Assembly: GCA_963782525.1 (NCBI GenBank)
Contig: CAWAKC010000001.1
Span: forward strand, 224,001 to 288,000
Direction: 5' to 3'
DNA from: Candidatus Bathyarchaeota archaeon
GTDB lineage: Archaea; Thermoproteota; Bathyarchaeia; Bathyarchaeales; Bathycorpusculaceae
Length of the DNA stretch: 64,000 bases
Below are positions 1 to 64,000 of the stretch, one piece after another; within the stretch, counting starts at the first letter, position 1, and each line of letters opens with the position of its first letter. The notes below the pieces were generated by a model. The model ran no database searches. It was not told the origin of the DNA and worked only from the letters and a program-made list of their open reading frames with translations. A program made the position numbers and the translations under genes.

Positions 1-35
1 TATTGGTGAGTTAAGATTGCATAGAGGCAAATTGT

Positions 36-1664
36 ATGCGTAGTGACCAGATTAAGAAAGGAACTGAGAAAGCGCCTCATCGAGCGCTCCTGAAATCGTT
101 GGGTTTAGAAGACGATGATATAGCTAAGCCGTTGATTGGATTAGCTAACAGTTACACAAACATCGTTCCCGGGCATATTCATCTCCGCACCATTGGGGAA
201 GCGGTTAAAGAAGGCATCTTAGCTGCTGGTGGCACACCGTTTGAATTCAGTACGATTGCGGTTTGCGACGGCATCGCCATGGGGCACGAAGGAATGCGGT
301 ATTCCTTGCCTTCACGCGAAATAATCGCTGATTCCGTGGAGATTATGCTTCAAGCTCATAGTTTAGACGGATTGGTTATGATTTCGAACTGTGACAAAAT
401 CACTCCAGGCATGCTGATGGCAGCTGCAAGAGTCGACATCCCAGCAATTATGGTTACAGGTGGACCCATGGCTGCTGGACACTACCGCGGCAAAAAGATC
501 AGTTACTCATCAATGCCAGAAGCACTTGGACAGGTGGCTGCTGGAAAGATGACGGAAGGAGAACTTTGCGAGTTGGAAGAAAATGCGTGTCCAGGATGCG
601 GCAGTTGCAGCGGCATGTTCACCGCCAATACCATGGCGTGTTTAACTGAAGCCTTGGGGATGTCTTTGCCGTACTGCGGAACCTCACTTGCGAACAGCGC
701 ATTCAAACTGCGGTTAGCCAGAGCTACAGGCAAACAAATCCTTAAACTAATCAAAGACGACCTCAAACCTTCGCAGATTCTTACAAAGGAAGCCTTCGAA
801 AATGCCATCGCAGTCGATATGGCTCTTGGCGGCTCAACCAACACCACGCTACACCTGCCGGCAATCGCTAAAGAAGCAGGCTTAACCCTTCCTCTGTCAA
901 GATTCGACGAAATCGGACGAAAAGTGCCCCACTTATGCAGCATGATTCCAAGCGGATCTTACGCCCTTGAAGACTTAGACGCAGCTGGTGGAGTTCCTGC
1001 AGTCATGAACGAACTCAAAACTCTGCTTAACCTAAACGTTCCAACGGTCTCAGGAAAAACAGTCGGCGAAAACATCAAGAACGCAGTGGTCCTCGACAGA
1101 GAAGTCATCCACAGCCTTGCCAACCCAGTTCACAAAGAAGGCGGCATCGCCATATTAACCGGCAACCTTGCACCCAAAGGCTCAGTCATAAAAACTGCAG
1201 GCGTCTCACCAAAAATGCAAAAGCACACGGGCCCAGCAAAAATCTACGACTCAGAAAAAGAAGCCCTAACAGCCATCCGAGGAGGTCAAATCAAAGCAGG
1301 CGACGTGGTCGTCATTCGCTACGAGGGACCAAGAGGTGGACCTGGAATGCCTGAAATGCTGTTTCCAACCGCTACCATCGCAGGCATGGGACTCAGCGAA
1401 AGCGTCGCACTAATCACTGATGGACGCTTCTCAGGTGCCACACGAGGAGGCAGCATCGGACACGTTGCTCCAGAAGCCTTCGACGGTGGACCAATTGGAG
1501 TCCTAAAAAATGGCGACACCATAACCATCGATATCCCAAACCGCGTCCTAAAAGTGGAACTGTCCGACAAAGAACTCAAAGCCCGTTTAGCTGCTTGGAA
1601 ACCAAGAGAACCCAAAATCAAAAAGGGCATCCTCTCCCGCTACAATCCAGCGCCAACCGAATAA
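36..1664 (+). CDS. ilvD: dihydroxy-acid dehydratase
   Basis: Motifs [59 protein letters not shown]. Confidence 0.97.
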
Positions 1665-1706
1665 AATAAAAACTGAAAGGAGCAAAGAAATGGTGGGCTG
1701 CTTGGT

Positions 1707-1958
1707 TTACCAGTAGCGTCCCCCCATCATGCCCATTCCCATACCCATTCGGTAGGAATGAACGCCTTGTTGTGGAACTTTGGAGTAGCCGCTGTTGGGT
1801 GCTAAGTATACGTTATTGCCAGTGTAGCCTTGTGGGGTTTGGCTGTAGGTACCGGTTTGGTTTTGGGTGTTTACGTATTGTGCGTAGGTTACTCCAGCAA
1901 CTGCCATGATTACAAGCGACAGTGCCAAAGTTACGAGGATTATTTTTGTTTTAGTCAT
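1707..1958 (-). CDS. small exported/membrane-anchored protein with Met/Gly-rich C-terminus
   Basis: Signal-peptide-like N-terminus (MTKTK plus hydrophobic run), C-terminal MGMGMGMMGG, SD-like GAGGTG upstream on the minus strand. Confidence 0.75.
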   Translation of the reverse strand: MTKTKIILVTLALSLVIMAVAGVTYAQYVNTQNQTGTYSQTPQGYTGNNVYLAPNSGYSKVPQQGVHSYRMGMGMGMMGGRYW

Positions 1959-2013
1959 TTGTGTTTTTCACCTCAACATACATATGGGCTTGGGGTGGTT
2001 TGAGGGTTGGCTG

Positions 2014-2075
2014 ATACAGGTTTGAAACGGTTTGGTGAAACGGTTTCTTCGTGTTTTGATGGTAAAAACCTGTAT
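2014..2075. promoter_or_regulatory. putative operator between divergent genes
   Basis: Perfect 10-bp inverted repeat ATACAGGTTT (2014-2023) / AAACCTGTAT (2066-2075) enclosing the direct repeat TGAAACGGTTT (2023-2033, 2036-2046). Confidence 0.5.
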
Positions 2076-2128
2076 AACACTGTGATAAGCCTTAAATCCC
2101 CCGTGAATACGTCTAATTTAGATATAAA

Positions 2129-2737
2129 ATGAAAAGAGTTAACATGTTTCTAACCATACTGATTGCATCCATAGCAGCCTTAGTAGCTTCAACAGCCATA
2201 GGCTTCGCCGTCTTCGCTTCCACCCAAAACTCAATCAATTGGATGAGCCAAATGTGGGGAGGAGGAAGCACAAGCTCAAGTACAGGCGGGATGGGAGGCA
2301 TGATGGGACAAACAGGAACCGCACAAGTTACCGCTAATCCGTCGCTGACTTACTTCGGCGTTTTATTCGCTGTATTGGTTAGCGTCACAGTCGTTGGAAT
2401 AATCGGGATAGCATACTACTTAGTTTATCCACAGATTCGAACGGGCGCCATGCCAGCGATGCCAAGCACGTCAGTAGCTCAACCAGTATCAAACGGATCC
2501 ACGCCATATGAATCCGTCTCAAAAACCCTAACTGAAGAAGAACGCAAAATCATTGAAGTCCTAAACAAACACGAAGGCAAATACCTTCAAAAATACATCC
2601 GAAACGAAACAGGCCTAAGCCGACTCCAAACCCACCGCATCATCGCACGCTTAGCCGACAGAGGCATCGTTTCGCTGGAAAAAACCGGCAACACCAATCA
2701 AGTTTACTTGTCTAGTTGGCTGCAACAAAAGAACTAG
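2129..2737 (+). CDS. membrane-anchored winged-helix transcription regulator
   Basis: Two hydrophobic helices around a GGMGGMMG loop, then a C-terminal wHTH (LTEEERKIIEVL...LSRLQTHRIIARLADRGIVSLEK). Confidence 0.8.
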   Translation: MKRVNMFLTILIASIAALVASTAIGFAVFASTQNSINWMSQMWGGGSTSSSTGGMGGMMGQTGTAQVTANPSLTYFGVLFAVLVSVTVVGIIGIAYYLVYPQIRTGAMPAMPSTSVAQPVSNGSTPYESVSKTLTEEERKIIEVLNKHEGKYLQKYIRNETGLSRLQTHRIIARLADRGIVSLEKTGNTNQVYLSSWLQQKN

Positions 2738-2889
2738 CAAACCAACTTCGTAATTTAAAAAACAAAAATTATCCTCTATTTTTTAATTATTTAATACAAT
2801 TTTTTTGAGCAAAAGAGGAATAGAACTTAGCGGTTGTTGTTTCATCCATGCAACAACATCGCCTTATATCAAATTGTATCGTTAGAGGG

Positions 2890-3025
2890 TTTAGAAGCAA
2901 ACTACTAAGAGCCAAGTTGGGCGGGTCTGGCGACTAACAAAGGAGGAGGCACCTGCGACTATTTTTGCCCTCACCGATGTTAGCCCATGGCTAAATTCGC
3001 TTAATTAACTACTTTTCCCCCTTAA
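2890..3025 (+). ncRNA. candidate structured small RNA
   Basis: GC-rich island downstream of TATA-like CTTATATC (2863-2870); nested stems CTAACA/TGTTAG and GAG-GA-GGCA/TGCC-CTC; no convincing ORF; family not recognised. Confidence 0.3.
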
Positions 3026-3154
3026 ACCAATTTGACAGATTTTTGATGTGTAGAAATGGTTAGGAAGGATTTGTAAAATTAAAGAATGCCCAACAGGCTC
3101 ATCACTTTTTCAAGTAATTGTCTGGTTGCCAACTGTAAAGGTTTAATCGGAAAC

Positions 3155-3170
3155 CGTAAACTTTTTATTT
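3155..3170 (+). promoter_or_regulatory. BRE/TATA-like promoter of ilvBN with a long (~180 nt) leader
   Basis: CGTAAA followed by CTTTTTATTT about 200 nt upstream of the ilvB start. Confidence 0.5.
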
Positions 3171-3212
3171 GCACAGCTAGTTCTTTTTAAAGAACGTGGA
3201 GTTTAAAGAGGC

Positions 3213-3372
3213 ATGAACATGAGGGATCGTCACCTCAATAGTTGGGATCGTCGGGTACAACTTTTCTAATTCACCCAGATTACCCTCTAAATATACCACT
3301 AAAAAATTCTCGCAAACAATAATCCTAGACGACAGTATAGTTGTTAAATCAAACCATAGGAGACTGAATTGA
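3213..3372 (+). other. putative Ile/Val-rich leader frame of ilvB (ATG out of frame by 1 nt as read)
   Basis: Frame 3223-3372 reads GIVTSIVGIVG...TIILDDSIVVKSNHRRLN* and stops at the ilvB start; ATGs at 3213/3219 join it if one G of AGGG is removed. Confidence 0.35.
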
Positions 3373-5081
3373 AAATGGCAAAAATGTCTGGTGCACAAGC
3401 ACTCTTAGAATCCCTTGAACATCAAAAAGTTGAAGTTATCTTCGGCATATTAGGCGGCGCAATCCTCCCAGTATACGATGCGTTATGCGGCAACAAGAAA
3501 ATCCGCCACATCCTCGCACGACATGAGCAGTGTGCAGCACATGAAGCTGAAGGTTACGCAAGAGCCAGCGGAAGAGCAGGCGTATGCATGGCAACCAGCG
3601 GCCCGGGAGCCACCAACCTAGTGACAGGAATCGCTAACGCCTACATGGATTCCTCGCCGATAATTGCTTTAACTGGACAAATTCCAGCCTCAGGCACCAA
3701 CACCAGCTACATGATTGGCAGAGATGCCTTCCAAGAAGCAGACATCATCGGCATCACCACCGCCATCACCAAATACAGTTACCAGCCACGAACCGTTACT
3801 GAAATTCCCCTCATGGTTAACAATGCCTTCTACATAGCAACAACAGGCAGACCTGGACCCGTCCTAATTGATCTACCAAAGAACGTCCAATCAGGAATGG
3901 CCGAAGTCGAATTTACGAATAAAATTGATTTACGCGGCTACAAACTACCGACCGAACCGAATCCAGCAAGAATCAGCGAAGCTTCAGACCTGTTAGCCAA
4001 AGCTCAATGCCCGATCATTCTGGCAGGCGGCGGAGTCATAACTGCAGGTGCATCCGATGAACTGGTTAAAATGTCAGATTTACTGATGGCGCCAGTCGCT
4101 ACTACCTTCATGGGAAAAGGAGCATTCCCAGAAAATAACCCATTATCACTCGGAAGCATCGGCATGCATGGTAATCCAGCAGCTAACAAACTGATGGGTG
4201 AAGCAGACGTATTACTGGCTGTCGGAACAAGGTTTTCTGACCGCGCAACCGCAAACCTAGACAGCTTTGCCCCAAACGCTAAAAAGATTCACATAGACAT
4301 CGACGACGCAGAAATCAACAAGAACATCGAAATTGACGTTCCCATCGTTGCAGACGCTAAAGTCGCGATGAAGATGCTTTACACTGCAGTCTCACAGAAA
4401 TTGCGGAAGGGCGAAGGCAAAGCATGGACGAAACGAGTGAAAGAAGCTAAAGAACAGCTAAGTCCCCTTCTAAAAGAGTTGCCTAAAGACTTAATGCCTA
4501 AAGCGTTGCTAGTGGAGCTAAGGAAACTGTTGCAGGAAAACGCCATAGTCACTACCGAAGTGGGGCAAAACCAAATGTGGTCTGCGCTATACTTCCAAGC
4601 ATTAAAACCACGCACATTCATCAGTTCAGGCGGACTTGGAACCATGGGATTTGGTTTCCCAGCAGCAATAGGCGCAAAAGTCGCGTGCCCAGACCGACCA
4701 GTCGTGGACGTCGCAGGCGACGGCAGCTTCATAATGTCCGAGCAAGAACTAGCGTGCTCAGTAACGGAGAACATCCCAGTCACAGTCATCGTGCTAAACA
4801 ACTCAATCCTTGGCATGGTGGCGCAGTGGCAACGTATGCTCTACAAACGTCGCTACATGGCTGTTCACTTAGGCAAAACTCCAGACTTCGTTAAGTTGGC
4901 AGAAGCTTACGGAGCCCAAGGCATACGTGCAACGTCAATCGAGGAGTTCCACAAAGCTGTTAAGACAGCACTTACTAGTAAAGTAACAACGGTAATCGAC
5001 GTGCCCATTGGCTCAGAAACCGATGTGGTTCCCTTTGTGCCTCCAGGCTGCGGTTTACCCCAACAGATAGGTGACTACTAA
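3369..5081 (+). CDS. ilvB: acetolactate synthase large subunit (start probably ATG 3375)
   Basis: RHEQ, ATSGPGATN, DAFQE, SGGLGTMGFGFPAAIGA and TPP-binding GDGSF...NN motifs. Confidence 0.96.
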   Translation: MKMAKMSGAQALLESLEHQKVEVIFGILGGAILPVYDALCGNKKIRHILARHEQCAAHEAEGYARASGRAGVCMATSGPGATNLVTGIANAYMDSSPIIALTGQIPASGTNTSYMIGRDAFQEADIIGITTAITKYSYQPRTVTEIPLMVNNAFYIATTGRPGPVLIDLPKNVQSGMAEVEFTNKIDLRGYKLPTEPNPARISEASDLLAKAQCPIILAGGGVITAGASDELVKMSDLLMAPVATTFMGKGAFPENNPLSLGSIGMHGNPAANKLMGEADVLLAVGTRFSDRATANLDSFAPNAKKIHIDIDDAEINKNIEIDVPIVADAKVAMKMLYTAVSQKLRKGEGKAWTKRVKEAKEQLSPLLKELPKDLMPKALLVELRKLLQENAIVTTEVGQNQMWSALYFQALKPRTFISSGGLGTMGFGFPAAIGAKVACPDRPVVDVAGDGSFIMSEQELACSVTENIPVTVIVLNNSILGMVAQWQRMLYKRRYMAVHLGKTPDFVKLAEAYGAQGIRATSIEEFHKAVKTALTSKVTTVIDVPIGSETDVVPFVPPGCGLPQQIGDY

Positions 5082-5593
5082 TGGAAACAGGAAAAACCAA
5101 AGTAATCAGCATCCTAGTTGAAAACAAACCAGGTGTACTCCATACCATCGCAAACCTGTTCCGACGAAGAAACTTTAACATCGAATCCATCACGGTTGGC
5201 CCCACACAACAAGAGAACATATCACGCATGACCATAACAATCAAAGGAGACGAAAAAACAACCGAACAAGTTGTCAAACAAGTCGCCAAACAAATCGACG
5301 TCCTCAAAGTCGACGAGCTCTCACAAGGCAACTTCGTAATCCGCGAACTATCTTTGATAAAAGTTAACGTGCCAACCTCAAAAGAACGCAGCGACATAAT
5401 CAACTGTGTAGAAGTCTTCCGGGGCAGAATAATTGATGTCTCAACTGACAGCGTAACAGTTGAAATCACCGGAACCCCCGACAAAATCGACGCATTCCTC
5501 AACCTCATGAAAACCTACGGAGTCATAGAACTCGCCAGAACAGGCATAACAGCCCTAGCCAGAGGCGCAAAATCGATAAGAATCGACGAATAA
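5081..5593 (+). CDS. ilvN: acetolactate synthase small regulatory subunit
   Basis: ACT domain ENKPGVL...RRNFNIESITV, C-terminal ELARTGITALARG; overlaps the ilvB stop. Confidence 0.96.
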   Translation: METGKTKVISILVENKPGVLHTIANLFRRRNFNIESITVGPTQQENISRMTITIKGDEKTTEQVVKQVAKQIDVLKVDELSQGNFVIRELSLIKVNVPTSKERSDIINCVEVFRGRIIDVSTDSVTVEITGTPDKIDAFLNLMKTYGVIELARTGITALARGAKSIRIDE

Positions 5594-5689
5594 ACAGCAT
5601 TGACATAGCGGAAATACTTAATTGCTTGTTCTTTAAAATTCCCATTTATCTTAGGCATATTTAGGTTAATTCAAGGTAAAGGAAAGACT

Positions 5690-6958
5690 ATGAACATAAC
5701 AGAAAAAATCTTAGCCAAGGCTTCAGGAAAGAAAGCCGTACATCCAGGCGAAATCGTCGACGCAAACGTCGACATGATCATGATACATGACTTAACTGGA
5801 CCCTTAGCGGTTGAAGCCTTCAAAAAAATAGGCTCACAAAAAGTTTGGAATAACAAAAAAGTAGTGGTAATTCTGGACCATCAGGTTCCAGCAGAATCAG
5901 TAAAAGCAGCAGAACTTCACAAAACCATGAGGCAATTCGCCAAAGACCAAAACGTCACCTTCTACGACGTAGGCAGAGGCGGAATATGCCACCAAGTTAT
6001 GCCAGAAAAAGGACATGTAACACCAGGCAACGTAATCGTTGGCGCAGACAGCCACACATGCACCTACGGAGCATTCGGCGCATTCGCCACAGGTATCGGC
6101 TCAACCGAAGCAGCCGCGGTTATGGCTACAGGAAAAATCTGGTTCAAAGTACCCCCAACAATCAAAGTTAACGTTAAAGGCACCTTCAAAAAGTACGTTA
6201 CCCCAAAAGACCTAATCCTAAACGTAATCGGCAATTTAGGTGTAGATGGCGCCATATACAAAGCAGCGGAATTCACAGGTCCAACTATCCAAAAAATGAG
6301 CATAGCAGGGCGTATGACCGTTTGCAACATGGCAGTTGAGATGGGCGCCAAAAACGGCATAATCGCACCCGACGAAACAACAAGCAAATTCTTAGAAAGC
6401 AGAGTCAAAAACTTACCAGACTTCAAAGCCTTGCAAAGTGACAAAGACGCAGTTTACGAGCGCACAGTTAAATTTGATGTTTCTACGATGGAGCCACAGG
6501 TAGCTTGCCCATCCTCAGTTGACAACGTGAAACCCATCGCGGAAGTTGGAAACGTGCCAATCGAACAGGCATTCATCGGTTCCTGCACAAACGGCAGAAT
6601 CGAAGACTTACGCTTAGCTGCAGAAGTCATCAAAGGCAAACGCGTCAAAGACGGCGTACGAGCCTTAGTTATTCCTGCTTCCCAAGAAGTCTACCGTCAA
6701 GCCTTAAACGAGGGCTTAATGGAAATCTTCACCGACGCAGGCGCCATAGTGTGCGGTTCCGCATGTGGACCATGCTTAGGCGGCCACATCGGCTTACTGG
6801 CAGCGGGCGAATCATGCGTTAGCAGCAGCAACCGCAACTTCATCGGCAGAATGGGCAGCACCCAAGCAAACGTCTACTTAGCATCACCCGCAACCGTAGC
6901 GGCATCAGCAATCACAGGCAAATTAACAGACCCCACAAAGCTGGAGACAAAACCATGA
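5690..6958 (+). CDS. leuC: 3-isopropylmalate dehydratase large subunit (homoaconitase family)
   Basis: GADSHTCTYGA, FIGSCTNGR, CGPCLG and SNRNFIGRMG motifs; leu operon context. Confidence 0.92.
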   Translation: MNITEKILAKASGKKAVHPGEIVDANVDMIMIHDLTGPLAVEAFKKIGSQKVWNNKKVVVILDHQVPAESVKAAELHKTMRQFAKDQNVTFYDVGRGGICHQVMPEKGHVTPGNVIVGADSHTCTYGAFGAFATGIGSTEAAAVMATGKIWFKVPPTIKVNVKGTFKKYVTPKDLILNVIGNLGVDGAIYKAAEFTGPTIQKMSIAGRMTVCNMAVEMGAKNGIIAPDETTSKFLESRVKNLPDFKALQSDKDAVYERTVKFDVSTMEPQVACPSSVDNVKPIAEVGNVPIEQAFIGSCTNGRIEDLRLAAEVIKGKRVKDGVRALVIPASQEVYRQALNEGLMEIFTDAGAIVCGSACGPCLGGHIGLLAAGESCVSSSNRNFIGRMGSTQANVYLASPATVAASAITGKLTDPTKLETKP

Positions 6959-7455
6959 ACAGCAAAATCAAAGCGCCAGCCATAAAATTCGGCAACAACA
7001 TAGACACAGACGTCATCCTACCAGGCAAATACCTAATCTTAGTTGACCCATGCGAATTAGCAAAACACGCATTGGAAAGCTTAGACACCGAATTCGTCAA
7101 CAAAGCCAAAAAAGGCGTCATATTAGTTGGCGGCAAAAACTTCGGCTGCGGCTCAAGCAGAGAGCAGGCGCCCTTAGCGTTAAAGTATTCAGGCGTCAAA
7201 TGCGTCATCGCCGAATCGTTCGCCCGCATCTTCTTCCGCAACGCAATAAACATTGGTTTACCCGTAATCGAATGCAAAGGCATATCAAGCGCGGTGGAAA
7301 CAGGCGACGAATTAGTCGTTGACTTTGAGACGGGCAAAATCGAAAACGCTTCAAACGGCAAAAAATTCCAAGTCGAAAAACTGCCACCATTCATCCTAGA
7401 AATCTTAGCTGATGACGGATTAATCGAGAACTTAAAAGGAAAGATGAAAAAATGA
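6955..7455 (+). CDS. leuD: 3-isopropylmalate dehydratase small subunit
   Basis: NIDTDVILP, NFGCGSSREQA, SFARIFFRNAINIG motifs. Confidence 0.93.
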   Translation: MNSKIKAPAIKFGNNIDTDVILPGKYLILVDPCELAKHALESLDTEFVNKAKKGVILVGGKNFGCGSSREQAPLALKYSGVKCVIAESFARIFFRNAINIGLPVIECKGISSAVETGDELVVDFETGKIENASNGKKFQVEKLPPFILEILADDGLIENLKGKMKK

Positions 7456-8489
7456 CAGAATACAAAATATCCTTAATTCCCGGCGATGGCATCGGGCCAG
7501 AATTAACCGAAGCCACCCTAAAAGTCTTAGATGCAGTTCAGAAAAAATTCGGCGTTAAACTGCAGATCATTGAAGCTGAAGCAGGCGACGTTGCCCTTGA
7601 AAGAGTAGGCGCCGCATTGCCAGCAGATACCATTGAGAAAGTTAAGAACTCCCACGCTTGCCTAAAAGGACCCGTAGGCGAATCAGCAGCAGACGTCATC
7701 GTTAAATTGCGCGTCATGTTTGACCTTTACGCTAACCTACGCCCATTAAAGGCATACCCCAACGTTCCAGTCGCCAGACCAGACATCGACATGCTCTTTG
7801 TCCGCGAAAACACTGAAGACGTCTACAAAGGCTTAGAATTCACAATCGGCGCAGACACCACCTTGTGCCTACGCGTTATCACACGAGGAAACTGCGAACG
7901 CATCGCTCACAAAGCCTTCCAAATGGCACGCCTACGCAACGGCAAAAAGAAAGTCACAGCCATTCACAAAGCCAACGTTATGCGTGTAACCGACGGTTTA
8001 TTTCGTGACGTCTGCCGCGAAGTCAGCAAAGGCTATCCCGACATCGCGTTTAACGAACTCTACGTTGACGCCGCATCCATGCGACTAATTAAAGAACCAG
8101 AAATATTCGATGTCTTCTGCACTTGCAACATGTTCGGCGACATCCTCAGCGATGAAGCCGCACAGCAAATCGGAGGCTTAGGCATGGCTCCAGGCGCAAA
8201 CGTCGGCGAAAACTTTGGATTATTCGAACCCATCCATGGCTCCGCACCAAACAGAGCAGGAAAACATACCGCCAACCCAATCTCCATGATACTTTCAGCG
8301 AAAATGATGCTGGAGTGGCTGGGAGAAAAATACGGTGACAAGAAATGCTTACAAGCAGGCGCAGCCATAGAGAACGGTGTAGTTTACGCTTTGCGTAACC
8401 GTCAATCTGTTCCAGACTGCGGCGGCACCACCACAACCGTGGGCATGGCAGAAGCTATCGCTGCAGCCCTAACTGTGAAAAGTGGCTGA
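7452..8489 (+). CDS. leuB: 3-isopropylmalate dehydrogenase
   Basis: PGDGIGPE, RENTED, NMFGDILSD, FEPIHGSAP motifs; ATGA overlap with leuD. Confidence 0.88.
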   Translation: MTEYKISLIPGDGIGPELTEATLKVLDAVQKKFGVKLQIIEAEAGDVALERVGAALPADTIEKVKNSHACLKGPVGESAADVIVKLRVMFDLYANLRPLKAYPNVPVARPDIDMLFVRENTEDVYKGLEFTIGADTTLCLRVITRGNCERIAHKAFQMARLRNGKKKVTAIHKANVMRVTDGLFRDVCREVSKGYPDIAFNELYVDAASMRLIKEPEIFDVFCTCNMFGDILSDEAAQQIGGLGMAPGANVGENFGLFEPIHGSAPNRAGKHTANPISMILSAKMMLEWLGEKYGDKKCLQAGAAIENGVVYALRNRQSVPDCGGTTTTVGMAEAIAAALTVKSG

Positions 8490-10020
8490 AAGCATGACCA
8501 ACAAAACCTCAAAAAGCATCCGAATTTTTGACACAACCTTAAGAGACGGGGAACAAACCCCCGGAGTTTCTTTAACTGCAGACGATAAGATTGAGATAGC
8601 AGTCCAACTCAGCAAACTAGGCGTAGACGTTATTGAGGCGGGTTTTCCGAGTTCTTCTGATGGCGAAAAAAAAGTCGTCAAAGATATTGCCAACTTGGGT
8701 TTGACCTCAGAAATCTGTAGTTTATCTCGGGCAACGAGAGGAGACATTGACGCAGCAATAGCTTGTGACGTTGATTTAGTTCACGTTTTCATACCAACCT
8801 CACCAGTCCAGATGAAGTATGCAGTTAATTTGACTCCCGAACAGGTATTGGCTTCCACAGTTGATTCGGTTTCTTACGTGAAGAAGCATGGTGTAAAATG
8901 TGAGTTTTCGCCGATGGATGCCACACGTTCCGAGATGCCCTTCTTAAAACAGGTTTGTAAAGCCGCACAGGATGCAGGCATGGATAGCCTAAATGTACCT
9001 GACACCGTCGGCATCATGATTCCAAAAACCACAATAAAACTCATTGAAGAATTAAAAACCGTAGTCACCGTGCCTATAAGCACCCATTGTCATGACGACT
9101 TTGGTTTAGCTGTCGCAAACAGTCTAGCAGCGGTCGAAGCTGGCGCAGCCCAAGTGCATGTCGCCGTCAACGGCTTAGGTGAACGGGCAGGCAACGCGTC
9201 GCTAGAAGAAGTCGTGATGGCGCTGCACATTATTTACAAGTACAAAACAAACGTCAACACCCGTTTACTCTACAGCACATCGCGAATGGTTGCGTCCTTA
9301 ACTGGCATTACGGTGCAAGCTAACAAGGCAATCGTTGGCGAAAACGCCTTTGCCCACGAATCAGGCATCCACACACGCGGTGTAACAGAGAAACCGTTAA
9401 CTTTCGAACCAATAAACCCCGAATTAGTCGGCAGAACAAGAAAACTTGTCGCAGGCAAATTAGCTGGAACCCGAGGAATAAAAGCGGAACTTGAAGAAAT
9501 CGGCATCCACCCAACCGAAGAGCAACTCAAAGAAATCGTTCAACGCGTCAAAGATTTAGGCGACAAAGGCAAGATGGTCACTGATGCCGACTTGATTGCG
9601 TTGACTTCTGCTGTGATGGGTGAGGTGCTCGGTGAAGAAAAAATCATTGACTTATGCGACATGGCAGTCGTCACAGGCATCAAAGTCATTCCAACCGCTT
9701 CTGTACGCTTAATTTTAAATGGCAAAGAATACGTTGCCGCCGAAACAGGCGTGGGACCAGTAGACGCTGTTTTGAAGGCAATTCAGAAGTTGACCAGCAG
9801 CATAGAAAACATCCGCCTAAGCGAATACCGACTCGAAGCTATCACAGGCGGTTCAAACGCGGTGGCTGAAGTCGTTATAAAAGTCGAGGATGAAAAAGGC
9901 AACATCGTCAGCGCCCGAGCAGCCCGAGAAGACATCGTTATGGCATCTGTTGAAGCAATGATAAATGGCATAAACAAACTCTTGCTAAAGAACCATCAAA
10001 AGCAGGGAAACAAAAAGTGA
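8482..10020 (+). CDS. leuA: 2-isopropylmalate synthase (LeuA/CimA family)
   Basis: DTTLRDGEQTPG, HCHDDFGLA, GERAGNA, AFAHESGIH and a C-terminal regulatory domain; citramalate synthase activity not excluded. Confidence 0.85.
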   Translation: MAESMTNKTSKSIRIFDTTLRDGEQTPGVSLTADDKIEIAVQLSKLGVDVIEAGFPSSSDGEKKVVKDIANLGLTSEICSLSRATRGDIDAAIACDVDLVHVFIPTSPVQMKYAVNLTPEQVLASTVDSVSYVKKHGVKCEFSPMDATRSEMPFLKQVCKAAQDAGMDSLNVPDTVGIMIPKTTIKLIEELKTVVTVPISTHCHDDFGLAVANSLAAVEAGAAQVHVAVNGLGERAGNASLEEVVMALHIIYKYKTNVNTRLLYSTSRMVASLTGITVQANKAIVGENAFAHESGIHTRGVTEKPLTFEPINPELVGRTRKLVAGKLAGTRGIKAELEEIGIHPTEEQLKEIVQRVKDLGDKGKMVTDADLIALTSAVMGEVLGEEKIIDLCDMAVVTGIKVIPTASVRLILNGKEYVAAETGVGPVDAVLKAIQKLTSSIENIRLSEYRLEAITGGSNAVAEVVIKVEDEKGNIVSARAAREDIVMASVEAMINGINKLLLKNHQKQGNKK

Positions 10021-10829
10021 AAGTATCCTACCAGGGTGAAACTGGAGCCTACAGTGAAATGGCTGTCTTCAAGTTTTTCGGCAGCAAAGTAGAGCCAGTT
10101 CCCTGCAAAGATTTCCGAGACGTTTTTGAATCCGTTAAAACAGGCGCAGTTCCTAATGGTGTGGTTCCGATTGAGAACTCTATTGAAGGCAGCGTCAACC
10201 AAAACTACGACTTATTCCTCGCTTACGACCTCAAAGTTTGCGGAGAAGTCGCAGTAAAACTTGCCCATGTCCTGATCGCTAACCCCCAAACCAAATTCGA
10301 AAACATCGAAACAGTCTACTCGCACCCCCAAGCACTAGCACAATGCCGCAGTTACCTTGAAAAACACAGATGGGAAATTATCCCCGCCTACGACACCGCC
10401 GGAGCAGTCAAAGCCATCAAAGAAAAAGGACTTTTTAACGCTGCGGCCATTGCAAGCGAAAAAGCCGCAGACCTCTACGACATGAAGATTCTTGCCCGAG
10501 ACATCGCTGATAACCCATCAAACTACACGCGATTTCTTGTCCTATCCCATGAAGATGCCGCACCAACTGGAGACGACAAAACCTCAATAATATTTTCAGC
10601 TAAACATGCTCCCGGCACCTTATACCATGCTCTTGGAGAGTTTGCATCAAGAAACATCAACCTAACAAGAATCGAATCCAGACCCACAAAAACAACTGCT
10701 TGGCAATACAACTTTTACTTGGACTTTGAGGGCCATCGAACCGAGAAACGTTGTGCAGAAGCACTGCAAGCCCTAGAAAAGTATGCGACTTTCGTGAAAA
10801 TTCTGGGATCATACCCCAGAGCAATCTAA
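10017..10829 (+). CDS. pheA: prephenate dehydratase
   Basis: GAYSE, VPIENSIEGSV, SHPQALAQC, NYTRF and ACT domain NLTRIESRP. Confidence 0.95.
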   Translation: MKVSYQGETGAYSEMAVFKFFGSKVEPVPCKDFRDVFESVKTGAVPNGVVPIENSIEGSVNQNYDLFLAYDLKVCGEVAVKLAHVLIANPQTKFENIETVYSHPQALAQCRSYLEKHRWEIIPAYDTAGAVKAIKEKGLFNAAAIASEKAADLYDMKILARDIADNPSNYTRFLVLSHEDAAPTGDDKTSIIFSAKHAPGTLYHALGEFASRNINLTRIESRPTKTTAWQYNFYLDFEGHRTEKRCAEALQALEKYATFVKILGSYPRAI

Positions 10830-10854
10830 TTCTCTTCTTATTTTCCCGCTTGAA

Positions 10855-11205
10855 TTATTTTTTTGCTTTCTTTGGCGGCAACTCGGCAGCATACTTCATT
10901 GATTTGTCTAGCCATTCGGTGAAAGCCTTGTTGTCTGAGTAGAGGGATTTTGGCAAGACAACGTAGCCCTTCATGGCTCTGCCGGGCATGGGTTCAAAAG
11001 CGGCGACGCTTGGGCAATCCTTCTTTATCTCCGCCATATCAGCTTCAGAAAGGCGTAAGAAAAGTTTGTCACCGTGCACTCCCACAAACATGTTGCCGTT
11101 AAAGAAGTAGGCGGGGTACCCGAACATTTTCCTGTAATCGCAGTTTTTATCCTTCATTTTATCCATTATAAAATCAAGTTCTTGTGGGGCTTTCTTCCAT
11201 TCCAT
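10855..11205 (-). CDS. TfoX/Sxy N-terminal domain family protein
   Basis: RKMFGYPAYFFNGNMF and AMKGYVVLP...W patterns. Confidence 0.8.
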   Translation of the reverse strand: MEWKKAPQELDFIMDKMKDKNCDYRKMFGYPAYFFNGNMFVGVHGDKLFLRLSEADMAEIKKDCPSVAAFEPMPGRAMKGYVVLPKSLYSDNKAFTEWLDKSMKYAAELPPKKAKK

Positions 11206-11296
11206 AAAAAATCCCTAAATAGTTTTATCGATTGTAATTACTTGAGTATTTCTGTCTAACCATTTTTTCTATTGATTATTGCTTTACAATTGATTT

Positions 11297-11767
11297 CTAT
11301 ATCAGTGGCTTGATTTTTTCAGCTATTTCAGTTGGTTTGATCGGGTTGCCGCAGTGTTTGCAGATTAGGATTTTGCCGTTCTCCGGGAGGTCAACCATGT
11401 TGCCACATTTGGGGCAGTTATACGCGGACATTACGACACCGTTTTCTTTGAGGAAAACTCTTAGCGAAGCAAAGTTGACGATAGCCCCAGAAATGTTGAC
11501 TGATTGGGACTTCTCCTGCTCTTGACGACTCGGTAATGCTTCTTTTGCCTCTGCAACAATGGGACCGTTGAACACTTCATGTGCACAGAGCTGGCAAAGC
11601 TTTTTTCCCTTGTACTGGGGGAATTCTTTGCGTTTACCAAACTGCATCGACCCAATAACGAACCATTTTATGTAGCCTTTCTTGAGTTGTTTGTTCCAGA
11701 ACACCATTTTTTGTTCGTTCCAAGCGAGTTCTTTGCCGCATCTTGCACAGTTTTCCATGAACGTCAC
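11297..11767 (-). CDS. hypothetical double zinc-ribbon protein
   Basis: Four CxxC pairs (CARC, CQLC, CPKC, CKHC). Confidence 0.7.
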   Translation of the reverse strand: MTFMENCARCGKELAWNEQKMVFWNKQLKKGYIKWFVIGSMQFGKRKEFPQYKGKKLCQLCAHEVFNGPIVAEAKEALPSRQEQEKSQSVNISGAIVNFASLRVFLKENGVVMSAYNCPKCGNMVDLPENGKILICKHCGNPIKPTEIAEKIKPLI

Positions 11768-11821
11768 GTCTGCTTATCGTGGTGTTTGGAGTAATTAGAT
11801 TTTGCGCTCAAACGGGGGTAT

Positions 11822-12451
11822 TTACCGTCTCACGGTGTTTTTGTAGAAATTTTCGATTATGCAGTGACCCTCAGGATGAGTTTCGCCCTGGATCACGATG
11901 CGTTCGGGATGAAATTGGACGCCAAAGAAGGGTTTGGTTTTATGTTTGACGGCCTCTACTTCGCAGGAAACTGAATCAGCCATCAACGTGAACCCTGCGG
12001 CGTCAAGACCGCCTTTTAGGACATAGTCGTAGTGGTTTTCAGCTAAGGGCGAAGTGTGTCCTTCTTTGAACCCAGAGAAAATTTGGTCTGACTGGATAAT
12101 CCTGACTTCCTCAAACCTGCTGGCAACCTGCTTAGGAAGGGAACCCACTTCGGCGCCAAAAGCCCAGCACAGCAGTTGATGACCGAAACAAATACCCAAC
12201 AAAGGCACGCCGAAATTTCTTATAATCACCTCAACACCTTCGAATTTGGTTCTATCCGAGGATAGAACGATTCTGGCGGCAGACCCACTGAGGACAACAG
12301 CATCTATGTCATTTACTATTTGATAGTCCCGCGACATATCCCTAAAATTAGCAACTGTGCACTCGCCAAATCGGCTTATTACAGTAAATAAATCCGTGCT
12401 AACTTTGCCAGTAAACGAACAGTTGACAAGCAGAGTTTTAGTCATCGACAA
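11822..12451 (-). CDS. class I glutamine amidotransferase-like protein
   Basis: Triad motifs LGICFGHQ and GVQFHPE. Confidence 0.85.
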   Translation of the reverse strand: MSMTKTLLVNCSFTGKVSTDLFTVISRFGECTVANFRDMSRDYQIVNDIDAVVLSGSAARIVLSSDRTKFEGVEVIIRNFGVPLLGICFGHQLLCWAFGAEVGSLPKQVASRFEEVRIIQSDQIFSGFKEGHTSPLAENHYDYVLKGGLDAAGFTLMADSVSCEVEAVKHKTKPFFGVQFHPERIVIQGETHPEGHCIIENFYKNTVRR

Positions 12452-12453
12452 GC

Positions 12454-13326
12454 CTATTTTTCTGTTGATTCCAGCATTTTGTACATAACGTCATAGGACT
12501 CGGCGAAGTCGCTGTCGGTTTCTTTGAGCTTTTTCTTTAGCTGCTCCATACGTTCGACAATTGCTTTGGTGTCTTTGTTTTTAATTAGTGTAAGCAGTTC
12601 TTGGGCTTTAGCCATGAAAGTATCTTCGATTTTTTCGAGTTCAGGTAGGCTTGTTTGAACACTCGCATAGAGATCGGGAGTCTCCAGCGCCGTAGCTTCT
12701 GCCAAGGTGAAGAGCATTCGGTAGGTGGTGCCAGCAACTTTTTTGGTTTCAGACAAATTCTTCTGTTCGAGCAAGGTTTCACAGGCGACTAAGCCCAGAA
12801 AATGCGGCAGCCCAAGCACGACTGACATTAATTCGTCGTGTTTTTTGGGGGTCATTATGAAAACGTGTGCGTCTTCTCGCTCAAGCCACAGCTTATAATG
12901 CTCAGCTAACTCGTTCTCTTTGGAGTTTGTTGGAGTTAAAACGTAAGCTTTGTGTTTGACCCCGTTGCTTCCTGGACCGAAAACGGGATGCGTACCCAAA
13001 ACAGTTGCTTCTTTTATGTATTGGTGCATGATTTTTACGGGGGATTCTTTGATTGAGCAAATATCCATAACCACTTGCCCTTCATGCAAGACAGGGCTGA
13101 TCGTTTTAACGACCTCTTCGATGGCATTTATGGATACGCAGAGGAGAACCTGGTCAGCATCCGCCACTGCTTCCTCGAAGTTTGTAGTTAAATCAACGAG
13201 GAGGGCTTTTTGTTTTTCAAGTTTCGCTTTTTTTCTATCCGCTAAAATAACGTCGTAACCTTTAGACTGAAAGAAATCGGCGAACCAAACGCCCATCTTG
13301 CCAGCCCCGATTACGGCGATTTTCAT
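12454..13326 (-). CDS. tyrA: prephenate/arogenate dehydrogenase
   Basis: GAGKMG Rossmann motif, DICSIK, HPVFGP, HDELMSVVLGLPH. Confidence 0.93.
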   Translation of the reverse strand: MKIAVIGAGKMGVWFADFFQSKGYDVILADRKKAKLEKQKALLVDLTTNFEEAVADADQVLLCVSINAIEEVVKTISPVLHEGQVVMDICSIKESPVKIMHQYIKEATVLGTHPVFGPGSNGVKHKAYVLTPTNSKENELAEHYKLWLEREDAHVFIMTPKKHDELMSVVLGLPHFLGLVACETLLEQKNLSETKKVAGTTYRMLFTLAEATALETPDLYASVQTSLPELEKIEDTFMAKAQELLTLIKNKDTKAIVERMEQLKKKLKETDSDFAESYDVMYKMLESTEK

Positions 13327-14405
13327 TGCTTTGCTGCCTCACAGATTTTATCAAGTCCAACCTCGATTTCGTTGTCTGGCGCAGTTAGGGAGATGCGAAA
13401 GTGCTCGCGGTAATCGCCAAATGCGGTGCCTGGAGCCACAGCTACGCCTTTGTCGAGCAGGTTTAGAGTATATTTTTCGCTGTCTAAACCGTCGAGTTTC
13501 GGGAACACGTAGAAGGGAGCGTCGGGTTTGGTAAATTTGAAGCCTGCCGCCGAGAGCTTAACACTTGCAAGGTCTGCCCGTTTTTTGTATTTGGCTTTAA
13601 TTTTGGATGCAATTTGCTTATGCAGTTCTAACCCTTTGAGAGCTGCGTCTTGGATAAAGACCGGTACGTTATTGATGGTGATTTGGTTGAGTTTAGTTAT
13701 TTGGTCGATTAACATTTTGTTTGCGATTAAGTAGCCTATGCGCCAGCCGGTCATAGTGAAGGTTTTAGAAAAGCCATTTGAGAGGATGTGTTTGCATTCG
13801 CCGTCGTAGTCGAGGATACTTTTAGTTTTCACAAAGCTGATTGCGCCATAAACCTCGTCGGAGAGTATGGTTACTCCTTTTTTGTTGGCTAACTTGACTA
13901 TGCCGTCGAGGGTTTTAGTATCCATGACTTTGCTGGTGGGGTTGTTTGGGTTATTGAGGATAATCATTTTGGTTTCATTGTCAATTAATGCATCGAGCTT
14001 GGCGAGGTCAATTTTCCAGCCGTCTTCCATTTCGGTTCGCAGCAGCTGGGTTTTGGCTCCGAAGCTTTTCGCGATTAAATCGTAAGCTGTCCAGTACGGC
14101 GTGGGAATTATGACGTTGCCGCCGTTTTTAAGCATCAAAAACATCGTGGCGAATATGCCCCATTTTGAACCCGGAGTAATAACCACGTTTTCTGCTTTAA
14201 CGCCGTGGCCCTCAGCGATTTTCTGACGCAATTTAAGCTCGCCATAGGAAGAGGAATACTTGGTTTTTCCGGACTTCATAGAAGCGTATGCAGCTTCTAC
14301 GATTTCGGGCGGCGTAGCCATGTCTGGGTCGCCAAGGTTTAATCGAATTATCTTTTTTCCTTCACTTTCCAATTTGAGGGCTTTCTCGTTTATCTCGTAG
14401 AGCAT
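13323..14405 (-). CDS. class I/II PLP aminotransferase (likely aromatic/aspartate)
   Basis: NNPNNPT, SDEVY, GFSKTFTMTGWRIG motifs; lies between chorismate mutase and tyrA. Confidence 0.9.
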   Translation of the reverse strand: MLYEINEKALKLESEGKKIIRLNLGDPDMATPPEIVEAAYASMKSGKTKYSSSYGELKLRQKIAEGHGVKAENVVITPGSKWGIFATMFLMLKNGGNVIIPTPYWTAYDLIAKSFGAKTQLLRTEMEDGWKIDLAKLDALIDNETKMIILNNPNNPTSKVMDTKTLDGIVKLANKKGVTILSDEVYGAISFVKTKSILDYDGECKHILSNGFSKTFTMTGWRIGYLIANKMLIDQITKLNQITINNVPVFIQDAALKGLELHKQIASKIKAKYKKRADLASVKLSAAGFKFTKPDAPFYVFPKLDGLDSEKYTLNLLDKGVAVAPGTAFGDYREHFRISLTAPDNEIEVGLDKICEAAKQ

Positions 14406-14433
14406 ACAGGTTTGGACTCTCCGTTAGAGCGCT

Positions 14434-14694
14434 TTATTCTTGAACAGCACTGCACATATTAACTATTTCGCGGTAAACCGCTTCAACGTGCCCAGCGGCA
14501 AGACCCAATTCAGCCCCTTTTGCCCGTATCCGCTTGAAAACTTCGTTCTCTCTGGAGAGGTCGCGGACTGGTTTTCCCTGCTTTTTCTTCGCAGCGCCAA
14601 TTGCCTTACAAGTTTTAACACGCTCGCAGAGAGCGGTTAAGATTTGGTCGTCGATTTCATCCACGTTTTTTCTGAGCTTTGGGATTTCAGTCAT
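14434..14694 (-). CDS. chorismate mutase (AroQ type)
   Basis: LRKNVDEID...ER...IGAAKK...RDLSRE...Q pattern. Confidence 0.9.
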   Translation of the reverse strand: MTEIPKLRKNVDEIDDQILTALCERVKTCKAIGAAKKKQGKPVRDLSRENEVFKRIRAKGAELGLAAGHVEAVYREIVNMCSAVQE

Positions 14695-14695
14695 G

Positions 14696-15799
14696 TTAAT
14701 GCTCCTTGAGGACCTTGGGGATGTAACCTGAACGGATCAGGTGGTCAGCTAAAGTTATTGCAGCGGCTGTTTCGATGGCGGGCACCGCCTTGGGTACGAC
14801 ACAGGGGTCGTGTCTGCCCTTAACGCTTATTGAGGCTTCTTCCATTGAGGAGAGGTTAACGGTTTTCTGTTCTTTAGCAATAGACGGCGTAGGCTTAATC
14901 GCCACACGAATCATAATTGGCATACCGCTGGATAAACCGCCCAAGATGCCTCCTGCGTTCTCCGTGGAAGTTATGATCTTCCCGTTCTTGAGCAGAAAAG
15001 CGTCGTTGTTCTGTGAACCAGTCAACTCAGTAGCCCTAAACCCAGCGCCAAACTCAACACCCTTTACAGCGGGAACACTAAACAATGCTTTCGCTAAATC
15101 AGCATCCAATGAATCAAACAATGGCTCGCCAATTCCTGCTGGCATGTTTAGTGCAATGCATTCTATGACTCCGCCCAAACTTTCGCCTTCTTTTCGAGCA
15201 TTCACGATGGCTTCCTCCATTTTTTCTGCGCATGCCAAGTCGGGGCACCTTGTTGCAGCCGCATTTTTGTTTTTGCGGATTTCTGCTGCACTGAATTTTT
15301 TGTCGGTTCTAATTTTCCCTATCGATTGGGTATAAGCTAAAACATCGATGTCGTATCTTCCGAGAAGTTTTTTTGCTATGGTTCCAGCCATGATTAGGGC
15401 GACGGTAACTCTGCCTGAGAAGCGTCCGCCGCCTCGGTAATCGTTGAAGCCGCCGTATCGGATGCGGGCGGGGTAGTCGGAGTGGCCGGGGCGTGGCAAG
15501 TCTTTAATGTCTTCATAATCACTTGAGTTAGTTTCTTTGTTCTCAACTGTCAAAGCGATTGGAGCACCAGTCGTGAACCCATTAAATAATCCGCTGAGAA
15601 TCTTAACAATGTCCTTCTCGATACGGGCAGAAACAATTTTGGGCTCCGCTGGAATCCTACGGTCAAGCTCTTCCTGAAAATCTGCTTCTGAGAGCGGCAA
15701 TCCAGCTGGGCAACCGTCTACGACTACGCCAACGACTTTGCCGTGACTCTCACCAAACGTGGTAACTACGAATTCTTTACCTATCGAATTTCCCGCCAA
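14696..15799 (-). CDS. aroC: chorismate synthase
   Basis: TFGESHG, RPGHSD, GGGRFSGR, KPTPSI, GRHDPC motifs. Confidence 0.97.
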   Translation of the reverse strand: MAGNSIGKEFVVTTFGESHGKVVGVVVDGCPAGLPLSEADFQEELDRRIPAEPKIVSARIEKDIVKILSGLFNGFTTGAPIALTVENKETNSSDYEDIKDLPRPGHSDYPARIRYGGFNDYRGGGRFSGRVTVALIMAGTIAKKLLGRYDIDVLAYTQSIGKIRTDKKFSAAEIRKNKNAAATRCPDLACAEKMEEAIVNARKEGESLGGVIECIALNMPAGIGEPLFDSLDADLAKALFSVPAVKGVEFGAGFRATELTGSQNNDAFLLKNGKIITSTENAGGILGGLSSGMPIMIRVAIKPTPSIAKEQKTVNLSSMEEASISVKGRHDPCVVPKAVPAIETAAAITLADHLIRSGYIPKVLKEH

Positions 15800-17075
15800 C
15801 TAAGTTAGCTCCTAATTGTTTTAGATGAGTGAAGAACTGCGGATAAGACTTTCTGACGCACTCAGCGTTCTGAATAGTGGTTTCTCCTTCAGCGCCAAGT
15901 GCAGCGACAGCGCATGCCATGGCGATTCGATGATCATTATGCGGGTCAATCATGGCTCCGTGCAGACGCCGTCCGCCTTCAACGATTAACCCATCTTCGG
16001 TAGCGCTGATGTCGGCACCCATTTTTCCCAGTTCGACATAGAGCGATTGAAGTCTATCAGACTCCTTGAGCCTGAGCCTATTTGCTCCAAAAATGTGCGA
16101 TGTACCCTCTGCGTAACATGCAAGGGCTGCGATTGCGGGAACAAGATCAGGAATATTCTTAGCATCCACTTCTAAGGGTTTGAGTAACCTGCCTAAGCCT
16201 TCGATTTCAATGCTGTCTGCGCAAACTTTCCCGTTGACGCCCATATGCTTGAGGAAGCCCATTATGGATTTGTCGCCTTGAACGCTGCTGTATTCAAGGT
16301 TGTTTATTTGAACTTTCGAGGTGGTTATTGCCGCCGCAACAAGAAGAAAAGCAGCTGAAGAGAAATCGCCCGGAACCCTTCCGTCCGCTGGATTGTAGCT
16401 TTGGCCTACTGGAATATGAATGTGATTTTCATGTGCAGGAACCTTAATTCCATGGTCAGCAAGAACTGCCTCAGTCATTTTGACGTAATCCTCAGACTCC
16501 AACGGCGAAGTTAACGTTATTTCAGTATCCACTTGAGCATTTGGGCAAGCAAACATCAACCCTGAAATGAATTGTGAACTTACATCGCCGGGAATGGATG
16601 TTTCGCCTCCAACGATGCCGCCGCCCTCCACGAAAACGGCGTCTTTGTCACCGAATTTTCCAACATGTACTTTGGCACCGAGTTCACTGAGGCTTGCCAA
16701 TAATGGTTCTACGGGTCGCTTCTCGATTGAACCTCTAAACACCAATGTTGAAGGACCCTTTGCCAGAGCAGCCATGGGTATCATGAAACGCAATGTGGCA
16801 CCCGATTCTCCGCAGTCAATTGGCTCTTTTGCACCTTTAAGCTTCAATGCTCCTTGGATTGTCCAGCAACCGTCAGCAGTCGTGACTTTTGCACCCAAAG
16901 CTTTGACAGCACGCAGGGTGGCTTCTGTATCCTCCGATAATAGGGGATTAGATATTTTGGAGGAACCAGCCGAAAGAGCAGCGGCAATAATCATCCTCTG
17001 AGTATAAGACTTAGACGGTGGAGCACAAACTTGACCACTTAACTGTCCAGTTTTCTTAACAATTACGTCTACCAT
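15777..17075 (-). CDS. aroA: 3-phosphoshikimate 1-carboxyvinyltransferase (EPSP synthase)
   Basis: PPSKSYTQR, GESGATLRF, SSQFISG, RLKESDR, DHRIAM motifs; start placed at ATG 17075. Confidence 0.96.
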   Translation of the reverse strand: MVDVIVKKTGQLSGQVCAPPSKSYTQRMIIAAALSAGSSKISNPLLSEDTEATLRAVKALGAKVTTADGCWTIQGALKLKGAKEPIDCGESGATLRFMIPMAALAKGPSTLVFRGSIEKRPVEPLLASLSELGAKVHVGKFGDKDAVFVEGGGIVGGETSIPGDVSSQFISGLMFACPNAQVDTEITLTSPLESEDYVKMTEAVLADHGIKVPAHENHIHIPVGQSYNPADGRVPGDFSSAAFLLVAAAITTSKVQINNLEYSSVQGDKSIMGFLKHMGVNGKVCADSIEIEGLGRLLKPLEVDAKNIPDLVPAIAALACYAEGTSHIFGANRLRLKESDRLQSLYVELGKMGADISATEDGLIVEGGRRLHGAMIDPHNDHRIAMACAVAALGAEGETTIQNAECVRKSYPQFFTHLKQLGANLVGGKFDR

Positions 17076-17947
17076 ACTATTGCACCTTGGGCTTTTTTGC
17101 AATTTATTTGTGTCTGCAAGATTTCGCCTTCATACTTTTGCAGTGCAGCCTTTACAGAATCGACTTTATCCTTGGGAACCACCGCGGTTACGCCGGGTCC
17201 TTTGCCGCAGAGCCCAGACGCCACCGCTCCAGCAGCCAATGCGTCGATAGCTATTGCGGTGTTGAAGTTGGAGGCTGAAGAGTAGATTAAGCCGTTGATG
17301 GTCAGGGCTTCCCAAACTTTCCCTTCCAAAGCCTTTTCGAAAGCGATTTCCACGAGGGGTTTAACGGATTTGAGCCGGTTTATATGGGAGTCGATGGTGT
17401 AGGCTTTTTGGGGTGGCACATGGAAGAGAACCTTCAAATCCTCATTCAGCGGCATTTGCTTGATTAGTTCCCGTTTTAGGTTATCGGTGATGACTATGCC
17501 GCCAAAATAGGAAGCACAAGCATCATCAAACGCACCTGTAACCGTAACTTTGGCATCAAAAGCCGCTTCAACACCTATGTTGATGATTTCTAAGTCGCTG
17601 AGCTTTTTGCCCAGTGCCGTTGTGGTGGCTAGTGCAGTTGCATTTGCGGCTGCGCTACTACTTTTGAGCCCCCTTGCGATGGGAATGTTTGAAGTGGTTT
17701 TTACTTTCACGCCAAAACTTTTCTCTAAATTGAACAGTTGCAGAACTCGGGTTACGGTTTTTTCTATGAGGAGCGTGCTTTCAGTGGGGTCAGAAGCTAT
17801 CTCAGTTCTGATAACGCCTGGTTCATCAGTTAATTTGACTTCAGCTTTAGTCCACAAATCAACCCCAAACGCGGCGCCTTTTCCCAGGGCAATCGCGTTC
17901 ACGATCGTTGCAGCCCCATGAACAACAGCCACAGCTTTCCCAGTCAC
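17069..17947 (-). CDS. aroK: archaeal shikimate kinase (GHMP family)
   Basis: IVNAIALGKGAAFG, PIARGLKSSSAA, TGAFDDA motifs. Confidence 0.93.
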   Translation of the reverse strand: MTGKAVAVVHGAATIVNAIALGKGAAFGVDLWTKAEVKLTDEPGVIRTEIASDPTESTLLIEKTVTRVLQLFNLEKSFGVKVKTTSNIPIARGLKSSSAAANATALATTTALGKKLSDLEIINIGVEAAFDAKVTVTGAFDDACASYFGGIVITDNLKRELIKQMPLNEDLKVLFHVPPQKAYTIDSHINRLKSVKPLVEIAFEKALEGKVWEALTINGLIYSSASNFNTAIAIDALAAGAVASGLCGKGPGVTAVVPKDKVDSVKAALQKYEGEILQTQINCKKAQGAIVW

Positions 17948-17949
17948 AA

Positions 17950-18807
17950 TTACACCTTCTGCAAATGATTAAGCGCTGCCTGCCTCATAACTTCAACGGG
18001 AGCAGACTTCCCCGTCCAGATTTCAAATGATGCCGCACCTTGATAAATCAACATCTCAACTCCGCTGACGACTTTGGCGCCTGCGGCTTTGGCGTCTTTT
18101 GCTAGTTGGGTTTCGATTGGATTGTAAACGATGTCTATTACTGCCAAATTGGGTCCTATCAGCTTAGGCGGAATTAGGCTTTCGTCGGGTTTGGGTTTCA
18201 TCCCAACGGATGTTGCGTTGATTAGGATGTCTGAGTCTTGGAGGTTGTGCTGTATTTCCTTTGGCGAGAGGGCGCCTGAAACTATTTTCTTGTTAGCGGT
18301 CTTTTCCAGCAGTTTAGCTAATTCTTGGGCTGGTTTTAGGGTTCGGTTCAAAACTGCCAGCTCGTCGGATTCTCGGGCCATCGTGTAAGCTATGGCTCTT
18401 GCCGCTCCTCCTGCGCCAAGCAACAGAATTTTCCTACCTTTGGGTTCCACATCGTTTTCCCTTAAGGCTTTTAGTGCGCCGACTCCATCGGTGTTAAAGC
18501 CAAAAAGCTTGCCGTCCCGATTTAAGATGGTATTAACTGAGTTAATTATTTGCGCGGATAAATCTACTCGGTCTAAATATTTCAGGATTGAACTTTTATG
18601 TGGCATGGTAACGTTTAGCCCTCTTATGTTCAGGGCGCGCATGCCGTTCACCGCGTTTTCCAGTCCTACAGGCTTCACCTTGAATGCTAAAAATGTGTAG
18701 TCGAGTTTGAGGGCTTGAAAAGCTGCATTATGCATTATTGGGCTTAAGGTGTGTTCTATCGGGTCGCCGATGACTCCGCAAACACGTGTTTTCCCCGTTA
18801 TAACCAT
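17950..18807 (-). CDS. aroE: shikimate dehydrogenase
   Basis: LSPIMHN, NVTMPHK, NTDG, GAGGAARA, MLIYQG motifs. Confidence 0.95.
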   Translation of the reverse strand: MVITGKTRVCGVIGDPIEHTLSPIMHNAAFQALKLDYTFLAFKVKPVGLENAVNGMRALNIRGLNVTMPHKSSILKYLDRVDLSAQIINSVNTILNRDGKLFGFNTDGVGALKALRENDVEPKGRKILLLGAGGAARAIAYTMARESDELAVLNRTLKPAQELAKLLEKTANKKIVSGALSPKEIQHNLQDSDILINATSVGMKPKPDESLIPPKLIGPNLAVIDIVYNPIETQLAKDAKAAGAKVVSGVEMLIYQGAASFEIWTGKSAPVEVMRQAALNHLQKV

Positions 18808-18808
18808 G

Positions 18809-19492
18809 CTACTTTACCCCTAAAAGACCGTAAGCAGTCCTCATTTCACCTATGCTCATCTGGCCAGCGGCGGTTTCACTTCCATTTTCCAGAGAAGCGA
18901 AAGTAAAGAATGCCCCAAACATTGGCGAGAGAAGCCTTGAAACCTTACCATGTTCACCCATGCAGAAACAAACCAGTTTACCTTTGCTGGATGCAAAAGA
19001 AACAAAACCTAGAACCGGAAGGTTGTCTTCTACATGGTTGGCGGTTGTCACAATCTTGCAAATGCTCGCTCTACTGGCAAGCTCCTTATCAAGAACATCC
19101 TCCATAGCTGTAACGCTGAGTGCACCGTCGAATTTGTGATATGAAACGATTGGTTTAGCCCCCAACTGCTTAAGTTGGCTGATTGTTTCTATATGTTTTG
19201 GGCTTGATAAGTTAACGTCAACATATTCAAAACCGCTCTTGGCAGCAAAAAGTAGTGTTTGTTGCCATTCAATCTCTGTGCCCGAGAAGTATCCCTTTTC
19301 GCTTTGAAGTTTGTTAGCGGCTATTAAAGGGATTTTTGTACTCGCCGTTATGTCTGATAATTTTCTGGAAATTTCAAGCCAATCCAGTCGGACCTCAATA
19401 AAGTCTGCTTTGGCTTTCTCTGCCTTCTCAATTAGATTTAATGCTTCTATGTTGTTTTTTGGGAGAATCGAAACGCAGATTCTCGCGGTCAC
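18809..19492 (-). CDS. aroD: type I 3-dehydroquinate dehydratase
   Basis: EVRLD, IVSYH, MGEHGKVSRL, AAGQ motifs; operon context. Confidence 0.88.
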   Translation of the reverse strand: MTARICVSILPKNNIEALNLIEKAEKAKADFIEVRLDWLEISRKLSDITASTKIPLIAANKLQSEKGYFSGTEIEWQQTLLFAAKSGFEYVDVNLSSPKHIETISQLKQLGAKPIVSYHKFDGALSVTAMEDVLDKELASRASICKIVTTANHVEDNLPVLGFVSFASSKGKLVCFCMGEHGKVSRLLSPMFGAFFTFASLENGSETAAGQMSIGEMRTAYGLLGVK

Positions 19493-20499
19493 TTTTCAAT
19501 CACCGTTTCTTCTGGCACAGATATGCCGAAGTGTCGTCCTCCCTTCGCAGCTAAATGTACGATGACTTCGTCGTTGGGTTTGAGTTCGGTGACTGGTTTT
19601 GAGGCTGTTGGTGTGACTAAGCGTATGGTTTCGGCGTTTTGGAGTATGGTTTTTATTAATTTGCCTTCGACCTGTGCCTCTACTAGAATGAGAGGTCGGA
19701 TTTCAATTTTTATGCGTCCCACGTTGGTCGTTCGGGTTTTGCCTTCGCGGTTGACGATTATGACTTCGTCGCCTGCTTTGAATTCTTGGAGGTACCTTGT
19801 AGTTTGTAAATTGCCCAAAGTATACATCGATAATGTCCCGGCATTGACTCTGAAGGGACGTGAGGCAACGTAAGGGTTCTCGTTAACTTCTGCTTCGATC
19901 AGGAATAAACCTGCGCTTTGGCTTCCAACTAGCATACCTTCGCCCTGCTTCATCAACTCGCATGTGTCTACACAGACCCGAGCGCCGGTGCCGATGGGTT
20001 TTGTGGAGACGATTTTGGCGATTGCCATTTCCAGCTGTAGGGCTTCTGGCTTCACTATGGCGATGGTTTTTAGGAGCTCCTCTGGATTTGAAGTCTTGAG
20101 CAACACGCCATCGGTTCCTAACTCGAGCGTTTCAAGCGCCACTTTCGCTTCTTCAGCGTTGATGACTTCAGCTATAATCTTGCTCTTCCCTTTAACACGG
20201 GCAATCAAGTTTTCAAGAGGAATAACACGCCAATTCGCACAACTGATAAGCAAGTAACTTGCACCAGCCTCCGCTACTTTAACGGTTAAGTTCTCAGTTG
20301 ACTTGTCACTTAGACAGATTCTTGCAACCTTCTTCGTCACATCCAACTTTTGAGAATCTACCGATGGAGAGACAACTTTTAGGCTTTGTTTGTTTGCCAG
20401 AAAAGTGGTTTTGTCCCCTTCAACGATTGCATCAGCGTATTGGTTAACAAGTGTGGATAGGGCTTCTTTGTTTTCGGTTTCTACCCAAAGTTCCTTCAA
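19489..20499 (-). CDS. 3-dehydroquinate synthase II (oxidative deaminating, AroB')
   Basis: WRVIPLENLIA, RVCVDT, RPFRVNAG, LQNAETIRL, GRHFG motifs. Confidence 0.93.
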   Translation of the reverse strand: MKELWVETENKEALSTLVNQYADAIVEGDKTTFLANKQSLKVVSPSVDSQKLDVTKKVARICLSDKSTENLTVKVAEAGASYLLISCANWRVIPLENLIARVKGKSKIIAEVINAEEAKVALETLELGTDGVLLKTSNPEELLKTIAIVKPEALQLEMAIAKIVSTKPIGTGARVCVDTCELMKQGEGMLVGSQSAGLFLIEAEVNENPYVASRPFRVNAGTLSMYTLGNLQTTRYLQEFKAGDEVIIVNREGKTRTTNVGRIKIEIRPLILVEAQVEGKLIKTILQNAETIRLVTPTASKPVTELKPNDEVIVHLAAKGGRHFGISVPEETVIEK

Positions 20500-21287
20500 C
20501 GCTTTTCACCAAGAAACTTAAGCGCCTGCTCCACAGACGCGTTTTCATGAACGATCGCTGAAAGTGACTTTGACAATAGTGTTGGTTTGTCGCATTGGAA
20601 TATATTTCGCCCGATTGAAAGACCTGCAGCCCCTGCTTTCATGGCGTCAGCGGTGGTTTGCAGGATTTCCTCTAAGGTTTTGCACTTTGGTCCTCCAGCG
20701 ATGACGACTGGCACTGGACAGCTTTCGGTAACTGTTTTGAAACTATCTATGCTGCCTGTGTAGTTTGTTTTAATGATGTCTGCGCCAAGTTCAGCGCCGA
20801 TTCGGGCAGCATGAGCAACAACGTTTACGTCGTGTTCATTCGGTATTTTTGGTCCCCGCGGATACATCATAGCTAAAAGCGGCATCCCGAAAACGTCACA
20901 TTCGTCGGCAACTTTGCCGAGGTTGTGTAGCATTTTGTCTTCATCCTGCGAACCGACGTTAACATGGACACTAACGGCATCTGCGCCGACTCGTATGGCG
21001 CCTTGAACGCTGCAGACTTGGACTTTTCCGTTTAAGTTGGGGCTAAGATTCGACATGCCAGAGAGCATTACAATTAAGCCAGCGTTTTCAACGTCAACTT
21101 GTTTGGCTATGCCCTTGTGGACAAGGATAGCGTCGACTTTGCCCTTTACTAGTTGATCAATGATTTGCTGCATGTTGGTTATGCCTTGGATGGGTCCGAC
21201 GGTGACGCCGTGATCCATAGGCACGATTACTGTGTGGTTGTCTTTTTGCATGATTCTTCTTAGTCTACGGGTTTTTCCTGAATTCAT
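20496..21287 (-). CDS. 2-amino-3,7-dideoxy-D-threo-hept-6-ulosonate (ADH) synthase, class I aldolase (AroA')
   Basis: VPMDHG, MMYPRG, AELGADIIKTNY, IAGGPK, GRNIFQ motifs; adjacent to DHQ synthase II. Confidence 0.9.
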   Translation of the reverse strand: MNSGKTRRLRRIMQKDNHTVIVPMDHGVTVGPIQGITNMQQIIDQLVKGKVDAILVHKGIAKQVDVENAGLIVMLSGMSNLSPNLNGKVQVCSVQGAIRVGADAVSVHVNVGSQDEDKMLHNLGKVADECDVFGMPLLAMMYPRGPKIPNEHDVNVVAHAARIGAELGADIIKTNYTGSIDSFKTVTESCPVPVVIAGGPKCKTLEEILQTTADAMKAGAAGLSIGRNIFQCDKPTLLSKSLSAIVHENASVEQALKFLGEKR

Positions 21288-21297
21288 CTTTTTCCAC

Positions 21298-22533
21298 CTA
21301 GTGTGTTTTAAGCGAGTTTTTAATTAACTTTAATGCCTTTTCTTTATCATTCCAATCTACAAACAACAAAATACTTGAGGTGATAGTGAGGATACCTGAG
21401 ATGTTTATGCCGTTAACTCGCAGGTCTTCGCTGATTTTGCCGATGATGCCGTGGGTTTCTTCCAATCCGACTCCGCTGGTCTTGAGAAAGACAAGATCTT
21501 TTTTCACAGCCATAGCTATGGTTTCTTTGTTGCTTATGGTTATTTTGTGGATTTGGTTGAAAAGTGTATCGATGTTTTTTTCCTGGGGAACGTAGAGGAT
21601 GATTGAATTAGTGTTCATGGACATGCCGAGAAGCATAGAGTTTTCTTTGACTTTCTCAACCATTTCTGTAACGACTTGTGGGTTGGCTGATATGCCGTTT
21701 CCAATCACAGTTATCTCTGAGACGGGGGTAGGATGAGCGATTTCAACATCAAGCTCTGAGGCTAAACTGCCTTTAATTAGGGTGCCTGCCCTGCTCAAAT
21801 CGCTATGTGCATTGCTGATTACTTTAACGTCTATGTCTTTGGGTTTGTACTTGAGGGCTTTGCTATGAATGAATTTAGCGCCTGAATCTGCTAACCCAAC
21901 AAGTGTGGTTACGTCGGTTTCTGGGAGCAGTTTGGGGGACGCAATGATTTTGGGGTCGCCGGACATAATGCCGTCGGCATCTGTTACCAATACTACTTGG
22001 TTTGCGTTGATTCCCTGTGCGATTATGAATGCGGTGGTGTCGCTTCCGCCTCTGCCCAAAGTGGTGATTTTTCCATCTTTGGTTTTGCCCACGAAACCCG
22101 CTATTACGGGTATTGTGCCTTTTTCGACGAGTGGTAGGATGCATTCTTTGATGTTTTTGTCGCATTCTTTGAGGATTGGGTTGGCGTTTTGGAAGGAGTC
22201 GTCGGTGATTATTGGCCATTTGTTATCCATGGGGTCGAAGTAGCATGCGTCGACACCATTGTTTCTCAAGGCTGCGGCGAATATGCGTACGCTGGTGCGT
22301 TCACCCATGGAGAGGATGTCGTCTAATTCGTGTTTCTGGAGTTTTCCGTTCGAAGTGTTTTTGGCGGTGGTCATGAGGACATCGGTTGTTTTGCCCATAG
22401 CGGAGACTACGACGGCGATTTTAGTGCCTTTTTTAGCTTCATTAACAACAGCAACTACCGCTTTGAGGAGTCTCTCATGGTCAGCGAGGCTAGAGCCACC
22501 GAATTTAACAACTATAGTTTTGCTAGTTTGCAT
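21298..22533 (-). CDS. aspartate kinase
   Basis: VKFGGSS, VVSAMG, TLGRGGSDTTA motifs and C-terminal ACT-like domains. Confidence 0.9.
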   Translation of the reverse strand: MQTSKTIVVKFGGSSLADHERLLKAVVAVVNEAKKGTKIAVVVSAMGKTTDVLMTTAKNTSNGKLQKHELDDILSMGERTSVRIFAAALRNNGVDACYFDPMDNKWPIITDDSFQNANPILKECDKNIKECILPLVEKGTIPVIAGFVGKTKDGKITTLGRGGSDTTAFIIAQGINANQVVLVTDADGIMSGDPKIIASPKLLPETDVTTLVGLADSGAKFIHSKALKYKPKDIDVKVISNAHSDLSRAGTLIKGSLASELDVEIAHPTPVSEITVIGNGISANPQVVTEMVEKVKENSMLLGMSMNTNSIILYVPQEKNIDTLFNQIHKITISNKETIAMAVKKDLVFLKTSGVGLEETHGIIGKISEDLRVNGINISGILTITSSILLFVDWNDKEKALKLIKNSLKTH

Positions 22534-22552
22534 TTAGGTACCCCCGTTTTTC

Positions 22553-22590
22553 GCCCAGAACTATTCTCAAAAAATTTGTTAGTTCTGGGC
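22553..22590 (-). promoter_or_regulatory. leader hairpin (attenuator-like)
   Basis: Perfect 11-bp stem GCCCAGAACTA/TAGTTCTGGGC with a 16-nt loop containing U6; starts at the base after the leader stop and ends 19 nt before the aspartokinase ATG. Confidence 0.75.
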
Positions 22591-22677
22591 TTATGGAAAA
22601 TGGTAATAATAAAAATAGTAGTCGAAGCTAGGAAACAGTGACGCAGTGATGTTGATTTTGTTTTTTGCGTTGAGCAT
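22591..22677 (-). CDS. Tyr/Phe-rich leader peptide of the aromatic amino-acid operon (28 aa)
   Basis: Translated by hand: MLNAKNKINITASLFPSFDYYFYYYHFP*; 5 Tyr and 4 Phe in the last 14 codons; between promoter and hairpin. Confidence 0.78.
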   Translation of the reverse strand: MLNAKNKINITASLFPSFDYYFYYYHFP

Positions 22678-22710
22678 TGCTTCGAACCTGCCAATCAGTT
22701 CATCTTCCAA

Positions 22711-22728
22711 AAAATATAAGCGTTTCGG
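22711..22728 (-). promoter_or_regulatory. BRE/TATA-like promoter of the aromatic operon
   Basis: Minus strand CCGAAACG-CTTATATTTT; implies a start site near 22690, just upstream of the leader ATG. Confidence 0.65.
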
Positions 22729-22938
22729 ATTCAAGCTAAAGTTTAACTAATAATTTTTTGCAGTAGGACCATTTTCTGCCCTGTTTTGTTCATTCGATGG
22801 GTTATTTGAAACCATTTGGAATTCATTGTAGAAACCTAATTGAATTAGTTTATATTGGCATTTTTTAGCTAACTTGTGTGCTCTCAGCAGATTTTTATTC
22901 CCGATTCCCCTAGTACAAATCGGTTTTGGTGAACAAAT

Positions 22939-24750
22939 ATGCAGGGATGGACAGGTTTTTTCTTAAAAGTCGAGTTAACCAAAAGCACGGCTGTTGCTGA
23001 ACCTTACAGTGAAGATTTAGCTTTGAATTTTTTAGGCGGCAGAGGCTTCGCAATCAAAATTCTCTGGGACACCCTAAAACATGGAACTGACCCTCTCTCA
23101 CCCGAAAACAAACTAATCTTCGCCACAGGACCACTAACGGGAATCGGACTACCCAACAGCGGCAAACTAGTCATTGCCTCAAAAAGCCCTTTGACCGGCG
23201 GTTACGGCGACGGCAACTCTGGCAGCTGGGCAGCTGTGAACATACGCAAAGCAGGCTACGACGCACTCGTCATCGAAGGCAAAGCATCCCAACCAGTCAT
23301 ACTTCACATCAAAAATCGAACGTGGGAGTTTTTGGATGCGGGGGATCTGTGGGGTAAAAGCTCCTTTGAAGTCGAGGACCAACTCAGAAAAAAATATTCC
23401 AAGTTAGCAGGCATAATGTCCATCGGACCTGCAGGAGAGAACCTTGTAAAGTTCGCAACAGTGGTTTCTCAGAATGGACGTGCGGGTGGACGACCTGGGA
23501 TGGGCGCTGTCATGGGCTCAAAAAATCTCAAAGCCATTGTAGTCGAAGGTACCCAACCAATCCCCCTCGCTTTTCCCGATGAAATGAAAAAATTAGCTGT
23601 TGACGGCTACAAGGAACTTTTAACTAAACCACTCTATAGTTTCTGGAAAAGGCAAGGCACTATGTCCACGGTTGACTGGTGCCAAGAAAACAGCTGTCTT
23701 CCAACGCACAATTACAGGCAAGGCGTTTTCGACAAGGCAGAAGGCATAAGCGGCTTTACGATGGAGAAGATGAAGGTTTCCAACCGCGGCTGCCCACAGT
23801 GCAACATGACCTGCGGAAACGTGGTTAAGGACAGTGAAGGAAAAGATTCAGAGCTGGATTATGAGAACGTGGTTATGCTTGGCTCCAACATTGGTTTGGG
23901 AAACCTTGCGCAAGTAGCTACCTTAAACCGGTTGGCAGACGAATTCAGCTTTGATGGTATTTCTCTTGGGAGCGTAATTGGGTTTGCCATGGAAGCTTCG
24001 GAGAAGGGGCTAATTCCCGAGAAGATTGGTTGGGGCGATTTTGAAGCGATTAAGGCATTGATTAACGATATTGCGTACAGGCGAGGTTTGGGTGCGGTTT
24101 TAGCGGAAGGTGTCCGATCCGCAGCCGCAACCATTGGCAAAGGCTCTAGCGATTGGGCGATGCATGTTAAAGGCTTAGAAGTCTCCGCCTACGACTGCCA
24201 CACCGCACCAGGCATGGCGTTGGCATACGGAACCAGCTCAATTGGCGCCCACCACAAAGACGCTTGGATAATAACTTGGGAACAGAAATATGGCAGAGAA
24301 AAATACGACGAAGCAAAAGTCGACCATCTAATCCAAACCCAACTCCTACGCGGCGGAGCCTTCGAAGCACTCACCGTTTGCCGTTTTCCACACGGCTCAT
24401 TGGGCTTTGAGCTCGAATGGTACCAAAAGTACCTGCGGGCTTCAACTGGACGGAACTTTTCTATGGATCAGCTAAACCAGATTAGCGACAGAATACTTAC
24501 TTTAATTCGTGCTTTCTGGGTGCGGGAATACGGTGGCAAGTGGAGTCGTGATTTGGATGTTCCGCCAATGCGATGGTTCAAAGAGCCACTAACCGAAGGA
24601 CCCTTGAAGGGCGCTGTGCTTGATTTGGAAAAATACAACAAGATGTTGGACATTTACTATCAGAAGCGCGGCTGGAGCGAAGAGGGTGTTCCAACAAAAG
24701 AAACGTTGGAGAGGTTAGGGCTGGCTGACGTAGCAAGTCACTTAAGTTAA
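22939..24750 (+). CDS. tungsten-dependent aldehyde:ferredoxin oxidoreductase family protein
   Basis: KSPLTGG, GRPGMGAVMGSKNLKAI, CPQCNMTC, DYE and HVKGLE motifs. Confidence 0.93.
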   Translation: MQGWTGFFLKVELTKSTAVAEPYSEDLALNFLGGRGFAIKILWDTLKHGTDPLSPENKLIFATGPLTGIGLPNSGKLVIASKSPLTGGYGDGNSGSWAAVNIRKAGYDALVIEGKASQPVILHIKNRTWEFLDAGDLWGKSSFEVEDQLRKKYSKLAGIMSIGPAGENLVKFATVVSQNGRAGGRPGMGAVMGSKNLKAIVVEGTQPIPLAFPDEMKKLAVDGYKELLTKPLYSFWKRQGTMSTVDWCQENSCLPTHNYRQGVFDKAEGISGFTMEKMKVSNRGCPQCNMTCGNVVKDSEGKDSELDYENVVMLGSNIGLGNLAQVATLNRLADEFSFDGISLGSVIGFAMEASEKGLIPEKIGWGDFEAIKALINDIAYRRGLGAVLAEGVRSAAATIGKGSSDWAMHVKGLEVSAYDCHTAPGMALAYGTSSIGAHHKDAWIITWEQKYGREKYDEAKVDHLIQTQLLRGGAFEALTVCRFPHGSLGFELEWYQKYLRASTGRNFSMDQLNQISDRILTLIRAFWVREYGGKWSRDLDVPPMRWFKEPLTEGPLKGAVLDLEKYNKMLDIYYQKRGWSEEGVPTKETLERLGLADVASHLS

Positions 24751-24758
24751 GCTAAAAG

Positions 24759-26201
24759 CTAGTATGACCTTGCGAAGTACGCTGTTTCCTTAGCTTTCTC
24801 TTCGCACACGATACAGTTAGTGGTTGGCTGCTCTACCTGAAAAGGTCGAATGCGAATGGTAGCGCCTGTTTCATCCTTTACTTTTGCCTCGCAATCTGGG
24901 CTGCCGCACCATGCTGCTTTGATGAAGCCGCCTTTTTCTTCTAGCACCTTCTTGAATTCATCGTAACTCTGCACGGAAGAGGTTTTTTCTTGGAGTATGG
25001 CTTTGGCTTTAGCGAGCAGGTTGTCTTGAATTTCTTGCAGTAGCTTCTCTACGGTTGCTGGAATGTCGGCTTCGGTAACGGGGTTTTTTTGGCCTGTGTC
25101 ACGTCGGACCATAACGACTTGTCCTGCTTTGAGGTCTCTTGGGCCAAGTTCTATGCGTATTGGGATGCCTTTGAGTTCCCATTGGTGGAATTTCCAGCCC
25201 GGCGTGTACTCGTTGCGGTCGTCAAGGATTACGCTTACGCCTTTGGCTTTTAGAGTCGCTGCGATTTCTTTGGTTTTTGCAGCGATTGCTTCAGCTTCAA
25301 TGCCCTTGAATGGAATCGGAACGATGACAACTTGAGTTGGTGCAACTTTGGGCGGCATAATCAAGCCTTTGTCGTCACCGTGAACCATAATCATAGCGCC
25401 AATGAGCCGCGTAGTAATACCCCAGCTGGTTTGCCAAACGTAATGGTCTTGTTTGTCTTCGCCTATGAATTTTACATCAAAGACTTTGGCGAAGTGTTGG
25501 CCGAGGTTGTGGCTGGTTCCCATCTGAAGGGCTTTCCCGTCAGGCATGATGGATTCGAGCGCTGTGGTGTAGAGGGCGCCAGCAAACTTTTCGCTGTCAC
25601 TCTTGGTGCCGATAACTACTGGAATTGCCAAGTAATTCTCTATAACGTCCTTGTACTCGCCAAGGGCGTACATAACTTCAGCTTCCGCTTCCTCCGCGGT
25701 TGCGTGTGCAGTGTGCCCTTCTTGCCAAAGGAACTCGCGAGTCCGCAAAAACAGCTTCGTCGCCTTGGTTTCCCAGCGAACGATGTTGCACCACTGGTTA
25801 ATCTTAAGCGGCAAGTCGCGCCAACTACGAATCCATTTGCTGAACATGGCGTACATGATGGTTTCGCTGGTGGGACGAACAGCCAGTTTCTCCTCAAGAG
25901 GGGTATCTCCGCCCTGAGTAATCCACGCCACTTCTGGAGTGAACCCTGCGAAGTGTTCAGCTTCTTTTTTGAGGAATGCCTCAGGAATAAACATGGGAAA
26001 ATACGTGTTGCGGTGTCCAGTGGCTTTGATTTTTTGGTTAACTACCTCTTGAATTTTTTCCCAAACAGCGTATGCGTCTGGACGAATAATCATGCAGCCT
26101 TTAACAGGCGCGTAATCTGCAAGTTCAGCTTTCAAAACAACTTCAACATACCATTCGCTGAAATCTTCACATTTCTTAAAGGTTACACCAGTATCAGACA
26201 T
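24759..26201 (-). CDS. proS: proline--tRNA ligase (archaeal/eukaryotic type)
   Basis: VRPTSET, FLRTREFLWQEGHTAH, TSHNLGQ, C-terminal Zn site and FARSY; start placed at ATG 26201, downstream of a TTTTATAT box. Confidence 0.97.
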   Translation of the reverse strand: MSDTGVTFKKCEDFSEWYVEVVLKAELADYAPVKGCMIIRPDAYAVWEKIQEVVNQKIKATGHRNTYFPMFIPEAFLKKEAEHFAGFTPEVAWITQGGDTPLEEKLAVRPTSETIMYAMFSKWIRSWRDLPLKINQWCNIVRWETKATKLFLRTREFLWQEGHTAHATAEEAEAEVMYALGEYKDVIENYLAIPVVIGTKSDSEKFAGALYTTALESIMPDGKALQMGTSHNLGQHFAKVFDVKFIGEDKQDHYVWQTSWGITTRLIGAMIMVHGDDKGLIMPPKVAPTQVVIVPIPFKGIEAEAIAAKTKEIAATLKAKGVSVILDDRNEYTPGWKFHQWELKGIPIRIELGPRDLKAGQVVMVRRDTGQKNPVTEADIPATVEKLLQEIQDNLLAKAKAILQEKTSSVQSYDEFKKVLEEKGGFIKAAWCGSPDCEAKVKDETGATIRIRPFQVEQPTTNCIVCEEKAKETAYFARSY

Positions 26202-26410
26202 GAGGGATCTCTTCTTGCTTCTTGTATGCCTGCACCTGGATATAAAACCGTAACGGGAACAATTCCTCAAAAACCGATTGCCCTCAGGGGATAGGATCTA
26301 TTGGCTAGAAATCAACCCAATAATAGTTTTAAAATTGGTAGTTAAAAATCTGGAAGGATTGATGGAGTGAAAGTACAAAAAATCTAACTAAAAACAAAAA
26401 AGAAAAAAGG

Positions 26411-26566
26411 TTATTTTTTGAAGAGCCCCTTTTTTTCGGGGTAGTCTTTGCATTCGTAGATTCGTAGTTGGCGTTGGGGTTCGATGCGGCATCGTTTGCG
26501 TGCGTTCTTGCGCCTCAAAAGCGGCGCAAGTTGAAAGAAGGGGCATTTGCTGCAGAGTGTACTCAT
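26411..26566 (-). CDS. unannotated 51-aa basic Cys4 microprotein
   Basis: MSTLCSKCPFFQLAPLLRRKNARKRCRIEPQRQLRIYECKDYPEKKGLFKK*; SD-like AGGAG; 10 nt after the permease stop. Confidence 0.6.
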   Translation of the reverse strand: MSTLCSKCPFFQLAPLLRRKNARKRCRIEPQRQLRIYECKDYPEKKGLFKK

Positions 26567-26576
26567 TGTGGTTCTC

Positions 26577-27758
26577 CTAACGTGTCATCATTCTTCGGAA
26601 GACTGGCAGTGCAATCGCTATCATGACTATGCCGAACACGATAAGGACTATGAGGTCTGTTGATATCTGTGGTATACCAGCGCCGAGCACCATGACTTTT
26701 CGTAGAGCATCGGAAGCATACGTTAGCGGTAGCACTTTGCTGATGTCTTGCATATACCATGGCATCTGCTGTATCGGGAAGAATACTCCGCTGAGGAACA
26801 TCATCGGGAACATCAGGGTCATCATAAACATCTGTGCGGTTTCTTGGTCTTTAGTGAAGGAGGTTATGACGATGCCTAAGCCGACGAAGCTAAAGACACC
26901 AAGTAGTAGCAGTGCGAACACGAGTAAGATGCTACCTTGTATGGCGACTCCAAATATGCCGATGGCTAACGCCAAGATTATTACGCCTTGGATTAAGCCT
27001 CTGCCCGTTTGAGCCATCGTCTTGCCCAGCAAGATTGAGAGACGGTTTACTGGTGCAACCATCATGCCGTCCATTGTGCCAATTTCTTTTTCCTGTGAGA
27101 TGGCAACTGGCAAGCCTGTCATGACGCTCATCATGACGGTCATAGCCATGATGCCTGGAGCGATGAAGTCAAAGTAGCTTGGGTGACCTGAAACAACACC
27201 TTGGGTCTGTACGGTGTAAGGCTGCACAACTGCGAGCGGGTTTGTAGCGTTCAATGGCAGGACGTTGTGTATGGCGAGTTGTTGACCCATGGCGTTAAAG
27301 ACGCCAGTTAATGCAGCTTGGATTGTGGCGGATATCTGTGGGTTGGATTCGTCGCTGACAATGATAATGGTGCCTTGTTGCCCAGACAGGAGGGTTTGAC
27401 TGAAGTTGCTTGGAATCACTATGCCTCCTTCAAGGTCTCCTCTTTGCACCATATCTTTGAGGTCTGCTGTACTTGACACATTGGTTATTATTAGCATGTG
27501 AGTTTGGCCGTTAATCTGTTGTAGACCTGTGAGGAAGCTTTGGCTTGCAAAAACGCTGTTGAAGCCTGAGTCTTCGTTTACCAAGCCAACTTTCAAGTCG
27601 GTAATGGTTCCGTTGGATGGATAGATAAAGCCGACCATAACCATCATGAACAATGGCATAACGATTAAGAGCACTAAGCCAAGCCTGTTGCGGAACAATT
27701 CAGTTAAGTCTTTCATCGCTATTCGGAAGCTATGTTGCATTACAGTTTTTACAGTCAT
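26577..27758 (-). CDS. ABC-2 type exporter permease
   Basis: N-terminal helix, large extracellular loop, EKEIGTM and FLSGVFFP...LPLTY motifs. Confidence 0.92.
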   Translation of the reverse strand: MTVKTVMQHSFRIAMKDLTELFRNRLGLVLLIVMPLFMMVMVGFIYPSNGTITDLKVGLVNEDSGFNSVFASQSFLTGLQQINGQTHMLIITNVSSTADLKDMVQRGDLEGGIVIPSNFSQTLLSGQQGTIIIVSDESNPQISATIQAALTGVFNAMGQQLAIHNVLPLNATNPLAVVQPYTVQTQGVVSGHPSYFDFIAPGIMAMTVMMSVMTGLPVAISQEKEIGTMDGMMVAPVNRLSILLGKTMAQTGRGLIQGVIILALAIGIFGVAIQGSILLVFALLLLGVFSFVGLGIVITSFTKDQETAQMFMMTLMFPMMFLSGVFFPIQQMPWYMQDISKVLPLTYASDALRKVMVLGAGIPQISTDLIVLIVFGIVMIAIALPVFRRMMTR

Positions 27759-27764
27759 CTTCTA

Positions 27765-28790
27765 TCACCTTACCCTTCTTGGTGCTCCACCAAAACGCCT
27801 TCCTGGACCCTGCTGCATCGGAATTTTTTCAGTAGCACTATCCCTCACTTCGTGACCGGTAATATGCAAGAATACGTCCTCAAGCGAAGGCTGCAGGTTT
27901 GCCATGGAAGTGATTTTCCCGTTTTTGGTTCGGACAGTATCGATTATGTTGTCAAAGGCATCTTCCCCATGAACAATGAGATGTACACTTGTTGAGTTTT
28001 CTTGGGTTACAGCGTCTGCGCATTTGAGTGCTTTTATTGAGGCTACTAAATCAGGTGTTAGGTTTGCGATTTCAAGTTTAATAATCATAGTGTCTCCTCC
28101 TGAAATTATCTTTTTAAGGTTAGTTGAAGTATCTAGGGCTATGATTTTTCCATGGTCAACGATGGCTATGCGGTCACATAACAAGTCCGCATCAACCATC
28201 ATATGAGTGGTTATTATAACAGTAGTTCCCTGTTCCTGATTGAGTTTCTTAACAAAATCCCTAATTTCGACCGAAGACTGGGGATCTAAACCTAATGTGG
28301 GTTCGTCTAGGAACAGTACTTGTGGCATGTTGAGTAAAGCACGCACTACGTTCATTCTTTGGCGCATACCTGTCGAAAAAGTACCTACTTGAGCATTCTT
28401 CCATTTGGTGAGTTGGACGAGTTCGAGTAATTCGTCGATTCGCTTGTTTAGGGTGTCTTTGGGGATGTTGAAGAGGCTGCCGAAGAACCAGAGGTTCTCT
28501 TTAGCGGTTAGGCGGTTGTAGATTATCATTTTTTCTGAGACTATGCCGATTAGTTTGCGGACGTCCATGTCGTTTTTGACGGTGTCGTATCCACCTATGG
28601 TGGCTGTTCCTTTTGTGGGTCTTGACAGGGTGGAGAGCATACGCAGAGTAGTGCTTTTGCCTGCTCCGTTTGGGCCTAGTAATCCGAAGATTTCGCCTTT
28701 TTTTACATCGAAGGATATGTCATCTACCGCGGTGAATTTGTTGAACATCTTTGTTAGATGATTTACTTCGATGATGGATTCGTTTGCCAT
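27765..28790 (-). CDS. ABC exporter ATP-binding protein (DrrA-like)
   Basis: Walker A GPNGAGKST, FSTGMRQR, Walker B FLDEPT, SLEDVF tail. Confidence 0.94.
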   Translation of the reverse strand: MANESIIEVNHLTKMFNKFTAVDDISFDVKKGEIFGLLGPNGAGKSTTLRMLSTLSRPTKGTATIGGYDTVKNDMDVRKLIGIVSEKMIIYNRLTAKENLWFFGSLFNIPKDTLNKRIDELLELVQLTKWKNAQVGTFSTGMRQRMNVVRALLNMPQVLFLDEPTLGLDPQSSVEIRDFVKKLNQEQGTTVIITTHMMVDADLLCDRIAIVDHGKIIALDTSTNLKKIISGGDTMIIKLEIANLTPDLVASIKALKCADAVTQENSTSVHLIVHGEDAFDNIIDTVRTKNGKITSMANLQPSLEDVFLHITGHEVRDSATEKIPMQQGPGRRFGGAPRRVR

Positions 28791-28807
28791 TTTGGGTCCT
28801 CGTTAAT

Positions 28808-28831
28808 TTGCAATATTATTCAGTGCAATAT
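28808..28831. promoter_or_regulatory. putative PadR operator
   Basis: TTGCA-N11-TGCAA palindrome and TGCAATAT repeated at 15-bp spacing in the short divergent intergenic region. Confidence 0.4.
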
Positions 28832-28866
28832 ATAGCGGTAAAATATAAGTATTACCCATATACAAT

Positions 28867-29463
28867 ATGTTCCGAACCAAGATGCCGTCAGAAAACGAAG
28901 AAACGACCACATCCAACTGGATGAAAGAAGCCCAGAAAGGCTACATACGCATGGGCGTCCTTATCTTACTCAACAAAAAACCCAGTCACGGCTACGAAAT
29001 CATGAAAGAAATAAACAGCCGCACCAAAGGCTTTTGGCAACCAACCGCAGGCGGCGTCTACCCCATCTTGCGCGACCTCGAAAAGTCAGGATACATAAAA
29101 GGGCACTGGGAAACACAGAAAAACCGAAGATTGAAAGTGTACAAAATTACCCAGTCAGGCGAACTCATCCTAAGACACGCAATCGTAAAACAAACGGAAA
29201 TTTTCAATAACATCGGTGTTCTGTTCCGCGAGTTTTCCCGAGATGTTCTCAAAGTCGAAGCCACTGACAGTTCTATGCCGTCTATTCCTTCTCCTTTTAC
29301 GGCTTTCCTCGAGGAAGAAGTTGACGCAGACAAAAACCTCACACAACTTGAGCACCAAAGAAAACATATGCGTGAAACTGTGAAGGGGATGCAGGAACGA
29401 CTAAAACTGATTGATAAACGAATTGCGGGACTTAAGAAAGAAACTAAGACAGATTCCACCTGA
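28867..29463 (+). CDS. PadR family transcription regulator
   Basis: HGYEIMKEI, GGVYPILRDLEKSG, KVYKITQSG; C-terminal coiled coil. Confidence 0.92.
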   Translation: MFRTKMPSENEETTTSNWMKEAQKGYIRMGVLILLNKKPSHGYEIMKEINSRTKGFWQPTAGGVYPILRDLEKSGYIKGHWETQKNRRLKVYKITQSGELILRHAIVKQTEIFNNIGVLFREFSRDVLKVEATDSSMPSIPSPFTAFLEEEVDADKNLTQLEHQRKHMRETVKGMQERLKLIDKRIAGLKKETKTDST

Positions 29464-29586
29464 AAAAACATTTAGTTTTTTAAATTAGAAAACTCAACCA
29501 CGCTTTTTTGGGCGAAACGGTTTGGCGGTTGGTGTAAAGAATTAAATCTGTGACTGTCTAATGTTTTAGGAGAGAGTGAAGATAGC

Positions 29587-29910
29587 TTGTTTCGTGTTAG
29601 AGTCAACAAAATCGAATCTACCCGCGACTTAGACGGTAACCTTGGAAAAAGAATCGAACTGCTCGAAGAACGCGAAGTTAACCCATACATAGTAAGACCC
29701 CAATCTGACGAAGCCAAGATGGCGCAGGATATTATGCAGGCGCTTCAAACACAGATGCCATTTCTGCCTCAGCGCACTCAAATGGCGACGCCGAAAATAA
29801 TTCTGTTCTTAACCGAACAAGAATACGATAACTTGGGCATAACCTTCGATGTAAACCAGGTTTACGAGGTTGCCCTCGAGAACCAAGCAATTCGTTTTAG
29901 GAAAGTTTGA
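29587..29910 (+). CDS. Arcadin-1-like protein
   Basis: Pattern RIELLEE...PKIILFLTEQE...DVNQVYEVALEN resembles crenarchaeal Arcadin-1 as I recall it; needs HMM confirmation. Confidence 0.6.
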   Translation: MFRVRVNKIESTRDLDGNLGKRIELLEEREVNPYIVRPQSDEAKMAQDIMQALQTQMPFLPQRTQMATPKIILFLTEQEYDNLGITFDVNQVYEVALENQAIRFRKV

Positions 29911-30244
29911 GAAGTTCACTTCTCATTCCTTTAAGCACTGAATGCTTGGGATGAAACGAAAGAACAAACATCATGTTCCTGATTTTATCGCTTATTTCTG
30001 CTAACCCGGACATTTTGCCTTCATCACAATAGAGCGGTATGGGTTCGCCGGCATTCTCTTCGTAGTAGACGTAGATGGGTGAAGGTGCCCTGTCGATTCG
30101 AACCATCTCAAAATCTAAATTCAAACGTTTAGCAGTTTCTTTTGCAGCTGTCCTTACTGATTCAAGCCGTTTCCCGCTTGGAAGCCCGGTTGAGGCATAA
30201 ACCATCAGTTTTCCACAGTTTTCTTTAAACATGCTAATCATCAT
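29897..30244 (-). CDS. hypothetical protein
   Basis: 115-aa ORF with SD-like GGGGAG and ordinary composition. Confidence 0.7.
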   Translation of the reverse strand: MMISMFKENCGKLMVYASTGLPSGKRLESVRTAAKETAKRLNLDFEMVRIDRAPSPIYVYYEENAGEPIPLYCDEGKMSGLAEISDKIRNMMFVLSFHPKHSVLKGMRSELLKLS

Positions 30245-30418
30245 GCTCCCCTATCGTTGAAATCTCTTTTAAAACACTCTCGGCAACGACGGTTTCTGTC
30301 AGCGGAGGGTTCAGTGAAAGTGAACCCTTTGTACGCATGGATTGTTGCTGTGCAAGGGCAATCACAACGACTTAAATTCCAATTAAAAGCACCGTTATTA
30401 TGTAGAGGTGAAAAATAA

Positions 30419-30844
30419 ATGGCGATTGGCGAAAAACTATGGGAAGGTAAAGGCAAAAGTGGAGCAAGCTTCATAAAATCAGTTGGAATGGAAGGCGTAA
30501 CTTCGATGTACACGTGGACGGCTCAAATGAAAGGCATGGGGAAAGCTAAGGGCGTAGACTGCAACCTAAACGTGACGGGCAAAAGCATGACTCCTCCCAA
30601 AGGGTTAGCAGCATCAATGGACCAAGGCATGCTTATGACTATGACAGGGGATATGGCCGTGTTAAAAGGCTTTGATCTCATGAAGATGGTACCCGGCAAA
30701 AACCCTTCAAGCGTTGGTTTGTGGAGTTTCATGACTATGTCTGAGAAGCTGGGTTGGCTAAACGAAACAATTGCTCTAGTTACTTTTGAAGCGGCTGACC
30801 CAATGTGGATGGAAATGAACATTACAATCTGGGAATGGAAGTAG
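30419..30844 (+). CDS. hypothetical Met-rich beta-strand protein
   Basis: SD GAGGTG, 141 aa, followed closely by the glycosylase gene. Confidence 0.75.
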   Translation: MAIGEKLWEGKGKSGASFIKSVGMEGVTSMYTWTAQMKGMGKAKGVDCNLNVTGKSMTPPKGLAASMDQGMLMTMTGDMAVLKGFDLMKMVPGKNPSSVGLWSFMTMSEKLGWLNETIALVTFEAADPMWMEMNITIWEWK

Positions 30845-30853
30845 GCTGAATTT

Positions 30854-31312
30854 ATGCAAGAACACGAAACATGGAAGATGCCTGATTGGTGGTGCCGAAA
30901 CGAAAAACCAGCTAATGACAACGTTTATTTTGAGAAGATGTGCAGAGTGATTTTTCAAGCAGGTTTAAACTGGCAAGTCATCGACGGCAAATGGGCAACC
31001 ACAAAGAAGGCTTTTGCAAATTTTGACATCCAAGAAGTAGCTTGCTTTACAGACTCAGACGTTCAAAGACTCCTGCTTGACCCAGGGATAGTTCGCAACA
31101 AAGGCAAAATCAAAGCCATAATCCAGAACGCACAGAACTTTGTAGCCATCGAAAAACGTTACGGGTCATTCCAAAAATACATAGACAGCTTAGACAAATC
31201 CGACAACTACGCAAATGCAACCAAAGAGTTGGTCAACAGCTTCAAGTGGTTAGGTTCACCTTCCGCAAGTCTTTTCTTGTATACCGTGGGCGAAAAAATC
31301 GAGCCATGGTAA
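30854..31312 (+). CDS. tag: DNA-3-methyladenine glycosylase I family
   Basis: FQAGLNW, AFANFD, GIVRNKGKIKA, FKWLG motifs. Confidence 0.85.
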   Translation: MQEHETWKMPDWWCRNEKPANDNVYFEKMCRVIFQAGLNWQVIDGKWATTKKAFANFDIQEVACFTDSDVQRLLLDPGIVRNKGKIKAIIQNAQNFVAIEKRYGSFQKYIDSLDKSDNYANATKELVNSFKWLGSPSASLFLYTVGEKIEPW

Positions 31313-31380
31313 AAACACCTTTTCCTTTTTTGTTAAAATTATATTTTTAAAGATAAACTTCTATCTTAACCTGAGAAAAA

Positions 31381-31656
31381 ATGGTAAACGTTAGAGCACA
31401 CATTTTTGTCAGTGGCAGAGTTCAGGGTGTTTTCTTTAGGCAAAGCACTCAACTGCAAGCTCAAAACTCAGGTGTTAAAGGTTGGGCAAGAAACTTATCG
31501 GATGGAAGAGTGGAAGCTGTTTTTGAAGGCGACAAATCAGCCGTCCAGAAGTTAGTTGATTATTGCTGGCATGGCCCCCTCGCTGCAAAAGTAGAAAACA
31601 TTGAAATTAACTATGAATTGTACAAGGGCGAATTTTCAGGTTTTGAAACATTCTAG
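31381..31656 (+). CDS. acyP: acylphosphatase
   Basis: GRVQGVFFR and GWARNLSDGRVE motifs. Confidence 0.95.
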   Translation: MVNVRAHIFVSGRVQGVFFRQSTQLQAQNSGVKGWARNLSDGRVEAVFEGDKSAVQKLVDYCWHGPLAAKVENIEINYELYKGEFSGFETF

Positions 31657-31657
31657 C

Positions 31658-32086
31658 CTAAGCTTTTTTCTTGGGCACCCTAAAATGTGAATCTTTTCCA
31701 GCGCTAATGTATTCGCCTCCCATTCCGCGCACTGCTGAAGCGATTTTAGCAAAGTTTTCGGAACCCAGAAACTGTTTGGGTTTAATTATGATGTAATCTC
31801 CTTTTTCGTCGAAGCTCAGGCGGCTTTCGAGTTCTTCTGGGAACGACATGCGGATGTCGTCGAGGGTTCTCATCTTCGAGGATTCACGCGGCGCAATTGT
31901 CGGTGGTTGTGCAATTGGGGCTTGGGGTGCTGGCGAGCGGGCGGGAGGCTGAGTGATCTGCCCTACTGCAAGAGACTTCAGGGATGCGGAAACTGAACGG
32001 AGTTCCTCAGAAATCTTGTTTATTGAAGCAGACATTTCGTCAACTTTTTCCAACAGTTGATTGAGTTTTTCCTTGTCAGTGCTCAC
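31658..32086 (-). CDS. hypothetical protein (coiled coil, Pro-rich linker, compact C-terminal domain)
   Basis: SD GAGG and clear modular composition. Confidence 0.75.
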   Translation of the reverse strand: MSTDKEKLNQLLEKVDEMSASINKISEELRSVSASLKSLAVGQITQPPARSPAPQAPIAQPPTIAPRESSKMRTLDDIRMSFPEELESRLSFDEKGDYIIIKPKQFLGSENFAKIASAVRGMGGEYISAGKDSHFRVPKKKA

Positions 32087-32167
32087 AAATGCTTCCTCTT
32101 AAACTCCTAAATAACCCCAGAAGCTTATTAATTGTTTGCAAACAAGCCAAAGTGGAGATCCTGCCTG

Positions 32168-33199
32168 ATGGAAATTGATGGGAGCCAAAAAAGTGGGAGC
32201 GGCACAATCCTACGCATCTCAGTAGCCATGGCAGCTATCTCTAACCAGCCTCTTCACATAACCAACATCCGCCAAAACCGTCCCCAACCAGGATTAAAAC
32301 CTCAGCATCTTGAGGCTGTATTGACTGCGGGAAAACTCTGCAACGCCAAAATCGAAGGAGCCCATTTAGGCTCGAAAGAACTCCGGTTTACCCCACAGGA
32401 GATAAGGGGAGGCAACGTTGAAGCTTTAATTGAAACAGCGGGAAGCATCCCTATGCTGCTGTTGGCGACATTGCCGATTTGTTTGTTCGCCAAGAATCCT
32501 GTACGGTTGCATGTTGCTAAGGGCGGAACAGACACCACTCACGCGCCAACCATCAACTACCTTCGTTTTATATTTCTTCCAGCGCTTAAGCAGATGGGCG
32601 TTGACGCTGAAATTACAGTTCAAAAATACGGGTACTACCCAAAAGGCATGGGAGAAGCAACAATGACAGTTAAACCAAACTGCCACCTAAAACCCATAGA
32701 AATAGAAACTTTCGGCAAACTAAAAAACATTAACGGCGTTTCCGTCTGCACTTTTCTGGCTGATAGACAGGTAGCTGAGCGCCAAGCAAAAGCAGCTCAA
32801 GATCACCTTGCCCAGTACGGCTATTCGGCAGATATCAAAGTTGTAAATGACCAATCTAATCCCATCCAAAAGGGTAGTTCAATCGTTTTATGGGCTGAAA
32901 CCGATACGGATGCGATCGTGGGTTCCGATTCTATTGGGGAACTTAGAAAAATGAGCGAAGCAGTGGGTAAAGAAGCCGCACAAAGACTTCTCGCGGAACT
33001 CTCTGTAAAGCCGACGGTGGATATTTTCCTTGCAGATATGCTTATTCCATACATGGCTCTGGCAAAGGGTAAGTCGTCCTTTTTGTGTCGAACCGTCTCT
33101 GAACACATCGAATCGAACATTTGGCTCATGGAAAAAATGTTAAACGTCAAGTTCACAATCGAAAAAGTAAACAACCTCTACCGAATACAAAAAAGCTGA
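32168..33199 (+). CDS. rtcA: RNA 3'-terminal phosphate cyclase
   Basis: EIDGS...GTILR, RPQPGLKPQH, GGTD, GYYPKGMG, DMLIPYMALA motifs. Confidence 0.92.
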   Translation: MEIDGSQKSGSGTILRISVAMAAISNQPLHITNIRQNRPQPGLKPQHLEAVLTAGKLCNAKIEGAHLGSKELRFTPQEIRGGNVEALIETAGSIPMLLLATLPICLFAKNPVRLHVAKGGTDTTHAPTINYLRFIFLPALKQMGVDAEITVQKYGYYPKGMGEATMTVKPNCHLKPIEIETFGKLKNINGVSVCTFLADRQVAERQAKAAQDHLAQYGYSADIKVVNDQSNPIQKGSSIVLWAETDTDAIVGSDSIGELRKMSEAVGKEAAQRLLAELSVKPTVDIFLADMLIPYMALAKGKSSFLCRTVSEHIESNIWLMEKMLNVKFTIEKVNNLYRIQKS

Positions 33200-33205
33200 A
33201 CACAT

Positions 33206-34276
33206 ATGCCCCGACCATCCGTTTGCATCAAAGTTCCGAAAAATCTAGGCGAAAAAACCCTAACGTTAGCAATCAAACTTGGGCTTGCCGACAAATCGCT
33301 GGTTATTCAACGGGAAGAAGACAGCCTCATCATTCCCCTATTCAGGGAGCCCCAAGGGATTGAGTTAACAACTCTGGAAAGCCAGATTCCAAAATTCAAG
33401 CTCTACACCGCTGTTTTCAGCGAAAAACAGCTCCCGCCAGAAACCCTAACCCAAGTTCTAGAAGACAAACTGCCTCCTGAATTGCTCGCTAAAGTTCCCC
33501 AAGCGTTCGACATAATCGGCGACATAGTAGTTATTGATATCCCACCCCAACTCAAAGCGTACCAGAAGACAATCGGCGAAGCAATCTTACAAACCCAAAA
33601 AAACGTCACAACCGTCCTTGCCAAAGCAAGCGACATCAGCGGCGTGTTTCGCATCCGAGACTACGATTTCATCGCTGGGGAACACAAAACTCAAACCATC
33701 CACCGCGAATTCGGCTGCCAGTACCACGTTGACATAGCAAAAGCATACTTTTCTCCACGGTTATCCCATGAACATGAGCGGGTGGCCGTACAGGTGCAGG
33801 ATGGCGAAAAGGTAGCAGATTTGTTTGCTGGAGTTGGCCCTTTCTCAGTGCTAATTGGCAAGAGGAATCCAACAGTGAAGGTTTACGCCGTTGACCTCAA
33901 TCCCGACGCTGTTGAACTGCTTAAGGTGAACGTGAGGGTTAACAGGGTTGAAGGTCACGTCTTCCCCATACTCGCCGATGCCAGAGAAATCTCTCAAATC
34001 AAGCTAAAGGGCGCCGCCGACCGAGTAATCATGAATCTCCCCGAAACCGCCATAGATTTTGTAGATGCTGCCTGCAATGCAATCAAGCCAGAAGGTGGGA
34101 TAGTTCACTTTTATGGGTTTGTCAGAGCCCCTGACACAATAGAAAACCTCAAGCAACGCTTTATTGAATTAGTGAAAAAGAATGGGCGAAAAGTCGAGAC
34201 ATTTACTTATGCCAAAAGCATCCGTGAGACCGCTCCTTTTGAGTCACAGGTTGTGTTAGACGCCCAAATCCGTTAG
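33206..34276 (+). CDS. Trm5/Tyw2-family tRNA methyltransferase
   Basis: FDIIGDI, YFSPRL, DLFAGVGPF, RVIMNLP motifs. Confidence 0.88.
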   Translation: MPRPSVCIKVPKNLGEKTLTLAIKLGLADKSLVIQREEDSLIIPLFREPQGIELTTLESQIPKFKLYTAVFSEKQLPPETLTQVLEDKLPPELLAKVPQAFDIIGDIVVIDIPPQLKAYQKTIGEAILQTQKNVTTVLAKASDISGVFRIRDYDFIAGEHKTQTIHREFGCQYHVDIAKAYFSPRLSHEHERVAVQVQDGEKVADLFAGVGPFSVLIGKRNPTVKVYAVDLNPDAVELLKVNVRVNRVEGHVFPILADAREISQIKLKGAADRVIMNLPETAIDFVDAACNAIKPEGGIVHFYGFVRAPDTIENLKQRFIELVKKNGRKVETFTYAKSIRETAPFESQVVLDAQIR

Positions 34277-34707
34277 CTCTCGACGTTTAAGGTTAACCTG
34301 ACTTTTTGTTCAGGGTCCTGAAGTTTTTCTACAAGAGCTCTTGGCAAATCAACAGAGGATTTGTCAGCGCAGATCGCCAGAGTTCGACTGCATACATAGT
34401 CACTTTTCCTAATCACTATATCCGTTTGGTGGCACAGACAGAGTTTAGGAGAGCCAAGAGCTTTGATTTCTTCTTTGAAGTCGCCTGCTTCGATAGTGAT
34501 GGTAACTTTTGCATTTAGCTTTCGCAGTTCCTGCTTAAATTGGATGCTTAAATCTGCAACCGATTTTTCCGCTGACAATGCAACGATGCAGTCGCCTTTC
34601 TTTGAAATATGAATATCCTTGGTAAACATCAGCGTTGTAGGGTGGACCGCTTGAATGTTTGGGTGTCCCAACGCCCAGAACGTTTCTGTTATTTGTTTGG
34701 GGCTCAA
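34273..34707 (-). CDS. DUF371 family protein
   Basis: GHPNIQAVHPTT, GDCI, RKSDY, ADKS motifs. Confidence 0.82.
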   Translation of the reverse strand: MSPKQITETFWALGHPNIQAVHPTTLMFTKDIHISKKGDCIVALSAEKSVADLSIQFKQELRKLNAKVTITIEAGDFKEEIKALGSPKLCLCHQTDIVIRKSDYVCSRTLAICADKSSVDLPRALVEKLQDPEQKVRLTLNVES

Positions 34708-35670
34708 TTACTCGTTAACCTCAATCGAATCCACTTTACCATCCCCATCCAAATCAAACCCTTGAATAGCAACTGCGAAGGTATCTTCGCCCTTGTATTT
34801 TTCAAGGGTTTTCTTCCAAAAATTGGTTATTGCCAACACACACGCTTTGGTTCCAACTGCTTTGTTGCCAGCCAAAACCACTATTCGTTTGGTGGTGTCC
34901 CATGGATTAACGATTTTCGCAACCACACCTGAAACATCGGAAGTATAAACCTGCGCTGTCTTCGTTGAAGATAAACCACCTAGCAAAAACCCCTGCCCCG
35001 AAGATTGCATGATGAATTTTATGGGCAAATAATCGTTAACTTCCTGCGTCAACAGGTTTGTGCCTGGTCCGCCGACGAGGATGAGGTTGTTTTTTTCCTC
35101 CTTCTCCACCTTCACATCAACGTCCAATTTTACCGCAAACTCTGTTGGCATTTTGGCGAATTGCCCTAGAAAAAGCGCTAAGTGAGCTGCATAGTGACCG
35201 TCTCGAGCGCTGGTTTTGAAGGGTCCATGCGGCTGAGGGCTACCGACCACGATTTTTCCGTCGAAGGTGCCGTTATCAATGAATTCCTTGAAGAACTTCT
35301 GCAGTGGCTCGTCGAGGCTTAGTGTGCAAAGGTTCTGGATTGGCTTATAGCCTTGCGGGAATTCGATTCCGAAGGCTGGCGAAACAGTTTTGTAATATTT
35401 TGCTGTTGCGCCCTTCTTTTTTTCTTCACGCACGACCACAATGGCGCCTGCTTTGGCGAGTATTCTTATATGATAATAAATTTTTTGTTCATGCATGCCA
35501 AGTTGTTTGGCGATTTCTAAGGGGTACATTTCTTTTTTTGAGAGTATGGTGAGGATTTTCCAGCTGAGGTTGCCGAGTATCATTTTTAATTTTTGGGAGT
35601 CTGTTAGGACGCTTATTTCTTTTACTTCTTGGGTGTTGTCGTGGTCTTGGAGGAGAAGTTTTCTTTGCAT
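34708..35670 (-). CDS. ArsR-type HTH regulator with large C-terminal domain, divergent from glmS
   Basis: N-terminal HTH (YPLEIAKQLG...IYYHIRIL); C-terminal NLILVGGP-type domain. Confidence 0.8.
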   Translation of the reverse strand: MQRKLLLQDHDNTQEVKEISVLTDSQKLKMILGNLSWKILTILSKKEMYPLEIAKQLGMHEQKIYYHIRILAKAGAIVVVREEKKKGATAKYYKTVSPAFGIEFPQGYKPIQNLCTLSLDEPLQKFFKEFIDNGTFDGKIVVGSPQPHGPFKTSARDGHYAAHLALFLGQFAKMPTEFAVKLDVDVKVEKEEKNNLILVGGPGTNLLTQEVNDYLPIKFIMQSSGQGFLLGGLSSTKTAQVYTSDVSGVVAKIVNPWDTTKRIVVLAGNKAVGTKACVLAITNFWKKTLEKYKGEDTFAVAIQGFDLDGDGKVDSIEVNE

Positions 35671-35696
35671 TTTGTTCGATAGGATTAGGCAATGGT

Positions 35697-35807
35697 ACTA
35701 TAAAAAATTTATTTGTAGTGGTTCAAAAAATGGGTCAAAATATAGTTTGCACGCTTCTGTTTGCATGCAAATTTGATGATAACTATTAAAAAAAACTTTT
35801 TAGTAGT
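35697..35807. promoter_or_regulatory. paired palindromic operator candidates
   Basis: Two ACTA-N15-TAGT boxes (35697-35719, 35782-35804) flanking the perfect palindrome TTTGCATGCAAA (35760-35771). Confidence 0.5.
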
Positions 35808-35892
35808 CAAACTAGTATATTAAAAATCCTTATTAACAAAACTCAAACTTCATAAGACATCAACATAATTATCACTCGAAGGCATCAAAAAA

Positions 35893-37722
35893 ATGTGTGG
35901 AATATTTGGCTGTATTTTAAAAGAAGGAAACGCTGCACCCCTTATCCATTCCTCGCTAAAACATCTTGAATACCGAGGTTACGACTCAGTCGGCATAGCA
36001 ACAATCTCAGACGGAAAAATCTTCATAAAAAAAGATGCAGGCAAAATAGATGAAGTAGACAAAATTGTCAACCTTGATGACATGTCAGGCAGTATAGGCA
36101 TCGGACACACACGCTGGGCAACACATGGCGCACCCCTGAAGGTTAACTCTCACCCACACATAGACTGCAAAGGCGAAATCGTCGTCGTCCATAACGGCAT
36201 CATCGAAAACTTCATGGAACTAAAAGAGGAACTTGAAGACTTAGGCCATACGTTTGTTTCAAAAACAGATACCGAAGTCATGCCTCATCTAATTGAGGAA
36301 ACGCTAAAACAAAACCCTAACCTCACTCTCCAACAAGCCGTTTTAGCCAGCCTCAAACGAATTGAAGGCTCCTACGCGTTCGCCATAATATCCACACGCG
36401 AGCCAGACAAGATAATCTGCGCCCGAAACGAAAGTCCCCTCGTGTTAGGGATCAACGGTAAAGGCATCTTCTGCGCCAGTGATATTCCAGCGTTTTTGGA
36501 AGTTACCAACAAAGCCGTCATGATAAATAACGGAGAACTCGTCATTCTTACCGCTGGCGGTTATGAAATCCGCAAAATCTCCGATAACAGTCCCATTATA
36601 CGCGATCCCATAACTGTGGAGTGGACCGCAGAGATGGCGGTGAAGCAGGGTTATCCACACTTTATGATTAAAGAAATCCATGAGCAACCCGAAACCCTGC
36701 GCAACACCCTCCGAATACAGGACCACTACTTGGATCTGCTCTCTACTTTCCTTGACCGCGCCAACGAAGTTTTCTTGGTTGCCTGCGGAACAAGCTACCA
36801 CGCATGTTTAGCAGCTTCATACATGTTCTCTAAACTGGCGTTCTTGCCTGCCTACCCTGTTTACGCCTCTGAGTTTTTGGAGCAATACGGCAAATCCGTT
36901 AACATCGACAGTACTATATTGGCTGTGAGTCAATCAGGCGAAACTGCAGATACAATTGCCGCTGTGTCTTGTGCACAGCAGCGCGCAGCAACCGTGCTAA
37001 GCTTAACTAACGTAATCGGCTCAACTATGACTCGTATTTCCCGAGTATACATCGGAACGCAGGCAGGTCCAGAAATCGGCGTCGCCGCAACCAAAACCTT
37101 CACTTCGCAACTTTCTGTCTTAGCTCAACTCGCTTTGAAGTTATCAAAGAAGCGGGGCAAAATTTCCCAAGACGAAATTGACATCCTAGAAGAGAATCTC
37201 AGAAAGATGCCTGAAGACGTCGATACTATTGTTCGGACACAAGAAGAAAAGATTAAACAAATCGCCAAAAAATATGCAACTTCTAAAGTGTTCTTCTTCC
37301 TGGGCAGAGGCATAAGCACCGCCACTGCGTTTGAAGGCAGACTCAAACTCATGGAAATTGCCTACATCCCATCCATAGCGTTCCCCGCAGGCGAAAGCAA
37401 ACATGGTCCAATCAGCCTAATCGAAGAAGGCTTCCCAGTAGTGTTTGTTTGTCCCAGTGATGACACCCATAAAACAGTCATTGGCAACATCATGGAAATG
37501 AAAGCCCGAGGCGCCCACATAATCTCCATTGTCGAGGAGGGCGACGAAGAAATCAAATCTTTATCAGAAGAATACATAGAGGTACCTAAGGGCATTCCAA
37601 GTGTGCTCTCGCCTATTCCGTTTGCGGTTCCGTTGCAGTTGCTGGCGTACTATGTGTCTTTGGAGAAAGGCGTTAACCCTGATATGCCAAGAAACCTGGC
37701 GAAGTCGGTTACCGTAAAGTAA
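35893..37722 (+). CDS. glmS: glutamine--fructose-6-phosphate transaminase (isomerizing)
   Basis: MCGI, EYRGYDS, GHTRWATHG, SQSGETADT, PRNLAKSVT motifs. Confidence 0.97.
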   Translation: MCGIFGCILKEGNAAPLIHSSLKHLEYRGYDSVGIATISDGKIFIKKDAGKIDEVDKIVNLDDMSGSIGIGHTRWATHGAPLKVNSHPHIDCKGEIVVVHNGIIENFMELKEELEDLGHTFVSKTDTEVMPHLIEETLKQNPNLTLQQAVLASLKRIEGSYAFAIISTREPDKIICARNESPLVLGINGKGIFCASDIPAFLEVTNKAVMINNGELVILTAGGYEIRKISDNSPIIRDPITVEWTAEMAVKQGYPHFMIKEIHEQPETLRNTLRIQDHYLDLLSTFLDRANEVFLVACGTSYHACLAASYMFSKLAFLPAYPVYASEFLEQYGKSVNIDSTILAVSQSGETADTIAAVSCAQQRAATVLSLTNVIGSTMTRISRVYIGTQAGPEIGVAATKTFTSQLSVLAQLALKLSKKRGKISQDEIDILEENLRKMPEDVDTIVRTQEEKIKQIAKKYATSKVFFFLGRGISTATAFEGRLKLMEIAYIPSIAFPAGESKHGPISLIEEGFPVVFVCPSDDTHKTVIGNIMEMKARGAHIISIVEEGDEEIKSLSEEYIEVPKGIPSVLSPIPFAVPLQLLAYYVSLEKGVNPDMPRNLAKSVTVK

Positions 37723-37747
37723 CCAATTTCTCTTTTTACTCTTTTAC
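37723..37747 (+). terminator. T-rich archaeal terminator candidate
   Basis: TTTCTCTTTTTACTCTTTTAC right after the glmS stop. Confidence 0.45.
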
Positions 37748-37819
37748 TCGCCCTGACTTATTTAAAGCTCCAAAGAGGTAACAGAAAACTTTTAAACACA
37801 AATTTAGTTTTCTTCCCTT

Positions 37820-37964
37820 ATGAGCGACCTACTTAGCCAAGATGCAATCCTAAGTGCAAAGCTTCTCAAAACATGCGCTACATGTGGACACCCAAGAGGG
37901 ACTTCATCAACAAGACCAACAATGTACTGTTAAAGGCTGCACGTGCCAAAAATTCATCCAGTAG
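37820..37964 (+). pseudogene. small Cys/His zinc-binding protein interrupted by an apparent 1-nt insertion
   Basis: Removing one G at 37898-37900 gives the 47-aa MSDLLSQDAILSAKLLKTCATCGHPRGLHQQDQQCTVKGCTCQKFIQ*; TTTTAAAC box about 25 nt upstream. Confidence 0.55.
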
Positions 37965-37970
37965 ATTAGA

Positions 37971-38999
37971 TTAGCCGAACCATTTTTCCAGCGAAACTTT
38001 CCCCTTCTGCTTCTTGCTTCCTGCAGTCATCCGCTCGATGGATTTTTTGATGCGTTCCTCGCCGAACTCTTTTTCACGGCACATAAAATCGATTAAACCA
38101 TTCTCATCGGGTTCTTTCCATTCTATCTTGTAGTTGTCGACAACTTTTGGGTGCAGGAAGATTTGCTGTATTTCTTCTATTTTGTCAGCAAAATCCACGT
38201 TTTCTATATGTGGCAAAGCATTCTTCAAAGTTCCGTATTGCTTTATAAGTTTTAACGCTGTTTTTGGACCTACCCCTTTTACACCGTCAGGGTTAAAGTC
38301 AGTGCCAATCAAGATGCCAACGTCAATCAGCTGCTCACGTGTCAAACCACATTCATGAAGCGTTTTAGGTAACTCAACTATTTCAGGCACCACTTCAATC
38401 GTGACTTTTCCTCTTTTTCTTCTTCCAGAAATGGTCACGTTTCTAAGCAGCTTGCACGCGCCGAAAAGTAGGCTATCGTAGTCTTGGCTTGCGCAGTAGT
38501 CTGCGTCGCCCTTTATGTTCATGTGCGCTGCTTGAGCTTCACCTTCACTCGGTGCCTGAACCCACGGCAACCCCATAAGCTCCAAGAGTTTCTGGCTATC
38601 ACCCAACATGTAGTCTTTCATGCTTGTTGACGCCTGAGCGTACATGCGCATTTTTTCTGTGTCGCCTTTTGACGCTGCTTTCTCGTAGCTGGCGACTGCT
38701 ACAACTTTTACTTGTCTGCGGCGCTCGATTTCAGAGGCTTTCAACGCAGGTGATTCCCCGTCAAAAACGTAAACTGGCTTAATCCCCATTTCAATTAGGT
38801 TGCTTGTGCGATAAAAGAGTCCGCTAAGGTGGCTTGTTATTTTTCCTGTGCTGTCTCTGAGGGGTGTGCCGTCAGGTTGGCGGATAATGCTGAGGAACTG
38901 GTAGATGGCGTTGTAAGCGTCGATGGCGATGACTTTTCCGCCTAAATCCTCGAGTTTAACAGGAGTTTTTGGTATAAGATCTTTGAAGTTTACGCCCAA
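37971..38999 (-). CDS. fen: flap endonuclease 1
   Basis: IDAYNAIYQFL, PSEGEAQAA, SQDYDSLLFG, GTDFN and a C-terminal PIP-like SLEKWF; TTG start at 38999. Confidence 0.96.
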   Translation of the reverse strand: MGVNFKDLIPKTPVKLEDLGGKVIAIDAYNAIYQFLSIIRQPDGTPLRDSTGKITSHLSGLFYRTSNLIEMGIKPVYVFDGESPALKASEIERRRQVKVVAVASYEKAASKGDTEKMRMYAQASTSMKDYMLGDSQKLLELMGLPWVQAPSEGEAQAAHMNIKGDADYCASQDYDSLLFGACKLLRNVTISGRRKRGKVTIEVVPEIVELPKTLHECGLTREQLIDVGILIGTDFNPDGVKGVGPKTALKLIKQYGTLKNALPHIENVDFADKIEEIQQIFLHPKVVDNYKIEWKEPDENGLIDFMCREKEFGEERIKKSIERMTAGSKKQKGKVSLEKWFG

Positions 39000-39147
39000 A
39001 ACGATTCCACACGTAAAGATAGGCAAGAATCCAACTTAATAAATTTACGAAGAGACTAAAATTTCAGTATATTCGGGGCCTATATCAACATTGCAGAAAG
39101 CTGTATTGGCGTAGGTCGTAATGGCGCTTTTTCAAGCCAATAGCATG

Positions 39148-39408
39148 TCAAGGTTTTAAACCGTTTATGGAACGAAGTGTTTTCTCGGCGGTGGATGCGC
39201 TGAAGAGTAAGTCGTCAATAGTAGCGGTGAAAGTGGCAAGTTTGCCTTCGCATTCAATGTGAGTTACTACTTTGTTGTTTTCCCGCTCAGTTTTAACATT
39301 TAAGCCAACGGGGGTTTTGAAGTTGTCCGGCGAAACCGCTTCTGCAACGGCTTTGGCGGTTTTCTGGTCTTTATACTCAAGCGTGACTGTTGCTTCCAAG
39401 CTTCTCAC
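39148..39408 (-). CDS. pcc1: KEOPS complex subunit Pcc1
   Basis: AVAEAVSPDN...TFTATIDDLL pattern; typical position after the DHH gene. Confidence 0.8.
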   Translation of the reverse strand: MRSLEATVTLEYKDQKTAKAVAEAVSPDNFKTPVGLNVKTERENNKVVTHIECEGKLATFTATIDDLLFSASTAEKTLRSINGLKP

Positions 39409-40849
39409 CCTTCAATTGCCGCCCAACCAACGCGTCAGCTGTTTTGATGAAAGAATCAAGCTTATCCAAGGGCACTTGTGCGCCTGCAGCAATGTTGTGC
39501 CCTCCACCTTTGCCGCCGTTTGCTTCCGAAGCTAACCGCATTACGTCACCGAGGTTGACGCCTTTTCGCAGTGCCGCCTCTGTAGTTCTTCCTGAGAATT
39601 TTGCGGCTTTTTCTGCGTCGATGTTGGCGAACGCTAAGAGCGGCTTTTGGTTGTTTGCTAGGCTCGCAACGATTATGGAGGAGACTGTGCCGATGATTTT
39701 TTCGTTGATAAAGTTTTCGCCGTAGATGACATAGATGTTTTGGAGTTCACGCATTCGTTCGGGTTTTTCAGCTACCCAACCGAGGTATTTATTGATGTTT
39801 TTGCGGTAGTCTTCGAGGATTTTGTTGGATTCTTCCAAGGCGGCTTTGCGGTCACCCATACAGATGGCGATGCCAAGGCTCGGACGGTCCATGCGTCCCG
39901 CTGAATTCAAAACCACAGCGAATTCTCGACCGTCCCGAAGAGCCGTGTTTGGCTCCTCTTTAGTTAAAACGTAAACATAACCAATTATGTCCTCGACTGC
40001 TAAATGTAGTCCCTTAGACATCAGATAATCTGCTAAACCGGAGCAAAGACGCGTTTTCTCTTCAGGGGTTAGGTCACTGAGACTTCGAGGTTTGTCTCCT
40101 TGTTTGGTCGGAATTTTCAATGTATCCTCAAGAAAATTAATCGTTTGAGTTTCTTGACCGCTTAATCCCGGAATAAACGGGTTAGTTGTGGTTACAATCA
40201 TCTTGTAGAGCGGTCTTGTTTCTCGGCCAAAGAACATCAAGTCTTTTTCAACTTTGAGCAGACCAGTGGCTACCGCATCTTTTACGATTATTTCGTTTAG
40301 GCTTCGCATGCTACGTTGTTCATACTTATCTTGCATATCACCCAACGCGCCGACCAAAGCTATGGGCGCCAAATCAATATTTGTAGCGTTCACTGCTTTG
40401 GCCGCAAAATACGCCACACCTGAACCGCTAACATCCGTCGCCCCATCAATACCAAACAAGTGCGGATTCACTTGGGTGATGTTTGAGTTTGCGACTTTGC
40501 TATTTACTTGGTGATGATCAAGGATTACAACTTTGAAGTTTGGGATTTTCTCGTTGAGTAGGTCGAGGTAGCCGCTTCCAAAATCGGTTAGAATTATGAG
40601 CTGAGGTTTGTCAGCGATGACTTCGCCGATGATTTTATCATCAACCCACTGCATCACACGTATGCGGAAACGGGCGTCGAGTCGACTAAGCATTTTGCCC
40701 ATGACGCCTGCGGCAGCTACACCGTCGGCATCCAAATGCGAAAAAACCAAGATAAAACCGTCTTTCTTGACAGTTTCCAAAATTACTTTTGCTGCTTCGC
40801 TTGCAGCCGCTAAGAAGCCTTCGATATTTTGCTGTTGCAATGTCGCCAT
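39377..40849 (-). CDS. DHH/DHHA1 phosphoesterase (archaeal RecJ/Cdc45-like)
   Basis: HLDADG, TDFG, LDHH, GDMQD, GGGHNIAAG motifs. Confidence 0.92.
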   Translation of the reverse strand: MATLQQQNIEGFLAAASEAAKVILETVKKDGFILVFSHLDADGVAAAGVMGKMLSRLDARFRIRVMQWVDDKIIGEVIADKPQLIILTDFGSGYLDLLNEKIPNFKVVILDHHQVNSKVANSNITQVNPHLFGIDGATDVSGSGVAYFAAKAVNATNIDLAPIALVGALGDMQDKYEQRSMRSLNEIIVKDAVATGLLKVEKDLMFFGRETRPLYKMIVTTTNPFIPGLSGQETQTINFLEDTLKIPTKQGDKPRSLSDLTPEEKTRLCSGLADYLMSKGLHLAVEDIIGYVYVLTKEEPNTALRDGREFAVVLNSAGRMDRPSLGIAICMGDRKAALEESNKILEDYRKNINKYLGWVAEKPERMRELQNIYVIYGENFINEKIIGTVSSIIVASLANNQKPLLAFANIDAEKAAKFSGRTTEAALRKGVNLGDVMRLASEANGGKGGGHNIAAGAQVPLDKLDSFIKTADALVGRQLKGEKLGSNSHA

Positions 40850-40943
40850 GCCCAGTCACTTTCTTTTGGGCTAAAAGGGGATGATTGGATTTAAAGCTGG
40901 CGCATCAAGAACCAATAAAAAGTAAAATTAAAAGAAGAAAAGT

Positions 40944-41384
40944 TTAGGTTACGGAAGCGATTTTTGGCACATACTTCCAGTTCTGTGCGATAACGCCTTC
41001 ACGTTTGTAGTAGCGACTAAGTTTGTGGATTTGGGCTTCAATGATTTGCATGTTGCGTTTGTTGTGAAGGTCTTTCTTGTTCTTGTCCATGTGGACGGCG
41101 AGGCTTTGTGCTTTTTTCATGAGGTTGGATAGGTCTTCAGGCATTGTTGGAGCTAAGTTTGCGGCTTTTAATGTGTCGCTTATGCTCTTGCCTGTGATGG
41201 GTTTTACGAGTGGAATTGCGTATTGGTCACGTAGGATTGTGCCTATGCTGCTGAGTGAGTGGCCTTCTTTAGCCAGTTTAATTATGAATGATTCTACTTC
41301 TTCAGGCTGATATTTGCACCAGCTTGGAGGACGCCTGCTGACAGGACGCATCGAATGGGATTTCCCTTTTTCTTGCTTTGGCAT
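40944..41384 (-). CDS. rps15: 30S ribosomal protein S15 (uS15/S13e)
   Basis: GKSHSMRP, IGTILRDQY, PEDL, KDLHNKR, YYK motifs. Confidence 0.95.
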   Translation of the reverse strand: MPKQEKGKSHSMRPVSRRPPSWCKYQPEEVESFIIKLAKEGHSLSSIGTILRDQYAIPLVKPITGKSISDTLKAANLAPTMPEDLSNLMKKAQSLAVHMDKNKKDLHNKRNMQIIEAQIHKLSRYYKREGVIAQNWKYVPKIASVT

Positions 41385-41474
41385 TGTTACACCTTAAACT
41401 GCACCCTTATCCACACCCAACGAATATTTAAAAGTAATCCCTTTAACAAGAAAAACAGAAAAAATGTTTATTTT

Positions 41475-41984
41475 TTATTCGTGGGGTCTTCGAGATCTTC
41501 CAGCGAGATAGACAAGGAACCGTACAATAAGGGATAAGCCAATTAGCATGATTATTGCTGACCAGAACTGGAACCATCCATTAAGAGTTCCCGCTAAGAG
41601 AAAAATGTTTGCTACAAATGCGGCGCCTAGCCAGAAAACTAAGTCGCCAACGTTTTGACCTATCCGCCTGACCCGTGAGTGCAACGCTAATCTAAGCGCT
41701 AAGATGACGATTTGTAATAATCCGACGCCTAAGAGGAAATTTATCACGGCAGAATAGAAAGCCATGTGGTCAGCAGGGTGCGCTGGAGCTGGCAAAGTGA
41801 GATTACTTGTGCTGCCAAGGTGGTACGTCGTTGTGGTTATGTCGGAAAAGAAGTTGTTTGTTCCTTGGTAAATACCGGGTGTTAGGGCAAAAACTGATCC
41901 CAGAATTATTAAGAATCCACCTACTGCTAAGGCAGTGATTAAGCCCTCGTGAAGATCCCTGTCTCTTATGGCATTTCCAATCAA
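41475..41984 (-). CDS. hypothetical membrane protein (about 4 TM helices)
   Basis: Four hydrophobic segments. Confidence 0.75.
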   Translation of the reverse strand: MIGNAIRDRDLHEGLITALAVGGFLIILGSVFALTPGIYQGTNNFFSDITTTTYHLGSTSNLTLPAPAHPADHMAFYSAVINFLLGVGLLQIVILALRLALHSRVRRIGQNVGDLVFWLGAAFVANIFLLAGTLNGWFQFWSAIIMLIGLSLIVRFLVYLAGRSRRPHE

Positions 41985-42059
41985 GTTAAACCCTCTTTTT
42001 GATAATTCTCCTATTGGAAGGATATCAATATAACACTTTGTTTCGAGTCTGCTTGGGTT

Positions 42060-42680
42060 TTAGATTTGCTGTTTTCTGTACCATTCAGCGAACCTGTGAA
42101 TTGCCATCGCCCTGTGTGAATAGCCATTCTTCTCGTCGATGGTCATTTCCGCAAAGGTTTTTTTGCTTGCGTTGGGCTGGAAGATGGGGTCAAATCCAAA
42201 GCCTGATTTTCCCTGTTCTTTGCGTTCGATTGGAGTTATTTCCCCTTGGACCTCACCCTCAAAACAACTTGGCTCGCAGATGGTTTGGTCGTCGCAATAT
42301 GCTATAACAGATTGAAACTTTGCTTTTCTCTCAGGTATGTTTTCCATGAGTTTCAGGATACCGATGTTGTGGATAGTTTTGTAAACGTAGGCAGCGTATG
42401 GACCGGGAAAACCTTCCAACGCATCTATGAATAAGCCTGCGTCCTCCACAAAGATGGGCAGGCGACACCGTTTGTAGGCGTAGACAACGCTGGTTTGAGC
42501 TATGTCTTTTAAGCTATCGCTCTGTATCTCATCGCCCTTAAGCCTCAGCATACCAACTGCGATGCCGAATTGCCCCAAAATATGACGAGCTTCATTAAAC
42601 TTGTTGATGTTACCCGTTGCAAAAAAGACAACTTTGCTTTTCGGGATTTCACAGTAATCATTGTTTTCGTTCTTCGACAT
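42060..42680 (-). CDS. rdgB: XTP/dITP diphosphatase (Ham1 family)
   Basis: ATGNINK, EDAGL, GFPGPY, GFGFDPIF, SHR motifs. Confidence 0.94.
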   Translation of the reverse strand: MSKNENNDYCEIPKSKVVFFATGNINKFNEARHILGQFGIAVGMLRLKGDEIQSDSLKDIAQTSVVYAYKRCRLPIFVEDAGLFIDALEGFPGPYAAYVYKTIHNIGILKLMENIPERKAKFQSVIAYCDDQTICEPSCFEGEVQGEITPIERKEQGKSGFGFDPIFQPNASKKTFAEMTIDEKNGYSHRAMAIHRFAEWYRKQQI

Positions 42681-43313
42681 AGCGTCCACGCCTCTCTATC
42701 TCCCTAATTTTCTCATAAACCTTCTCCGCCGCTTCTACACCCAGGATGGAAGTGTAACCGCAAAGAACACTTTGAAGGCATTCTTCCCAGAATGGATAAT
42801 GGGTGCTTTGCAGAGCGCGCTTAAGTAAATGTAAATCTACTCCTTGAGCTTCGAGTTCGCCGTTTTTTTCTCCCAAGCCAAAATCAACAAAGAAGAGCTT
42901 GCCTTGGGGGTTTAGGATCAGGTTGGAGGTTGTCAGGTCGCCGTGGATTAAGCCATGGCTGTGTAGTTGAGCGGTGGATTCGCCGATTTTGACGCATATT
43001 TCATGTCGGTGGGCTTTGGAAGCTTTGTTTAAGAGCTGTTTAACCTGTTGCCCCTCAATGTACTCCATTATTATCGTAGATTGTGGAACATTTACCATGT
43101 AGATAAGCGGCGTTGATACACCTGCAGTTTTCGCTTCATGCATCAACTGTGGCTCATGCACAGTTCGGTAACTCCTAATCTGCAGATCCAACTCGGCCGG
43201 GCGATATTTTTTTGGGATTCTCACTTTGATGATTACTTTTCGTTCATGCCAATCCGCAAGGAAGAGACTGGCTTCGGCACCTTTTTTGATCAGTTTGGCG
43301 CTGTCTATTTTGT

Positions 43314-43326
<13 letters not shown>
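42658..43326 (-). CDS. bud32: KEOPS kinase Bud32
   Basis: KGAEA, HGDLTTSN, DFGL, VDLHLL, RGRY motifs. Confidence 0.94.
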
Positions 43327-44356
<1,030 letters not shown>

Positions 44357-44426
44357 TTAATCAGGGATAGATATTTTTATGTGAATCCAACGCTTATATT
44401 ACTGTATTATTTCCGGATTGATTTAG

Positions 44427-44876
44427 ATGCCTAAGCGTAATGACCTTGAACAGAAAGCACTCCACTATGTTGTCGGTACAGGCTATCAGGGTGTGCTGCA
44501 ATCAGATTTATGGCGTGAACTCGGCGCAAGCAGCCGCGAAGGCTCACGCGTTTCAATTAAGTTGGAAGAGAAGGGGCTTATTCGTAGAGAAAAAGAACTT
44601 CAAGAAGGCAGATGGACATATAGGCTCTACCCCAAAAGGTTGCCTGCATCTATAGAAACCATCGTGGATTGCCCATGCCTACTTTGCCCAGACAATGCAC
44701 GTTGCGACCCCACAACCGCCCTTACCCCGAAAAGTTGTCCCAAACTGACCGATTGGATTCTTAACTTAGGAAAACCGCCAGCACCCGCTGCGACAAATCC
44801 TGAAGGTCCAAGCGTACTAGCAGAGCCGAACATGCCAAAGGATGAGGATTCCGTTGCCGAAAGCTTGGATACGTGA
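44427..44876 (+). CDS. TFE beta subunit / Rpc34-like protein (wHTH plus Cys4 Fe-S domain)
   Basis: wHTH (GVLQSDLWRELG...KLEEKGLIRR) followed by PCLLC-x5-C...TPKSCPKLTDW. Confidence 0.75.
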   Translation: MPKRNDLEQKALHYVVGTGYQGVLQSDLWRELGASSREGSRVSIKLEEKGLIRREKELQEGRWTYRLYPKRLPASIETIVDCPCLLCPDNARCDPTTALTPKSCPKLTDWILNLGKPPAPAATNPEGPSVLAEPNMPKDEDSVAESLDT

Positions 44877-45486
44877 AAGAAAAAACGAATATTATTATAA
44901 AAAAGCCAAAGAAGAAAACTACCGCAGCAGATCCACATACAAGCTAATTCAAGCAAACGAAAAATACGGATTCATCAGATTACGCGACATAGTTGTTGAT
45001 TTAGGCGCTGCACCAGGCGGCTGGATTCAAGCAGCCCGAAAAATGACTGGCAAACACGGCTTCGTCTTAGGCGTTGACTTAAAACCCATCGAACCTTTCA
45101 CCCAAGAATACGTCCGAACGATTATCGCTGACTTCACTGAACCCGGAACAATTGATTTAATCCTATCTTTTCTGCCACGCAAAGCAGACGCAGTTCTCTG
45201 TGACGCAGCGCCAAACGTAACTGGCGTTTGGGAAGTTGACCACGCAAGACAAATCGATTTAGCCGAAAAAGCCCTAGAAATAGCTCAGTGTCTGCTGCGA
45301 CCCAACGGAAACTTTTTCGTCAAAGTCTTCGAGGGCGACTTGCTCAACGATTTCATAGAATCAGTGAAGCCCCTTTTTGAAGAGGTAAAACTGGTTAAAC
45401 CTCAAGCTAGCCGGCAGAAAAGCTCCGAAATGTACGTCTTAGCGTTGGGGTTAAAGACAGCGCGTCCAAGTGTTGAGGAAAACTAA
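44842..45486 (+). CDS. rlmE: 23S rRNA 2'-O-methyltransferase RlmE/FtsJ (alternative start TTG 44854)
   Basis: YRSRSTYKL, DLGAAPGGW, KVFEG, KPQASR..SSEMY motifs. Confidence 0.93.
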   Translation: MRIPLPKAWIRERKNEYYYKKAKEENYRSRSTYKLIQANEKYGFIRLRDIVVDLGAAPGGWIQAARKMTGKHGFVLGVDLKPIEPFTQEYVRTIIADFTEPGTIDLILSFLPRKADAVLCDAAPNVTGVWEVDHARQIDLAEKALEIAQCLLRPNGNFFVKVFEGDLLNDFIESVKPLFEEVKLVKPQASRQKSSEMYVLALGLKTARPSVEEN

Positions 45487-45525
45487 TTTTCCTTATTTTA
45501 TTAATCATAGTTTAGGTGCAAAAAC

Positions 45526-46221
45526 TTGAAAATAATTTCCGCAGATTCTGCCGCAGCAATCCTCGATGAACAGTTTAACCCAATCCTGCATGTTGCGTCC
45601 GTCGCGGTGCTTGTTGACCCTCCTTATAGGGAGCCATCTTTTCGGTTGGTGGAAGCGATTTTCAAAGAAGTCGAATCGGGGTTTGATGTGATTGTGCATG
45701 AAGCTGAGCTCTGCCGAAACCTCCTCGATACGATGAAGGCCGATGTCGTGCATTTGGACATGTCTTTGGGCGGGATCTCTATTGAGGAGTTATCTCCAGT
45801 TGAACTTACGAATCTGAGGGCTTCACCAAGAGGAAGACAGAACATTCTTAAGATTTTGCCAAGACTCAGAAAAATAGCCTGTGAAATTAAAAGGCTTCAC
45901 GGTATAGACATGTTGGCGATTGGCAAGGAAAGCGTGCCTGTGCGGATTGCGGAGTTGACGGCTGGCGCAGAAGCAATTCTGTTTGCTGCCCAAAGGGCTG
46001 TGGATGAAAAAGAAAGCGTTATGTTGGGGTTACCGCACATGTGCCGGCCCAGAGTTTTGGATAACCGAGTTTATCTTCATTCGCTCACTGCAAACGAACA
46101 TGACGTGCGGGGATTCAGAGTGGATACGCAAAGTGTTCTAACAAAGGTTAAATTATCAGAAACGTTAAACCCTATTGCAAGAGGTTTCCGAGCGCTAAAC
46201 ATAACGCCACTAAAGAAGTAA
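45526..46221 (+). CDS. DUF4152-like hypothetical protein
   Basis: IISADS, LVDPPYR, HLDMSLGG, GKESVPVRIAEL pattern. Confidence 0.7.
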   Translation: MKIISADSAAAILDEQFNPILHVASVAVLVDPPYREPSFRLVEAIFKEVESGFDVIVHEAELCRNLLDTMKADVVHLDMSLGGISIEELSPVELTNLRASPRGRQNILKILPRLRKIACEIKRLHGIDMLAIGKESVPVRIAELTAGAEAILFAAQRAVDEKESVMLGLPHMCRPRVLDNRVYLHSLTANEHDVRGFRVDTQSVLTKVKLSETLNPIARGFRALNITPLKK

Positions 46222-46233
46222 GAGGTTTATTGT

Positions 46234-46821
46234 TTGAAACTTGATTTTTCTTTTTGGACGAATGCCACCCCCCGGCGAAAACGCATTTACTCGATAGCAG
46301 CAATATTCATCGTTGCGTTCCTGGTTACGGTCGTCGGCAGTTTTTTACCCCTCAGCGCCTCAGATGCCACCACAATTAGCCAGAACCTGAACAGCACTTT
46401 AAACCAGAACAAAGCAAACAACACTCTAACACAATACATTTTCGTAAATAACTTTTCAATCTGCCTAGCAATGTTCATTCCTTTAGCTGGAGCCGCCTTA
46501 GGAATGTTCATCCTATTTGACACAGGCATTGCTCTTGGCGCTATTGCTACAACCCAGCACTACCCAGTCTGGGTAGGGTTAGCGAGCTTAGTGATTACGC
46601 CAGTTTTCTGGTTAGAATTCATTTCTTACTCGATTGCGATGGCGGAAAGCATTTGGCTGATTAGAAGAGTAATTCAAGCAATAAATTCAAAGGAACCGGG
46701 GCGAGGACGAATAATCCTTTGGCGCGAACTAAAATGGGCACTTATATTCATCGCATCTTGTGCAGGATTACTTGCCATAGGCGCCGTAGTCGAGGTATGG
46801 CTCATCACCGTTTTAGGCTAA
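46234..46821 (+). CDS. SpoIIM (DUF95)-like membrane protein
   Basis: IFVNN, PVFWLEF, LLAIGAVVE motifs and several TM helices. Confidence 0.75.
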   Translation: MKLDFSFWTNATPRRKRIYSIAAIFIVAFLVTVVGSFLPLSASDATTISQNLNSTLNQNKANNTLTQYIFVNNFSICLAMFIPLAGAALGMFILFDTGIALGAIATTQHYPVWVGLASLVITPVFWLEFISYSIAMAESIWLIRRVIQAINSKEPGRGRIILWRELKWALIFIASCAGLLAIGAVVEVWLITVLG

Positions 46822-46834
46822 AGAAACCTCACGG

Positions 46835-47407
46835 TTAAAGATGCTGGTTAATCAGTTTGGCAAAGTCTATGACTGTTAAGTCGCAGTTGCATTTGGGACA
46901 GGTCTTTAGAGATTCATGTTTTGCGCCGACCTTCAACTTTTCGCCGCAATGGCAGCAGTAGTAGGTTAATGCTTGGCCTCTTTCCGATAATTGCTCAACA
47001 AGCTCATTAACGTTGTATTTGGGAGGCGGCACCTTCTCTGCTTTCGTGCGCATTTCTTCAGCTTTGCCTTTCATGCCAAGATTTTCATATTCTTTGGCGG
47101 CATTCTCAAAGCGCCCAGTTATTTCGAATTTTTTGATTCGTGCCTTAGCGATGGCTTCGGGGTCTTTGCTTGTGGTAAAGTAACCGCAAGTTGCGCTTTT
47201 AACGTAGGGTTCTTCTAGTTCACTGCTGAAGAGTTCACAGTTACTAACGTTGAAAAAGACGCAGGCCAAGCAACTGTTTTTTCTGTAGGCTTCGTCGAGT
47301 TTCTTGTAGCAGGGCGGACAAACCTCAACTTGTTTTCCGTCACTAACAGAGTATAATGGGATACCTCTGAAGGTTGCACCGCAAACTTGGCAAACAGACT
47401 TTGTCAT
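46835..47407 (-). CDS. Cys-rich multi-zinc-finger hypothetical protein
   Basis: CQVC, CPPC, CLAC-x5-C, CCHC, CPKC motifs. Confidence 0.75.
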   Translation of the reverse strand: MTKSVCQVCGATFRGIPLYSVSDGKQVEVCPPCYKKLDEAYRKNSCLACVFFNVSNCELFSSELEEPYVKSATCGYFTTSKDPEAIAKARIKKFEITGRFENAAKEYENLGMKGKAEEMRTKAEKVPPPKYNVNELVEQLSERGQALTYYCCHCGEKLKVGAKHESLKTCPKCNCDLTVIDFAKLINQHL

Positions 47408-47492
47408 TTAAATCAGAAATGATTGGCATATACTTTCATATTTGTGTTTGCCAAAAAACGAACCGTTTTTAAGGAAATCTATGTTTTGAAGC

Positions 47493-48347
47493 CTAAGACT
47501 TTCTAATTTCTAGGCTAATGTCCAATGCTTTAACGCTGTGGGTCAATTCGCCCAAACTGATGATGTCAACTTGTGCATCAACATACTCAAGGAGGTTTTC
47601 GCCAGTTATTCCACCACTTACTTCAAGCAACACCCTGCTAAACCCAGCAACTCTTAGCGCTTTCCCTGCTGCTTTGGCGTGTTTGGGAGAAAAATTGTCC
47701 AACATAACGATGTCTGCACCAGCTTTGGCTGCCTTCAAAGCATCCTCAAGGTTGGTTACTTCGATTTCGATTTTTTTGGAAAAAGAGGCTTTAGCCTTAG
47801 CCCTTTTTACAGCCTCTTCAACATCACCAATTATGACAAGATGATTATCCTTGATGAGAACCATGTCATCTAAATGCAGTCTATGAGGGTCGCCGCCGCC
47901 AATGACCACGGCTTTTTTGTCAAAGTAGAGTAATCCCGGCGCTGATTTGCGTGTCGCCGCAATTTTGGTTTTCATCTTTGCCTCCTCAAGCTTCTCGGTT
48001 AACAATCGGGTTTTTGTTGCGATGCCGCTCATCCGTGAGAGCAGATTTAGCATAGTTCGCTCGACTGAAAGAATAGTTTGTGCGTCCCCTGAAATTTGGA
48101 GCAATACTTGCTTGTTTTTGATTTTTTCGCCATCAACAACTTTGGCTTCAATTTTTAATCCCAAGTACTCAGCTAGAAAGATTGCTTCCTCTATTCCTGC
48201 GACAACTCCATCTTCCTTTGCCATGACCTCTGCCTTAACTTTTAAACTCGCTGGAATAACTGTTGCCGCTGTTACATCGCCCTGTCCAATGTCGTCGGCG
48301 AGAAATTGCATTAGCTTTTCCTCCACAATTTTTCTGGGAACAAACAT
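47493..48347 (-). CDS. nadC: nicotinate-nucleotide diphosphorylase (carboxylating)
   Basis: ERTMLN, TRK, HR, LIKDNH, EIEV, MLDN, SGGI motifs. Confidence 0.95.
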   Translation of the reverse strand: MFVPRKIVEEKLMQFLADDIGQGDVTAATVIPASLKVKAEVMAKEDGVVAGIEEAIFLAEYLGLKIEAKVVDGEKIKNKQVLLQISGDAQTILSVERTMLNLLSRMSGIATKTRLLTEKLEEAKMKTKIAATRKSAPGLLYFDKKAVVIGGGDPHRLHLDDMVLIKDNHLVIIGDVEEAVKRAKAKASFSKKIEIEVTNLEDALKAAKAGADIVMLDNFSPKHAKAAGKALRVAGFSRVLLEVSGGITGENLLEYVDAQVDIISLGELTHSVKALDISLEIRKS

Positions 48348-48443
48348 ACTTTCTACTTCTCACGTTACTCTTAAAATGCTTGCCTTTCCTTGGTTGAACC
48401 AAGCTATAGTTAAAATATAATCTTGTACTAATCTGTATGTTGC

Positions 48444-49583
48444 ATGCGACTGCTCCTATGCTGCTCCGAACTCGGATTAGGCCACGTTTCCCGAATCATT
48501 CCGCTAGGGAAGCGACTGGAGAAAAACGGTCATGAAATGTTCTTTTTTTCAGGCGGCAAAGCATACGAGTTGCTCCAAAAAGAATTCACACATGTTTACA
48601 GGTGTACGCCAGTCTCATGGTACGAGAATGCTCATGGCATCATCACTTCTGCGTCGCTGCTCAACCTGTTGGTTCCTCTTCCACTCTTCAACATGGAACT
48701 AAACCGTTTTGAAATCAAAAACTCAAACGCCATGGAAACTATCCACCGCTACTACGACTTAAGAGAAAACATCCATGACATCGCACCCGACATCCTTATC
48801 GCCGACGGCGACATAAACGCTCTTCGGCTTGCTCAAAGATACAAGATTCCCTCAGTCTACATCGCCAACATGATACGCCCAAGCTACGGGTTTTCAGCTT
48901 TTTTGAGTCCAGGTGAACGCATAGTCGAGCGATATGTAAAGAACTGCTCAAAAGTCATTATCCCCGACAACCCTCCGCCTTATACTGTATCCGAATACAG
49001 TATCGGCAACTTGGATCATGTAGGCTTAAATGGGAACGTCGAGTATGTGGGGTCATTCGTTGAAACAACGCCTATTTTGGGTTCTCAAGAACATATTTTT
49101 GCGCCAATCAGCGGACCCGTTGGAACCCGCGCTAAACTCATAAAAACACTCATTCCAGTTCTGGAAAAATTGAAAACTAAATGCATCATAACTTTAGGCA
49201 CCCCTGGTAAGAAGTCGTCTGCGAAAATAGGCAATTGTGAACTCCACACCTGGCTCACCCCAGAAGAACGGCAAACCGCTATGCAAAATGCCAAATTCGT
49301 CATCTTCAGCGGAGGCCATGCAACCTGCTTTGAAACAATCAAGTATAGTAAACCAAGCATCTGCATCCCAACGCAGCCTGAACAGTTAGGCAATGCGGCT
49401 AAACTTCAAGATTTGAACTGCTCCATAACAGTCAAAAATTCCAAGGAACTTCAAAAAGCCGTTCAAAAAATGGAAAAAAAGATAGACTATTACAGCAAGA
49501 ACGTTCAAACGCTTAATGAGTTTTCTAACAGGTTCAGAGGTTTAGATAGGGCGGTTTCTATTGTGGAAACCTTGTTGGATTAG
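48444..49583 (+). CDS. GT-B fold glycosyltransferase (MurG/GT28-like)
   Basis: GLGHVSR, SGGHATCFE, QPEQLGNA motifs. Confidence 0.82.
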   Translation: MRLLLCCSELGLGHVSRIIPLGKRLEKNGHEMFFFSGGKAYELLQKEFTHVYRCTPVSWYENAHGIITSASLLNLLVPLPLFNMELNRFEIKNSNAMETIHRYYDLRENIHDIAPDILIADGDINALRLAQRYKIPSVYIANMIRPSYGFSAFLSPGERIVERYVKNCSKVIIPDNPPPYTVSEYSIGNLDHVGLNGNVEYVGSFVETTPILGSQEHIFAPISGPVGTRAKLIKTLIPVLEKLKTKCIITLGTPGKKSSAKIGNCELHTWLTPEERQTAMQNAKFVIFSGGHATCFETIKYSKPSICIPTQPEQLGNAAKLQDLNCSITVKNSKELQKAVQKMEKKIDYYSKNVQTLNEFSNRFRGLDRAVSIVETLLD

Positions 49584-49584
49584 G

Positions 49585-50208
49585 CTATTTGGTTAGGGTT
49601 AGGCGTTTTGTTTCGCCGCAGGGTGTTTGTTCGTCAAAGATTATGGCTTTGAACTTGTAGATTTTTGTGTCCTTAGTTAGCCATGTGTCGGGTGGTAAGC
49701 CTGCTTTCATGCAGCATTGACAGAGGAATTCTTCTTCGCACCAACCCCACTCAACAGGCACCTGCGGCAACAACAGGCCCTTGTATGGTCCTCTTTCAAC
49801 GATTAAGCCGTCTTCGCCAACCTTGATTTTGCTTACGTATTCCTTTGGGTTCTTTGTTTCTACGGACTCAGGTGGCGTTAACACGCTCACCTCAAAAACA
49901 ACCTTGTCGAGTTCTTCGAGGGTTAAGGGTTCAAAGCGAGGATCCTCTGTTGCGGCGTTAATAGCGCTGTCAATCACTGCCTCCACCAAAGGGCTTGTGG
50001 GGTAGGGGTAACCGATGCAGCCGCGAAGCTCCTTCTCGCCGCCCTTAACGCTGTTTATGGTCACAAATACGCCACAGTGTTCAAACAGTTTTTTGGGTGT
50101 TTCTTTTGGCGGTTTTGCACCTTTACCGATTTCTAAGTATTGTTCGACGGTATTTCTTGCGAGTTTAATTAAAAATTTTCCTTCTTCATCTGTCAGTTCA
50201 AACGACAT
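49585..50208 (-). CDS. AMMECR1 domain protein
   Basis: GVFVT, LRGCIG, DPRF, EVSVLT, GLLLPQV, KAGL motifs. Confidence 0.93.
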   Translation of the reverse strand: MSFELTDEEGKFLIKLARNTVEQYLEIGKGAKPPKETPKKLFEHCGVFVTINSVKGGEKELRGCIGYPYPTSPLVEAVIDSAINAATEDPRFEPLTLEELDKVVFEVSVLTPPESVETKNPKEYVSKIKVGEDGLIVERGPYKGLLLPQVPVEWGWCEEEFLCQCCMKAGLPPDTWLTKDTKIYKFKAIIFDEQTPCGETKRLTLTK

Positions 50209-50272
50209 AAAGCTCCTTCCTAGCGCTGCTCAACCACTCAAATAAACTAAAAAGTATTAAAAATAAAGTTGG

Positions 50273-50971
50273 TTAAAACTTTATGGATTCTTCAGTTACG
50301 CCTTCCTTAGTTATGATAAGGAAGTCGATTCCGTCGCCACTCATCGAGTCTCGGCTAATAGCAGACTTTATTGAGCGTGTAACGAGTTCTTTTGCTTCTT
50401 CAGCACTCATCGTTTCTTTGTAGCCTTCCTCAAGAACGCCCATGGCGATTTCCGTGCCTGAACCAACAACCGCGTATTTGTCAGGTATCAAAGATCCCAA
50501 GACGTCGAGCACAAAGAGTGATGGACCTTCATCATCTAAGCCGCCAACGATGGTTTGGGTGAACAGCGGTGAATATCTTCGGTTGAAGAGTACGTTGGCT
50601 AAGAGCTTTGAGGCTGAGCGCACGCTGATTTTTCTGCCGACGTCCATGCTGTAGAGTTGTGCTTGTGCCTGCATCTCCTTGGCGAGGATCTGCATGTCAC
50701 CCACGAGTCCTGCGCACGCGACGCCGATTTGGTCTGTTACTTTGAAGACTTTTTTGCCGCCCTTACTCATGATAAAGTTGCCGTAGGTGACTCTTTTCTC
50801 TGAAGCCAAGATTACACCGTCTTTGAAGATTGCACCGACGGTGGTTGCACCAGGCATCCATGCCATGCCCTGTTGAGCTTGGTTGCCTTGGCCTTGCTGT
50901 TGTTCCTGCGGCATCAGCTGGATTTGTGGAATATTCGGTAAAGTTGGTAATTGTGGTCCATAACCTTCCAT
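50273..50971 (-). CDS. psmB: proteasome beta subunit, probably non-catalytic
   Basis: PGATTVG, AGLVGDMQ, GSG, RDSMSGDG motifs; Ala at the Thr1 position; start placed at 50971. Confidence 0.92.
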   Translation of the reverse strand: MEGYGPQLPTLPNIPQIQLMPQEQQQGQGNQAQQGMAWMPGATTVGAIFKDGVILASEKRVTYGNFIMSKGGKKVFKVTDQIGVACAGLVGDMQILAKEMQAQAQLYSMDVGRKISVRSASKLLANVLFNRRYSPLFTQTIVGGLDDEGPSLFVLDVLGSLIPDKYAVVGSGTEIAMGVLEEGYKETMSAEEAKELVTRSIKSAISRDSMSGDGIDFLIITKEGVTEESIKF

Positions 50972-51052
50972 AATTTTCGCCTTTTCTTGATATACACAAG
51001 ACAAATTATTAAGGTTACTTATAACCATTAATGACTGAGCGAAGTGGCTTGC

Positions 51053-51223
51053 ATGAGTAAGTCAGAACCGTTAAAGTGCCAAAAATGCGGCAAAACCCTC
51101 GGTTATGTATCGGTTACCGCAAAAAGCGTTTTAGCATCTAAACCCCAAGTCGACAACGTAAAATTGGTTGCAACATGCATAGATTGCACAGGCGGGAACA
51201 GCTTTTACCGCAGAAACTTTTAA
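51053..51223 (+). CDS. unannotated 56-aa zinc-ribbon microprotein
   Basis: MSKSEPLKCQKCGKTLGY...ATCIDCTGGNSFYRRNF*; two CxxC pairs; TATA-like CTTATAAC about 30 nt upstream. Confidence 0.7.
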   Translation: MSKSEPLKCQKCGKTLGYVSVTAKSVLASKPQVDNVKLVATCIDCTGGNSFYRRNF

Positions 51224-51259
51224 CATGCACCATGCCCATCGAAATGAAGAGACAACTGA

Positions 51260-51844
51260 ATGATTGAAGTCTACGCCCAAAACCTCGACAACACATGGTT
51301 TGCAGTAGCACTCAACAAACAACAAATCGTCACGTCATCTTTTGGAGCTGAGCAAAAAAACGCCCTAAACAACATATTAGGAAAATTGCCTTTTAACATT
51401 CCTTTTCAGGTTTTCCATGAACCCATAGCGTCCGCCAAAACAGCTCTTTCAGCTTTGAAATGCATTTACGACGGAAAAGAAAACAAAATTGCATTACAGC
51501 TGGCAACATCGCGTCTTCCGGCTTACACCAAAAAAGTCCTAACGACTACCTCGGCGATTCCGCTTGGATTCATAACTTCTTATGGGTCAATAGCTAAAGC
51601 TGTCGGCGGGGGACCGCGAGCAGTCGGAAACATAATGGCGTCTAACCCGTTTGCTCCCATCGTTCCCTGCCACCGAGTGGTTAAATCTGATTTTACGTTA
51701 GGCGGCTATGGGTTTGGTTTAAGAGTGAAGGCGGAATTGTTAAGAAAAGAGAAACGAGGGTTTTCTTCAATGAAAGAAATTGAAGTCAAAGGTGGACTGC
51801 TTAGGGTTTATCCTGTTGAGAACGTTCTTAAAAATTTTGATTAA
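51260..51844 (+). CDS. ogt: methylated-DNA--protein-cysteine methyltransferase family
   Basis: SYGSIA, RAVG, active-site VPCHRVV. Confidence 0.88.
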   Translation: MIEVYAQNLDNTWFAVALNKQQIVTSSFGAEQKNALNNILGKLPFNIPFQVFHEPIASAKTALSALKCIYDGKENKIALQLATSRLPAYTKKVLTTTSAIPLGFITSYGSIAKAVGGGPRAVGNIMASNPFAPIVPCHRVVKSDFTLGGYGFGLRVKAELLRKEKRGFSSMKEIEVKGGLLRVYPVENVLKNFD

Positions 51845-51891
51845 ACGGGTTTGCGCAAATGATAAATGCATGTGAGCCCCACTGAAAGCAA

Positions 51892-52428
51892 GTGAGCACC
51901 ATGGTTAATCGAGGCCTCTATGTTGGAAGATTTCAACCTTTCCATTTAGGACACCTAGACGCCATCAAATATGCCCTAAAAGAGATTGATGAACTCGTCA
52001 TTGTTATCGGCAGCGCCCAATATAGCCACACAGCCAAAAATCCGTTCACAGCAGGAGAGAGGTTAGTTATGGTTCGCCAAGCACTACGGGAGGCTGGGGT
52101 GGCTGATTCTAAACTTTGGATTGTTCCTGTCCCAGACGTTCACCTACACATGCTCTGGGTCAGTGCCGTTGAAGGCTACACACCCAAATTCAACTCAGTA
52201 TTCTCAAACGAGCCTTTAACTAAACGACTGTTCATGGAAGCTGGCTACGAAGTCAAAACCATTCCTCTTTTTGAGAGAAAAGTCTACATGTCCACCTTCG
52301 TGCGTGAAAAAATGGTTAAAGACGTCAGTTGGACAGAGTTTGTGCCTAAAAGTGTAGCTGACTTCATCTTGGAGATAGATGGCGTTAACAGGCTCAGAGA
52401 CTTAGCTAGAACAGACCGAGTCACTTAA
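51892..52428 (+). CDS. nadM: nicotinamide-nucleotide adenylyltransferase
   Basis: GRFQPFHLGH, GSAQ, NPFTAGER motifs. Confidence 0.93.
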   Translation: MSTMVNRGLYVGRFQPFHLGHLDAIKYALKEIDELVIVIGSAQYSHTAKNPFTAGERLVMVRQALREAGVADSKLWIVPVPDVHLHMLWVSAVEGYTPKFNSVFSNEPLTKRLFMEAGYEVKTIPLFERKVYMSTFVREKMVKDVSWTEFVPKSVADFILEIDGVNRLRDLARTDRVT

Positions 52429-52988
52429 ACAACCATTTTTTCTTTTGAAGACCGTTGATAATAGCGATAAGCTAACATGTAAACCGAGATTAAAACCAGC
52501 AGTTCAGCAAACACGCTAAAAATATTCCCAGTTAATGCAAAGAAGTTGTTAGCCACATGAAGCACTACAGCAATCGAATAGAATGGCAATGGGTTTTTCT
52601 TAGCGATACCATAAGCAGTTATTCCAGCACTGGACGCATGAAAAACAATGCCTGGTATCCTGAAAATCGGAGGTACGCCAATGAGGAAAACATATTCAAA
52701 AAACTCGGCGATCCCAAAACCTAACCCCATTAAAATACCCAACGTTACAATTGATCGTTCAGTTTCGCCGTGTCTATAGAATAGAGGAAAGACTTTGGCA
52801 AGTTCCTCTATAAAGGGAGCCAAAACAACAATTAGAAAGCTTGCGGAAAGCCCCGCTGGAAACAGGGATTCGAAGAAGGCGGCAAATGGGATGCTAACCA
52901 AAATTCCGGAAGCAAAAAAGAACGCTAATTCCCTGTTGCTTGGTTTATGAATTGGAATAACACATTGGCGTACGGGCTGATTTTCCAT
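52425..52988 (-). CDS. PrsW-family intramembrane glutamic protease
   Basis: APFIEELAK, GLGFGIAE, FHA, LH..NN motifs. Confidence 0.82.
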   Translation of the reverse strand: MENQPVRQCVIPIHKPSNRELAFFFASGILVSIPFAAFFESLFPAGLSASFLIVVLAPFIEELAKVFPLFYRHGETERSIVTLGILMGLGFGIAEFFEYVFLIGVPPIFRIPGIVFHASSAGITAYGIAKKNPLPFYSIAVVLHVANNFFALTGNIFSVFAELLVLISVYMLAYRYYQRSSKEKMVV

Positions 52989-53048
52989 AAAAGAAGCTTC
53001 CTACAAAATAATGAACAGTTACTTCCTTATCAGCGTTACCACGGCATG

Positions 53049-54422
53049 TTAGAAGCCCGCAGTTATCAAATCGGAAGGCTTCATTATTTCCCTTAGAATA
53101 ACAGTTGCATAGGAGCCACGAAGCAACATAAAACTCACTTTAGCCTGGGACCGTATACCAACTGTATTTGCCGAAACATTTTCCAGCTTAAAATCTTTGG
53201 CTGGTGTAATCGCAGTGCGCAAACCACCCTTTCCGCCTACCTTAGATAACTCGTTGAAGTGCAAGTTTTGCATTGAGATTCCTTCTTGTTCAAGGAGTTC
53301 TTTCTCAATTTGCCCAATGAAGCCATGCGAAAGTTTCTGTTTTACACCAAAAATTGGCAATGCAACACGTAACCGTCCAGCCTTAATTTGCGAGTTAACT
53401 TCAGAAAGACTCTCGGAGGTGACAATTTTGGCAACCGTAGTCAATGGCAATCCTGAACGTTCAACGGCCACAACATAATCTCCTTCTACTGCCTCGTTTA
53501 AGGGTAAACCGTGCTTGATGCGTCCGCTGAGGAAACGGTTAAACAAGTAGGACTGGTGAGCTTGAACAAAGAGCGCTTGAAGCTTAAGAGGCAGACGTTG
53601 GAAAGCCCCGACAAAATCACCGGGATTATCAACTATATAGTTGAGCATTATTCTTTCGAACCGGAGTTGTTTAGGAAAATTCTTTTGTGCCTGCTTAAAA
53701 TCTCCAGTTGACTGCAGATCTTGGCGTGCTTGCCTAGAAGCAGGATGCTCATAATCGCTTGGTTTTGCTAGAAAAAGCATTGCTGCCCCTTCAAAGTCGC
53801 CGTTGACAAGGGCTTTTCCTACTAAATGTGTTATTGGACGAGTTGTACCGAAGCGTTGGTGTCCAAAAAAGTTAGGTACACCCCCAATTTTGTTGAGTTC
53901 ATGAACGGTTTTGGCGATGTTTTCTTTGATAGTTGTTTCTGGGTCCTCGATGGATTTTACTGTTATTACAAAGTTGTTGCCTAAAAGATAGAACAGTGAG
54001 AGCATTTCTCGGACGTAACCGATAGGGCGAACTTGGAGGTCTTTAACCTCAATTTTCGCAGCTTCTTCAATCGAAACATTTTCTATTGTGATGTGTTGAG
54101 CGGTGACTGCTTTGGCGTCTTTGATTCCTGCAAACTGAACCCGTGCTTGGTCAATACCTAATGTCTTTGCGATATTTTTGGTGGCGATAAAGGTATCCCA
54201 GTTGCGCTTAACCAAAGTGCAGAGCAAAAACCGCTGCTTCTGGAGCGTTGAACCCAACACCTTCTTAGGCATTTCTCCAGCCACTGAGGCTTGGGAGCCA
54301 TCCACCAAAACTTCTTCAACCACAAAATCTTCGACTGATTCCCGGATGACGCCGCCTATGCCCGCAGTCTGGGTAGCGTAGACTTCGATTCCCAGCAACT
54401 TTTCAATTTCAGGAACAGACAA
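53049..54422 (-). CDS. truD: tRNA pseudouridine(13) synthase
   Basis: EDFVVEE, AGIKDAKAVTAQ, PNFFGHQRFG, GSYATVILRE motifs. Confidence 0.95.
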   Translation of the reverse strand: MSVPEIEKLLGIEVYATQTAGIGGVIRESVEDFVVEEVLVDGSQASVAGEMPKKVLGSTLQKQRFLLCTLVKRNWDTFIATKNIAKTLGIDQARVQFAGIKDAKAVTAQHITIENVSIEEAAKIEVKDLQVRPIGYVREMLSLFYLLGNNFVITVKSIEDPETTIKENIAKTVHELNKIGGVPNFFGHQRFGTTRPITHLVGKALVNGDFEGAAMLFLAKPSDYEHPASRQARQDLQSTGDFKQAQKNFPKQLRFERIMLNYIVDNPGDFVGAFQRLPLKLQALFVQAHQSYLFNRFLSGRIKHGLPLNEAVEGDYVVAVERSGLPLTTVAKIVTSESLSEVNSQIKAGRLRVALPIFGVKQKLSHGFIGQIEKELLEQEGISMQNLHFNELSKVGGKGGLRTAITPAKDFKLENVSANTVGIRSQAKVSFMLLRGSYATVILREIMKPSDLITAGF

Positions 54423-54430
54423 AAAATCGC

Positions 54431-54811
54431 CTAAAGCAACTTTAACTTGCCTGTAACGCGGTCAATCATAGCTGACGGCGCAGGACCAATCCCCAAACAC
54501 GTAACTGTGCCCTCAGGAACCTCAGTCAACCCCCTATCGATGATAAGCGCATGAGGCAACCCCAACTGGTCAGCAGCTTCCTCAACCTCGCCAAGTTCCT
54601 TCTCATTCGCAACCTTAACCGCCACCTTCTTTTGCCCCTCAAACATCCAGGCCTCCCACCACTTCTTATGGTGCGTGTAGGCATCTTGGGCGGAAGAAAC
54701 GGCTGCATGCCCTGCTTGGGCTGCAATCTTGCCCTTGCTCATCTGCAGGTCCGTTCGGAAAACGAGGACTTGCTTGTATTCGAATTCAACCATTTTCGCG
54801 TATCCCGGCAT
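54431..54811 (-). CDS. pth2: peptidyl-tRNA hydrolase Pth2
   Basis: MSKGKIAAQAGHA, GQKKV, DRGLTEV, GIGP motifs. Confidence 0.94.
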   Translation of the reverse strand: MPGYAKMVEFEYKQVLVFRTDLQMSKGKIAAQAGHAAVSSAQDAYTHHKKWWEAWMFEGQKKVAVKVANEKELGEVEEAADQLGLPHALIIDRGLTEVPEGTVTCLGIGPAPSAMIDRVTGKLKLL

Positions 54812-54831
54812 CTAATTTGGTGTTGGAGATT

Positions 54832-56079
54832 TTAAGGGTTTGCAGACAAATAAAGCAACCCAAAGTAAGCCAATGCTGCCGCCATCGTTGGTTTTCTGAT
54901 TGCAGTCAGTAGCACTTTGCCTTGAAAATCAATTTCATCCACATCTTTTAAAGCTCTGTCCACACCCAATTTTCCGCAAACCCGCAACATCTCATCCAAC
55001 CGTTCGTCAGAAAGTGAGTTTAGAAAACGCCTAAAACGCAGCATGACAGAGAAATCGAAACTCAATTGGGCATTGCAGCGTTTCTGGTAATTCTTCAAAA
55101 AATTGGAGGAGACATCGCCCTGTTTAATAGCTTGGCTTGCAACTTCCGCTGCGACTTTACCACATGTTAACCCGAAGATTACTCCGCCTCCCGTGGTGGG
55201 TTTAACTTGGGAAGCGCAGTCGCCTACGGCAAGGAAGCCATCTGCGTATGACCTGTTGATTGGTCCGCCCAGCGTTATGGCGTGGTAGCCGATGCTTGTT
55301 ATCTTTGCTTTGCCGAGCTGTTTTGAAGCTACTGGATGTTTGGTCATGAGTCGTTTTAGGTAGTCTTGGGGGTTGCCTTTGTTTGTCGCTAAACCCACTT
55401 TTGCTGAGCCGTCGGTTCTTGGGATGAGCCAACCGTAAAAGCCCGGCGCGTAAGATTTGCCTAAATAAACTTCTACAGCGTTGTCTTCTACGTCCTGTAC
55501 ATCGTCCATTTCCGCTTCAACAGCGTAAACCAATCCGCTGGGATTAAGCACAGACACTCCTGCTTGCCTCACAAGCCTTGAGGAAACGCCTTCAGCATCC
55601 ACCACGATTTTGCTTTGAATTTTCTCTTCAACACCTGCACTTTGGGTTAAAACGCCTTTAACTACGCCCTCCTTTATTAGCAAAGATTGAGCCCTCGACC
55701 CTAAAACATAGCTTGCTCCCGCAATCTGAGCTTTTTTAGCCAAGTACTGGTCAAATCGTCCTCGATTCAAGGCTGTTGTGACCGGACAAGAAAGCTTTAG
55801 CGAGAACTTTGTTCCAGCAGGCGAGTAAAAGTTAGCGGCGCAAAACTTGTTCTCGACGATGCCGTCTGGAAGCGGATAAAGACCGATGTTTCTGAGGCTT
55901 CGTATGCTAATGTGCCCAGCGCAGTGCACGGGATAACCAATGGATGTGTGCTCTTCGAAAACTGTTACTTTCGCTCCGAGATTTGCCAGGTGCTGGGCAA
56001 CAAAACAACCAACTGGTCCACCACCAACCACAATAACGTCTGATGAGTTGGTTGAAAGTTGCAACTTGGGCGCCAGCAT
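54832..56079 (-). CDS. geranylgeranyl reductase family FAD-dependent oxidoreductase
   Basis: GGGPVG, PVHCAG, YGWLIP, VGD...KPTTGGG motifs. Confidence 0.88.
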   Translation of the reverse strand: MLAPKLQLSTNSSDVIVVGGGPVGCFVAQHLANLGAKVTVFEEHTSIGYPVHCAGHISIRSLRNIGLYPLPDGIVENKFCAANFYSPAGTKFSLKLSCPVTTALNRGRFDQYLAKKAQIAGASYVLGSRAQSLLIKEGVVKGVLTQSAGVEEKIQSKIVVDAEGVSSRLVRQAGVSVLNPSGLVYAVEAEMDDVQDVEDNAVEVYLGKSYAPGFYGWLIPRTDGSAKVGLATNKGNPQDYLKRLMTKHPVASKQLGKAKITSIGYHAITLGGPINRSYADGFLAVGDCASQVKPTTGGGVIFGLTCGKVAAEVASQAIKQGDVSSNFLKNYQKRCNAQLSFDFSVMLRFRRFLNSLSDERLDEMLRVCGKLGVDRALKDVDEIDFQGKVLLTAIRKPTMAAALAYFGLLYLSANP

Positions 56080-56230
56080 AATTATGCTATAAAACTAAAT
56101 CGTATTTAAGCCAGCAGGTAAGAAACAAAAGCGATTTTGAAAAGATACCTAAGAGGGCAAGTCAGTAATGACTGAAACAGCGAAAATTAAATGCTAAAAA
56201 AATGTAAAAAAAGAAAGAAGAAATGCAGGA

Positions 56231-56467
56231 TTAGCGTTGCTGAACTAATTCAATTCTGCGTTTACCACGGGACATGGAGGAAGTGCGGATTTTGCCGCTT
56301 ACCTCAAGTTTCAGAAGCAATTCGTTGAAATCTTTGAACCCTAAATCTTCATACTCATCTTTTAGGTGGTCAAAGAGATCATCGTCTGTTAAATCGCCTT
56401 TCTTTGTTAGAACTTCCAGTAGATAGAAGTAGGCGGGGCGTGTTTTCCAAGTTTTCATCTGTGGCAT
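56231..56467 (-). CDS. small winged-helix protein downstream of cdc48
   Basis: LLEVLTKKGDLTDDDL...LLKLEVSGKIRTS wHTH pattern; SD GGA before ATG 56467. Confidence 0.72.
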   Translation of the reverse strand: MPQMKTWKTRPAYFYLLEVLTKKGDLTDDDLFDHLKDEYEDLGFKDFNELLLKLEVSGKIRTSSMSRGKRRIELVQQR

Positions 56468-56480
56468 AGGTGTTCCTTCT

Positions 56481-58652
56481 TTACGCAACTGGCGTTGCTG
56501 GCTTTTGTACTTGTCGGATTTGTTGCATGAAGCTCTTGTACCATTTTTCCATGTCAGGAGTAATCGATGGACCCATCTCTTTTAGGGCATCCAGAAAGTC
56601 CTTCATTGTGACTTCGGTTGCGTTTACGTTCTTTCGCAGTGAATGCATTGCAGCTTCTCGGCACAAGGATTCTAAGTCAGCGCCAGAATAGTACTTAGTT
56701 GCAATTGTAATCTGGTTCAAGTCTACATCTTTGCTAATAGGCATGCCTTTGGTGTAGATTTTGAGGATTTGCAAACGGCTTTTCTCATCAGGTTCAGGCA
56801 CATAGATTAAACGGTCAAAGCGTCCAGGACGCAGAACTGCGGAATCAACCATGTCGGGACGGTTAGTGGCAGCGATGATTACGATATCTTGCAATGTGGT
56901 TATTCCATCCATCTCTGTCAGAAGCTGGCTTATGACGCGTTCTGAAACGCCGCTGTCCGACATGCCCATTCCTCGTTTTGGTGTGAGTGAGTCGATTTCG
57001 TCGAGGAATACTACGGCGGGTGCTGCCATGCGGGCTTTACGGAAGACTTCGCGGATTGCTTTTTCTGATTCGCCAACCCATTTGCTGAACACCTCAGGTC
57101 CCTTGATGGATATGAAGTTAGCTTCACTCTCTGTTGCCACCGCGCGTGCGAGCAAGGTTTTTCCACAACCTGGTGGACCATATAGCAAGATGCCTTTGGG
57201 TGGTCGTATTCCGAGTTTGGTGAATATTTCAGGAGTCTTTATCGGCCACTCAACTGCTTCAATGAGGTGCTGTTTTACGTCATCAAGTCCTCCTGCATCG
57301 TCCCAGTGGACTGTGGTGACTTCAATGTAGACTTCTCTCATTGCAGTAGGAGTAACTTCTTTGTACGCACCAAGGAAATCATCCATCCTAACTTCCATCT
57401 TTTCCAAAACGGCTGGTGGAATGCGTTCTTCTTCAAGGTTAATCTGCGGCAGGTATCTTCGGAGCGCTTTCATAGCGGTTTCTCTGCCAAGCGCAGATAA
57501 GTCGGCGCCTGTGTAGCCATGAGTCATCGCTGATAGTTTCGGTAAGTCAACATCCTCAGCAAGGGGCATACCACGTGTGTGAATTTGGAGAACTTCGTAG
57601 CGTCCTTTCTTGTCTGGAACACCGATTTCTATTTCGCGGTCAAAACGTCCGGGTCTACGCAAGGCTGGGTCAAGTGCGCCTGGTCGGTTAGTTGCGCCTA
57701 TAACTATGACGTTTCCTCTTCCAGATAACCCGTCCATCAATGCAAGAAGCTGAGCGACAACGCGTCTTTCCACTTCGCCAGTGACTTCTTCGCGTTTTGG
57801 CGCAATTGCATCGAGTTCATCGACGAAGATTATGCTTGGAGCGTTCTGTTGAGCTTGCTGGAAAATCTCGCGTAAGCGCGCTTCTGATTCTCCGTAGAAT
57901 TTACTCATGATTTCGGGTCCGTTTATAGAGTAGAAGTTGGCTTCCGACTCGTTAGCAACTGCGCGTGCAAGAAGAGTTTTCCCGCAGCCTGGCGGACCAT
58001 GCAACAGGACGCCTTTGGGTGGTTCAATGCCTAAGCGTTGGAAAAGTTCAGGGTGACGAAGTGGCAACTCCACCATTTCGCGTACGCGTTGGATTTCTTC
58101 TTGGAGTCCTCCGATGTCTTCGTAGTTTGTTCTGGGTAAGCCTTTGCCTTCGGGCGCTGGCTCGTTTAATATAGTCAACCGGGTTTCAGCGGTTACTTTT
58201 ATGATACCGTGTGGACGAGTTTTTGAAACTGTGAATGGTATGGCGTGTCCTAGCATCATGACTAGAGTTGTATCGCCTTCGACTAGGGTACGTTCCATAA
58301 GTCGGTTTTTAACGAAATTCGTGAAGTCTTCATCCACGTTTAGGCGCATATCCACTGGCGCAAGAGTTATGGATAGGGCGGTTTTGACTTTAGCGGGTCT
58401 TATAACAACATATTCGTTTATGGCTACTCCGCTGTTTTTGCGTGTGAACCCGTCGATGCGGATTATGTCGCGGTTCTGGTCTTCGCTGTAGGCTGGCCAA
58501 GCGATGGCGCTGGTTGTGCGTTTATTGACGATTTCAATTACGTCTCCTGCGCTAATGCCCAGTTTCTGCATTGTTCGCTGATCGATTCTGGCTATTCCTC
58601 TGCCGACATCTCTTTGCCGTGCGTCTCCAACGCGAAGTTGTACTTCACTCAT
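56481..58652 (-). CDS. cdc48: CDC48/p97 family AAA+ ATPase
   Basis: N domain plus two AAA modules ([11 protein letters not shown] twice, RPGRFDR twice); start placed at ATG 58652. Confidence 0.97.
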
Positions 58653-58802
58653 GGTAAAATTTCTCCTAAATAATCCTGACTTGCTACTTTTGGGATGTGT
58701 GTTTGAAAAAGCATCCATCCCTATATAAACTTTAAAGCGTAATCGCGAATACTCTCAAGAACATATTAATGGGAAGAAACAAAGAAAATTGAGGTTTAAT
58801 TG

Positions 58803-59081
58803 TTAATCGCGGCTTGTTCTGCGTATCTGAAATGTTTGTGCTTGGCTTACACCGGGGATTTTTGCGAGTTTTTCTTCGAATTCATCAACTAACCCGGATT
58901 TGTCTTCTGGATACCTTATTTGAACAAGGAGAGCTACGAGGCCAAAAGCTACTGGTTCTTCGCCATATCCTTCTATTTTGGCGAATTCAGGAAGAACTGC
59001 TTTGATCTTTTCTTTTAAGTCATCAAAACTTGGAACAATGTCTTCAGGAAAAACCTTGTAAGTTACAAGAACAGCGCCCAT
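58803..59081 (-). CDS. ef1b: translation elongation factor aEF-1 beta
   Basis: KVFPE and EEPVAFGLVAL motifs. Confidence 0.92.
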   Translation of the reverse strand: MGAVLVTYKVFPEDIVPSFDDLKEKIKAVLPEFAKIEGYGEEPVAFGLVALLVQIRYPEDKSGLVDEFEEKLAKIPGVSQAQTFQIRRTSRD

Positions 59082-59093
59082 GCGTTTCGCCTT

Positions 59094-59273
59094 TTATGGT
59101 CCAGAGAACCCGCATTTGGGGCATTTGTAAAGGCGACCGAATTTGCGGCATTTGCCATCTCGTTTAATCTGGATTTCTCCGCACTGTGGACACAGGAACT
59201 TTGTGGATTCGCTTCCTGGTGGGATTGGTTTTCCGCAACTTGTGCAAGTAACTAAAGCCAACTTTTCTGACAT
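59094..59273 (-). CDS. 59-aa archaeal zinc-finger protein (DUF1610-like), not in the ORF track
   Basis: MSEKLALVTCTSCG...FLCPQCGE...KCRKFGRLYKCPKCGFSGP*; usual position upstream of EF-1 beta. Confidence 0.9.
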   Translation of the reverse strand: MSEKLALVTCTSCGKPIPPGSESTKFLCPQCGEIQIKRDGKCRKFGRLYKCPKCGFSGP

Positions 59274-59547
59274 AACCGTAACACTTCTTTGCCGTTCATA
59301 TTGTTAGGGTTCCTTATATCTGCTATGCTCAAGAAAAATGTTTTAGGCAGTTAATCAGTTTGTTTTTGACTGAAAAAACCCAAAACTTCTTACTTATTGA
59401 GAGATTTCAACAATTGGGCTATTTAATCCTCAATGTGTTTGGAAAAAGCCGAGGTGAGTTTTATATTTAAAGGCAGGTAAAAGTTGGGTGGTGTTAGGAA
59501 GATTTATTTTTTGGACTATCAAGTGTTCTGGTTACAGGTAACATACT

Positions 59548-60786
59548 TTGGCGCACATTAAAGTCACAAAGCGTGCAAGCAACATTGAGTATGCTATACG
59601 CGACGTCATAGTTCATACTCAGGAGCTAATTAAGAGCGGCAAAAAAATCTATTACTTAAACATCGGTGACCCTGCTGCCTTCGACTTCAAAACGCCGCAG
59701 TATGTGAAGGATGCATTGTGCGCGGCAATCGACCATGACGACAACTACTATTCTGTTTCGGAAGGCAGACCTGAACTTCGTGAAGCTATTGTGCGTAAAG
59801 AAAAACGGGTCAATGATGTGGACATATCTTCTGACAAAGTGATAATCACTGAGGGTATTTCGGAGGGTATTCAGATGGTATTGGCGGCGCTGGTTGAGAG
59901 GGGAGACGAAATTCTCTTTCCAGGACCAACCTATCCACCCTACATTTCCTACACTAAATTCTTTGACGGTACCCCAGTTTCCTACGAAACCATCGAAGAG
60001 GAAGGCTGGGTTCCAAACATCGATGATTTACGTAGCAAAATCTCTTCGAAAACCCGAGCTATCGTGATAACAAACCCCAATAACCCCACAGGCAGCGTTT
60101 ACAGCGAAAAATGCATTAAAGAGATGCTCGACATCGCCGGTGAACACAACTTACCAGTGCTAAGCGACGAGATTTATGACCAGTTAACCTACGAGAAACC
60201 ATTCGTCAGCACCGCACACTTATCCAAAGATGTGCCCGTGGTTGGGCTAAACGGGTTCTCCAAGGTCTATCAGATGACTGGTTGGCGACTGGGGTACATG
60301 TACTTTAAGGGTGAAGGCAAGCAACTTGATGCGCTCCGCTTGGGTGTAGAGAAGCAATGCCGCATCCGTCTCTGCGCTAACACACCCGTCCAAATTGCTG
60401 GTGCAGCCGCACTCAACGGTCCTCAAGACTTCGTCAAAGGCATCGTTGACAGGCTAAGAGAACGCCGCGATTACGCGTTCAAACGCTTAAACGAGATCGA
60501 AGGCATAACCACCACTAAACCCGAAGGCGCCTTCTACATATTCCCTAAAATCGAGGGCATCGGCCAACTATGGAAAAACGACATGGAATTCGTGGTGGAC
60601 CTGCTCAAACAAACTGGCGTTTTAATCGTGAATGGTTCAGGATTCGACCCCGTCTACGGCAAAGATCATGTCAGAATCGTTTTTCTGCCACCCTGCGAAG
60701 AACTCGAAGAAGCATTCAACAGCTTAGAACAGTTCATGAAGAAGAAACAAAAGAAGGAAAGCCGTGGCCACGTAGGCTATGGTTAA
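59548..60786 (+). CDS. class I/II PLP aminotransferase (alanine aminotransferase-like)
   Basis: IEYAIRD, LNIGDP, NPNNPTG, DEIYD, GFSKVYQMTGWRLG motifs. Confidence 0.88.
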   Translation: MAHIKVTKRASNIEYAIRDVIVHTQELIKSGKKIYYLNIGDPAAFDFKTPQYVKDALCAAIDHDDNYYSVSEGRPELREAIVRKEKRVNDVDISSDKVIITEGISEGIQMVLAALVERGDEILFPGPTYPPYISYTKFFDGTPVSYETIEEEGWVPNIDDLRSKISSKTRAIVITNPNNPTGSVYSEKCIKEMLDIAGEHNLPVLSDEIYDQLTYEKPFVSTAHLSKDVPVVGLNGFSKVYQMTGWRLGYMYFKGEGKQLDALRLGVEKQCRIRLCANTPVQIAGAAALNGPQDFVKGIVDRLRERRDYAFKRLNEIEGITTTKPEGAFYIFPKIEGIGQLWKNDMEFVVDLLKQTGVLIVNGSGFDPVYGKDHVRIVFLPPCEELEEAFNSLEQFMKKKQKKESRGHVGYG

Positions 60787-60789
60787 AAT

Positions 60790-61674
60790 CTAGATTTTTG
60801 TGCCGTTTTTTGGATTCTCGATTACTTTCTGGAACTCAGCCATCAACTTCTTAGTGAGTAGCCCAGGTTTGCCGTCGCCGATTGTTCGTTTGTTGACTTC
60901 GCGGATGGGCACCATTTCCATGGCAGTGCCTGTGAAGAAGGCTTCGTCAGCAGTGAAAAGCATGAATGGTGTCAAATTAGTAATGATAAGGTCTATTCCA
61001 AGTTTTCCACACAGTTCAGCAACAACGTCTGCGGTTATGCCTGCAAGAGCTCCTGTGGATGTCGGCGGTGTAAAAATTTCTCCGTTTTTGACAATGAAGA
61101 TGTTTTCGCCGACGCCTTCAGCTATGCAGCCGCTTGCTTCTAAACAGATGGCTTCGTCCACACCGTTTGCGTTGGCTTCAATTTTTGCGAGTACGCTGTT
61201 TAGGTAGTTGAGCGATTTTATCTCGTGTGTGGTTGCATCCACGGGGTTTCTGCGAACCCAGCTGAACATGGTGGTTATGCCGACTTCTTTGGCGTTGCCT
61301 GCTTTGATGTTGATTGTGTCTGTAATGATTATGATTGTGGGCTTGGGGCATTTGCGCGGATCCAGACCTAAGTCGCCGAGTCCTCTCGAGACGATTAAGC
61401 GGATGTAAGAGTCCTTCATCTTGTTTTTGCGCAGGGTTTCAGCAACAGCTTTCGTCATTTCTTCTTTAGTTAGCGGTATTTGGAGCATTATGGCGTGTGC
61501 ACTGCGGTAGAGGCGGTCAATGTGCTCCTTTAGCTTGAAGACAACCCCGTTGTATTCTCGGATGCCTTCAAAGACTCCGTCGCCATAGAGGAATCCGTGG
61601 TCGTAGACGGAGATTTTAGCCTGTGATTTAGGGTAGAATTCGCCGTCTATGTATACTTGAAGTTCATTGGTCAT
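60790..61674 (-). CDS. ilvE: branched-chain amino acid aminotransferase
   Basis: HGFLYGDGVFEG, KSLNYL, EGVGENIF, GIT, ADEAFFTGT motifs. Confidence 0.95.
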   Translation of the reverse strand: MTNELQVYIDGEFYPKSQAKISVYDHGFLYGDGVFEGIREYNGVVFKLKEHIDRLYRSAHAIMLQIPLTKEEMTKAVAETLRKNKMKDSYIRLIVSRGLGDLGLDPRKCPKPTIIIITDTINIKAGNAKEVGITTMFSWVRRNPVDATTHEIKSLNYLNSVLAKIEANANGVDEAICLEASGCIAEGVGENIFIVKNGEIFTPPTSTGALAGITADVVAELCGKLGIDLIITNLTPFMLFTADEAFFTGTAMEMVPIREVNKRTIGDGKPGLLTKKLMAEFQKVIENPKNGTKI

Positions 61675-61767
61675 TTGTTTTCCACTTCTTGGGTGACTGT
61701 TTCATATTGTCCAATTGTTTGATATAGTTTACGTCAGCGATACATGCGATTCATTTGTTGCGGTTTA

Positions 61768-63672
61768 TTAACCGTGGAATTGTGGGCGCTTCGAGAGGTA
61801 CATGGGTAAGGGCAGGGGCTTGTAGGGTTTTCCAGCGATTTTCTCAGACACCTTCGCAATCAACTGCTCAGTTGTCATGTTTTGCTGTTGACCTTTGAGT
61901 TCGCGTTCACGTACTGAGAGCATTCCTGATTCGATTTCTTTGTCGCCAACAACGATGATGTAGGGTACCCATTCCTGTTCAGCTTCACGGATTTTCTTCT
62001 GCAAAGTCGAGGCTGAATCGTCGATATCTACTCGGATGCAGTGAGCACTAATTTGTTTGGCAAGCTCGTCCATCTTGTCGAGGAATTTATCTGAAATTGG
62101 AATCAGCCGCACTTGGGTTGGTGAGAGCCAAATAGGAAGCATCGGAGCTTTGCCCGCCATCTGTTCACGGTAAGCCTTCTCCAACAACGCATAGATGTCT
62201 CGCTCGATGGCACCGCTGGGGCTGCAGTGCAGAATTAACGGATACTGCTTCTCCCCCTTCTCGTCCACGAAAGTTATTTCGTAGCGTTTGGCATTTTCGA
62301 CGTCGATTTGGTCGGTGCTAAGGGCTGCGGCTTTATCTTGGTTATCGATGAAGTTGAGGTCCCATTTCAAAACAAAATAGAAGAATCGTTCGTTCCAAAC
62401 TTCTGCCAAGATGGGTTTGCCAAAAGCCGTTGCCAATTCGGCTATGAAATCTTTGTGTTCTGCATAGAAATCTTTGGTAAAGCGCATCGCAATCTCGTAA
62501 TCGTCCTTTACTAAGCCTATGTTGCTTAAGACGTCGATGCAGAGGTTGAATCGGATCATGAATTCTTTTTTGGCTTGTTCAAGGTCGGTGCAGAGTGCAT
62601 GGCAGTCAGGCATTGTGAAAGCGCGTAGCCGTTTTAAGCCGACAACTTCGCCGCTTTTTTCTCGGCGGAAACTGTAGCGGGTGAGTTCGTAAAGTTTTAT
62701 GGGCATTTGTTTGTAGCTGAATTGTGCGTCGTGTGCCATAAGGAATTGGCCAAAGCATGCTGCGAACCGTAGGAAAAGCTCCTTGTCTTCGGATTTGAGG
62801 ACGTATTGGCGTGCTGGAAAACGGTTGAGGTAGCTTTTGAGGCTGGGGTGGTTGAAGTCGTACATGATTGGGGTTTCGACTTCCATACCGCCGTAAGCTG
62901 CAACCTTTGCTGAGACGTATTGTTCGAGAAGCGATTTTATCATGCGTCCCTTTGGGTACCAACGGATGTTGCCTGGGTCACTGCCTGGCTCGTAATCGGC
63001 GATTTCTAGACGCTTCATGAGTGGCACGTGTGGGGGCATCACTGTGACCGCACGGGTTTTTTTTATTTCGTAATTGGAGAATTTCTGAAGGTTAGTATGT
63101 CCCTTGAACTTGAATTCTTCAATAGGCACTAGTGAGCCGTCGGTTTGGAGAATGTGCCAGTAGGATTTCATCGTGTCTTCGGCTTTGAGGGCTGCGGAGA
63201 CAGGTTCTTCCTCTTTTTTGCCTTCGCAGGGAACTGCCACTTCAGTCGAAGCGGTAACTGGTGCTGGGGAGTAGCTGCGTGCTTGCTCAGCTAAAGGATG
63301 ACCTTTGATGGATATTGTGAATTGCTTGTTCCAGCCAAACGGGGCACGGTAGGTTTCGATACCCTTCTCTTTTGCGTAAACTTCCATGTCCTTGATAATT
63401 GCCAACGCTTGACTTGGCTGGGATAGATTGCTGCTGAGGTGCGCGAATGGATAGATAAGGATGCGGTTTACTTTGAGTTTACCCAAGAATGCCCGAACGT
63501 CGTTGATGGCTTTTTGTGCCATTGCAGAGGTGTCGCCTTCTTCTATTGCGGTGAATAAAACCACGACTTCTTCAACGCGGTTCTCAACTTTCTCCGCTTC
63601 TTCGGCTATGTTGATTTCTTTTTCGACAGGTTTGAAAACTATAAAGTTAGAGTGTAACTGCAAAATCCTCAT
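61768..63672 (-). CDS. thrS: threonine--tRNA ligase (archaeal type with N-terminal editing domain)
   Basis: MRILQLH, YPFAHLS, PFGW, RFAACFG, RLRAFTMPD, HCSPSGAIER motifs. Confidence 0.96.
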   Translation of the reverse strand: MRILQLHSNFIVFKPVEKEINIAEEAEKVENRVEEVVVLFTAIEEGDTSAMAQKAINDVRAFLGKLKVNRILIYPFAHLSSNLSQPSQALAIIKDMEVYAKEKGIETYRAPFGWNKQFTISIKGHPLAEQARSYSPAPVTASTEVAVPCEGKKEEEPVSAALKAEDTMKSYWHILQTDGSLVPIEEFKFKGHTNLQKFSNYEIKKTRAVTVMPPHVPLMKRLEIADYEPGSDPGNIRWYPKGRMIKSLLEQYVSAKVAAYGGMEVETPIMYDFNHPSLKSYLNRFPARQYVLKSEDKELFLRFAACFGQFLMAHDAQFSYKQMPIKLYELTRYSFRREKSGEVVGLKRLRAFTMPDCHALCTDLEQAKKEFMIRFNLCIDVLSNIGLVKDDYEIAMRFTKDFYAEHKDFIAELATAFGKPILAEVWNERFFYFVLKWDLNFIDNQDKAAALSTDQIDVENAKRYEITFVDEKGEKQYPLILHCSPSGAIERDIYALLEKAYREQMAGKAPMLPIWLSPTQVRLIPISDKFLDKMDELAKQISAHCIRVDIDDSASTLQKKIREAEQEWVPYIIVVGDKEIESGMLSVRERELKGQQQNMTTEQLIAKVSEKIAGKPYKPLPLPMYLSKRPQFHG

Positions 63673-63684
63673 ATTAATTTCCTC

Positions 63685-63885
63685 TTAGCCATAACGCCAC
63701 TTGTCGAGTGTCTTGTCTTTCTTGGTTTTCTTTTTGTATTCTTTGTAGTGCTCTTTACATAGGTAAGCACGTTTTTCGGCGCCGCTTACACTTAATCCGG
63801 CAGCTTTAACTTTGTCAGCTGACAACGAACGTTCGGCGACTTTGCCGCAGACACTGCATTTTTCGCCTTTTTCAATGCGACCCAA
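63685..63885 (-). CDS. small basic zinc-binding protein upstream of thrS
   Basis: CSVC and LCKEHYKEYKK motifs; 12 nt before the thrS start. Confidence 0.78.
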   Translation of the reverse strand: MGRIEKGEKCSVCGKVAERSLSADKVKAAGLSVSGAEKRAYLCKEHYKEYKKKTKKDKTLDKWRYG

Positions 63886-64000
63886 ACCAATACACGCTCA
63901 CATGAATAGTTTACTTTCTACATATACGAACTAATTGCTTAAGTTTCTTTTCATTCCAAATTTTTCTTCCTTAAGAATTCTCGGTTTATTAGTGGCTTTC

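Follow-up and report, generated by a model that had tools for sequence, protein, structure and literature searches.

The window analysed here is a stretch of 64,000 nt from Candidatus Bathyarchaeota archaeon (assembly GCA_963782525.1, contig CAWAKC010000001.1). On its forward strand lies an operon of ilvB, ilvN, leuC, leuD, leuB and leuA, whose ORFs abut or overlap except at ilvN and leuC, which are 96 nt apart. Two overlapping leader reading frames precede ilvB, downstream of the promoter, and the features of this region are the following (the frame of ATG 3219 is called frame 0).

3153 to 3171, + strand: BRE/TATA promoter block ACCGTAAAC TTTTTATT TG, near-invariant in alignments of 20 and of 102 sequences
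3206 to 3211, + strand: Shine-Dalgarno (SD)-like AAGAGG, 7 nt ahead of ATG 3219
3219 to 3269, + strand: frame-0 mini-ORF of ATG, 15 codons and TAA (MRDRHLNSWDRRVQLF, then stop), the sole leader ORF with a start codon
3222 to 3225, + strand: proposed +1 shift site AGG_G, a rare frame-0 AGG overlapped by the +1 Gly codon GGG
3223 to 3372, + strand: +1-frame leader ORF, 49 sense codons and TGA, without an in-frame start
3226 to 3252, + strand: Ile/Val codon cluster ATC GTC .. ATA GTT .. ATC GTC, within the repeat GGGATCGTC
3358 to 3377, + strand: ilvB ribosome-binding site AGGAG (3358-3362), leader TGA (3370-3372) and ilvB ATG (3375-3377)
3375 to 10020, + strand: the putatively controlled operon ilvB, ilvN, leuC, leuD, leuB, leuA (Pfam assignments)

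The long frame (3223-3369) reads GIVTSIVGIVGYNFSNSPRLPSKYTTKKFSQTIILDDSIVVKSNHRRLN and is followed by TGA at 3370-3372, 2 nt ahead of the ilvB ATG at 3375; TTG 3369 and the leader stop overlap as TTGA, and the SD of ilvB itself lies 12 nt upstream of the ilvB ATG. No ATG, GTG or TTG codon is present in this frame, and the codon preceding its first codon, GGG, is TGA. Both ATG 3213 and ATG 3219 instead yield MNMRDRHLNSWDRRVQLF, closed by TAA at 3267-3269, and ATG 3219, which opens a 16-codon ORF, is one base out of register with the Ile/Val frame. The three Ile-Val pairs of the +1 frame are due in part to a direct repeat of GGGATCGTC (3223-3231 and 3244-3252). The first-pass annotation of this DNA had described 3223-3369 as an open, Ile/Val-rich frame with three Ile-Val pairs and a TGA 2 nt before the ilvB ATG, all of which is correct, and its TATA-like box (3161-3170) proved to be part of the near-invariant BRE/TATA block.

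In most leaders of the genus, TTTT(T)AT begins 52-60 nt ahead of the leader ATG, and from the usual archaeal spacing a transcription start near 3191-3195 is predicted for the window. The RNA-library contigs covering this region are sequences of relatives, 85-99% alike, in which DNA carry-over is possible. Contig cover was nil at 3050-3196 in four RNA libraries, which is no more than a weak hint, and began at 3215-3244 in three runs and at 3366 in X17, which cannot place the 5' end. Over 3218-3263, no difference or indel is listed in the covering contigs, which come from three RNA libraries and share the same limits of origin and carry-over. One X16 contig skips 3258-3373, and the letters in between are not known.

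A DNA match was obtained in 109 of the 120 genus genomes searched (G000 included), and 102 distinct leaders were analysed. From the ATG to +141 (47 codons), the +1 frame was stop-free in 97 of the 102 leaders, frame 0 in one and the remaining sense frame in four, a contrast that goes beyond chance. The antisense frames were stop-free over the same span in 36, 0 and 0 leaders, the 36 belonging to the frame that shares wobble positions with the +1 frame; an antisense ORF at 3398..3177 (73 aa, TTG) was rejected as a shadow frame, stop-free in 36/102 only. Tree parsimony distributed the substitutions in the overlap over +1 codon positions 3, 2 and 1 as 57, 18 and 9, and beyond the overlap pN/pS was 0.62 in the +1 frame versus 1.00 and 0.89 in the shifted frames. 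The Ile codons of the +1 frame interchange synonymously (ATC, ATT, ATA), and in all 102 leaders 4-6 of the first 10 +1 codons are Ile or Val, compared with a joint share of about 14% of codons in the long ORFs of this genome. Residues are conserved over the full length, as GIVTSIAGIVGY..F..PR..PS[EK]...KFS...F.D[DE]S....RR.N. The +1 ORF is 46-53 codons long in 96/102 leaders, and indels preserve the frame, so that the distance from leader ATG to ilvB ATG ranges from 144 to 158 nt. Where the ilvB ATG could be located (97 leaders), the end of the leader stop falls between -8 and +6 nt of it in 91, the commonest gaps being +2 (36 leaders) and -4, an ATGA overlap (23 leaders), in the forms TGAnnATG or ATGA. 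The early +1 stops in 5/102 leaders are 1-nt changes, some of them adjoining A or T runs. Judged from these alignments, the +1 frame is evidently translated, a real, conserved, coding-type leader ORF before ilvB.

Frame 0 is conserved in another way. An SD-like 4-mer is present at -14 to -5 of the leader ATG in 102/102 leaders (before the crude gene starts of this genome, the spacing of such 4-mers peaks at 6-11 nt), and the frame-0 ORF has 16 codons, with the stop at codon 17, in 95/102. Its residues change radically among leaders, for example R>C, W>R and D>N. The frame-0 tail is VLIL in 39/102 leaders and VQLF in this window, with two branched-chain codons only. GGGTA (3253-3257) does not vary in the 102 leaders, the +1 wobble G at 3255 included, and the +1 codon preceding the frame-0 stop always ends in T, though its residue varies (S, F, H, Y, T, C). 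The junction ATGAGGG is identical in 102/102 leaders, and throughout the set the +1 ORF has no in-frame ATG, GTG or TTG at its 5' end and is preceded by TGA. Read-through from an in-frame start further upstream was rejected, as 71/102 leaders have no ATG, GTG or TTG between the previous stop and this TGA, and in 41/102 the codon ahead of the TGA is a stop as well. With the offset invariant in all 102 leaders, what is needed is a +1 frameshift, the second of the two options offered in the first-pass annotation, or another non-standard entry.

The arrangement extends beyond the genus. Among 59 ilvB upstream regions of the class from outside the genus, 25 share the plan of an SD, an ATG or GTG start, an AGG or GGG codon and a long +1 ORF, and the +1 residue after Gly in these 25 is Ile in 22, Val in two and Arg in one. 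The alternation of ATG with GTG in other families is what a true start codon would show. Gly-Ile-Val/Ala is kept class-wide with varying codons, whereas the frame-0 residues vary, and the +1 tail diverges freely between families. The frame-0 ORFs of other families end in F/I/L/V codons (MGYRFILS, VGYCFI and MRDRFL, each followed by the stop), and the repeat GGGATCGTC is missing from the other families with the two-frame plan. Within this genome, our two-frame detector matched only two of the 987 crude gene starts, ilvB being one of the two, and none of the eight RTGAGGG pattern matches was convincing as a further two-frame leader.

Ribosome-read leader peptides are textbook regulators in bacteria. 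The present leader resembles those of E. coli ilvL/ivbL and the Corynebacterium ilvBNC uORF (PMC10272879, PMC11857589) in that an ORF enriched in codons of the pathway lies between promoter and ilvB and would be read by ribosomes ahead of the first enzyme gene. Unlike those bacterial leaders, it has no in-frame start, its 49 codons end on the ilvB start and not before a terminator, no terminator/antiterminator hairpins were found, and it belongs to an archaeon. The RNAalifold consensus for the 102 leaders was weak, at -11 kcal/mol with 13 pairs and no compensatory change, and its only helices pair the invariant GAGG with CCUC or CCUCU, an invariance that makes them uninformative. In the whole window, Rfam 15 gave no match at the gathering threshold and ARAGORN no tRNA or tmRNA. 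The genus leaders contain no conserved terminator after the leader, and the ORF extends to the ilvB start. So a translational link rather than attenuation is indicated, and attenuation by competing hairpins, to which the first-pass annotation had pointed, is not supported. Of the pairings named there, GUUGUU is confined to the closest relatives. The helix of UCGUC (3227-3231) with GACGA (3328-3332) is kept in 91% of cells, but its 13 double-changed cells fall into one clade plus one sequence, so that no more than about two of the double changes are independent. Pairing is worse for the second UCGUC copy, which shows 18 C·A cells.

The proposed shift site joins two uncommon codons. AGG, among the rarest codons of this genome, is used 4.3 times per 1000 codons (11% of Arg codons) and GGG, which is the frame-0 shift codon in other families, 7.0 times per 1000, and from this usage both would be slow to decode. 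Genes for tRNA-Arg(CCU), which has an intron, and tRNA-Gly(CCC) are present, so a missing tRNA for AGG was ruled out. As read from the sequence, an initiator tRNA moving from AUG to UGA would keep no pairing, and a slip of Arg-tRNA(CCU) from AGG onto GGG would leave it with one G-U and two G-C pairs. A primer-like pattern did not find the 3' end of the 16S rRNA.

Several known +1 sites invite comparison, as they appear in excerpts of PMC5009743. Ty1 and ABP140 use CUU_AGG_C, where a slow AGG meets competition from a +1 Gly codon; Ty3 uses GCG_AGU_U, where the shift occurs without re-pairing; and glass-sponge mitochondria shift at rare UGG_A or CGG_A before GGA (PMC5009743). Our leader shares with these sites a conserved, rare AGG-type codon overlapped by a +1 Gly codon, an early frame-0 stop nearby and a long, conserved, startless +1 ORF. 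It differs from the sites in those excerpts in that the shift would occur at codon two, while the P site is occupied by the initiator tRNA, for which re-pairing is impossible, in that the landing codon GGG is itself rare, and in that the putative product would be a leader peptide and not a fusion protein. In the ermC leader, ketolide-induced frameshifting carries ribosomes to the ermC start (PMC5009743), and the leader proposed here is alike in that a frameshift would bypass the leader stop and bring translation to the start of the regulated gene. In ermCL, according to the same excerpts, an antibiotic sitting in the exit tunnel acts as the trigger and an SD-sequestering hairpin is unfolded as a result; the present leader showed no conserved hairpin, and its presumed signal is the supply of aminoacyl-tRNA. 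As with prfB (RF2) and antizyme, how often a +1 shift occurs would presumably report how much of a decoding factor or metabolite is available, with feedback on its synthesis; those shifts lie at a stop codon within the regulated gene (excerpts of PMC5009743), and this one would lie in an upstream leader with amino-acid codons beside the site.

The reading we prefer, to which we give an even chance, is that the ilvBN-leuCDBA operon has a translated two-frame leader that is entered in the +1 frame at AGG_G and gauges Ile and Val. Ribosomes would bind the SD-like AAGAGG and initiate at ATG 3219. Those staying in frame 0 would make a 16-residue peptide and terminate at 3267-3269. Where AGG, the rare second codon, is overlapped by GGG, some of the ribosomes would shift one base forward, in one of two ways: an incoming Gly-tRNA decodes the out-of-frame GGG (the Ty3 proposal), or the Arg-tRNA on AGG re-pairs on GGG. 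Ile and Val codons come next in the +1 frame, where they account for five to six of the first ten, and progress would then need charged Ile- and Val-tRNA, which is how we infer the leader to gauge their supply. Ribosomes that get through would translate some 48 codons before terminating on the ilvB ribosome-binding site, with 2 nt left to the ATG. The leader stop lies within a few nt of the ilvB start, the geometry of stop-start coupling, and termination on this site would physically tie leader translation to ilvB initiation.

The sign of the leader effect on ilvB has to be argued from this geometry. Stop-start overlap can give positive coupling, as in overlapping archaeal gene pairs. If it did so here, stalling at Ile/Val codons would turn ilvB off under shortage, which is the wrong direction and speaks against our preferred reading. 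A repressive effect was therefore chosen: with plentiful Ile and Val, steady leader traffic would occupy the ilvB site and lower independent initiation, and under shortage, stalling or a return to frame 0 would free it. Other observations also weigh against the preferred reading. The initiator tRNA has no pairing to offer at UGA; the landing codon GGG is rare itself, unlike the abundant +1 tRNA in Ty1; frame 0 looks purposeful too, with its fixed stop (95/102) and VLIL tail (39/102), which fits a sensor in frame 0, as discussed below; and ilvB has its own SD, no other RTGAGGG two-frame leader was found in this genome, and 5/102 leaders have early +1 stops.

A possible though unlikely variant is that the choice of frame itself senses the charging of Ile-tRNA at [AG]GG_NAU_H, class-wide and sometimes in two tandem units. 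The P-site tRNA may sit there in either register; a wobble-read NAU would lock frame 0, charged Ile-tRNA on AUH would pull the ribosome to +1, and the fraction reaching ilvB through the long frame would report Ile-tRNA charging.

Frame 0 could also be the sensor, with a switch at hungry codons, and we regard this as rather unlikely. In this case the sensor would be MRDRHLNSWDRR, then Val, in relatives mostly Leu-Ile-Leu, and the stop; slow decoding would allow a late +1 slip at CGG_GUA_C or at CUU_AUU / CUU_UGA, and the slip would bypass the frame-0 stop, the ribosome would run in +1 to the ilvB start, and coupling would turn ilvB on, by a logic like that of prfB and the ermC leader. The sign is then right with ordinary positive coupling. 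The fixed stop at codon 17, the VLIL tails and the unvarying GGGTA agree with such a sensor, as do the F/I/L/V endings of the frame-0 ORFs in other families, and the consensus tail CTT ATT CTT TGA offers CUU_N sites like those of Ty1 and prfB (site types in excerpts of PMC5009743). However, +1 coding selection begins at the first codons, upstream of the late shift sites, and this strongest of the signals is left unexplained: the 57/18/9 periodicity spans the whole overlap, the Ile changes are synonymous and Gly-Ile-Val/Ala is class-wide. Moreover, the VQLF tail of the window offers this sensor only two branched-chain codons.

It is improbable that there is no frameshift at all and that the +1 ORF starts at a near-cognate AUC 3226 or AUA 3238, with ATG 3219 belonging to a separate overlapping mini-ORF. 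In bacteria, uORFs that overlap and start separately are common, and AUH follows the Gly codon in nearly all lineages. But AUC 3226 lies 14 nt after the upstream GAGG and 1 nt after the internal one, both distances being outside the enriched spacing of 6-11 nt; it would face competition from a perfectly placed ATG 7 nt upstream, and some leaders have GTC or GTT in its place. No role would be left, either, for the invariable [AG]GG overlap.

Just as improbable, in our estimate, is an independently acting small protein encoded by the +1 ORF, for example a hydrophobic-headed micro-protein co-expressed with acetolactate synthase. The full-length conservation of residues and the pN/pS below 1 beyond the overlap would suit a protein, but a value of 0.62 means weak constraint, families differ freely in the tail, and part of the conservation coincides with the ilvB SD (RR is AGG AGA). 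What is shared class-wide is the ORF position and the Gly-Ile/Val head and not a sequence of fold size, and such a protein would still require the same non-standard entry.

We consider it very unlikely that the element is untranslated, with the GGGATCGTC repeats as regulator sites (e.g., for the product of the winged-helix gene at 2129-2737) or as structured RNA, and the open frame incidental. The two 9-nt repeats are 21 nt apart, which equals two helical turns, nucleotide conservation of the overlap is very strong, and the UCGUC/GACGA helix is widely kept, with its 13 double changes. Against this, the frame stays open for about 100 nt past the repeats despite about 30% divergence and indels, substitutions follow a three-base periodicity, the ORF ends at the ilvB start, and the repeat is missing from other two-frame families; the RNA side of the argument meets the lack of an Rfam match, the RNAalifold consensus without compensatory pairs and the origin of the double changes in one clade and one sequence. 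An assembly or sequencing error hiding a true leader MNMRIVTS... in frame with the ATG, the 1-nt correction (deletion of one G) first offered for this frame, suits only the single-genome reading and is practically negligible and the correction refuted, since ATGAGGG occurs in 102/102 independent assemblies, other families have the same offset, and the RNA-library contigs show no difference over 3218-3263.

The locus is an unusually well-supported archaeal case of a leader peptide, resting on over 100 genomes, on a coding signature and on a geometry that is fixed relative to ilvB. Its twist is that the presumed sensor frame is startless, the only access to it being a conserved start that is offset by one base; this looks like an amino-acid gauge of an unreported kind. 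Our literature search (subscription journals not covered) found nothing on archaeal amino-acid operons preceded by leader peptides or by regulatory frameshifting. Should ribosomes enter by a programmed +1 frameshift, the site would join the very few that have been proposed for cellular +1 recoding in archaea. It would also be a regulatory leader frameshift of a sort known, in the excerpts of PMC5009743, from antibiotic-induced ermC, and would provide a compact, portable part (about 180 nt) with which to study how archaeal ribosomes keep or lose frame. If the choice of frame is itself the sensor, a programmed frameshift gauged by aminoacyl-tRNA would control a biosynthetic operon across an archaeal class. 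Gene callers are blind to a startless ORF, so such elements would be systematically absent from annotation.

Leaders of the ordinary kind were also observed. A crude scan for single-amino-acid leaders, insensitive enough to miss the aro leader described next, gave an R6-run and a T4-run candidate on contig C8, both of which lie inside longer ORFs and were rejected. The aro operon of this window has an in-frame Tyr/Phe leader, and other families of the class have ordinary in-frame leaders with Ile/Leu/Val runs before ilvB, followed by a hairpin and a T-run. These leaders bear out the first-pass suggestion of a lineage-wide leader-peptide system.

The startless Ile/Val-rich frame at 3223-3369 (+1 frame) lies directly before ilvB, and Pfam and ORF analysis placed the following genes of the ilv and leu loci in the window; an aro-operon leader discussed below is added.

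36-1664, ilvD
2129-2737, winged-helix gene (DUF7343)
between the winged-helix gene and ilvB, spacer of 637 nt
3375-5081, ilvB
5081-5593, ilvN
5690-10020, leuC, leuD, leuB and leuA
22677-22591, minus strand, in-frame Tyr/Phe leader of the aro operon, 28 codons, MLNAKNKINITASLFPSFDYYFYYYHFP and stop

Every sequence statement of the first-pass annotation was re-read from the window and found correct. Positions 3153-3171 hold a promoter-like block of the archaeal BRE/TATA form. The +1 frame is open over 49 codons, contains no ATG, GTG or TTG, and ends with TGA 3370-3372, 2 nt before ATG 3375; the codon preceding its first GGG is also a TGA, made by ATGA. ATG 3213 and ATG 3219 open another frame (frame 0) that reads MNMRDRHLNSWDRRVQLF and stops, and the Ile-Val pairs stem in part from a direct repeat of 9 nt (GGGATCGTC, copies at 3223 and 3244). 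In the window's genome ilvB might start two codons earlier, at TTG 3369, which shares the ilvB frame and forms TTGA with the leader stop; this TTG is unconserved in the genus, and many relatives have CTG.

The region 3150-3420 had DNA matches in 23 of 24 other genus genomes and in 108 of 119 in a wider draw, with 70-97% identity, and such conservation is unusual for a spacer. No DNA-level match was found outside the genus, except one short match over the ilvB start. Leaders were extracted from 109 loci and gave 102 distinct sequences, with seven matching genus genomes left out (G107 and G068, full-length; G132, G074, G064, G060 and G084, partial). The invariant or near-invariant blocks were the BRE/TATA, AAGAGG 7 nt before ATG 3219, and ATGAGGG, while the first ATG, 3213, was unconserved. 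The first-pass annotation had required either deletion of one G or a +1 frameshift to read the Ile/Val frame. ATGAGGG was the same in 102/102 assemblies, and among RNA-library contigs aligned to 3050-3650, which come from relatives and may include DNA carry-over, three of four libraries covered 3218-3263 and no difference or indel was listed there. The one-G deletion is thus refuted, the offset is a conserved property, and the +1 requirement is real.

Across the genus, the +1 frame evolves as coding sequence does, which upholds the proposed Ile/Val leader frame. Over 141 nt from the ATG it was stop-free in 97/102 leaders, the other sense frames in 1/102 and 4/102, the antisense frame whose wobble positions coincide with its own (a 73-aa ORF, 3398..3177, in the window) in 36/102, and the remaining antisense frames in 0/102. 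The leader ATG and the ilvB ATG stood 144 to 158 nt apart, yet the frame was retained, and the +1 ORF had 46-53 codons in 96/102 leaders. Early +1 stops in 5 leaders were due to point changes or to indels of one base, two of which lie beside A runs. Parsimony on a tree built from the flanks placed 57, 18 and 9 changes of the overlap (nt 4-39) on +1 codon positions 3, 2 and 1, respectively; Ile codons of the +1 frame alternated between ATC, ATT and ATA, and the same substitutions were radical in frame 0 (R>C, S>R, W>R, D>N, R>W). Downstream of the overlap, pN/pS from 38 independent pairs was 0.62 in the +1 frame and 1.00 and 0.89 in the shifted frames, which points to a constraint that is real but weak, as a leader would show. 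The +1 consensus peptide was GIVTSIAGIVGY.F..SPR.PS[EK]...[EK]KFS...F.D[DE]S....RR.N, and its RR corresponds to the ilvB SD, AGG AGA. One of the five leaders with early +1 stops is L031, the ilvB upstream region of G102, a 66% complete genome of the genus. There, two indels of one base each break the conserved peptide up into three frames and join frame 0 to ilvB; this is either an assembly error or a decayed leader.

Frame 0 was a 16-codon ORF in 95/102 leaders, and an SD-like 4-mer preceded the leader ATG in 102/102. The +1 codon that gives the T of the frame-0 stop was always T-ending, though it encoded S, F, H, Y, T or C, and T-ending codons make up just 16-47% of these codon families in the genome, which means that the position of the frame-0 stop is selected. 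The last four frame-0 residues were V-L-I-L in 39/102 leaders and V-Q-L-F in the window. Two C-rich blocks, CACCTC (3231-3236) and CCCTCT (3283-3288), are complementary to the leader SD/start region (AGAGG, GAGGG) and could close the leader ribosome-binding site; both are invariant among leaders.

We then took the ilvB upstream DNA of 64 further genomes of the class; in 59 of them the ilvB start could be located and was preceded by 200 nt or more. A two-frame detector (SD-like motif, then ATG/GTG; AGG/GGG within frame-0 codons 2-6; short frame-0 ORF; +1 ORF of 35 codons or more with its end -36 to +15 from the ilvB start) was positive in 25/59 class regions outside the genus, and in 2/987 crude gene starts of the window's genome, namely ilvB itself and the leuB/leuA junction. 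The variants have different sequences but a common plan. One variant, A/GTG AGG GAT.. (frame 0 M/V-R-D.., +1 G-I-V/A/F..), occurs in the window's family and two neighbouring families, and another, A/GTG GGG TAT YGC TTT.. (frame 0 M-G-Y-R/C-F-I.., +1 G-I-A/V-L..), in four other families; a few genomes have AGG at codon 3 or 4. The +1 codon right after the Gly codon was Ile in 22/25, Val in 2/25 and Arg in 1/25. Six regions (L158, L161, L162, L172, L173, L174) carry a tandem duplicate of the unit SD, ATG GGG TAT YGC TTT.., in which the stop of the first frame-0 ORF abuts the second ATG directly and a single long +1 ORF spans both units and reaches ilvB.

Other families without the two-frame plan have in-frame ilvB leaders ending ..VVVIVQ, ..VVVIII, ..LIVIVILI or ..VVVSEVLVLTVL before the stop, with a hairpin and/or a T-run downstream. 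In eight upstream regions (L119, L121, L123, L128, L132, L135, L137, L118) the in-frame leader ORFs have Ile/Leu/Val-run ends, most are followed by a strong hairpin, and L132 and L137 have a T5-T6 run 8 nt past the leader stop; from their sequences they look like bacterial-type attenuators in archaea. ilvB leader ORFs thus occur widely in the class and come in two types or more, one being the startless +1 frame. The Tyr/Phe leader mentioned in the first-pass annotation is the in-frame aro leader, which stands after a BRE/TATA-like block and is followed by a hairpin (22590-22553, minus strand, 11-bp stem, T6 run in the loop); its operon runs from an aspartokinase-like gene to chorismate synthase, and the aro genes farther along the window include archaeal DHQS-II and ADH-synthase-type enzymes. 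Together with both ilvB leader types, it bears out the suggestion that leader peptides are lineage-wide.

Frame entry and the sign of the output are what we infer from the leader. Common to the two-frame leaders is a start codon with AGG/GGG directly after it or only a few codons on, which overlaps a Gly codon, and then Ile/Val. Few codons of the genome are rarer than AGG (4.3/1000) and GGG (7.0/1000), and genes for tRNA-Arg(CCU) and tRNA-Gly(CCC) are present. According to excerpts of PMC5009743, a slow AGG competes with a +1 Gly codon at the Ty1 and ABP140 site CUU_AGG_C, re-pairing is impossible at the Ty3 site, and +1 shifts in sponge mitochondria occur at rare UGG_A or CGG_A before GGA; the A/GTG + AGG/GGG + Gly element resembles these sites as excerpted. 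Re-pairing of the initiator tRNA is impossible because AUG would have to become UGA, so two routes remain: an out-of-frame Gly-tRNA would bind at the first elongation step, or, one cycle later, the Arg-tRNA would slip from AGG to GGG. A late +1 shift near the frame-0 stop accounts for the frame-0 features and yields the intuitive sign, but we consider it improbable, as it leaves the coding selection on the first codons of the +1 frame unexplained. That the +1 frame begins at a near-cognate start of its own is very improbable: the sole leader ribosome-binding site is that of ATG 3219 (SD spacing 7 nt, within the 6-11 nt range enriched before the genome's genes). Upstream in the +1 frame, 71/102 leaders have no ATG, GTG or TTG from the preceding stop up to the TGA, and a second stop lies one codon farther upstream in 41/102.

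At the other end, the ilvB ATG could be placed in 97 leaders, and in 91 of these the +1 stop ended -8 to +6 nt from it. A gap of +2 was commonest (36 leaders), followed by the -4 of an ATGA overlap (23). Translationally coupled cistrons have this geometry. An AGGAG 12 nt upstream of the ilvB ATG gives ilvB a ribosome-binding motif of its own. RNAalifold detected neither a conserved terminator nor a covarying fold in the leaders (0 compensatory pairs), and Rfam had no match in the window; the sole hint of structure was a helix of UCGUC 3227-3231 with GACGA 3328-3332, C-G in 81 leaders and U-A in 13, the latter being one clade plus one sequence. Of the earlier attenuation-leader reading, hairpin attenuation is therefore left without support, whereas the leader frame, the +1 need and the lineage-wide leader peptides stand, and the output is more likely translational, via ribosomes that reach the ilvB start.

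Three features speak for the element as a gauge by which ribosomes would read the supply of branched-chain amino acids for the operon: where it lies, its Ile/Val head, and its in-frame Ile/Leu/Val counterparts in sister families. With positive coupling, stalling at Ile/Val codons would cut ilvB expression under shortage, which is why we weakly favour that, in plenty, early-shifted leader ribosomes would occupy the ilvB site, and that the site would be freed on stalling or return to frame 0. Control of the frame choice at [AG]GG_NAU_H by charged Ile-tRNA is conceivable, though doubtful. In the literature searched we found no paper that deals with leader peptides or regulatory frameshifting upstream of amino-acid operons in archaea.

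Upstream of the ilvB promoter, a spacer stretch of about 200 nt (2823-3034), for which Rfam gave no match, is repeated at several further sites of the genome and in many genus genomes. The copies had 69-76% identity, with at most 5 extra per genome, and may represent a dispersed repeat or a small-RNA family.

Follow-up and report, generated by a model that had tools for sequence, protein, structure and literature searches.

How might an archaeon sense its supply of tyrosine and phenylalanine in front of the genes that make them? The question is raised by a short element upstream of the aspartate kinase gene of a Candidatus Bathyarchaeota archaeon, located in a 64,000-nt stretch of contig CAWAKC010000001.1 that we analysed as a whole and refer to as the window. 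A textbook bacterial solution is leader-peptide attenuation, which depends on ribosomes trailing RNA polymerase. Known control of archaeal aromatic and tryptophan genes is by DNA-binding repressors, such as TrpY. An earlier note on this DNA had proposed that a Tyr/Phe-rich leader peptide and a hairpin form a ribosome-mediated attenuator of the aromatic operon. We consider the core of this proposal probable (roughly 0.7): the leader open reading frame (ORF) would be translated, a ribosome would stall at its Tyr and Phe codons when charged tRNA is scarce, and the position of that ribosome would decide the fate of the hairpin.

The element lies on the minus strand, between positions 22728 and 22533. 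It begins with a BRE/TATA-like box (CCGAAACG-CTTATATTTT, 22711–22728), recognized by its sequence and its conservation in the genus: GAAA.GCTTATATTTT is unchanged in all 23 aligned genus sequences. Judging from the general consensus and this conservation, the box probably is an archaeal promoter, and the usual spacing from TATA would place the transcription start of the leader at about 22692–22687. The short 5′ untranslated region (UTR; CAGGTTCGAAGC, 22679–22690) carries an SD-like AGGT, 10–13 nt 5′ of the leader ATG, and also represents the 5′ strand of a predicted helix, P1. The leader ORF (MLNAKNKINITASLFPSFDYYFYYYHFP*, 22591–22677) consists of 28 codons and a TAA, with the ATG at 22677 and the stop at 22593–22591; its last 14 codons include five Tyr, four Phe and no Trp. 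Codons 17–20 (AGC TTC GAC TAC, 22618–22629) form the 3′ strand of P1 according to duplex prediction, while codons 15–27 (22597–22635), U-rich and with five Tyr and four Phe codons, are the putative Tyr/Phe sensor tail. The stop is adjoined by hairpin P2 (22553–22590), an 11-bp stem with arms GCCCAGAACTA (22590–22580) and TAGTTCTGGGC (22563–22553) around a 16-nt loop that contains a T6 run at 22574–22569. The segment after the stop folds at −20.9 kcal/mol (z = −4.8 relative to shuffles). An A-rich linker (GAAAAAC, 22552–22546) and the Shine-Dalgarno-like GGGGGT of the aspartokinase (22545–22540), together spanning 22540–22552, lead to its ATG at 22533; a GGG(G/T)G sequence is kept 6–8 nt past the hairpin.

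The aspartate kinase (21298–22533, minus strand) is the first gene of the operon, with Pfam AA_kinase and ACT domains and a match to NCBIfam NF005159 of 382.8 bits (cut-off 379). The rest of the operon spans 12454–21287 on the same strand, with close-packed or overlapping genes that are probably co-transcribed: ADH synthase (20496–21287), DHQ synthase II (19489–20499), aroD (18809–19492), aroE (17950–18807), an archaeal shikimate kinase (17069–17947), aroA (15777–17102), aroC (14696–15799), chorismate mutase (14434–14694), an aminotransferase (13323–14405) and prephenate dehydrogenase (12454–13326). Its content is confined to aromatic biosynthesis and the aspartokinase, which feeds the archaeal ADH route. 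The promoter box, ORF, hairpin, SD and ATG described in the earlier note, together with the Tyr/Phe composition of the leader and a downstream gene string lacking any trp gene, were thus all borne out, positions included.

The same note had suggested looking for Tyr/Phe-rich upstream ORFs (uORFs) and stems in relatives, and this comparison came out strongly in favour of the leader in several orders. In counts that come from related genomes, and hence are not independent samples, an aromatic-rich uORF precedes the orthologous aspartokinase at 27 of 27 loci (L001–L027), also at a threshold of at least six aromatic residues in the last 12. Among another 40 loci of the order, at least five of the last 12 residues are aromatic in 39 uORFs and at least six in 34, and extra loci of family f7 carry the uORF in 20 of 20 cases, one with a TTG start. 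In other orders of Bathyarchaeia it is present at 16 of 40 aspartokinase loci. Leader and hairpin occur together at 5 of 18 usable loci of other classes, and the leader is found in at least two families (f58 and f62) of other Thermoproteota classes. The same aspartokinase is encoded without a Tyr/Phe uORF in families f26 and f35 and in several other-class families. Three aspartokinase paralogues (L028–L030), which share 34–39% identity, sit behind another gene and have no leader, were excluded from all later counts.

Leader tails of different families are unlike one another (SFDYYFYYYHFP, FYSFSYFFYN, FFTYFSGYYPTF, FFDFFYYYFYFE, NPYYYYYYYCFF and FGYFYFYYFGP): they keep their composition and position, not their sequence, which would be expected of codon sensing. 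In 82 of 83 leaders, the stop comes 1–3 codons after the last aromatic codon, and the tail is 48% U. Within the genus of the window, the 57 distinct leader versions (24–29 codons) all keep the ATG and the frame, with indels in threes, which, like the AGGT ahead of the ATG, hints indirectly at translation. Their N-terminal part, half to two thirds of the peptide, is free to vary, while the tail is conserved and retains the motif S-F-[DEG]-Y-x-F-Y-Y. These leaders favour TAT (162 TAT versus 98 TAC; 6,668 versus 10,518 in the whole genome), and their AGC and TTC codons are nearly invariant, third positions included. This conservation of third codon positions in the tail points to a constraint at the RNA level besides coding.

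Helix P1 explains part of this pattern at S-F-D. In all 57 distinct genus leaders, the best in-ORF partner of the UTR start region is formed by the S-F-[DEG] codons, with a median duplex energy of −12.5 kcal/mol and a median z of −2.8. Families f7 and f6 show pairing between the 17 nt ending at the AUG and 17 nt from the stop, with a median of −12.45 kcal/mol versus −6.6 kcal/mol for shuffles; 26 of 32 reach −9.4 kcal/mol or lower, compared to 17% of shuffles, and the pairing is retained in two sequence subgroups. RNAalifold, applied to an alignment from promoter to ATG, predicted pairing between the ORF and the BRE, which is not transcribed; this was taken as an artefact.

A retained peptide motif would also be expected if the nascent peptide itself were the sensor. 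In E. coli, tnaC senses free Trp via the nascent chain and switches a catabolic operon on; by analogy, a leader peptide in the exit tunnel would bind free Tyr or Phe, and arrest at the stop would hold the hairpin open, with the free amino acid as the signal. Besides the genus motif, the stop lying directly against the stem and the leaders that end in Pro (18/83) or Asn (18/83) would suit such a sensor. Across families, however, composition alone is kept, neither motif nor spacing, the last residue is variable, and the S-F-D conservation is accounted for in part by P1, which makes a TnaC-like peptide very improbable.

Could the ORF instead be incidental? Two sequences hardly vary, third positions included: GGTTCGAAGC, located at the predicted transcription start, and AGCTTCGAC, within the ORF. 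The stem sequence is constant in the genus while its loop drifts. What is conserved would then serve as an operator in the DNA, with TTCGAA-type boxes at the transcription start and 60 bp further down, and/or as a hairpin bound by protein; alternatively, the ORF would encode a small functional protein. The element shares its physiological goal with TrpY-type control, and the conserved sequence at the predicted start could also be an operator; unlike TrpY-type repressor sites, the element is part of the transcribed leader and includes an ORF. We give this reading very little credence: families lacking the boxes still have an ORF that is in frame and aromatic-rich, with a hairpin of unrelated sequence next to its stop, and the N-terminal two thirds of the peptide are unconstrained. 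Changes in the boxes are compatible with RNA pairing, such as an A to G that gives G-U, or a 10-bp duplex at locus L044 (judged partly by eye), and a loop of 12–23 nt misfits a dimeric DNA site. Moreover, P2 is unique in the genome and its arms occur only at chance frequency, so that no regulon of the hairpin or the boxes was found.

Within its own genome, the Tyr/Phe leader with its hairpin is far from chance. In a scan of the regions upstream of 2,626 crude ORF calls, it ranks joint first for single-residue enrichment; among 31 uORFs with a hairpin behind them, its hairpin is the strongest and no other uORF is markedly biased in residue content. Of 805 other upstream regions, 8 hold a uORF with at least six aromatic residues among its last 12, as do 3 of 1,340 shuffles. 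Scans of this genome for residue-biased small ORFs and for uORFs with a stop-adjacent hairpin returned no second amino-acid leader, the region upstream of trpE has no Trp-rich uORF, and pheA sits behind leuB/leuA-like genes, where no uORF was flagged. The lack of a second leader, and of one at trpE, argues against the core sensor reading, since the organism would make no general use of the device. Other W-, M/H- and Y-rich candidate leader ORFs in the genome were repeats or lay ahead of unrelated genes. An Rfam cmscan of 21500–23500 (E-values up to 10) matched no leader family (Phe_leader and the like) and gave three chance-level matches, mir-581, SNORD43 and Afu_182, all far under their gathering scores.

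The hairpin adjoins the stop in 77 of 83 leaders, versus 6 of 344 control uORF stops, and the gap between stop and stem is 0 nt in 67 of 83. Stems of different families are unrelated in sequence, with energies of −17 to −25 kcal/mol and a median distance of 39 nt from the stop to the stem 3′ end. The GCCCAG/CUGGGC stem class shows slight covariation (10 cells with both sides changed; 4 pairs, versus a shuffle mean of 2.9). In the genus, 19 of 24 loci have a run of U5–7 inside the loop; a pseudoknot between this run and the A-run past the stem has weak statistics (rho 0.23, p 0.09).

How closely does this resemble bacterial attenuators? As in E. coli pheL-pheA, trpL, hisL and thrL, a short 5′-leader ORF has codons for the end products near its end, a stable stem lies by the stop codon, and the ribosome-binding site of the leader is paired with a later segment. 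The pheL ORF ends in Phe-Pro-stop, similar to the leaders that end in Pro. Its runs of Phe codons and the control of pheA by attenuation are described in the abstract of PMC3082878. The locus differs in belonging to Archaea, with a BRE/TATA promoter, and in that two residues, Tyr and Phe (joined by Trp in some relatives), would be sensed on behalf of an entire operon of the common pathway. It also has one stem after the ORF, with no terminator stem, 'region 4' or classical antiterminator found and no U-run at the locus: 'region 4' candidates that might pair with the 3′ arm, within the initial 170 nt of the aspartokinase, scatter over the 24 genus loci with no conserved position, and no mutually exclusive antiterminator was found. 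The claim in the earlier note that this layout defines attenuators such as pheL and thrL therefore holds for the short ORF, its codons and the stem, but fails for the U-run, replaced by an A-run here, and finds no clear counterpart of the antiterminator. The archaeal design is not a copy of the bacterial one.

In an alternative reading, attenuation is of the bacterial type: the hairpin, with the U-run of most families, would be the terminator, and the stretch just 5′ of the leader AUG would act as antiterminator by binding the 5′ arm when a ribosome is stalled between the two, in a permuted 2-1-3-4 order. At least three U follow within 8 nt of the stem at 37 of 59 loci outside the genus, the f7/f6 pairing between the AUG side and the stop side described above would fit, and the 5′ arm has upstream complementarity above shuffles (mean z −0.7 over 80 loci) that the 3′ arm does not (−0.2). 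We nevertheless judge this reading unlikely. A terminating ribosome covers the 5′ arm, given the 0-nt gap, so that the terminator would be blocked when Tyr/Phe are ample, the reverse of the logic required. An A-run takes the place of the U-run in the genus of the window (a U-run is present at 2 of 24 loci), and the duplex between UTR and 5′ arm there reaches only about −8 kcal/mol. The antiterminator would have to close around the stalled ribosome and spans just 8 of about 13 stem positions and, to our knowledge, archaeal RNA polymerase has no hairpin requirement for termination.

The position of the hairpin suggests the opposite assignment. As P2 abuts the stop, a stall at the upstream Tyr/Phe codons would leave it intact, while a terminating ribosome would melt it; by analogy, this geometry matches the bacterial 2:3 antiterminator and not the terminator. 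We tentatively favour a mechanism in which the hairpin is the ON state and is melted by ribosomes that get to the stop. What the sequences show is the anatomy and its conservation; the steps, from translation and stalling to coupling and output, are inferred and would run as follows. A shortage of charged tRNA-Tyr or tRNA-Phe would halt the ribosome in the last 12 codons, which are nearly all Tyr/Phe and biased to the wobble-read TAT. A stall at least four codons upstream would keep both arms free, so that the stem could form once transcribed and cover the U-rich spacer. If Tyr/Phe are plentiful, the ribosome would reach the stop, often after Pro or Asn, and sit on the 5′ arm, leaving the loop, 3′ arm and U-rich linker (about 35 nt) single-stranded behind RNA polymerase. 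This exposed RNA would suit archaeal termination at an oligo-U tract and/or by the U-preferring nuclease FttA/aCPSF1, which needs about 36 nt of free nascent RNA, and termination would then fall ahead of the aspartokinase. P1-type pairing might sequester the ribosome-binding region of the leader once transcribed, favouring a decision by the first, co-transcriptional ribosome. Since archaeal terminators have no need for a hairpin, an 'antiterminator-like' shield would be enough, which would explain the missing terminator stem and 'region 4'.

Several observations are consistent with such a shield. The genome encodes two aCPSF1/FttA equivalogs (897.7 and 906.1 bits; cut-off 580.2). A passage of PMC11616081 describes an FttA site that takes up 36 nt of the nascent transcript and has U-rich RNA at −30 to −36; the median stop-to-stem-end distance is 39 nt, and the loop at this locus contains U6. 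That a hairpin would shield RNA from FttA is our own inference. As in tnaC-tnaAB with Rho, a ribosome near the stop would gate the access of a factor to naked RNA without a terminator hairpin; unlike tnaC, the likely signal is hungry codons, FttA/aCPSF1 would take the place of Rho, and the proposed shield is an RNA stem. The complete picture, an ancient and widespread leader representing the first case of amino-acid attenuation by ribosomes in Archaea, with a stem that shields U-rich RNA from oligo-U/FttA termination until it is melted by completing ribosomes, is doubtful as a whole.

A ribosome at the end of a leader may also act on translation, as in the erm/cat and MifM/SecM leaders, in which the SD lies within the stem and a stalled ribosome melts this stem. 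The present leaders are similar in that a ribosome at their 3′ end would remodel a stem near a downstream SD. Unlike in erm/cat, the SD lies outside the stem (2–8 nt past it in most loci, 7 nt here) and a stall would leave the stem intact. A translational switch would then require the pyrimidine-rich 3′ arm and the U-linker to act as anti-SD and the 5′ arm as anti-anti-SD: ribosomes that reach the stop would mask the aspartokinase SD, and stalled ones would keep it open. The short distance between stem and SD would suit this, as would the strand asymmetry (at least 75% purine in the 5′ arm at 22 of 83 loci and in the 3′ arm at 0 of 83) and pairings such as CUUCC-GUUU-GGAGG or an 11-bp wobble-rich helix in f7. 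When the 5′ arm was masked in a truncated model, predicted SD accessibility fell by more than 0.2 at 32 of 76 loci and rose at 9, but masking of the SD by the 3′ arm or tail was gone with the full leader (0.36 stalled versus 0.34 at the stop, p 0.44, n 73). The effect is absent or reversed in the genus of the window (0.35 stalled versus 0.40 at the stop), and at this locus accessibility is 0.45 with the hairpin free versus 0.43 with the 5′ arm masked. The mini-helices are weak beside the stem energies given above, and the steady ribosome flux that such a switch needs is argued against by the sequestered start region of the leader, leaving this reading quite unlikely.

Full-text literature searches, together with one specific to Bathyarchaeia, found no archaeal leader-peptide sensor, and archaeal Ribo-seq papers mention uORFs in general terms only. 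A passage of Blombach et al. 2021 (PMC8448881) states that archaea have yielded no known case of either transcription attenuation or antitermination. The Tyr/Phe leader appears to be the first archaeal example of an amino-acid sensor read by the ribosome. If true, this would imply functional transcription–translation coupling in uncultured Bathyarchaeia lineages, whose amino-acid regulation might become readable from sequence alone. A leader conserved in dozens of genomes offers a concrete object, open to mutation, on which coupling and conditional, possibly FttA-dependent, termination can be tested in archaea; its hallmarks, a residue-biased uORF with a stop touching a stem, provide a search recipe for more archaeal leaders.

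Small shares of the window are covered by 20 RNA runs, four of which were examined. These four yielded contigs of relatives alone, without starts, ends or levels. RNA-library contigs from relatives that are about 95% alike, which could contain DNA, run continuously across the leader ORF, the hairpin and the start of the aspartokinase. These unbroken contigs, one of which (X1 record 2) covers 22139–22671, are only a weak hint in favour of the core reading.

Re-reading of the minus strand upstream of the aspartokinase gene confirmed all coordinates of the earlier note and delineates a compact leader region. A BRE/TATA-type box (CCGAAACG-CTTATATTTT, 22728-22711 (-)) precedes a brief untranslated segment, which ends with CAGGTTCGAAGC (22690-22679 (-)), and a leader ORF of 28 codons that encodes MLNAKNKINITASLFPSFDYYFYYYHFP (22677-22591 (-), stop included). 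A perfect 11-bp stem (22590-22580 paired with 22563-22553 (-)), whose first base lies directly after the TAA, encloses a 16-nt loop containing T6. Behind the stem come GAAAAAC, GGGGGT and, at 22533 (-), the start codon (ATG) of a 411-aa ORF. The post-stop segment folds with -20.9 kcal/mol (z = -4.8 against shuffles). We regard this arrangement as a putative ribosome-read Tyr/Phe sensor, with a probability of roughly 0.7. Devices of the same kind are already known as bacterial leader-peptide sensors; relative to these, what would be new is the occurrence in an archaeon, the specificity for two residues at a common-pathway operon and the presence of only one stem, next to the stop. No Rfam family matches the leader region, and a literature search on archaeal leader peptides and attenuation returned bacterial work only; small-ORF lists in the supplements of archaeal Ribo-seq studies could hold related cases. 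In the relevant passages, PMC8448881 describes transcription attenuation and antitermination as being without a known example in archaea, PMC6393860 uses 'leader peptide' in connection with Bathyarchaeota for bacteriocin-type signal peptides, and the Methanosarcina Ribo-seq paper PMC11456600 mentions possible uORFs in general terms.

The 411-aa ORF encodes aspartate kinase, the first gene of the operon. Downstream of it, closely spaced or overlapping on that strand, lie genes for 2-amino-3,7-dideoxy-D-threo-hept-6-ulosonate (ADH) synthase, dehydroquinate synthase II, aroD, aroE, an archaeal GHMP-type shikimate kinase, aroA, aroC, chorismate mutase, an aminotransferase and prephenate dehydrogenase. 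This string corresponds to the route by which archaea enter the shikimate pathway from aspartate semialdehyde, with aspartokinase supplying the precursor. As the earlier note had said, these gene assignments include no trp gene; trpE lies on a different contig of the same genome (2.87 Mb, 12 contigs, 42.9% G+C). The prephenate dehydratase gene pheA (10017-10829 (+)) is in the window but outside the aromatic operon, on the opposite strand. Its first bases overlap the 3′ end of a leuA-like gene (8482-10020), itself preceded by a leuB-like gene (7452-8489), and this string (7452-10829 (+)) converges on the end of the aromatic operon. The divergent neighbor of the leader promoter encodes an aldehyde:ferredoxin oxidoreductase (22939-24750 (+), AFOR_N and AFOR_C domains), which shares with the leader an intergenic region of ~260 bp up to the leader ATG. 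The expression data found consist of metatranscriptome contigs from relatives that are ~95% alike: a 536-nt contig covers 22139-22671, comprising the 5′ part of the aspartokinase gene, the stem and almost all of the leader ORF; further contigs cover 22523-22728 and 22438-22593. These are compatible with a single transcript, may include DNA, and are silent on ends, strand and level.

Within its own genome, the leader ORF stands out from chance. Among upstream regions of 2,626 crude ORF calls, it ranks joint first for single-residue enrichment in the last 12 codons. A strong fold at most 9 nt after the stop accompanies 31 uORFs in the genome, of which the window uORF has the strongest fold and alone shows a marked residue bias. 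For comparison across genomes, we considered all uORFs whose end lies 20-200 nt ahead of the gene and took the maximum Tyr/Phe/Trp count among their 12 C-terminal residues; this statistic reaches at least 6 in 8/805 other upstream regions of the own genome and in 3/1,340 shuffles of the observed regions. Small ORFs ending in WWWWIKI before the stop (C2:17804-17839 and C9:118344-118388) and an identical 47-aa ORF (MKSKHLSGICKY...) present at four places (C1:377254, C10:83515, C11:10812 and C11:111789) were rejected as leaders, being repeats without a biosynthetic gene downstream.

The earlier note had proposed a test for Tyr/Phe-rich uORFs upstream of aspartokinase in relatives, and this part of its comparative check held up well: the statistic is at least 6 in 27/27 of the first orthologous loci (24 same-genus genomes and three from other families) and in 34/40 further loci of the order (at least 5 in 39/40). 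The latter were picked to span families f1, f5, f6, f7, f10, f11 and f12 from 73 non-genus genomes with an orthologue, among 201 searched; a leader is also present in 20/20 additional f7 loci, once with a TTG start. From other orders of the class, where 67 of 301 genomes searched had an orthologue, 40 loci were fetched and 16 reach at least 6, representing families f14, f17 (one locus, without a convincing stem), f19, f27, f30, f32, f34 and f37; the maximum in f16 is only 5. In families f26 and f35 (L126-L133 and L138-L142), the place of the Tyr/Phe leader is taken by another conserved uORF (MGD[RHC][LV]FGDGVY... in f26, MGGHLYWH... in f35); this could encode a regulatory peptide of a different type, or could be an RNA motif that happens to read as an ORF. 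Among the phylum's other classes (matches in 65 of 401 genomes searched, 20 fetched, 18 usable), a clear leader occurs in five loci of families f58 and f62 (MFGYFYFYYFGP and ...FYGFYFYFYFGP, each followed by the stop), with a stem that includes the stop, and a few further loci are marginal. At these five loci (L166-L170) the leaders end in GP, pairing in the adjoining stem (UAAGGGGACC...GGUCCUCUU) takes in the stop codon, and an SD sequence begins within 2-3 nt of the stem. Three loci of paralogous kinases (34-39% identity) showed no leader and were excluded from later counts. Leader tails are unalignable between families (SFDYYFYYYHFP, FYSFSYFFYN, FYRYRYFFYR, FFTYFSGYYPTF, FFGSFGYFGYRG, FFDFFYYYFYFE, NPYYYYYYYCFF), some including Trp; judged from these sequences, the features kept between families are aromatic composition and position.

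The stop-adjacent stem was scored by fixed criteria. A hairpin starting at most 6 nt after the stop, with at least 9 pairs and at most -12 kcal/mol, follows 77/83 leaders versus 6/344 other uORF stops in the own genome. The stop-to-stem gap is 0 nt in 67/83 leaders and never above 5, the stop codon itself lies inside the pairing in several families, and in 82/83 the last aromatic codon stands one to three codons before the stop. Stem sequences are unrelated between families (GCCCAGAAC, GGAAGAGC, GAGGGGAAGGGGAGGG, GCUUCGAAACC, AGCCAAGAC, AAGGGGACCGG), which provides family-level evidence for structure. The test for covarying stems, also proposed in the earlier note, fared less well: covariation is slight in the GCCCAG stem class, where 82% of cells are paired and 10 cells are changed on both sides, a value reached in 2/500 shuffles. 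The stem's 3′ end lies a median of 39 nt beyond the stop, and the 5′ arm is purine-rich in 22/83 loci, the 3′ arm in none. Outside the genus, at least 3 U in the 8 nt after the stem, then an SD, are found in 37/59 loci; within it, such U-richness occurs in 2/24, the linker being A-rich, and a U5-7 run lies within the stem loop in 19/24.

Signs of coding and of RNA-level constraint coexist in the leader ORF. The 68 genus loci hold 57 distinct leader sequences, all in frame, with an ATG and 24-29 codons, whose N-terminal two thirds vary freely with indels in threes. Tyr is encoded by 162 TAT versus 98 TAC codons, against 6,668 TAT and 10,518 TAC in long ORFs of the genome; wobble-read codons such as TAT would sharpen the sensitivity of the leader. 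Third positions of the genus tail (AGC TTC GAC TAC TAC TTT TAT TAT) are conserved as well, and therefore a constraint on the RNA acts besides coding. Part of it is accounted for by helix P1, the pairing of the 5′ UTR with the S-F-[DEG] codons: these are the best intra-ORF partner of the 14 nt before the leader ATG (including the SD-like AGGU) in 57/57 genus versions, with a median of -12.5 kcal/mol and a median z of -2.8; the few sequence changes in this duplex remain pairing-compatible. In f7/f6, the same upstream segment pairs instead with the 5′ arm directly after the stop (median -12.45 kcal/mol versus -6.6 for shuffles; at most -9.4 kcal/mol in 26/32 loci versus 17% of shuffles). Coming from related genomes as non-independent samples, the figures for both pairings describe conservation and are no proof. 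In these folding models, the leader initiation region thus closes once the distal strand exists, in the genus and f7/f6 alike, which favors participation of the first, co-transcriptional ribosome in the decision. RNAalifold also paired the BRE (CGAAACGCT, 22721-22728 (-)) with the S-F-D codons (AGCTTCG, 22621-22629 (-)), a complementarity treated as coincidence because the BRE is presumably untranscribed; the AGCTTCG segment also pairs with the transcribed UUCGAAGC.

A ribosome protects ~12-13 nt past its A-site codon; at the leader stop it would have to open the stem base, while one stalled at least 4 codons upstream would leave the stem intact. In bacterial attenuators, it is the 2:3 antiterminator rather than the terminator that occupies this position next to the leader stop, and the stem here is placed accordingly. 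As a simple terminator, the stem would turn the operon off on starvation, which makes no sense for biosynthetic genes. No conserved downstream partner for the 3′ arm was found in 24 genus loci, a loop-to-flank pseudoknot was unsupported when tested, and complementarity of the 5′ arm to upstream sequence somewhat exceeds that of shuffles (mean z -0.7, n=80), the 3′ arm showing no such excess (mean z -0.2, n=80). Folding a truncated model makes a translational version, in which the 3′ arm serves as anti-SD of aspartokinase, look plausible (32 loci down and 9 up, of 76), but this version is unsupported when the whole leader is folded (0.36 versus 0.34, p = 0.44, n = 73) and the effect is absent at the window locus.

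In archaea, transcription is terminated by means of oligo-U tracts and of FttA/aCPSF1, a nuclease with a preference for U. PMC11616081 describes an FttA site that reaches from position -1 to position -36 of the nascent RNA and holds U-rich RNA at -30 to -36; we infer that the contacted stretch must be single-stranded. Tentatively, and with more doubt than for the sensor itself, we propose the stem as the ON state of an FttA/oligo-U termination switch. With a ribosome sitting on the 5′ arm, ~36 nt of RNA (loop, 3′ arm and U-rich linker) would lie exposed behind the polymerase; with a ribosome stalled upstream, the stem would be able to close. This ON-state model agrees with a stop that abuts the stem, the missing terminator stem, the U-runs and the frequent Pro/Asn before the stop. 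One aCPSF1/FttA copy per genome is usual; the own genome encodes two full-length equivalogs (L186:1222-3123 (-) and L187:217-2151 (+), on contigs C10 and C11), with bit scores of 897.7 and 906.1 (cut-off 580.2), and a third, shorter beta-CASP gene lies on contig C6.

Follow-up and report, generated by a model that had tools for sequence, protein, structure and literature searches.

Leader-peptide attenuation is a textbook bacterial mechanism, and the locus described here raises the question of whether an archaeon may possess something comparable, a short ORF and a set of RNA helices that together report the supply of tyrosine and phenylalanine through the position of a ribosome. The stretch of DNA analysed (64,000 nucleotides, hereafter the window) comes from an uncultured Bathyarchaeia archaeon, in which the leader element precedes the aromatic amino-acid operon on the minus strand. 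The operon begins with ask, encoding an aspartokinase, followed in order by genes for a DeoC-type aldolase, 3-dehydroquinate (DHQ) synthase II, aroD, aroE, a GHMP-type kinase, aroA, aroC, an aminotransferase and prephenate dehydrogenase, and is of the type representing the archaeal aspartate-semialdehyde (DKFP) route to aromatic amino acids, background to which is given in PMC4162585. Divergent from the leader promoter, and approximately 220 nt from it, lies a gene for an aldehyde:ferredoxin oxidoreductase (22939-24750, plus strand), and an ilvB-ilvN-leuC-leuD-leuB-leuA-pheA (prephenate dehydratase) cluster occupies positions 3369-10829 of the window (plus strand), where no Ile/Val/Leu-rich short ORF was seen in the 630-nt gap upstream of ilvB. 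A crude scan of the genome for single-residue-rich short ORFs gave no convincing further leader peptide adjoining biosynthetic genes; the same C-terminal tail, WWWWIKI and stop, is carried by two short ORFs of genome G000 (contig C2, 17804-17839, and contig C9, 118344-118388), which have no obvious biosynthetic gene adjoining. The parts of the leader, in the direction of transcription, are as follows.

22728-22721, minus strand: BRE-like element CCGAAACG of a putative promoter.
22719-22711, minus strand: TATA-like element TTATATTTT of the putative promoter.
22689, minus strand: transcription start as predicted, some 26 nt downstream of the middle of the TATA-like element, with a TATA-to-GGTTCGAAGC spacing that is conserved in the genus alignment.
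22685-22679, minus strand: UCGAAGC, 5′ strand of helix P1, in the 5′ UTR.
22677-22591, minus strand: leader ORF of 28 codons and a stop, MLNAKNKINITASLFPSFDYYFYYYHFP, rich in Tyr and Phe.
22628-22622, minus strand: GCUUCGA, 3′ strand of P1, in the Ser17-Phe18-Asp19 codons.
22620-22597, minus strand: candidate sensor codons Tyr20 to Phe27 (the aromatic block), containing U5 (22615-22611) and U4 (22600-22597).
22593-22591, minus strand: leader stop codon, UAA.
22590-22580, minus strand: GCCCAGAACUA, 5′ arm of hairpin P2, beginning directly after the stop codon.
22574-22569, minus strand: U6 in the 16-nt loop of P2, with an A-rich run just before it.
22563-22553, minus strand: UAGUUCUGGGC, 3′ arm of P2.
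22552-22546, minus strand: spacer GAAAAAC between P2 and the ask Shine-Dalgarno sequence (SD).
22545-22540, minus strand: GGGGGU, the ask SD, followed by the ask ATG at 22533.
22533-21298, minus strand: ask (aspartokinase, 411 aa, Pfam AA_kinase and ACT domains), first gene of the operon.

The comparisons below draw on the ask ortholog, which is present in 24/24 other genomes of the genus and in 91/201 genomes drawn from the order (E<=1e-90). Fifty-nine unique upstream regions made up the genus alignment, from which 9 exact duplicates were left out, together with L071 (cut at a contig end), L028-L030 (ask paralogs of 34-39% identity without the leader) and L025-L027 (members of other families). 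To these were added 80 upstream regions, 69 from other genera or families and 11 from the same genus, among which the leader calls of L123 and L128 are doubtful, and L126 and L140 (too little sequence past the called stop) and L134 (Ns) lacked a usable tail for the later hairpin counts. The names BRE and TATA for CCGAAACG and TTATATTTT are assumed from the archaeal promoter consensus, and the RNA presumably starts near 22689, as judged by the usual archaeal promoter spacing; CTTATATTTT is at least 90% conserved among the 59 relatives, and GGUUCGAAGC is predicted to form the extreme 5′ terminus of the transcript. Metatranscriptome contigs of relatives from wetland, permafrost and bioreactor samples (85-99% alike), lying over positions 22300-22728, carry ask, hairpin and leader in one piece, and one such contig, of depth 2.7, extends to 22728, beyond the predicted RNA start; these contigs are assembled and represent a small share, and RNA ends, strand and level are not readable from them.

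Phe and Tyr account for 9 of the last 12 leader codons, an enrichment in cognate codons of the kind that marks bacterial attenuators. An aromatic ORF, defined by a length of 8-60 codons and 7 or more aromatic residues among the last 14, was found upstream of ask in 68/80 of the order-level regions as compared to 4/399 controls (400-nt stretches preceding randomly chosen long ORFs in this genome), and the comparison of sequences shows the aromatic leader ORF to be conserved, the C-terminal part of the peptide being constant and its N-terminal half variable. Tyrosine is specified by UAU at 180/281 (64%) of the Tyr codons in leaders as compared to 30/142 (21%) in 17 genes of the window, leader counts which are not independent because the leaders are related to one another; such a bias would be expected under selection for slow decoding, U-richness or a combination of the two. 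The leader AUG, with an SD-like AGGU, adjoins the P1 5′ strand.

Hairpin P2, which comprises 11 bp at -16.6 kcal/mol (z -5.9), was equalled in stability by 0/200 shuffles. Across the order of Bathyarchaeia a stop-abutting hairpin in the strict sense (6 or more stacked pairs, the first pair no farther than 6 nt from the stop, a span not exceeding 62 nt and an energy of -12 kcal/mol or lower) was present in 122/132 unique sequences as compared to 20/660 shuffles; a looser criterion, which 385/660 shuffles also satisfied, was dropped. Among the 59 relatives 91% of P2 cells are paired, and the 13 one-sided changes within its 9-bp core all yield G-U or U-G pairs, a pattern that agrees with a helix in the sense RNA alone, as the same changes are A-C mismatches on the opposite strand. 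The few cells that do not pair look like alignment artefacts, and in L057, for instance, the arms are complementary with the 3′ arm one column out. Within the genus double changes are few and P2 covariation in the 59 relatives did not exceed that of shuffles; across genera the stems differ with compensation, being GCCCAGAAC/GUUCUGGGC here, GCCCAGGCG/CGUCUGGGC in g18, GCCCAG..AGCU in family f7, GGAAGAGCC/GGCUCUUCC in family f11 and GGAGAAACCG/CGGUUUCUCC in g24. The gap from hairpin to SD is 7 nt in 38/66 genus sequences, and alignment of the relatives shows P2 as a conserved hairpin that extends from the leader stop codon to 7 nt before the ask SD. A search of Rfam over positions 22000-23200 gave no family match, the best scores (11.7-18.7 bits as against gathering thresholds of 45-100) being at chance level.

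Such conservation might also be expected if P2 were the binding site of a regulatory protein, acting on RNA or DNA, with a leader ORF that has no sensing role, and the near-invariance of the 9-bp core across 59 species, among which the identity of ask proteins goes down to 69% (range 69-100%), is in keeping with that explanation. We nevertheless regard it as improbable, as the spacing of the two arms ranges between 12 and 22 nt and the P2 motif occurs once in the genome, which together argue against a dimeric DNA operator; a single occurrence leaves no regulon, and P2 was rejected as a regulon operator on that ground. The restriction of core substitutions to G-U, the joint change of both arms in other genera and the conservation of the aromatic codons alongside the hairpin likewise speak against a protein site.

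The second helix, P1, had been noticed in the sequence-only reading as a perfect 7-bp complement between UCGAAGC, just before the leader AUG, and GCUUCGA in the Ser-Phe-Asp codons, an observation that holds and extends to the relatives. A 7-mer complement arose by chance within the upstream 100 nt in 90/500 dinucleotide and 190/1000 mononucleotide shuffles, and since a single complement of this length is therefore unremarkable (18-19% of shuffles), P1 required comparative support. This was obtained, as each of the seven pairs is kept in 52-59 of the 59 relatives and RNAalifold arrives at the helix independently; changes confined to one strand mostly give G-U pairs, the exceptions being U39-to-C in L003 and L031 (C-A) and L023 (G-A). 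Within P1, Phe is encoded by UUC in 63/64 unique genus leaders, other leader Phe codons being UUU in approximately 122/142 cases. In six other genera of the family P1 is kept at -13 to -21 kcal/mol, and its extension GCUAUA:UAUAGC becomes GCUAC:GUAGC there through a U-A to C-G swap. P1 is thus shown by sequence comparison to be a conserved helix joining the predicted RNA 5′ end to the Ser-Phe-Asp codons. A P1-like helix built from different sequence is seen in g24/g25 leaders (L142, L143, L135), where codons 3-6 (CCAAUAGCCAC) and Ser-Gly-Tyr-Trp codons (GUGGCUAUUGG) form a perfect helix of approximately 11 bp.

The placement of P1 at the predicted 5′ end and of P2 ahead of the first long ORF would suit a pair of stability or processing elements that guard the transcript against 5′-to-3′ decay, with no sensing of amino acids, though such an arrangement leaves unexplained both an aromatic-codon ORF with biased, rare UAU codons and the fixed contact between stop codon and hairpin, and we think it no likelier than a protein site. 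The parts of the leader, ORF and helices alike, are shown by these comparisons to exist under selection.

Competition between helices had also been proposed from the sequence, in the form of a pairing between the Tyr-Phe codons and the junction of loop and 3′ arm, the strands of which are the following.

22618-22611, minus strand: CUAUUUUU, 5′ strand of the alternative helix, in Tyr-Phe codons.
22568-22561, minus strand: GAGAAUAG, 3′ strand of the alternative helix, in the loop and 3′ arm.

The two strands can indeed form 8 bp, including 2 G-U, and in the masked folding described below CUAUUUUU:GAGAAUAG reaches a probability of 0.97 in this sequence with the A site at the stop codon, and only in that state. 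As a conserved competitor the pairing fails, as it is of low complexity, is paired in 69% of cells among the 59 relatives, a level matched by 161/500 shuffles and by a slide of +3 (68%), and in a register-free test at least 6 bp between the freed loop/3′ arm and aromatic codons were available in 25/65 sequences. The search for conserved pairings among relatives therefore upheld P1 and P2 and placed CUAUUUUU:GAGAAUAG at chance level, and the two helices that are real do not compete with each other. A pairing of the 5′ UTR with the P2 5′ arm was likewise rejected as an antiterminator here, being good in family f7, weak in this genus (7/70 sequences at p<=0.05) and absent in g18, so that neither of the two pairings tested represents a conserved antiterminator helix that excludes a terminator. 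In family f7 (L090-L122, e.g. L092:204-403) AACUGGGC, located before the leader AUG, repeats the sequence of the hairpin 3′ arm and is able to pair with its 5′ arm; this pairing holds in 88% of cells as compared to 1-49% when slid, without covariation within the genus, and in g16 of that family 13/24 sequences reach p<=0.05. Judged by these pairings the f7 leader may be a three-segment switch, a device lacking in the window's own genus. Genus g64 displays the same relation of 5′ UTR to hairpin arm with a quite different sequence.

How the position of a ribosome would act on P1 and P2 was modelled by masked folding, in which the footprint was assumed to reach 12 nt upstream and 15 nt downstream of the first base in the P site. 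In the absence of a ribosome P1 and P2 form with probabilities of 0.93 and 1.00, respectively. With the A site at Tyr20-Tyr24 the probability of P1 falls to 0.00-0.17 and that of P2 is 1.00; at Tyr25-Phe27 P1 is again at 0.90-0.97, with P2 at 0.85-1.00; and with the A site at Pro28 or the stop codon P1 is at 0.95 or 0.45, respectively, and P2 at 0.00. In the model, a stall at Tyr20-Tyr24 thus opens P1 while P2 stays closed, and P2 melts only when the ribosome has arrived at Pro28 or the stop. That a ribosome at the stop codon covers the 5′ arm follows from their contact (stop at 22593-22591, arm from 22590), as had been proposed, and in the modelled foldings the hairpin is present or absent according to where the ribosome stands. 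Every aromatic codon sits where a stall leaves P2 closed, and Phe27 is the only one that touches P2, which remains at 0.85 with the ribosome there.

Because P2 survives a ribosome at any of the aromatic codons and melts only once the leader has been completed, we lean, tentatively, towards reading the element as the downstream half of a ribosome-read Tyr/Phe sensor before the ask-aro operon in which closed P2 would mean operon on, a reading that is possible though somewhat short of probable. Under starvation, or when the leader is untranslated, P2 would be closed and RNA polymerase would proceed into ask. With an ample supply of Tyr and Phe the ribosome would complete the leader, unzip P2 and depart, the RNA close behind the polymerase, comprising U-rich codons, loop U6 and 3′ arm, would be left single-stranded, and termination or cleavage, by aCPSF1/FttA or as intrinsic oligo-U termination, would cut expression irreversibly. 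The irreversible step must be assumed, since melting by a terminating ribosome is transient. P1 would then re-close over the leader ribosome-binding site, in which case sensing would be limited to the first, co-transcriptional ribosome. The regulatory output that we infer for the leader faces difficulties of its own, in that the exposure gained by U6 is small (unpaired probability of 0.83 with P2 open as against 0.69 with P2 closed, a slight difference), that other families carry a U-run after the hairpin and an aromatic codon at -1 to -3 from the stop, and that transcription-translation coupling is poorly documented in archaea, functional evidence for it being called scarce in a recent commentary (PMC13681488). 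Simple coupling, in which a trailing ribosome suppresses termination at a U-run, has the wrong sign for a biosynthetic operon.

The opposite sign is obtained if P2 is a negative element that, when closed, hinders the 30S subunit at the ask SD or acts as a pause site or terminator, so that a stall on the last aromatic codons (Phe27 here) opens P2 and turns the operon on, a logic of the ermC/cat or pyrBI type; we take this to be unlikely as an account of P2, and equally unlikely as an account of how the operon is switched on. It has the right sign with no need for tight transcription-translation coupling, and it fits the other families better than does the reading with closed P2 as on, since an aromatic codon is found within the last 1-3 codons in every family, with the hairpin beginning 0-6 nt from the stop codon or within it, in most other lineages the hairpin ends 0-5 nt from the SD, and U3 or longer follows the hairpin in 9/11 sequences of family f11 and 5/5 of genera g20/24/25, where it often pairs with the stop codon. 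In the window's own genus it meets three obstacles, namely that only Phe27 touches P2 and leaves it largely closed, that the SD lies 7 nt outside the helix, with mean accessibilities in 66 genus sequences that are flat at 0.36 free, 0.41 stalled and 0.41 at the stop, and that 0/64 genus sequences carry U3 or longer at the 3′ end of the hairpin or beyond it. The unpaired probability of the ask SD in this sequence is 0.37-0.57 in all ribosome states, and a clear fall in SD access on covering of the 5′ arm was confined to f5_g5 (0.58 to 0.03), g24, g25 and some f7 genera; a switch by SD sequestration of the ermC/cat type was therefore rejected for this genus, the modelled accessibility being flat across ribosome states.

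A short ORF that ends at the foot of a stable stem, with an SD just beyond, resembles shunt layouts, and ribosomes finishing the leader could in principle be passed across the hairpin base to the ask start by termination-reinitiation or shunting. This would have the wrong sign for a biosynthetic operon, 57 nt separate stop from start and ask has its own SD, which makes it the most improbable of the alternatives; control of reinitiation at the aspartokinase start, raised in the sequence-only reading, is without support.

Returning to termination as the output, the absence of a U tract after the hairpin, where GAAAAAC follows, and the presence of U6 within the loop were both as described from the sequence and were confirmed on the minus strand. 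A bacterial intrinsic terminator had been discounted on these grounds, correctly so, as a scan for bacterial-type terminators over 22300-23000 returned 0 sites and the U-run that an intrinsic terminator carries behind its stem is missing from the genus. The run is instead inside the hairpin, with U4 or longer in 57/64 genus sequences and a loop U5 or longer in 42/54 unique genus loops as compared to 4% expected from shuffled loops, and these counts show, at the level of sequence, that the loop U-run is selected in this genus. The U5, U4 and U6 tracts lie within 47 nt and are of the length, U4 or longer, that characterises archaeal terminators. Two full-length genes of the aCPSF1/FttA type, above the TIGR03675 curated cut-off, are present in the genome (G000; C11:13182-15065 and C10:212570-214456), and T5 or longer follows 394/960 long-ORF ends in this genome as compared to 209/2000 coding windows; the two genes and the oligo-T at gene ends make exposure or hiding of a U-tract plausible. 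According to PMC8716108, the KH domains of aCPSF1 bind U-tracts and hairpins are absent from archaeal terminators. Taken a step further, the locus would exemplify purely archaeal attenuation with a Rho-like logic, in which the ribosome, on finishing the leader, opens a protective hairpin and lays bare U-tracts at which aCPSF1/FttA ends transcription; we judge this doubtful, and no less doubtful the corollary that some of the U-tracts are the Tyr/Phe codons themselves, so that hungry ribosomes and the closed hairpin together shield the RNA.

The element has been conserved throughout an order of uncultured archaea that abound in soil and peat, and it backs aspartokinase as the committed entry to the aspartate-semialdehyde (DKFP) aromatic route in these organisms. 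It has the appearance of an amino-acid sensor that is read by ribosomes, descriptions of which have so far come only from bacteria, and full-text searches of the main text of articles outside subscription journals found no archaeal leader-peptide attenuator. As a defined template of approximately 190 nt, it makes coupling, oligo-U termination and the action of aCPSF1/FttA testable by simple mutations.

Compared with known systems, the locus is similar to pheL-pheA and trpL of E. coli in having a short ORF, rich in codons for the end product, directly upstream of a biosynthetic operon, and in that the position of the ribosome sets which RNA helices exist; it differs in its archaeal host, in a single hairpin that touches the stop codon, in the absence of a U-tract after that hairpin and of a conserved overlapping antiterminator, and in that stalled ribosomes leave the hairpin closed. 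In the tna operon of E. coli the ribosome on TnaC masks a Rho loading site adjoining the stop codon, and the logic proposed here is alike insofar as a ribosome held on the leader would shield RNA from a transcription-ending factor and its release would expose that RNA, except that the factor would be aCPSF1/FttA acting on U-tracts and that the stall would occur at hungry Tyr/Phe codons rather than being induced by a ligand at the stop. The pyrBI and pyrE attenuators share a leader ORF that ends at or in a hairpin, a ribosome near the stop that prevents the hairpin, and U-rich DNA before the 3′ arm; their hairpins are followed by a U-tract, which is lacking here, and UTP is sensed through pausing of the polymerase. 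A leader ORF and one hairpin upstream of a regulated start are likewise found in translational attenuation, as in ermC and cat and in the mycobacterial poly-Cys short ORFs for which it is described in bioRxiv 10.1101/834739; here, unlike in ermC and cat, neither SD nor AUG is part of the hairpin, and the model shows no change in how accessible they are. The U5, U4 and U6 tracts, the encoded aCPSF1 and the oligo-T at gene ends are features shared with the archaeal U-tract/aCPSF1 (FttA) terminators treated in PMC8716108; known archaeal terminators stand at 3′ ends and do not require a hairpin, whereas the tracts of this element are located in a 5′ leader, one of them in the loop of a hairpin.
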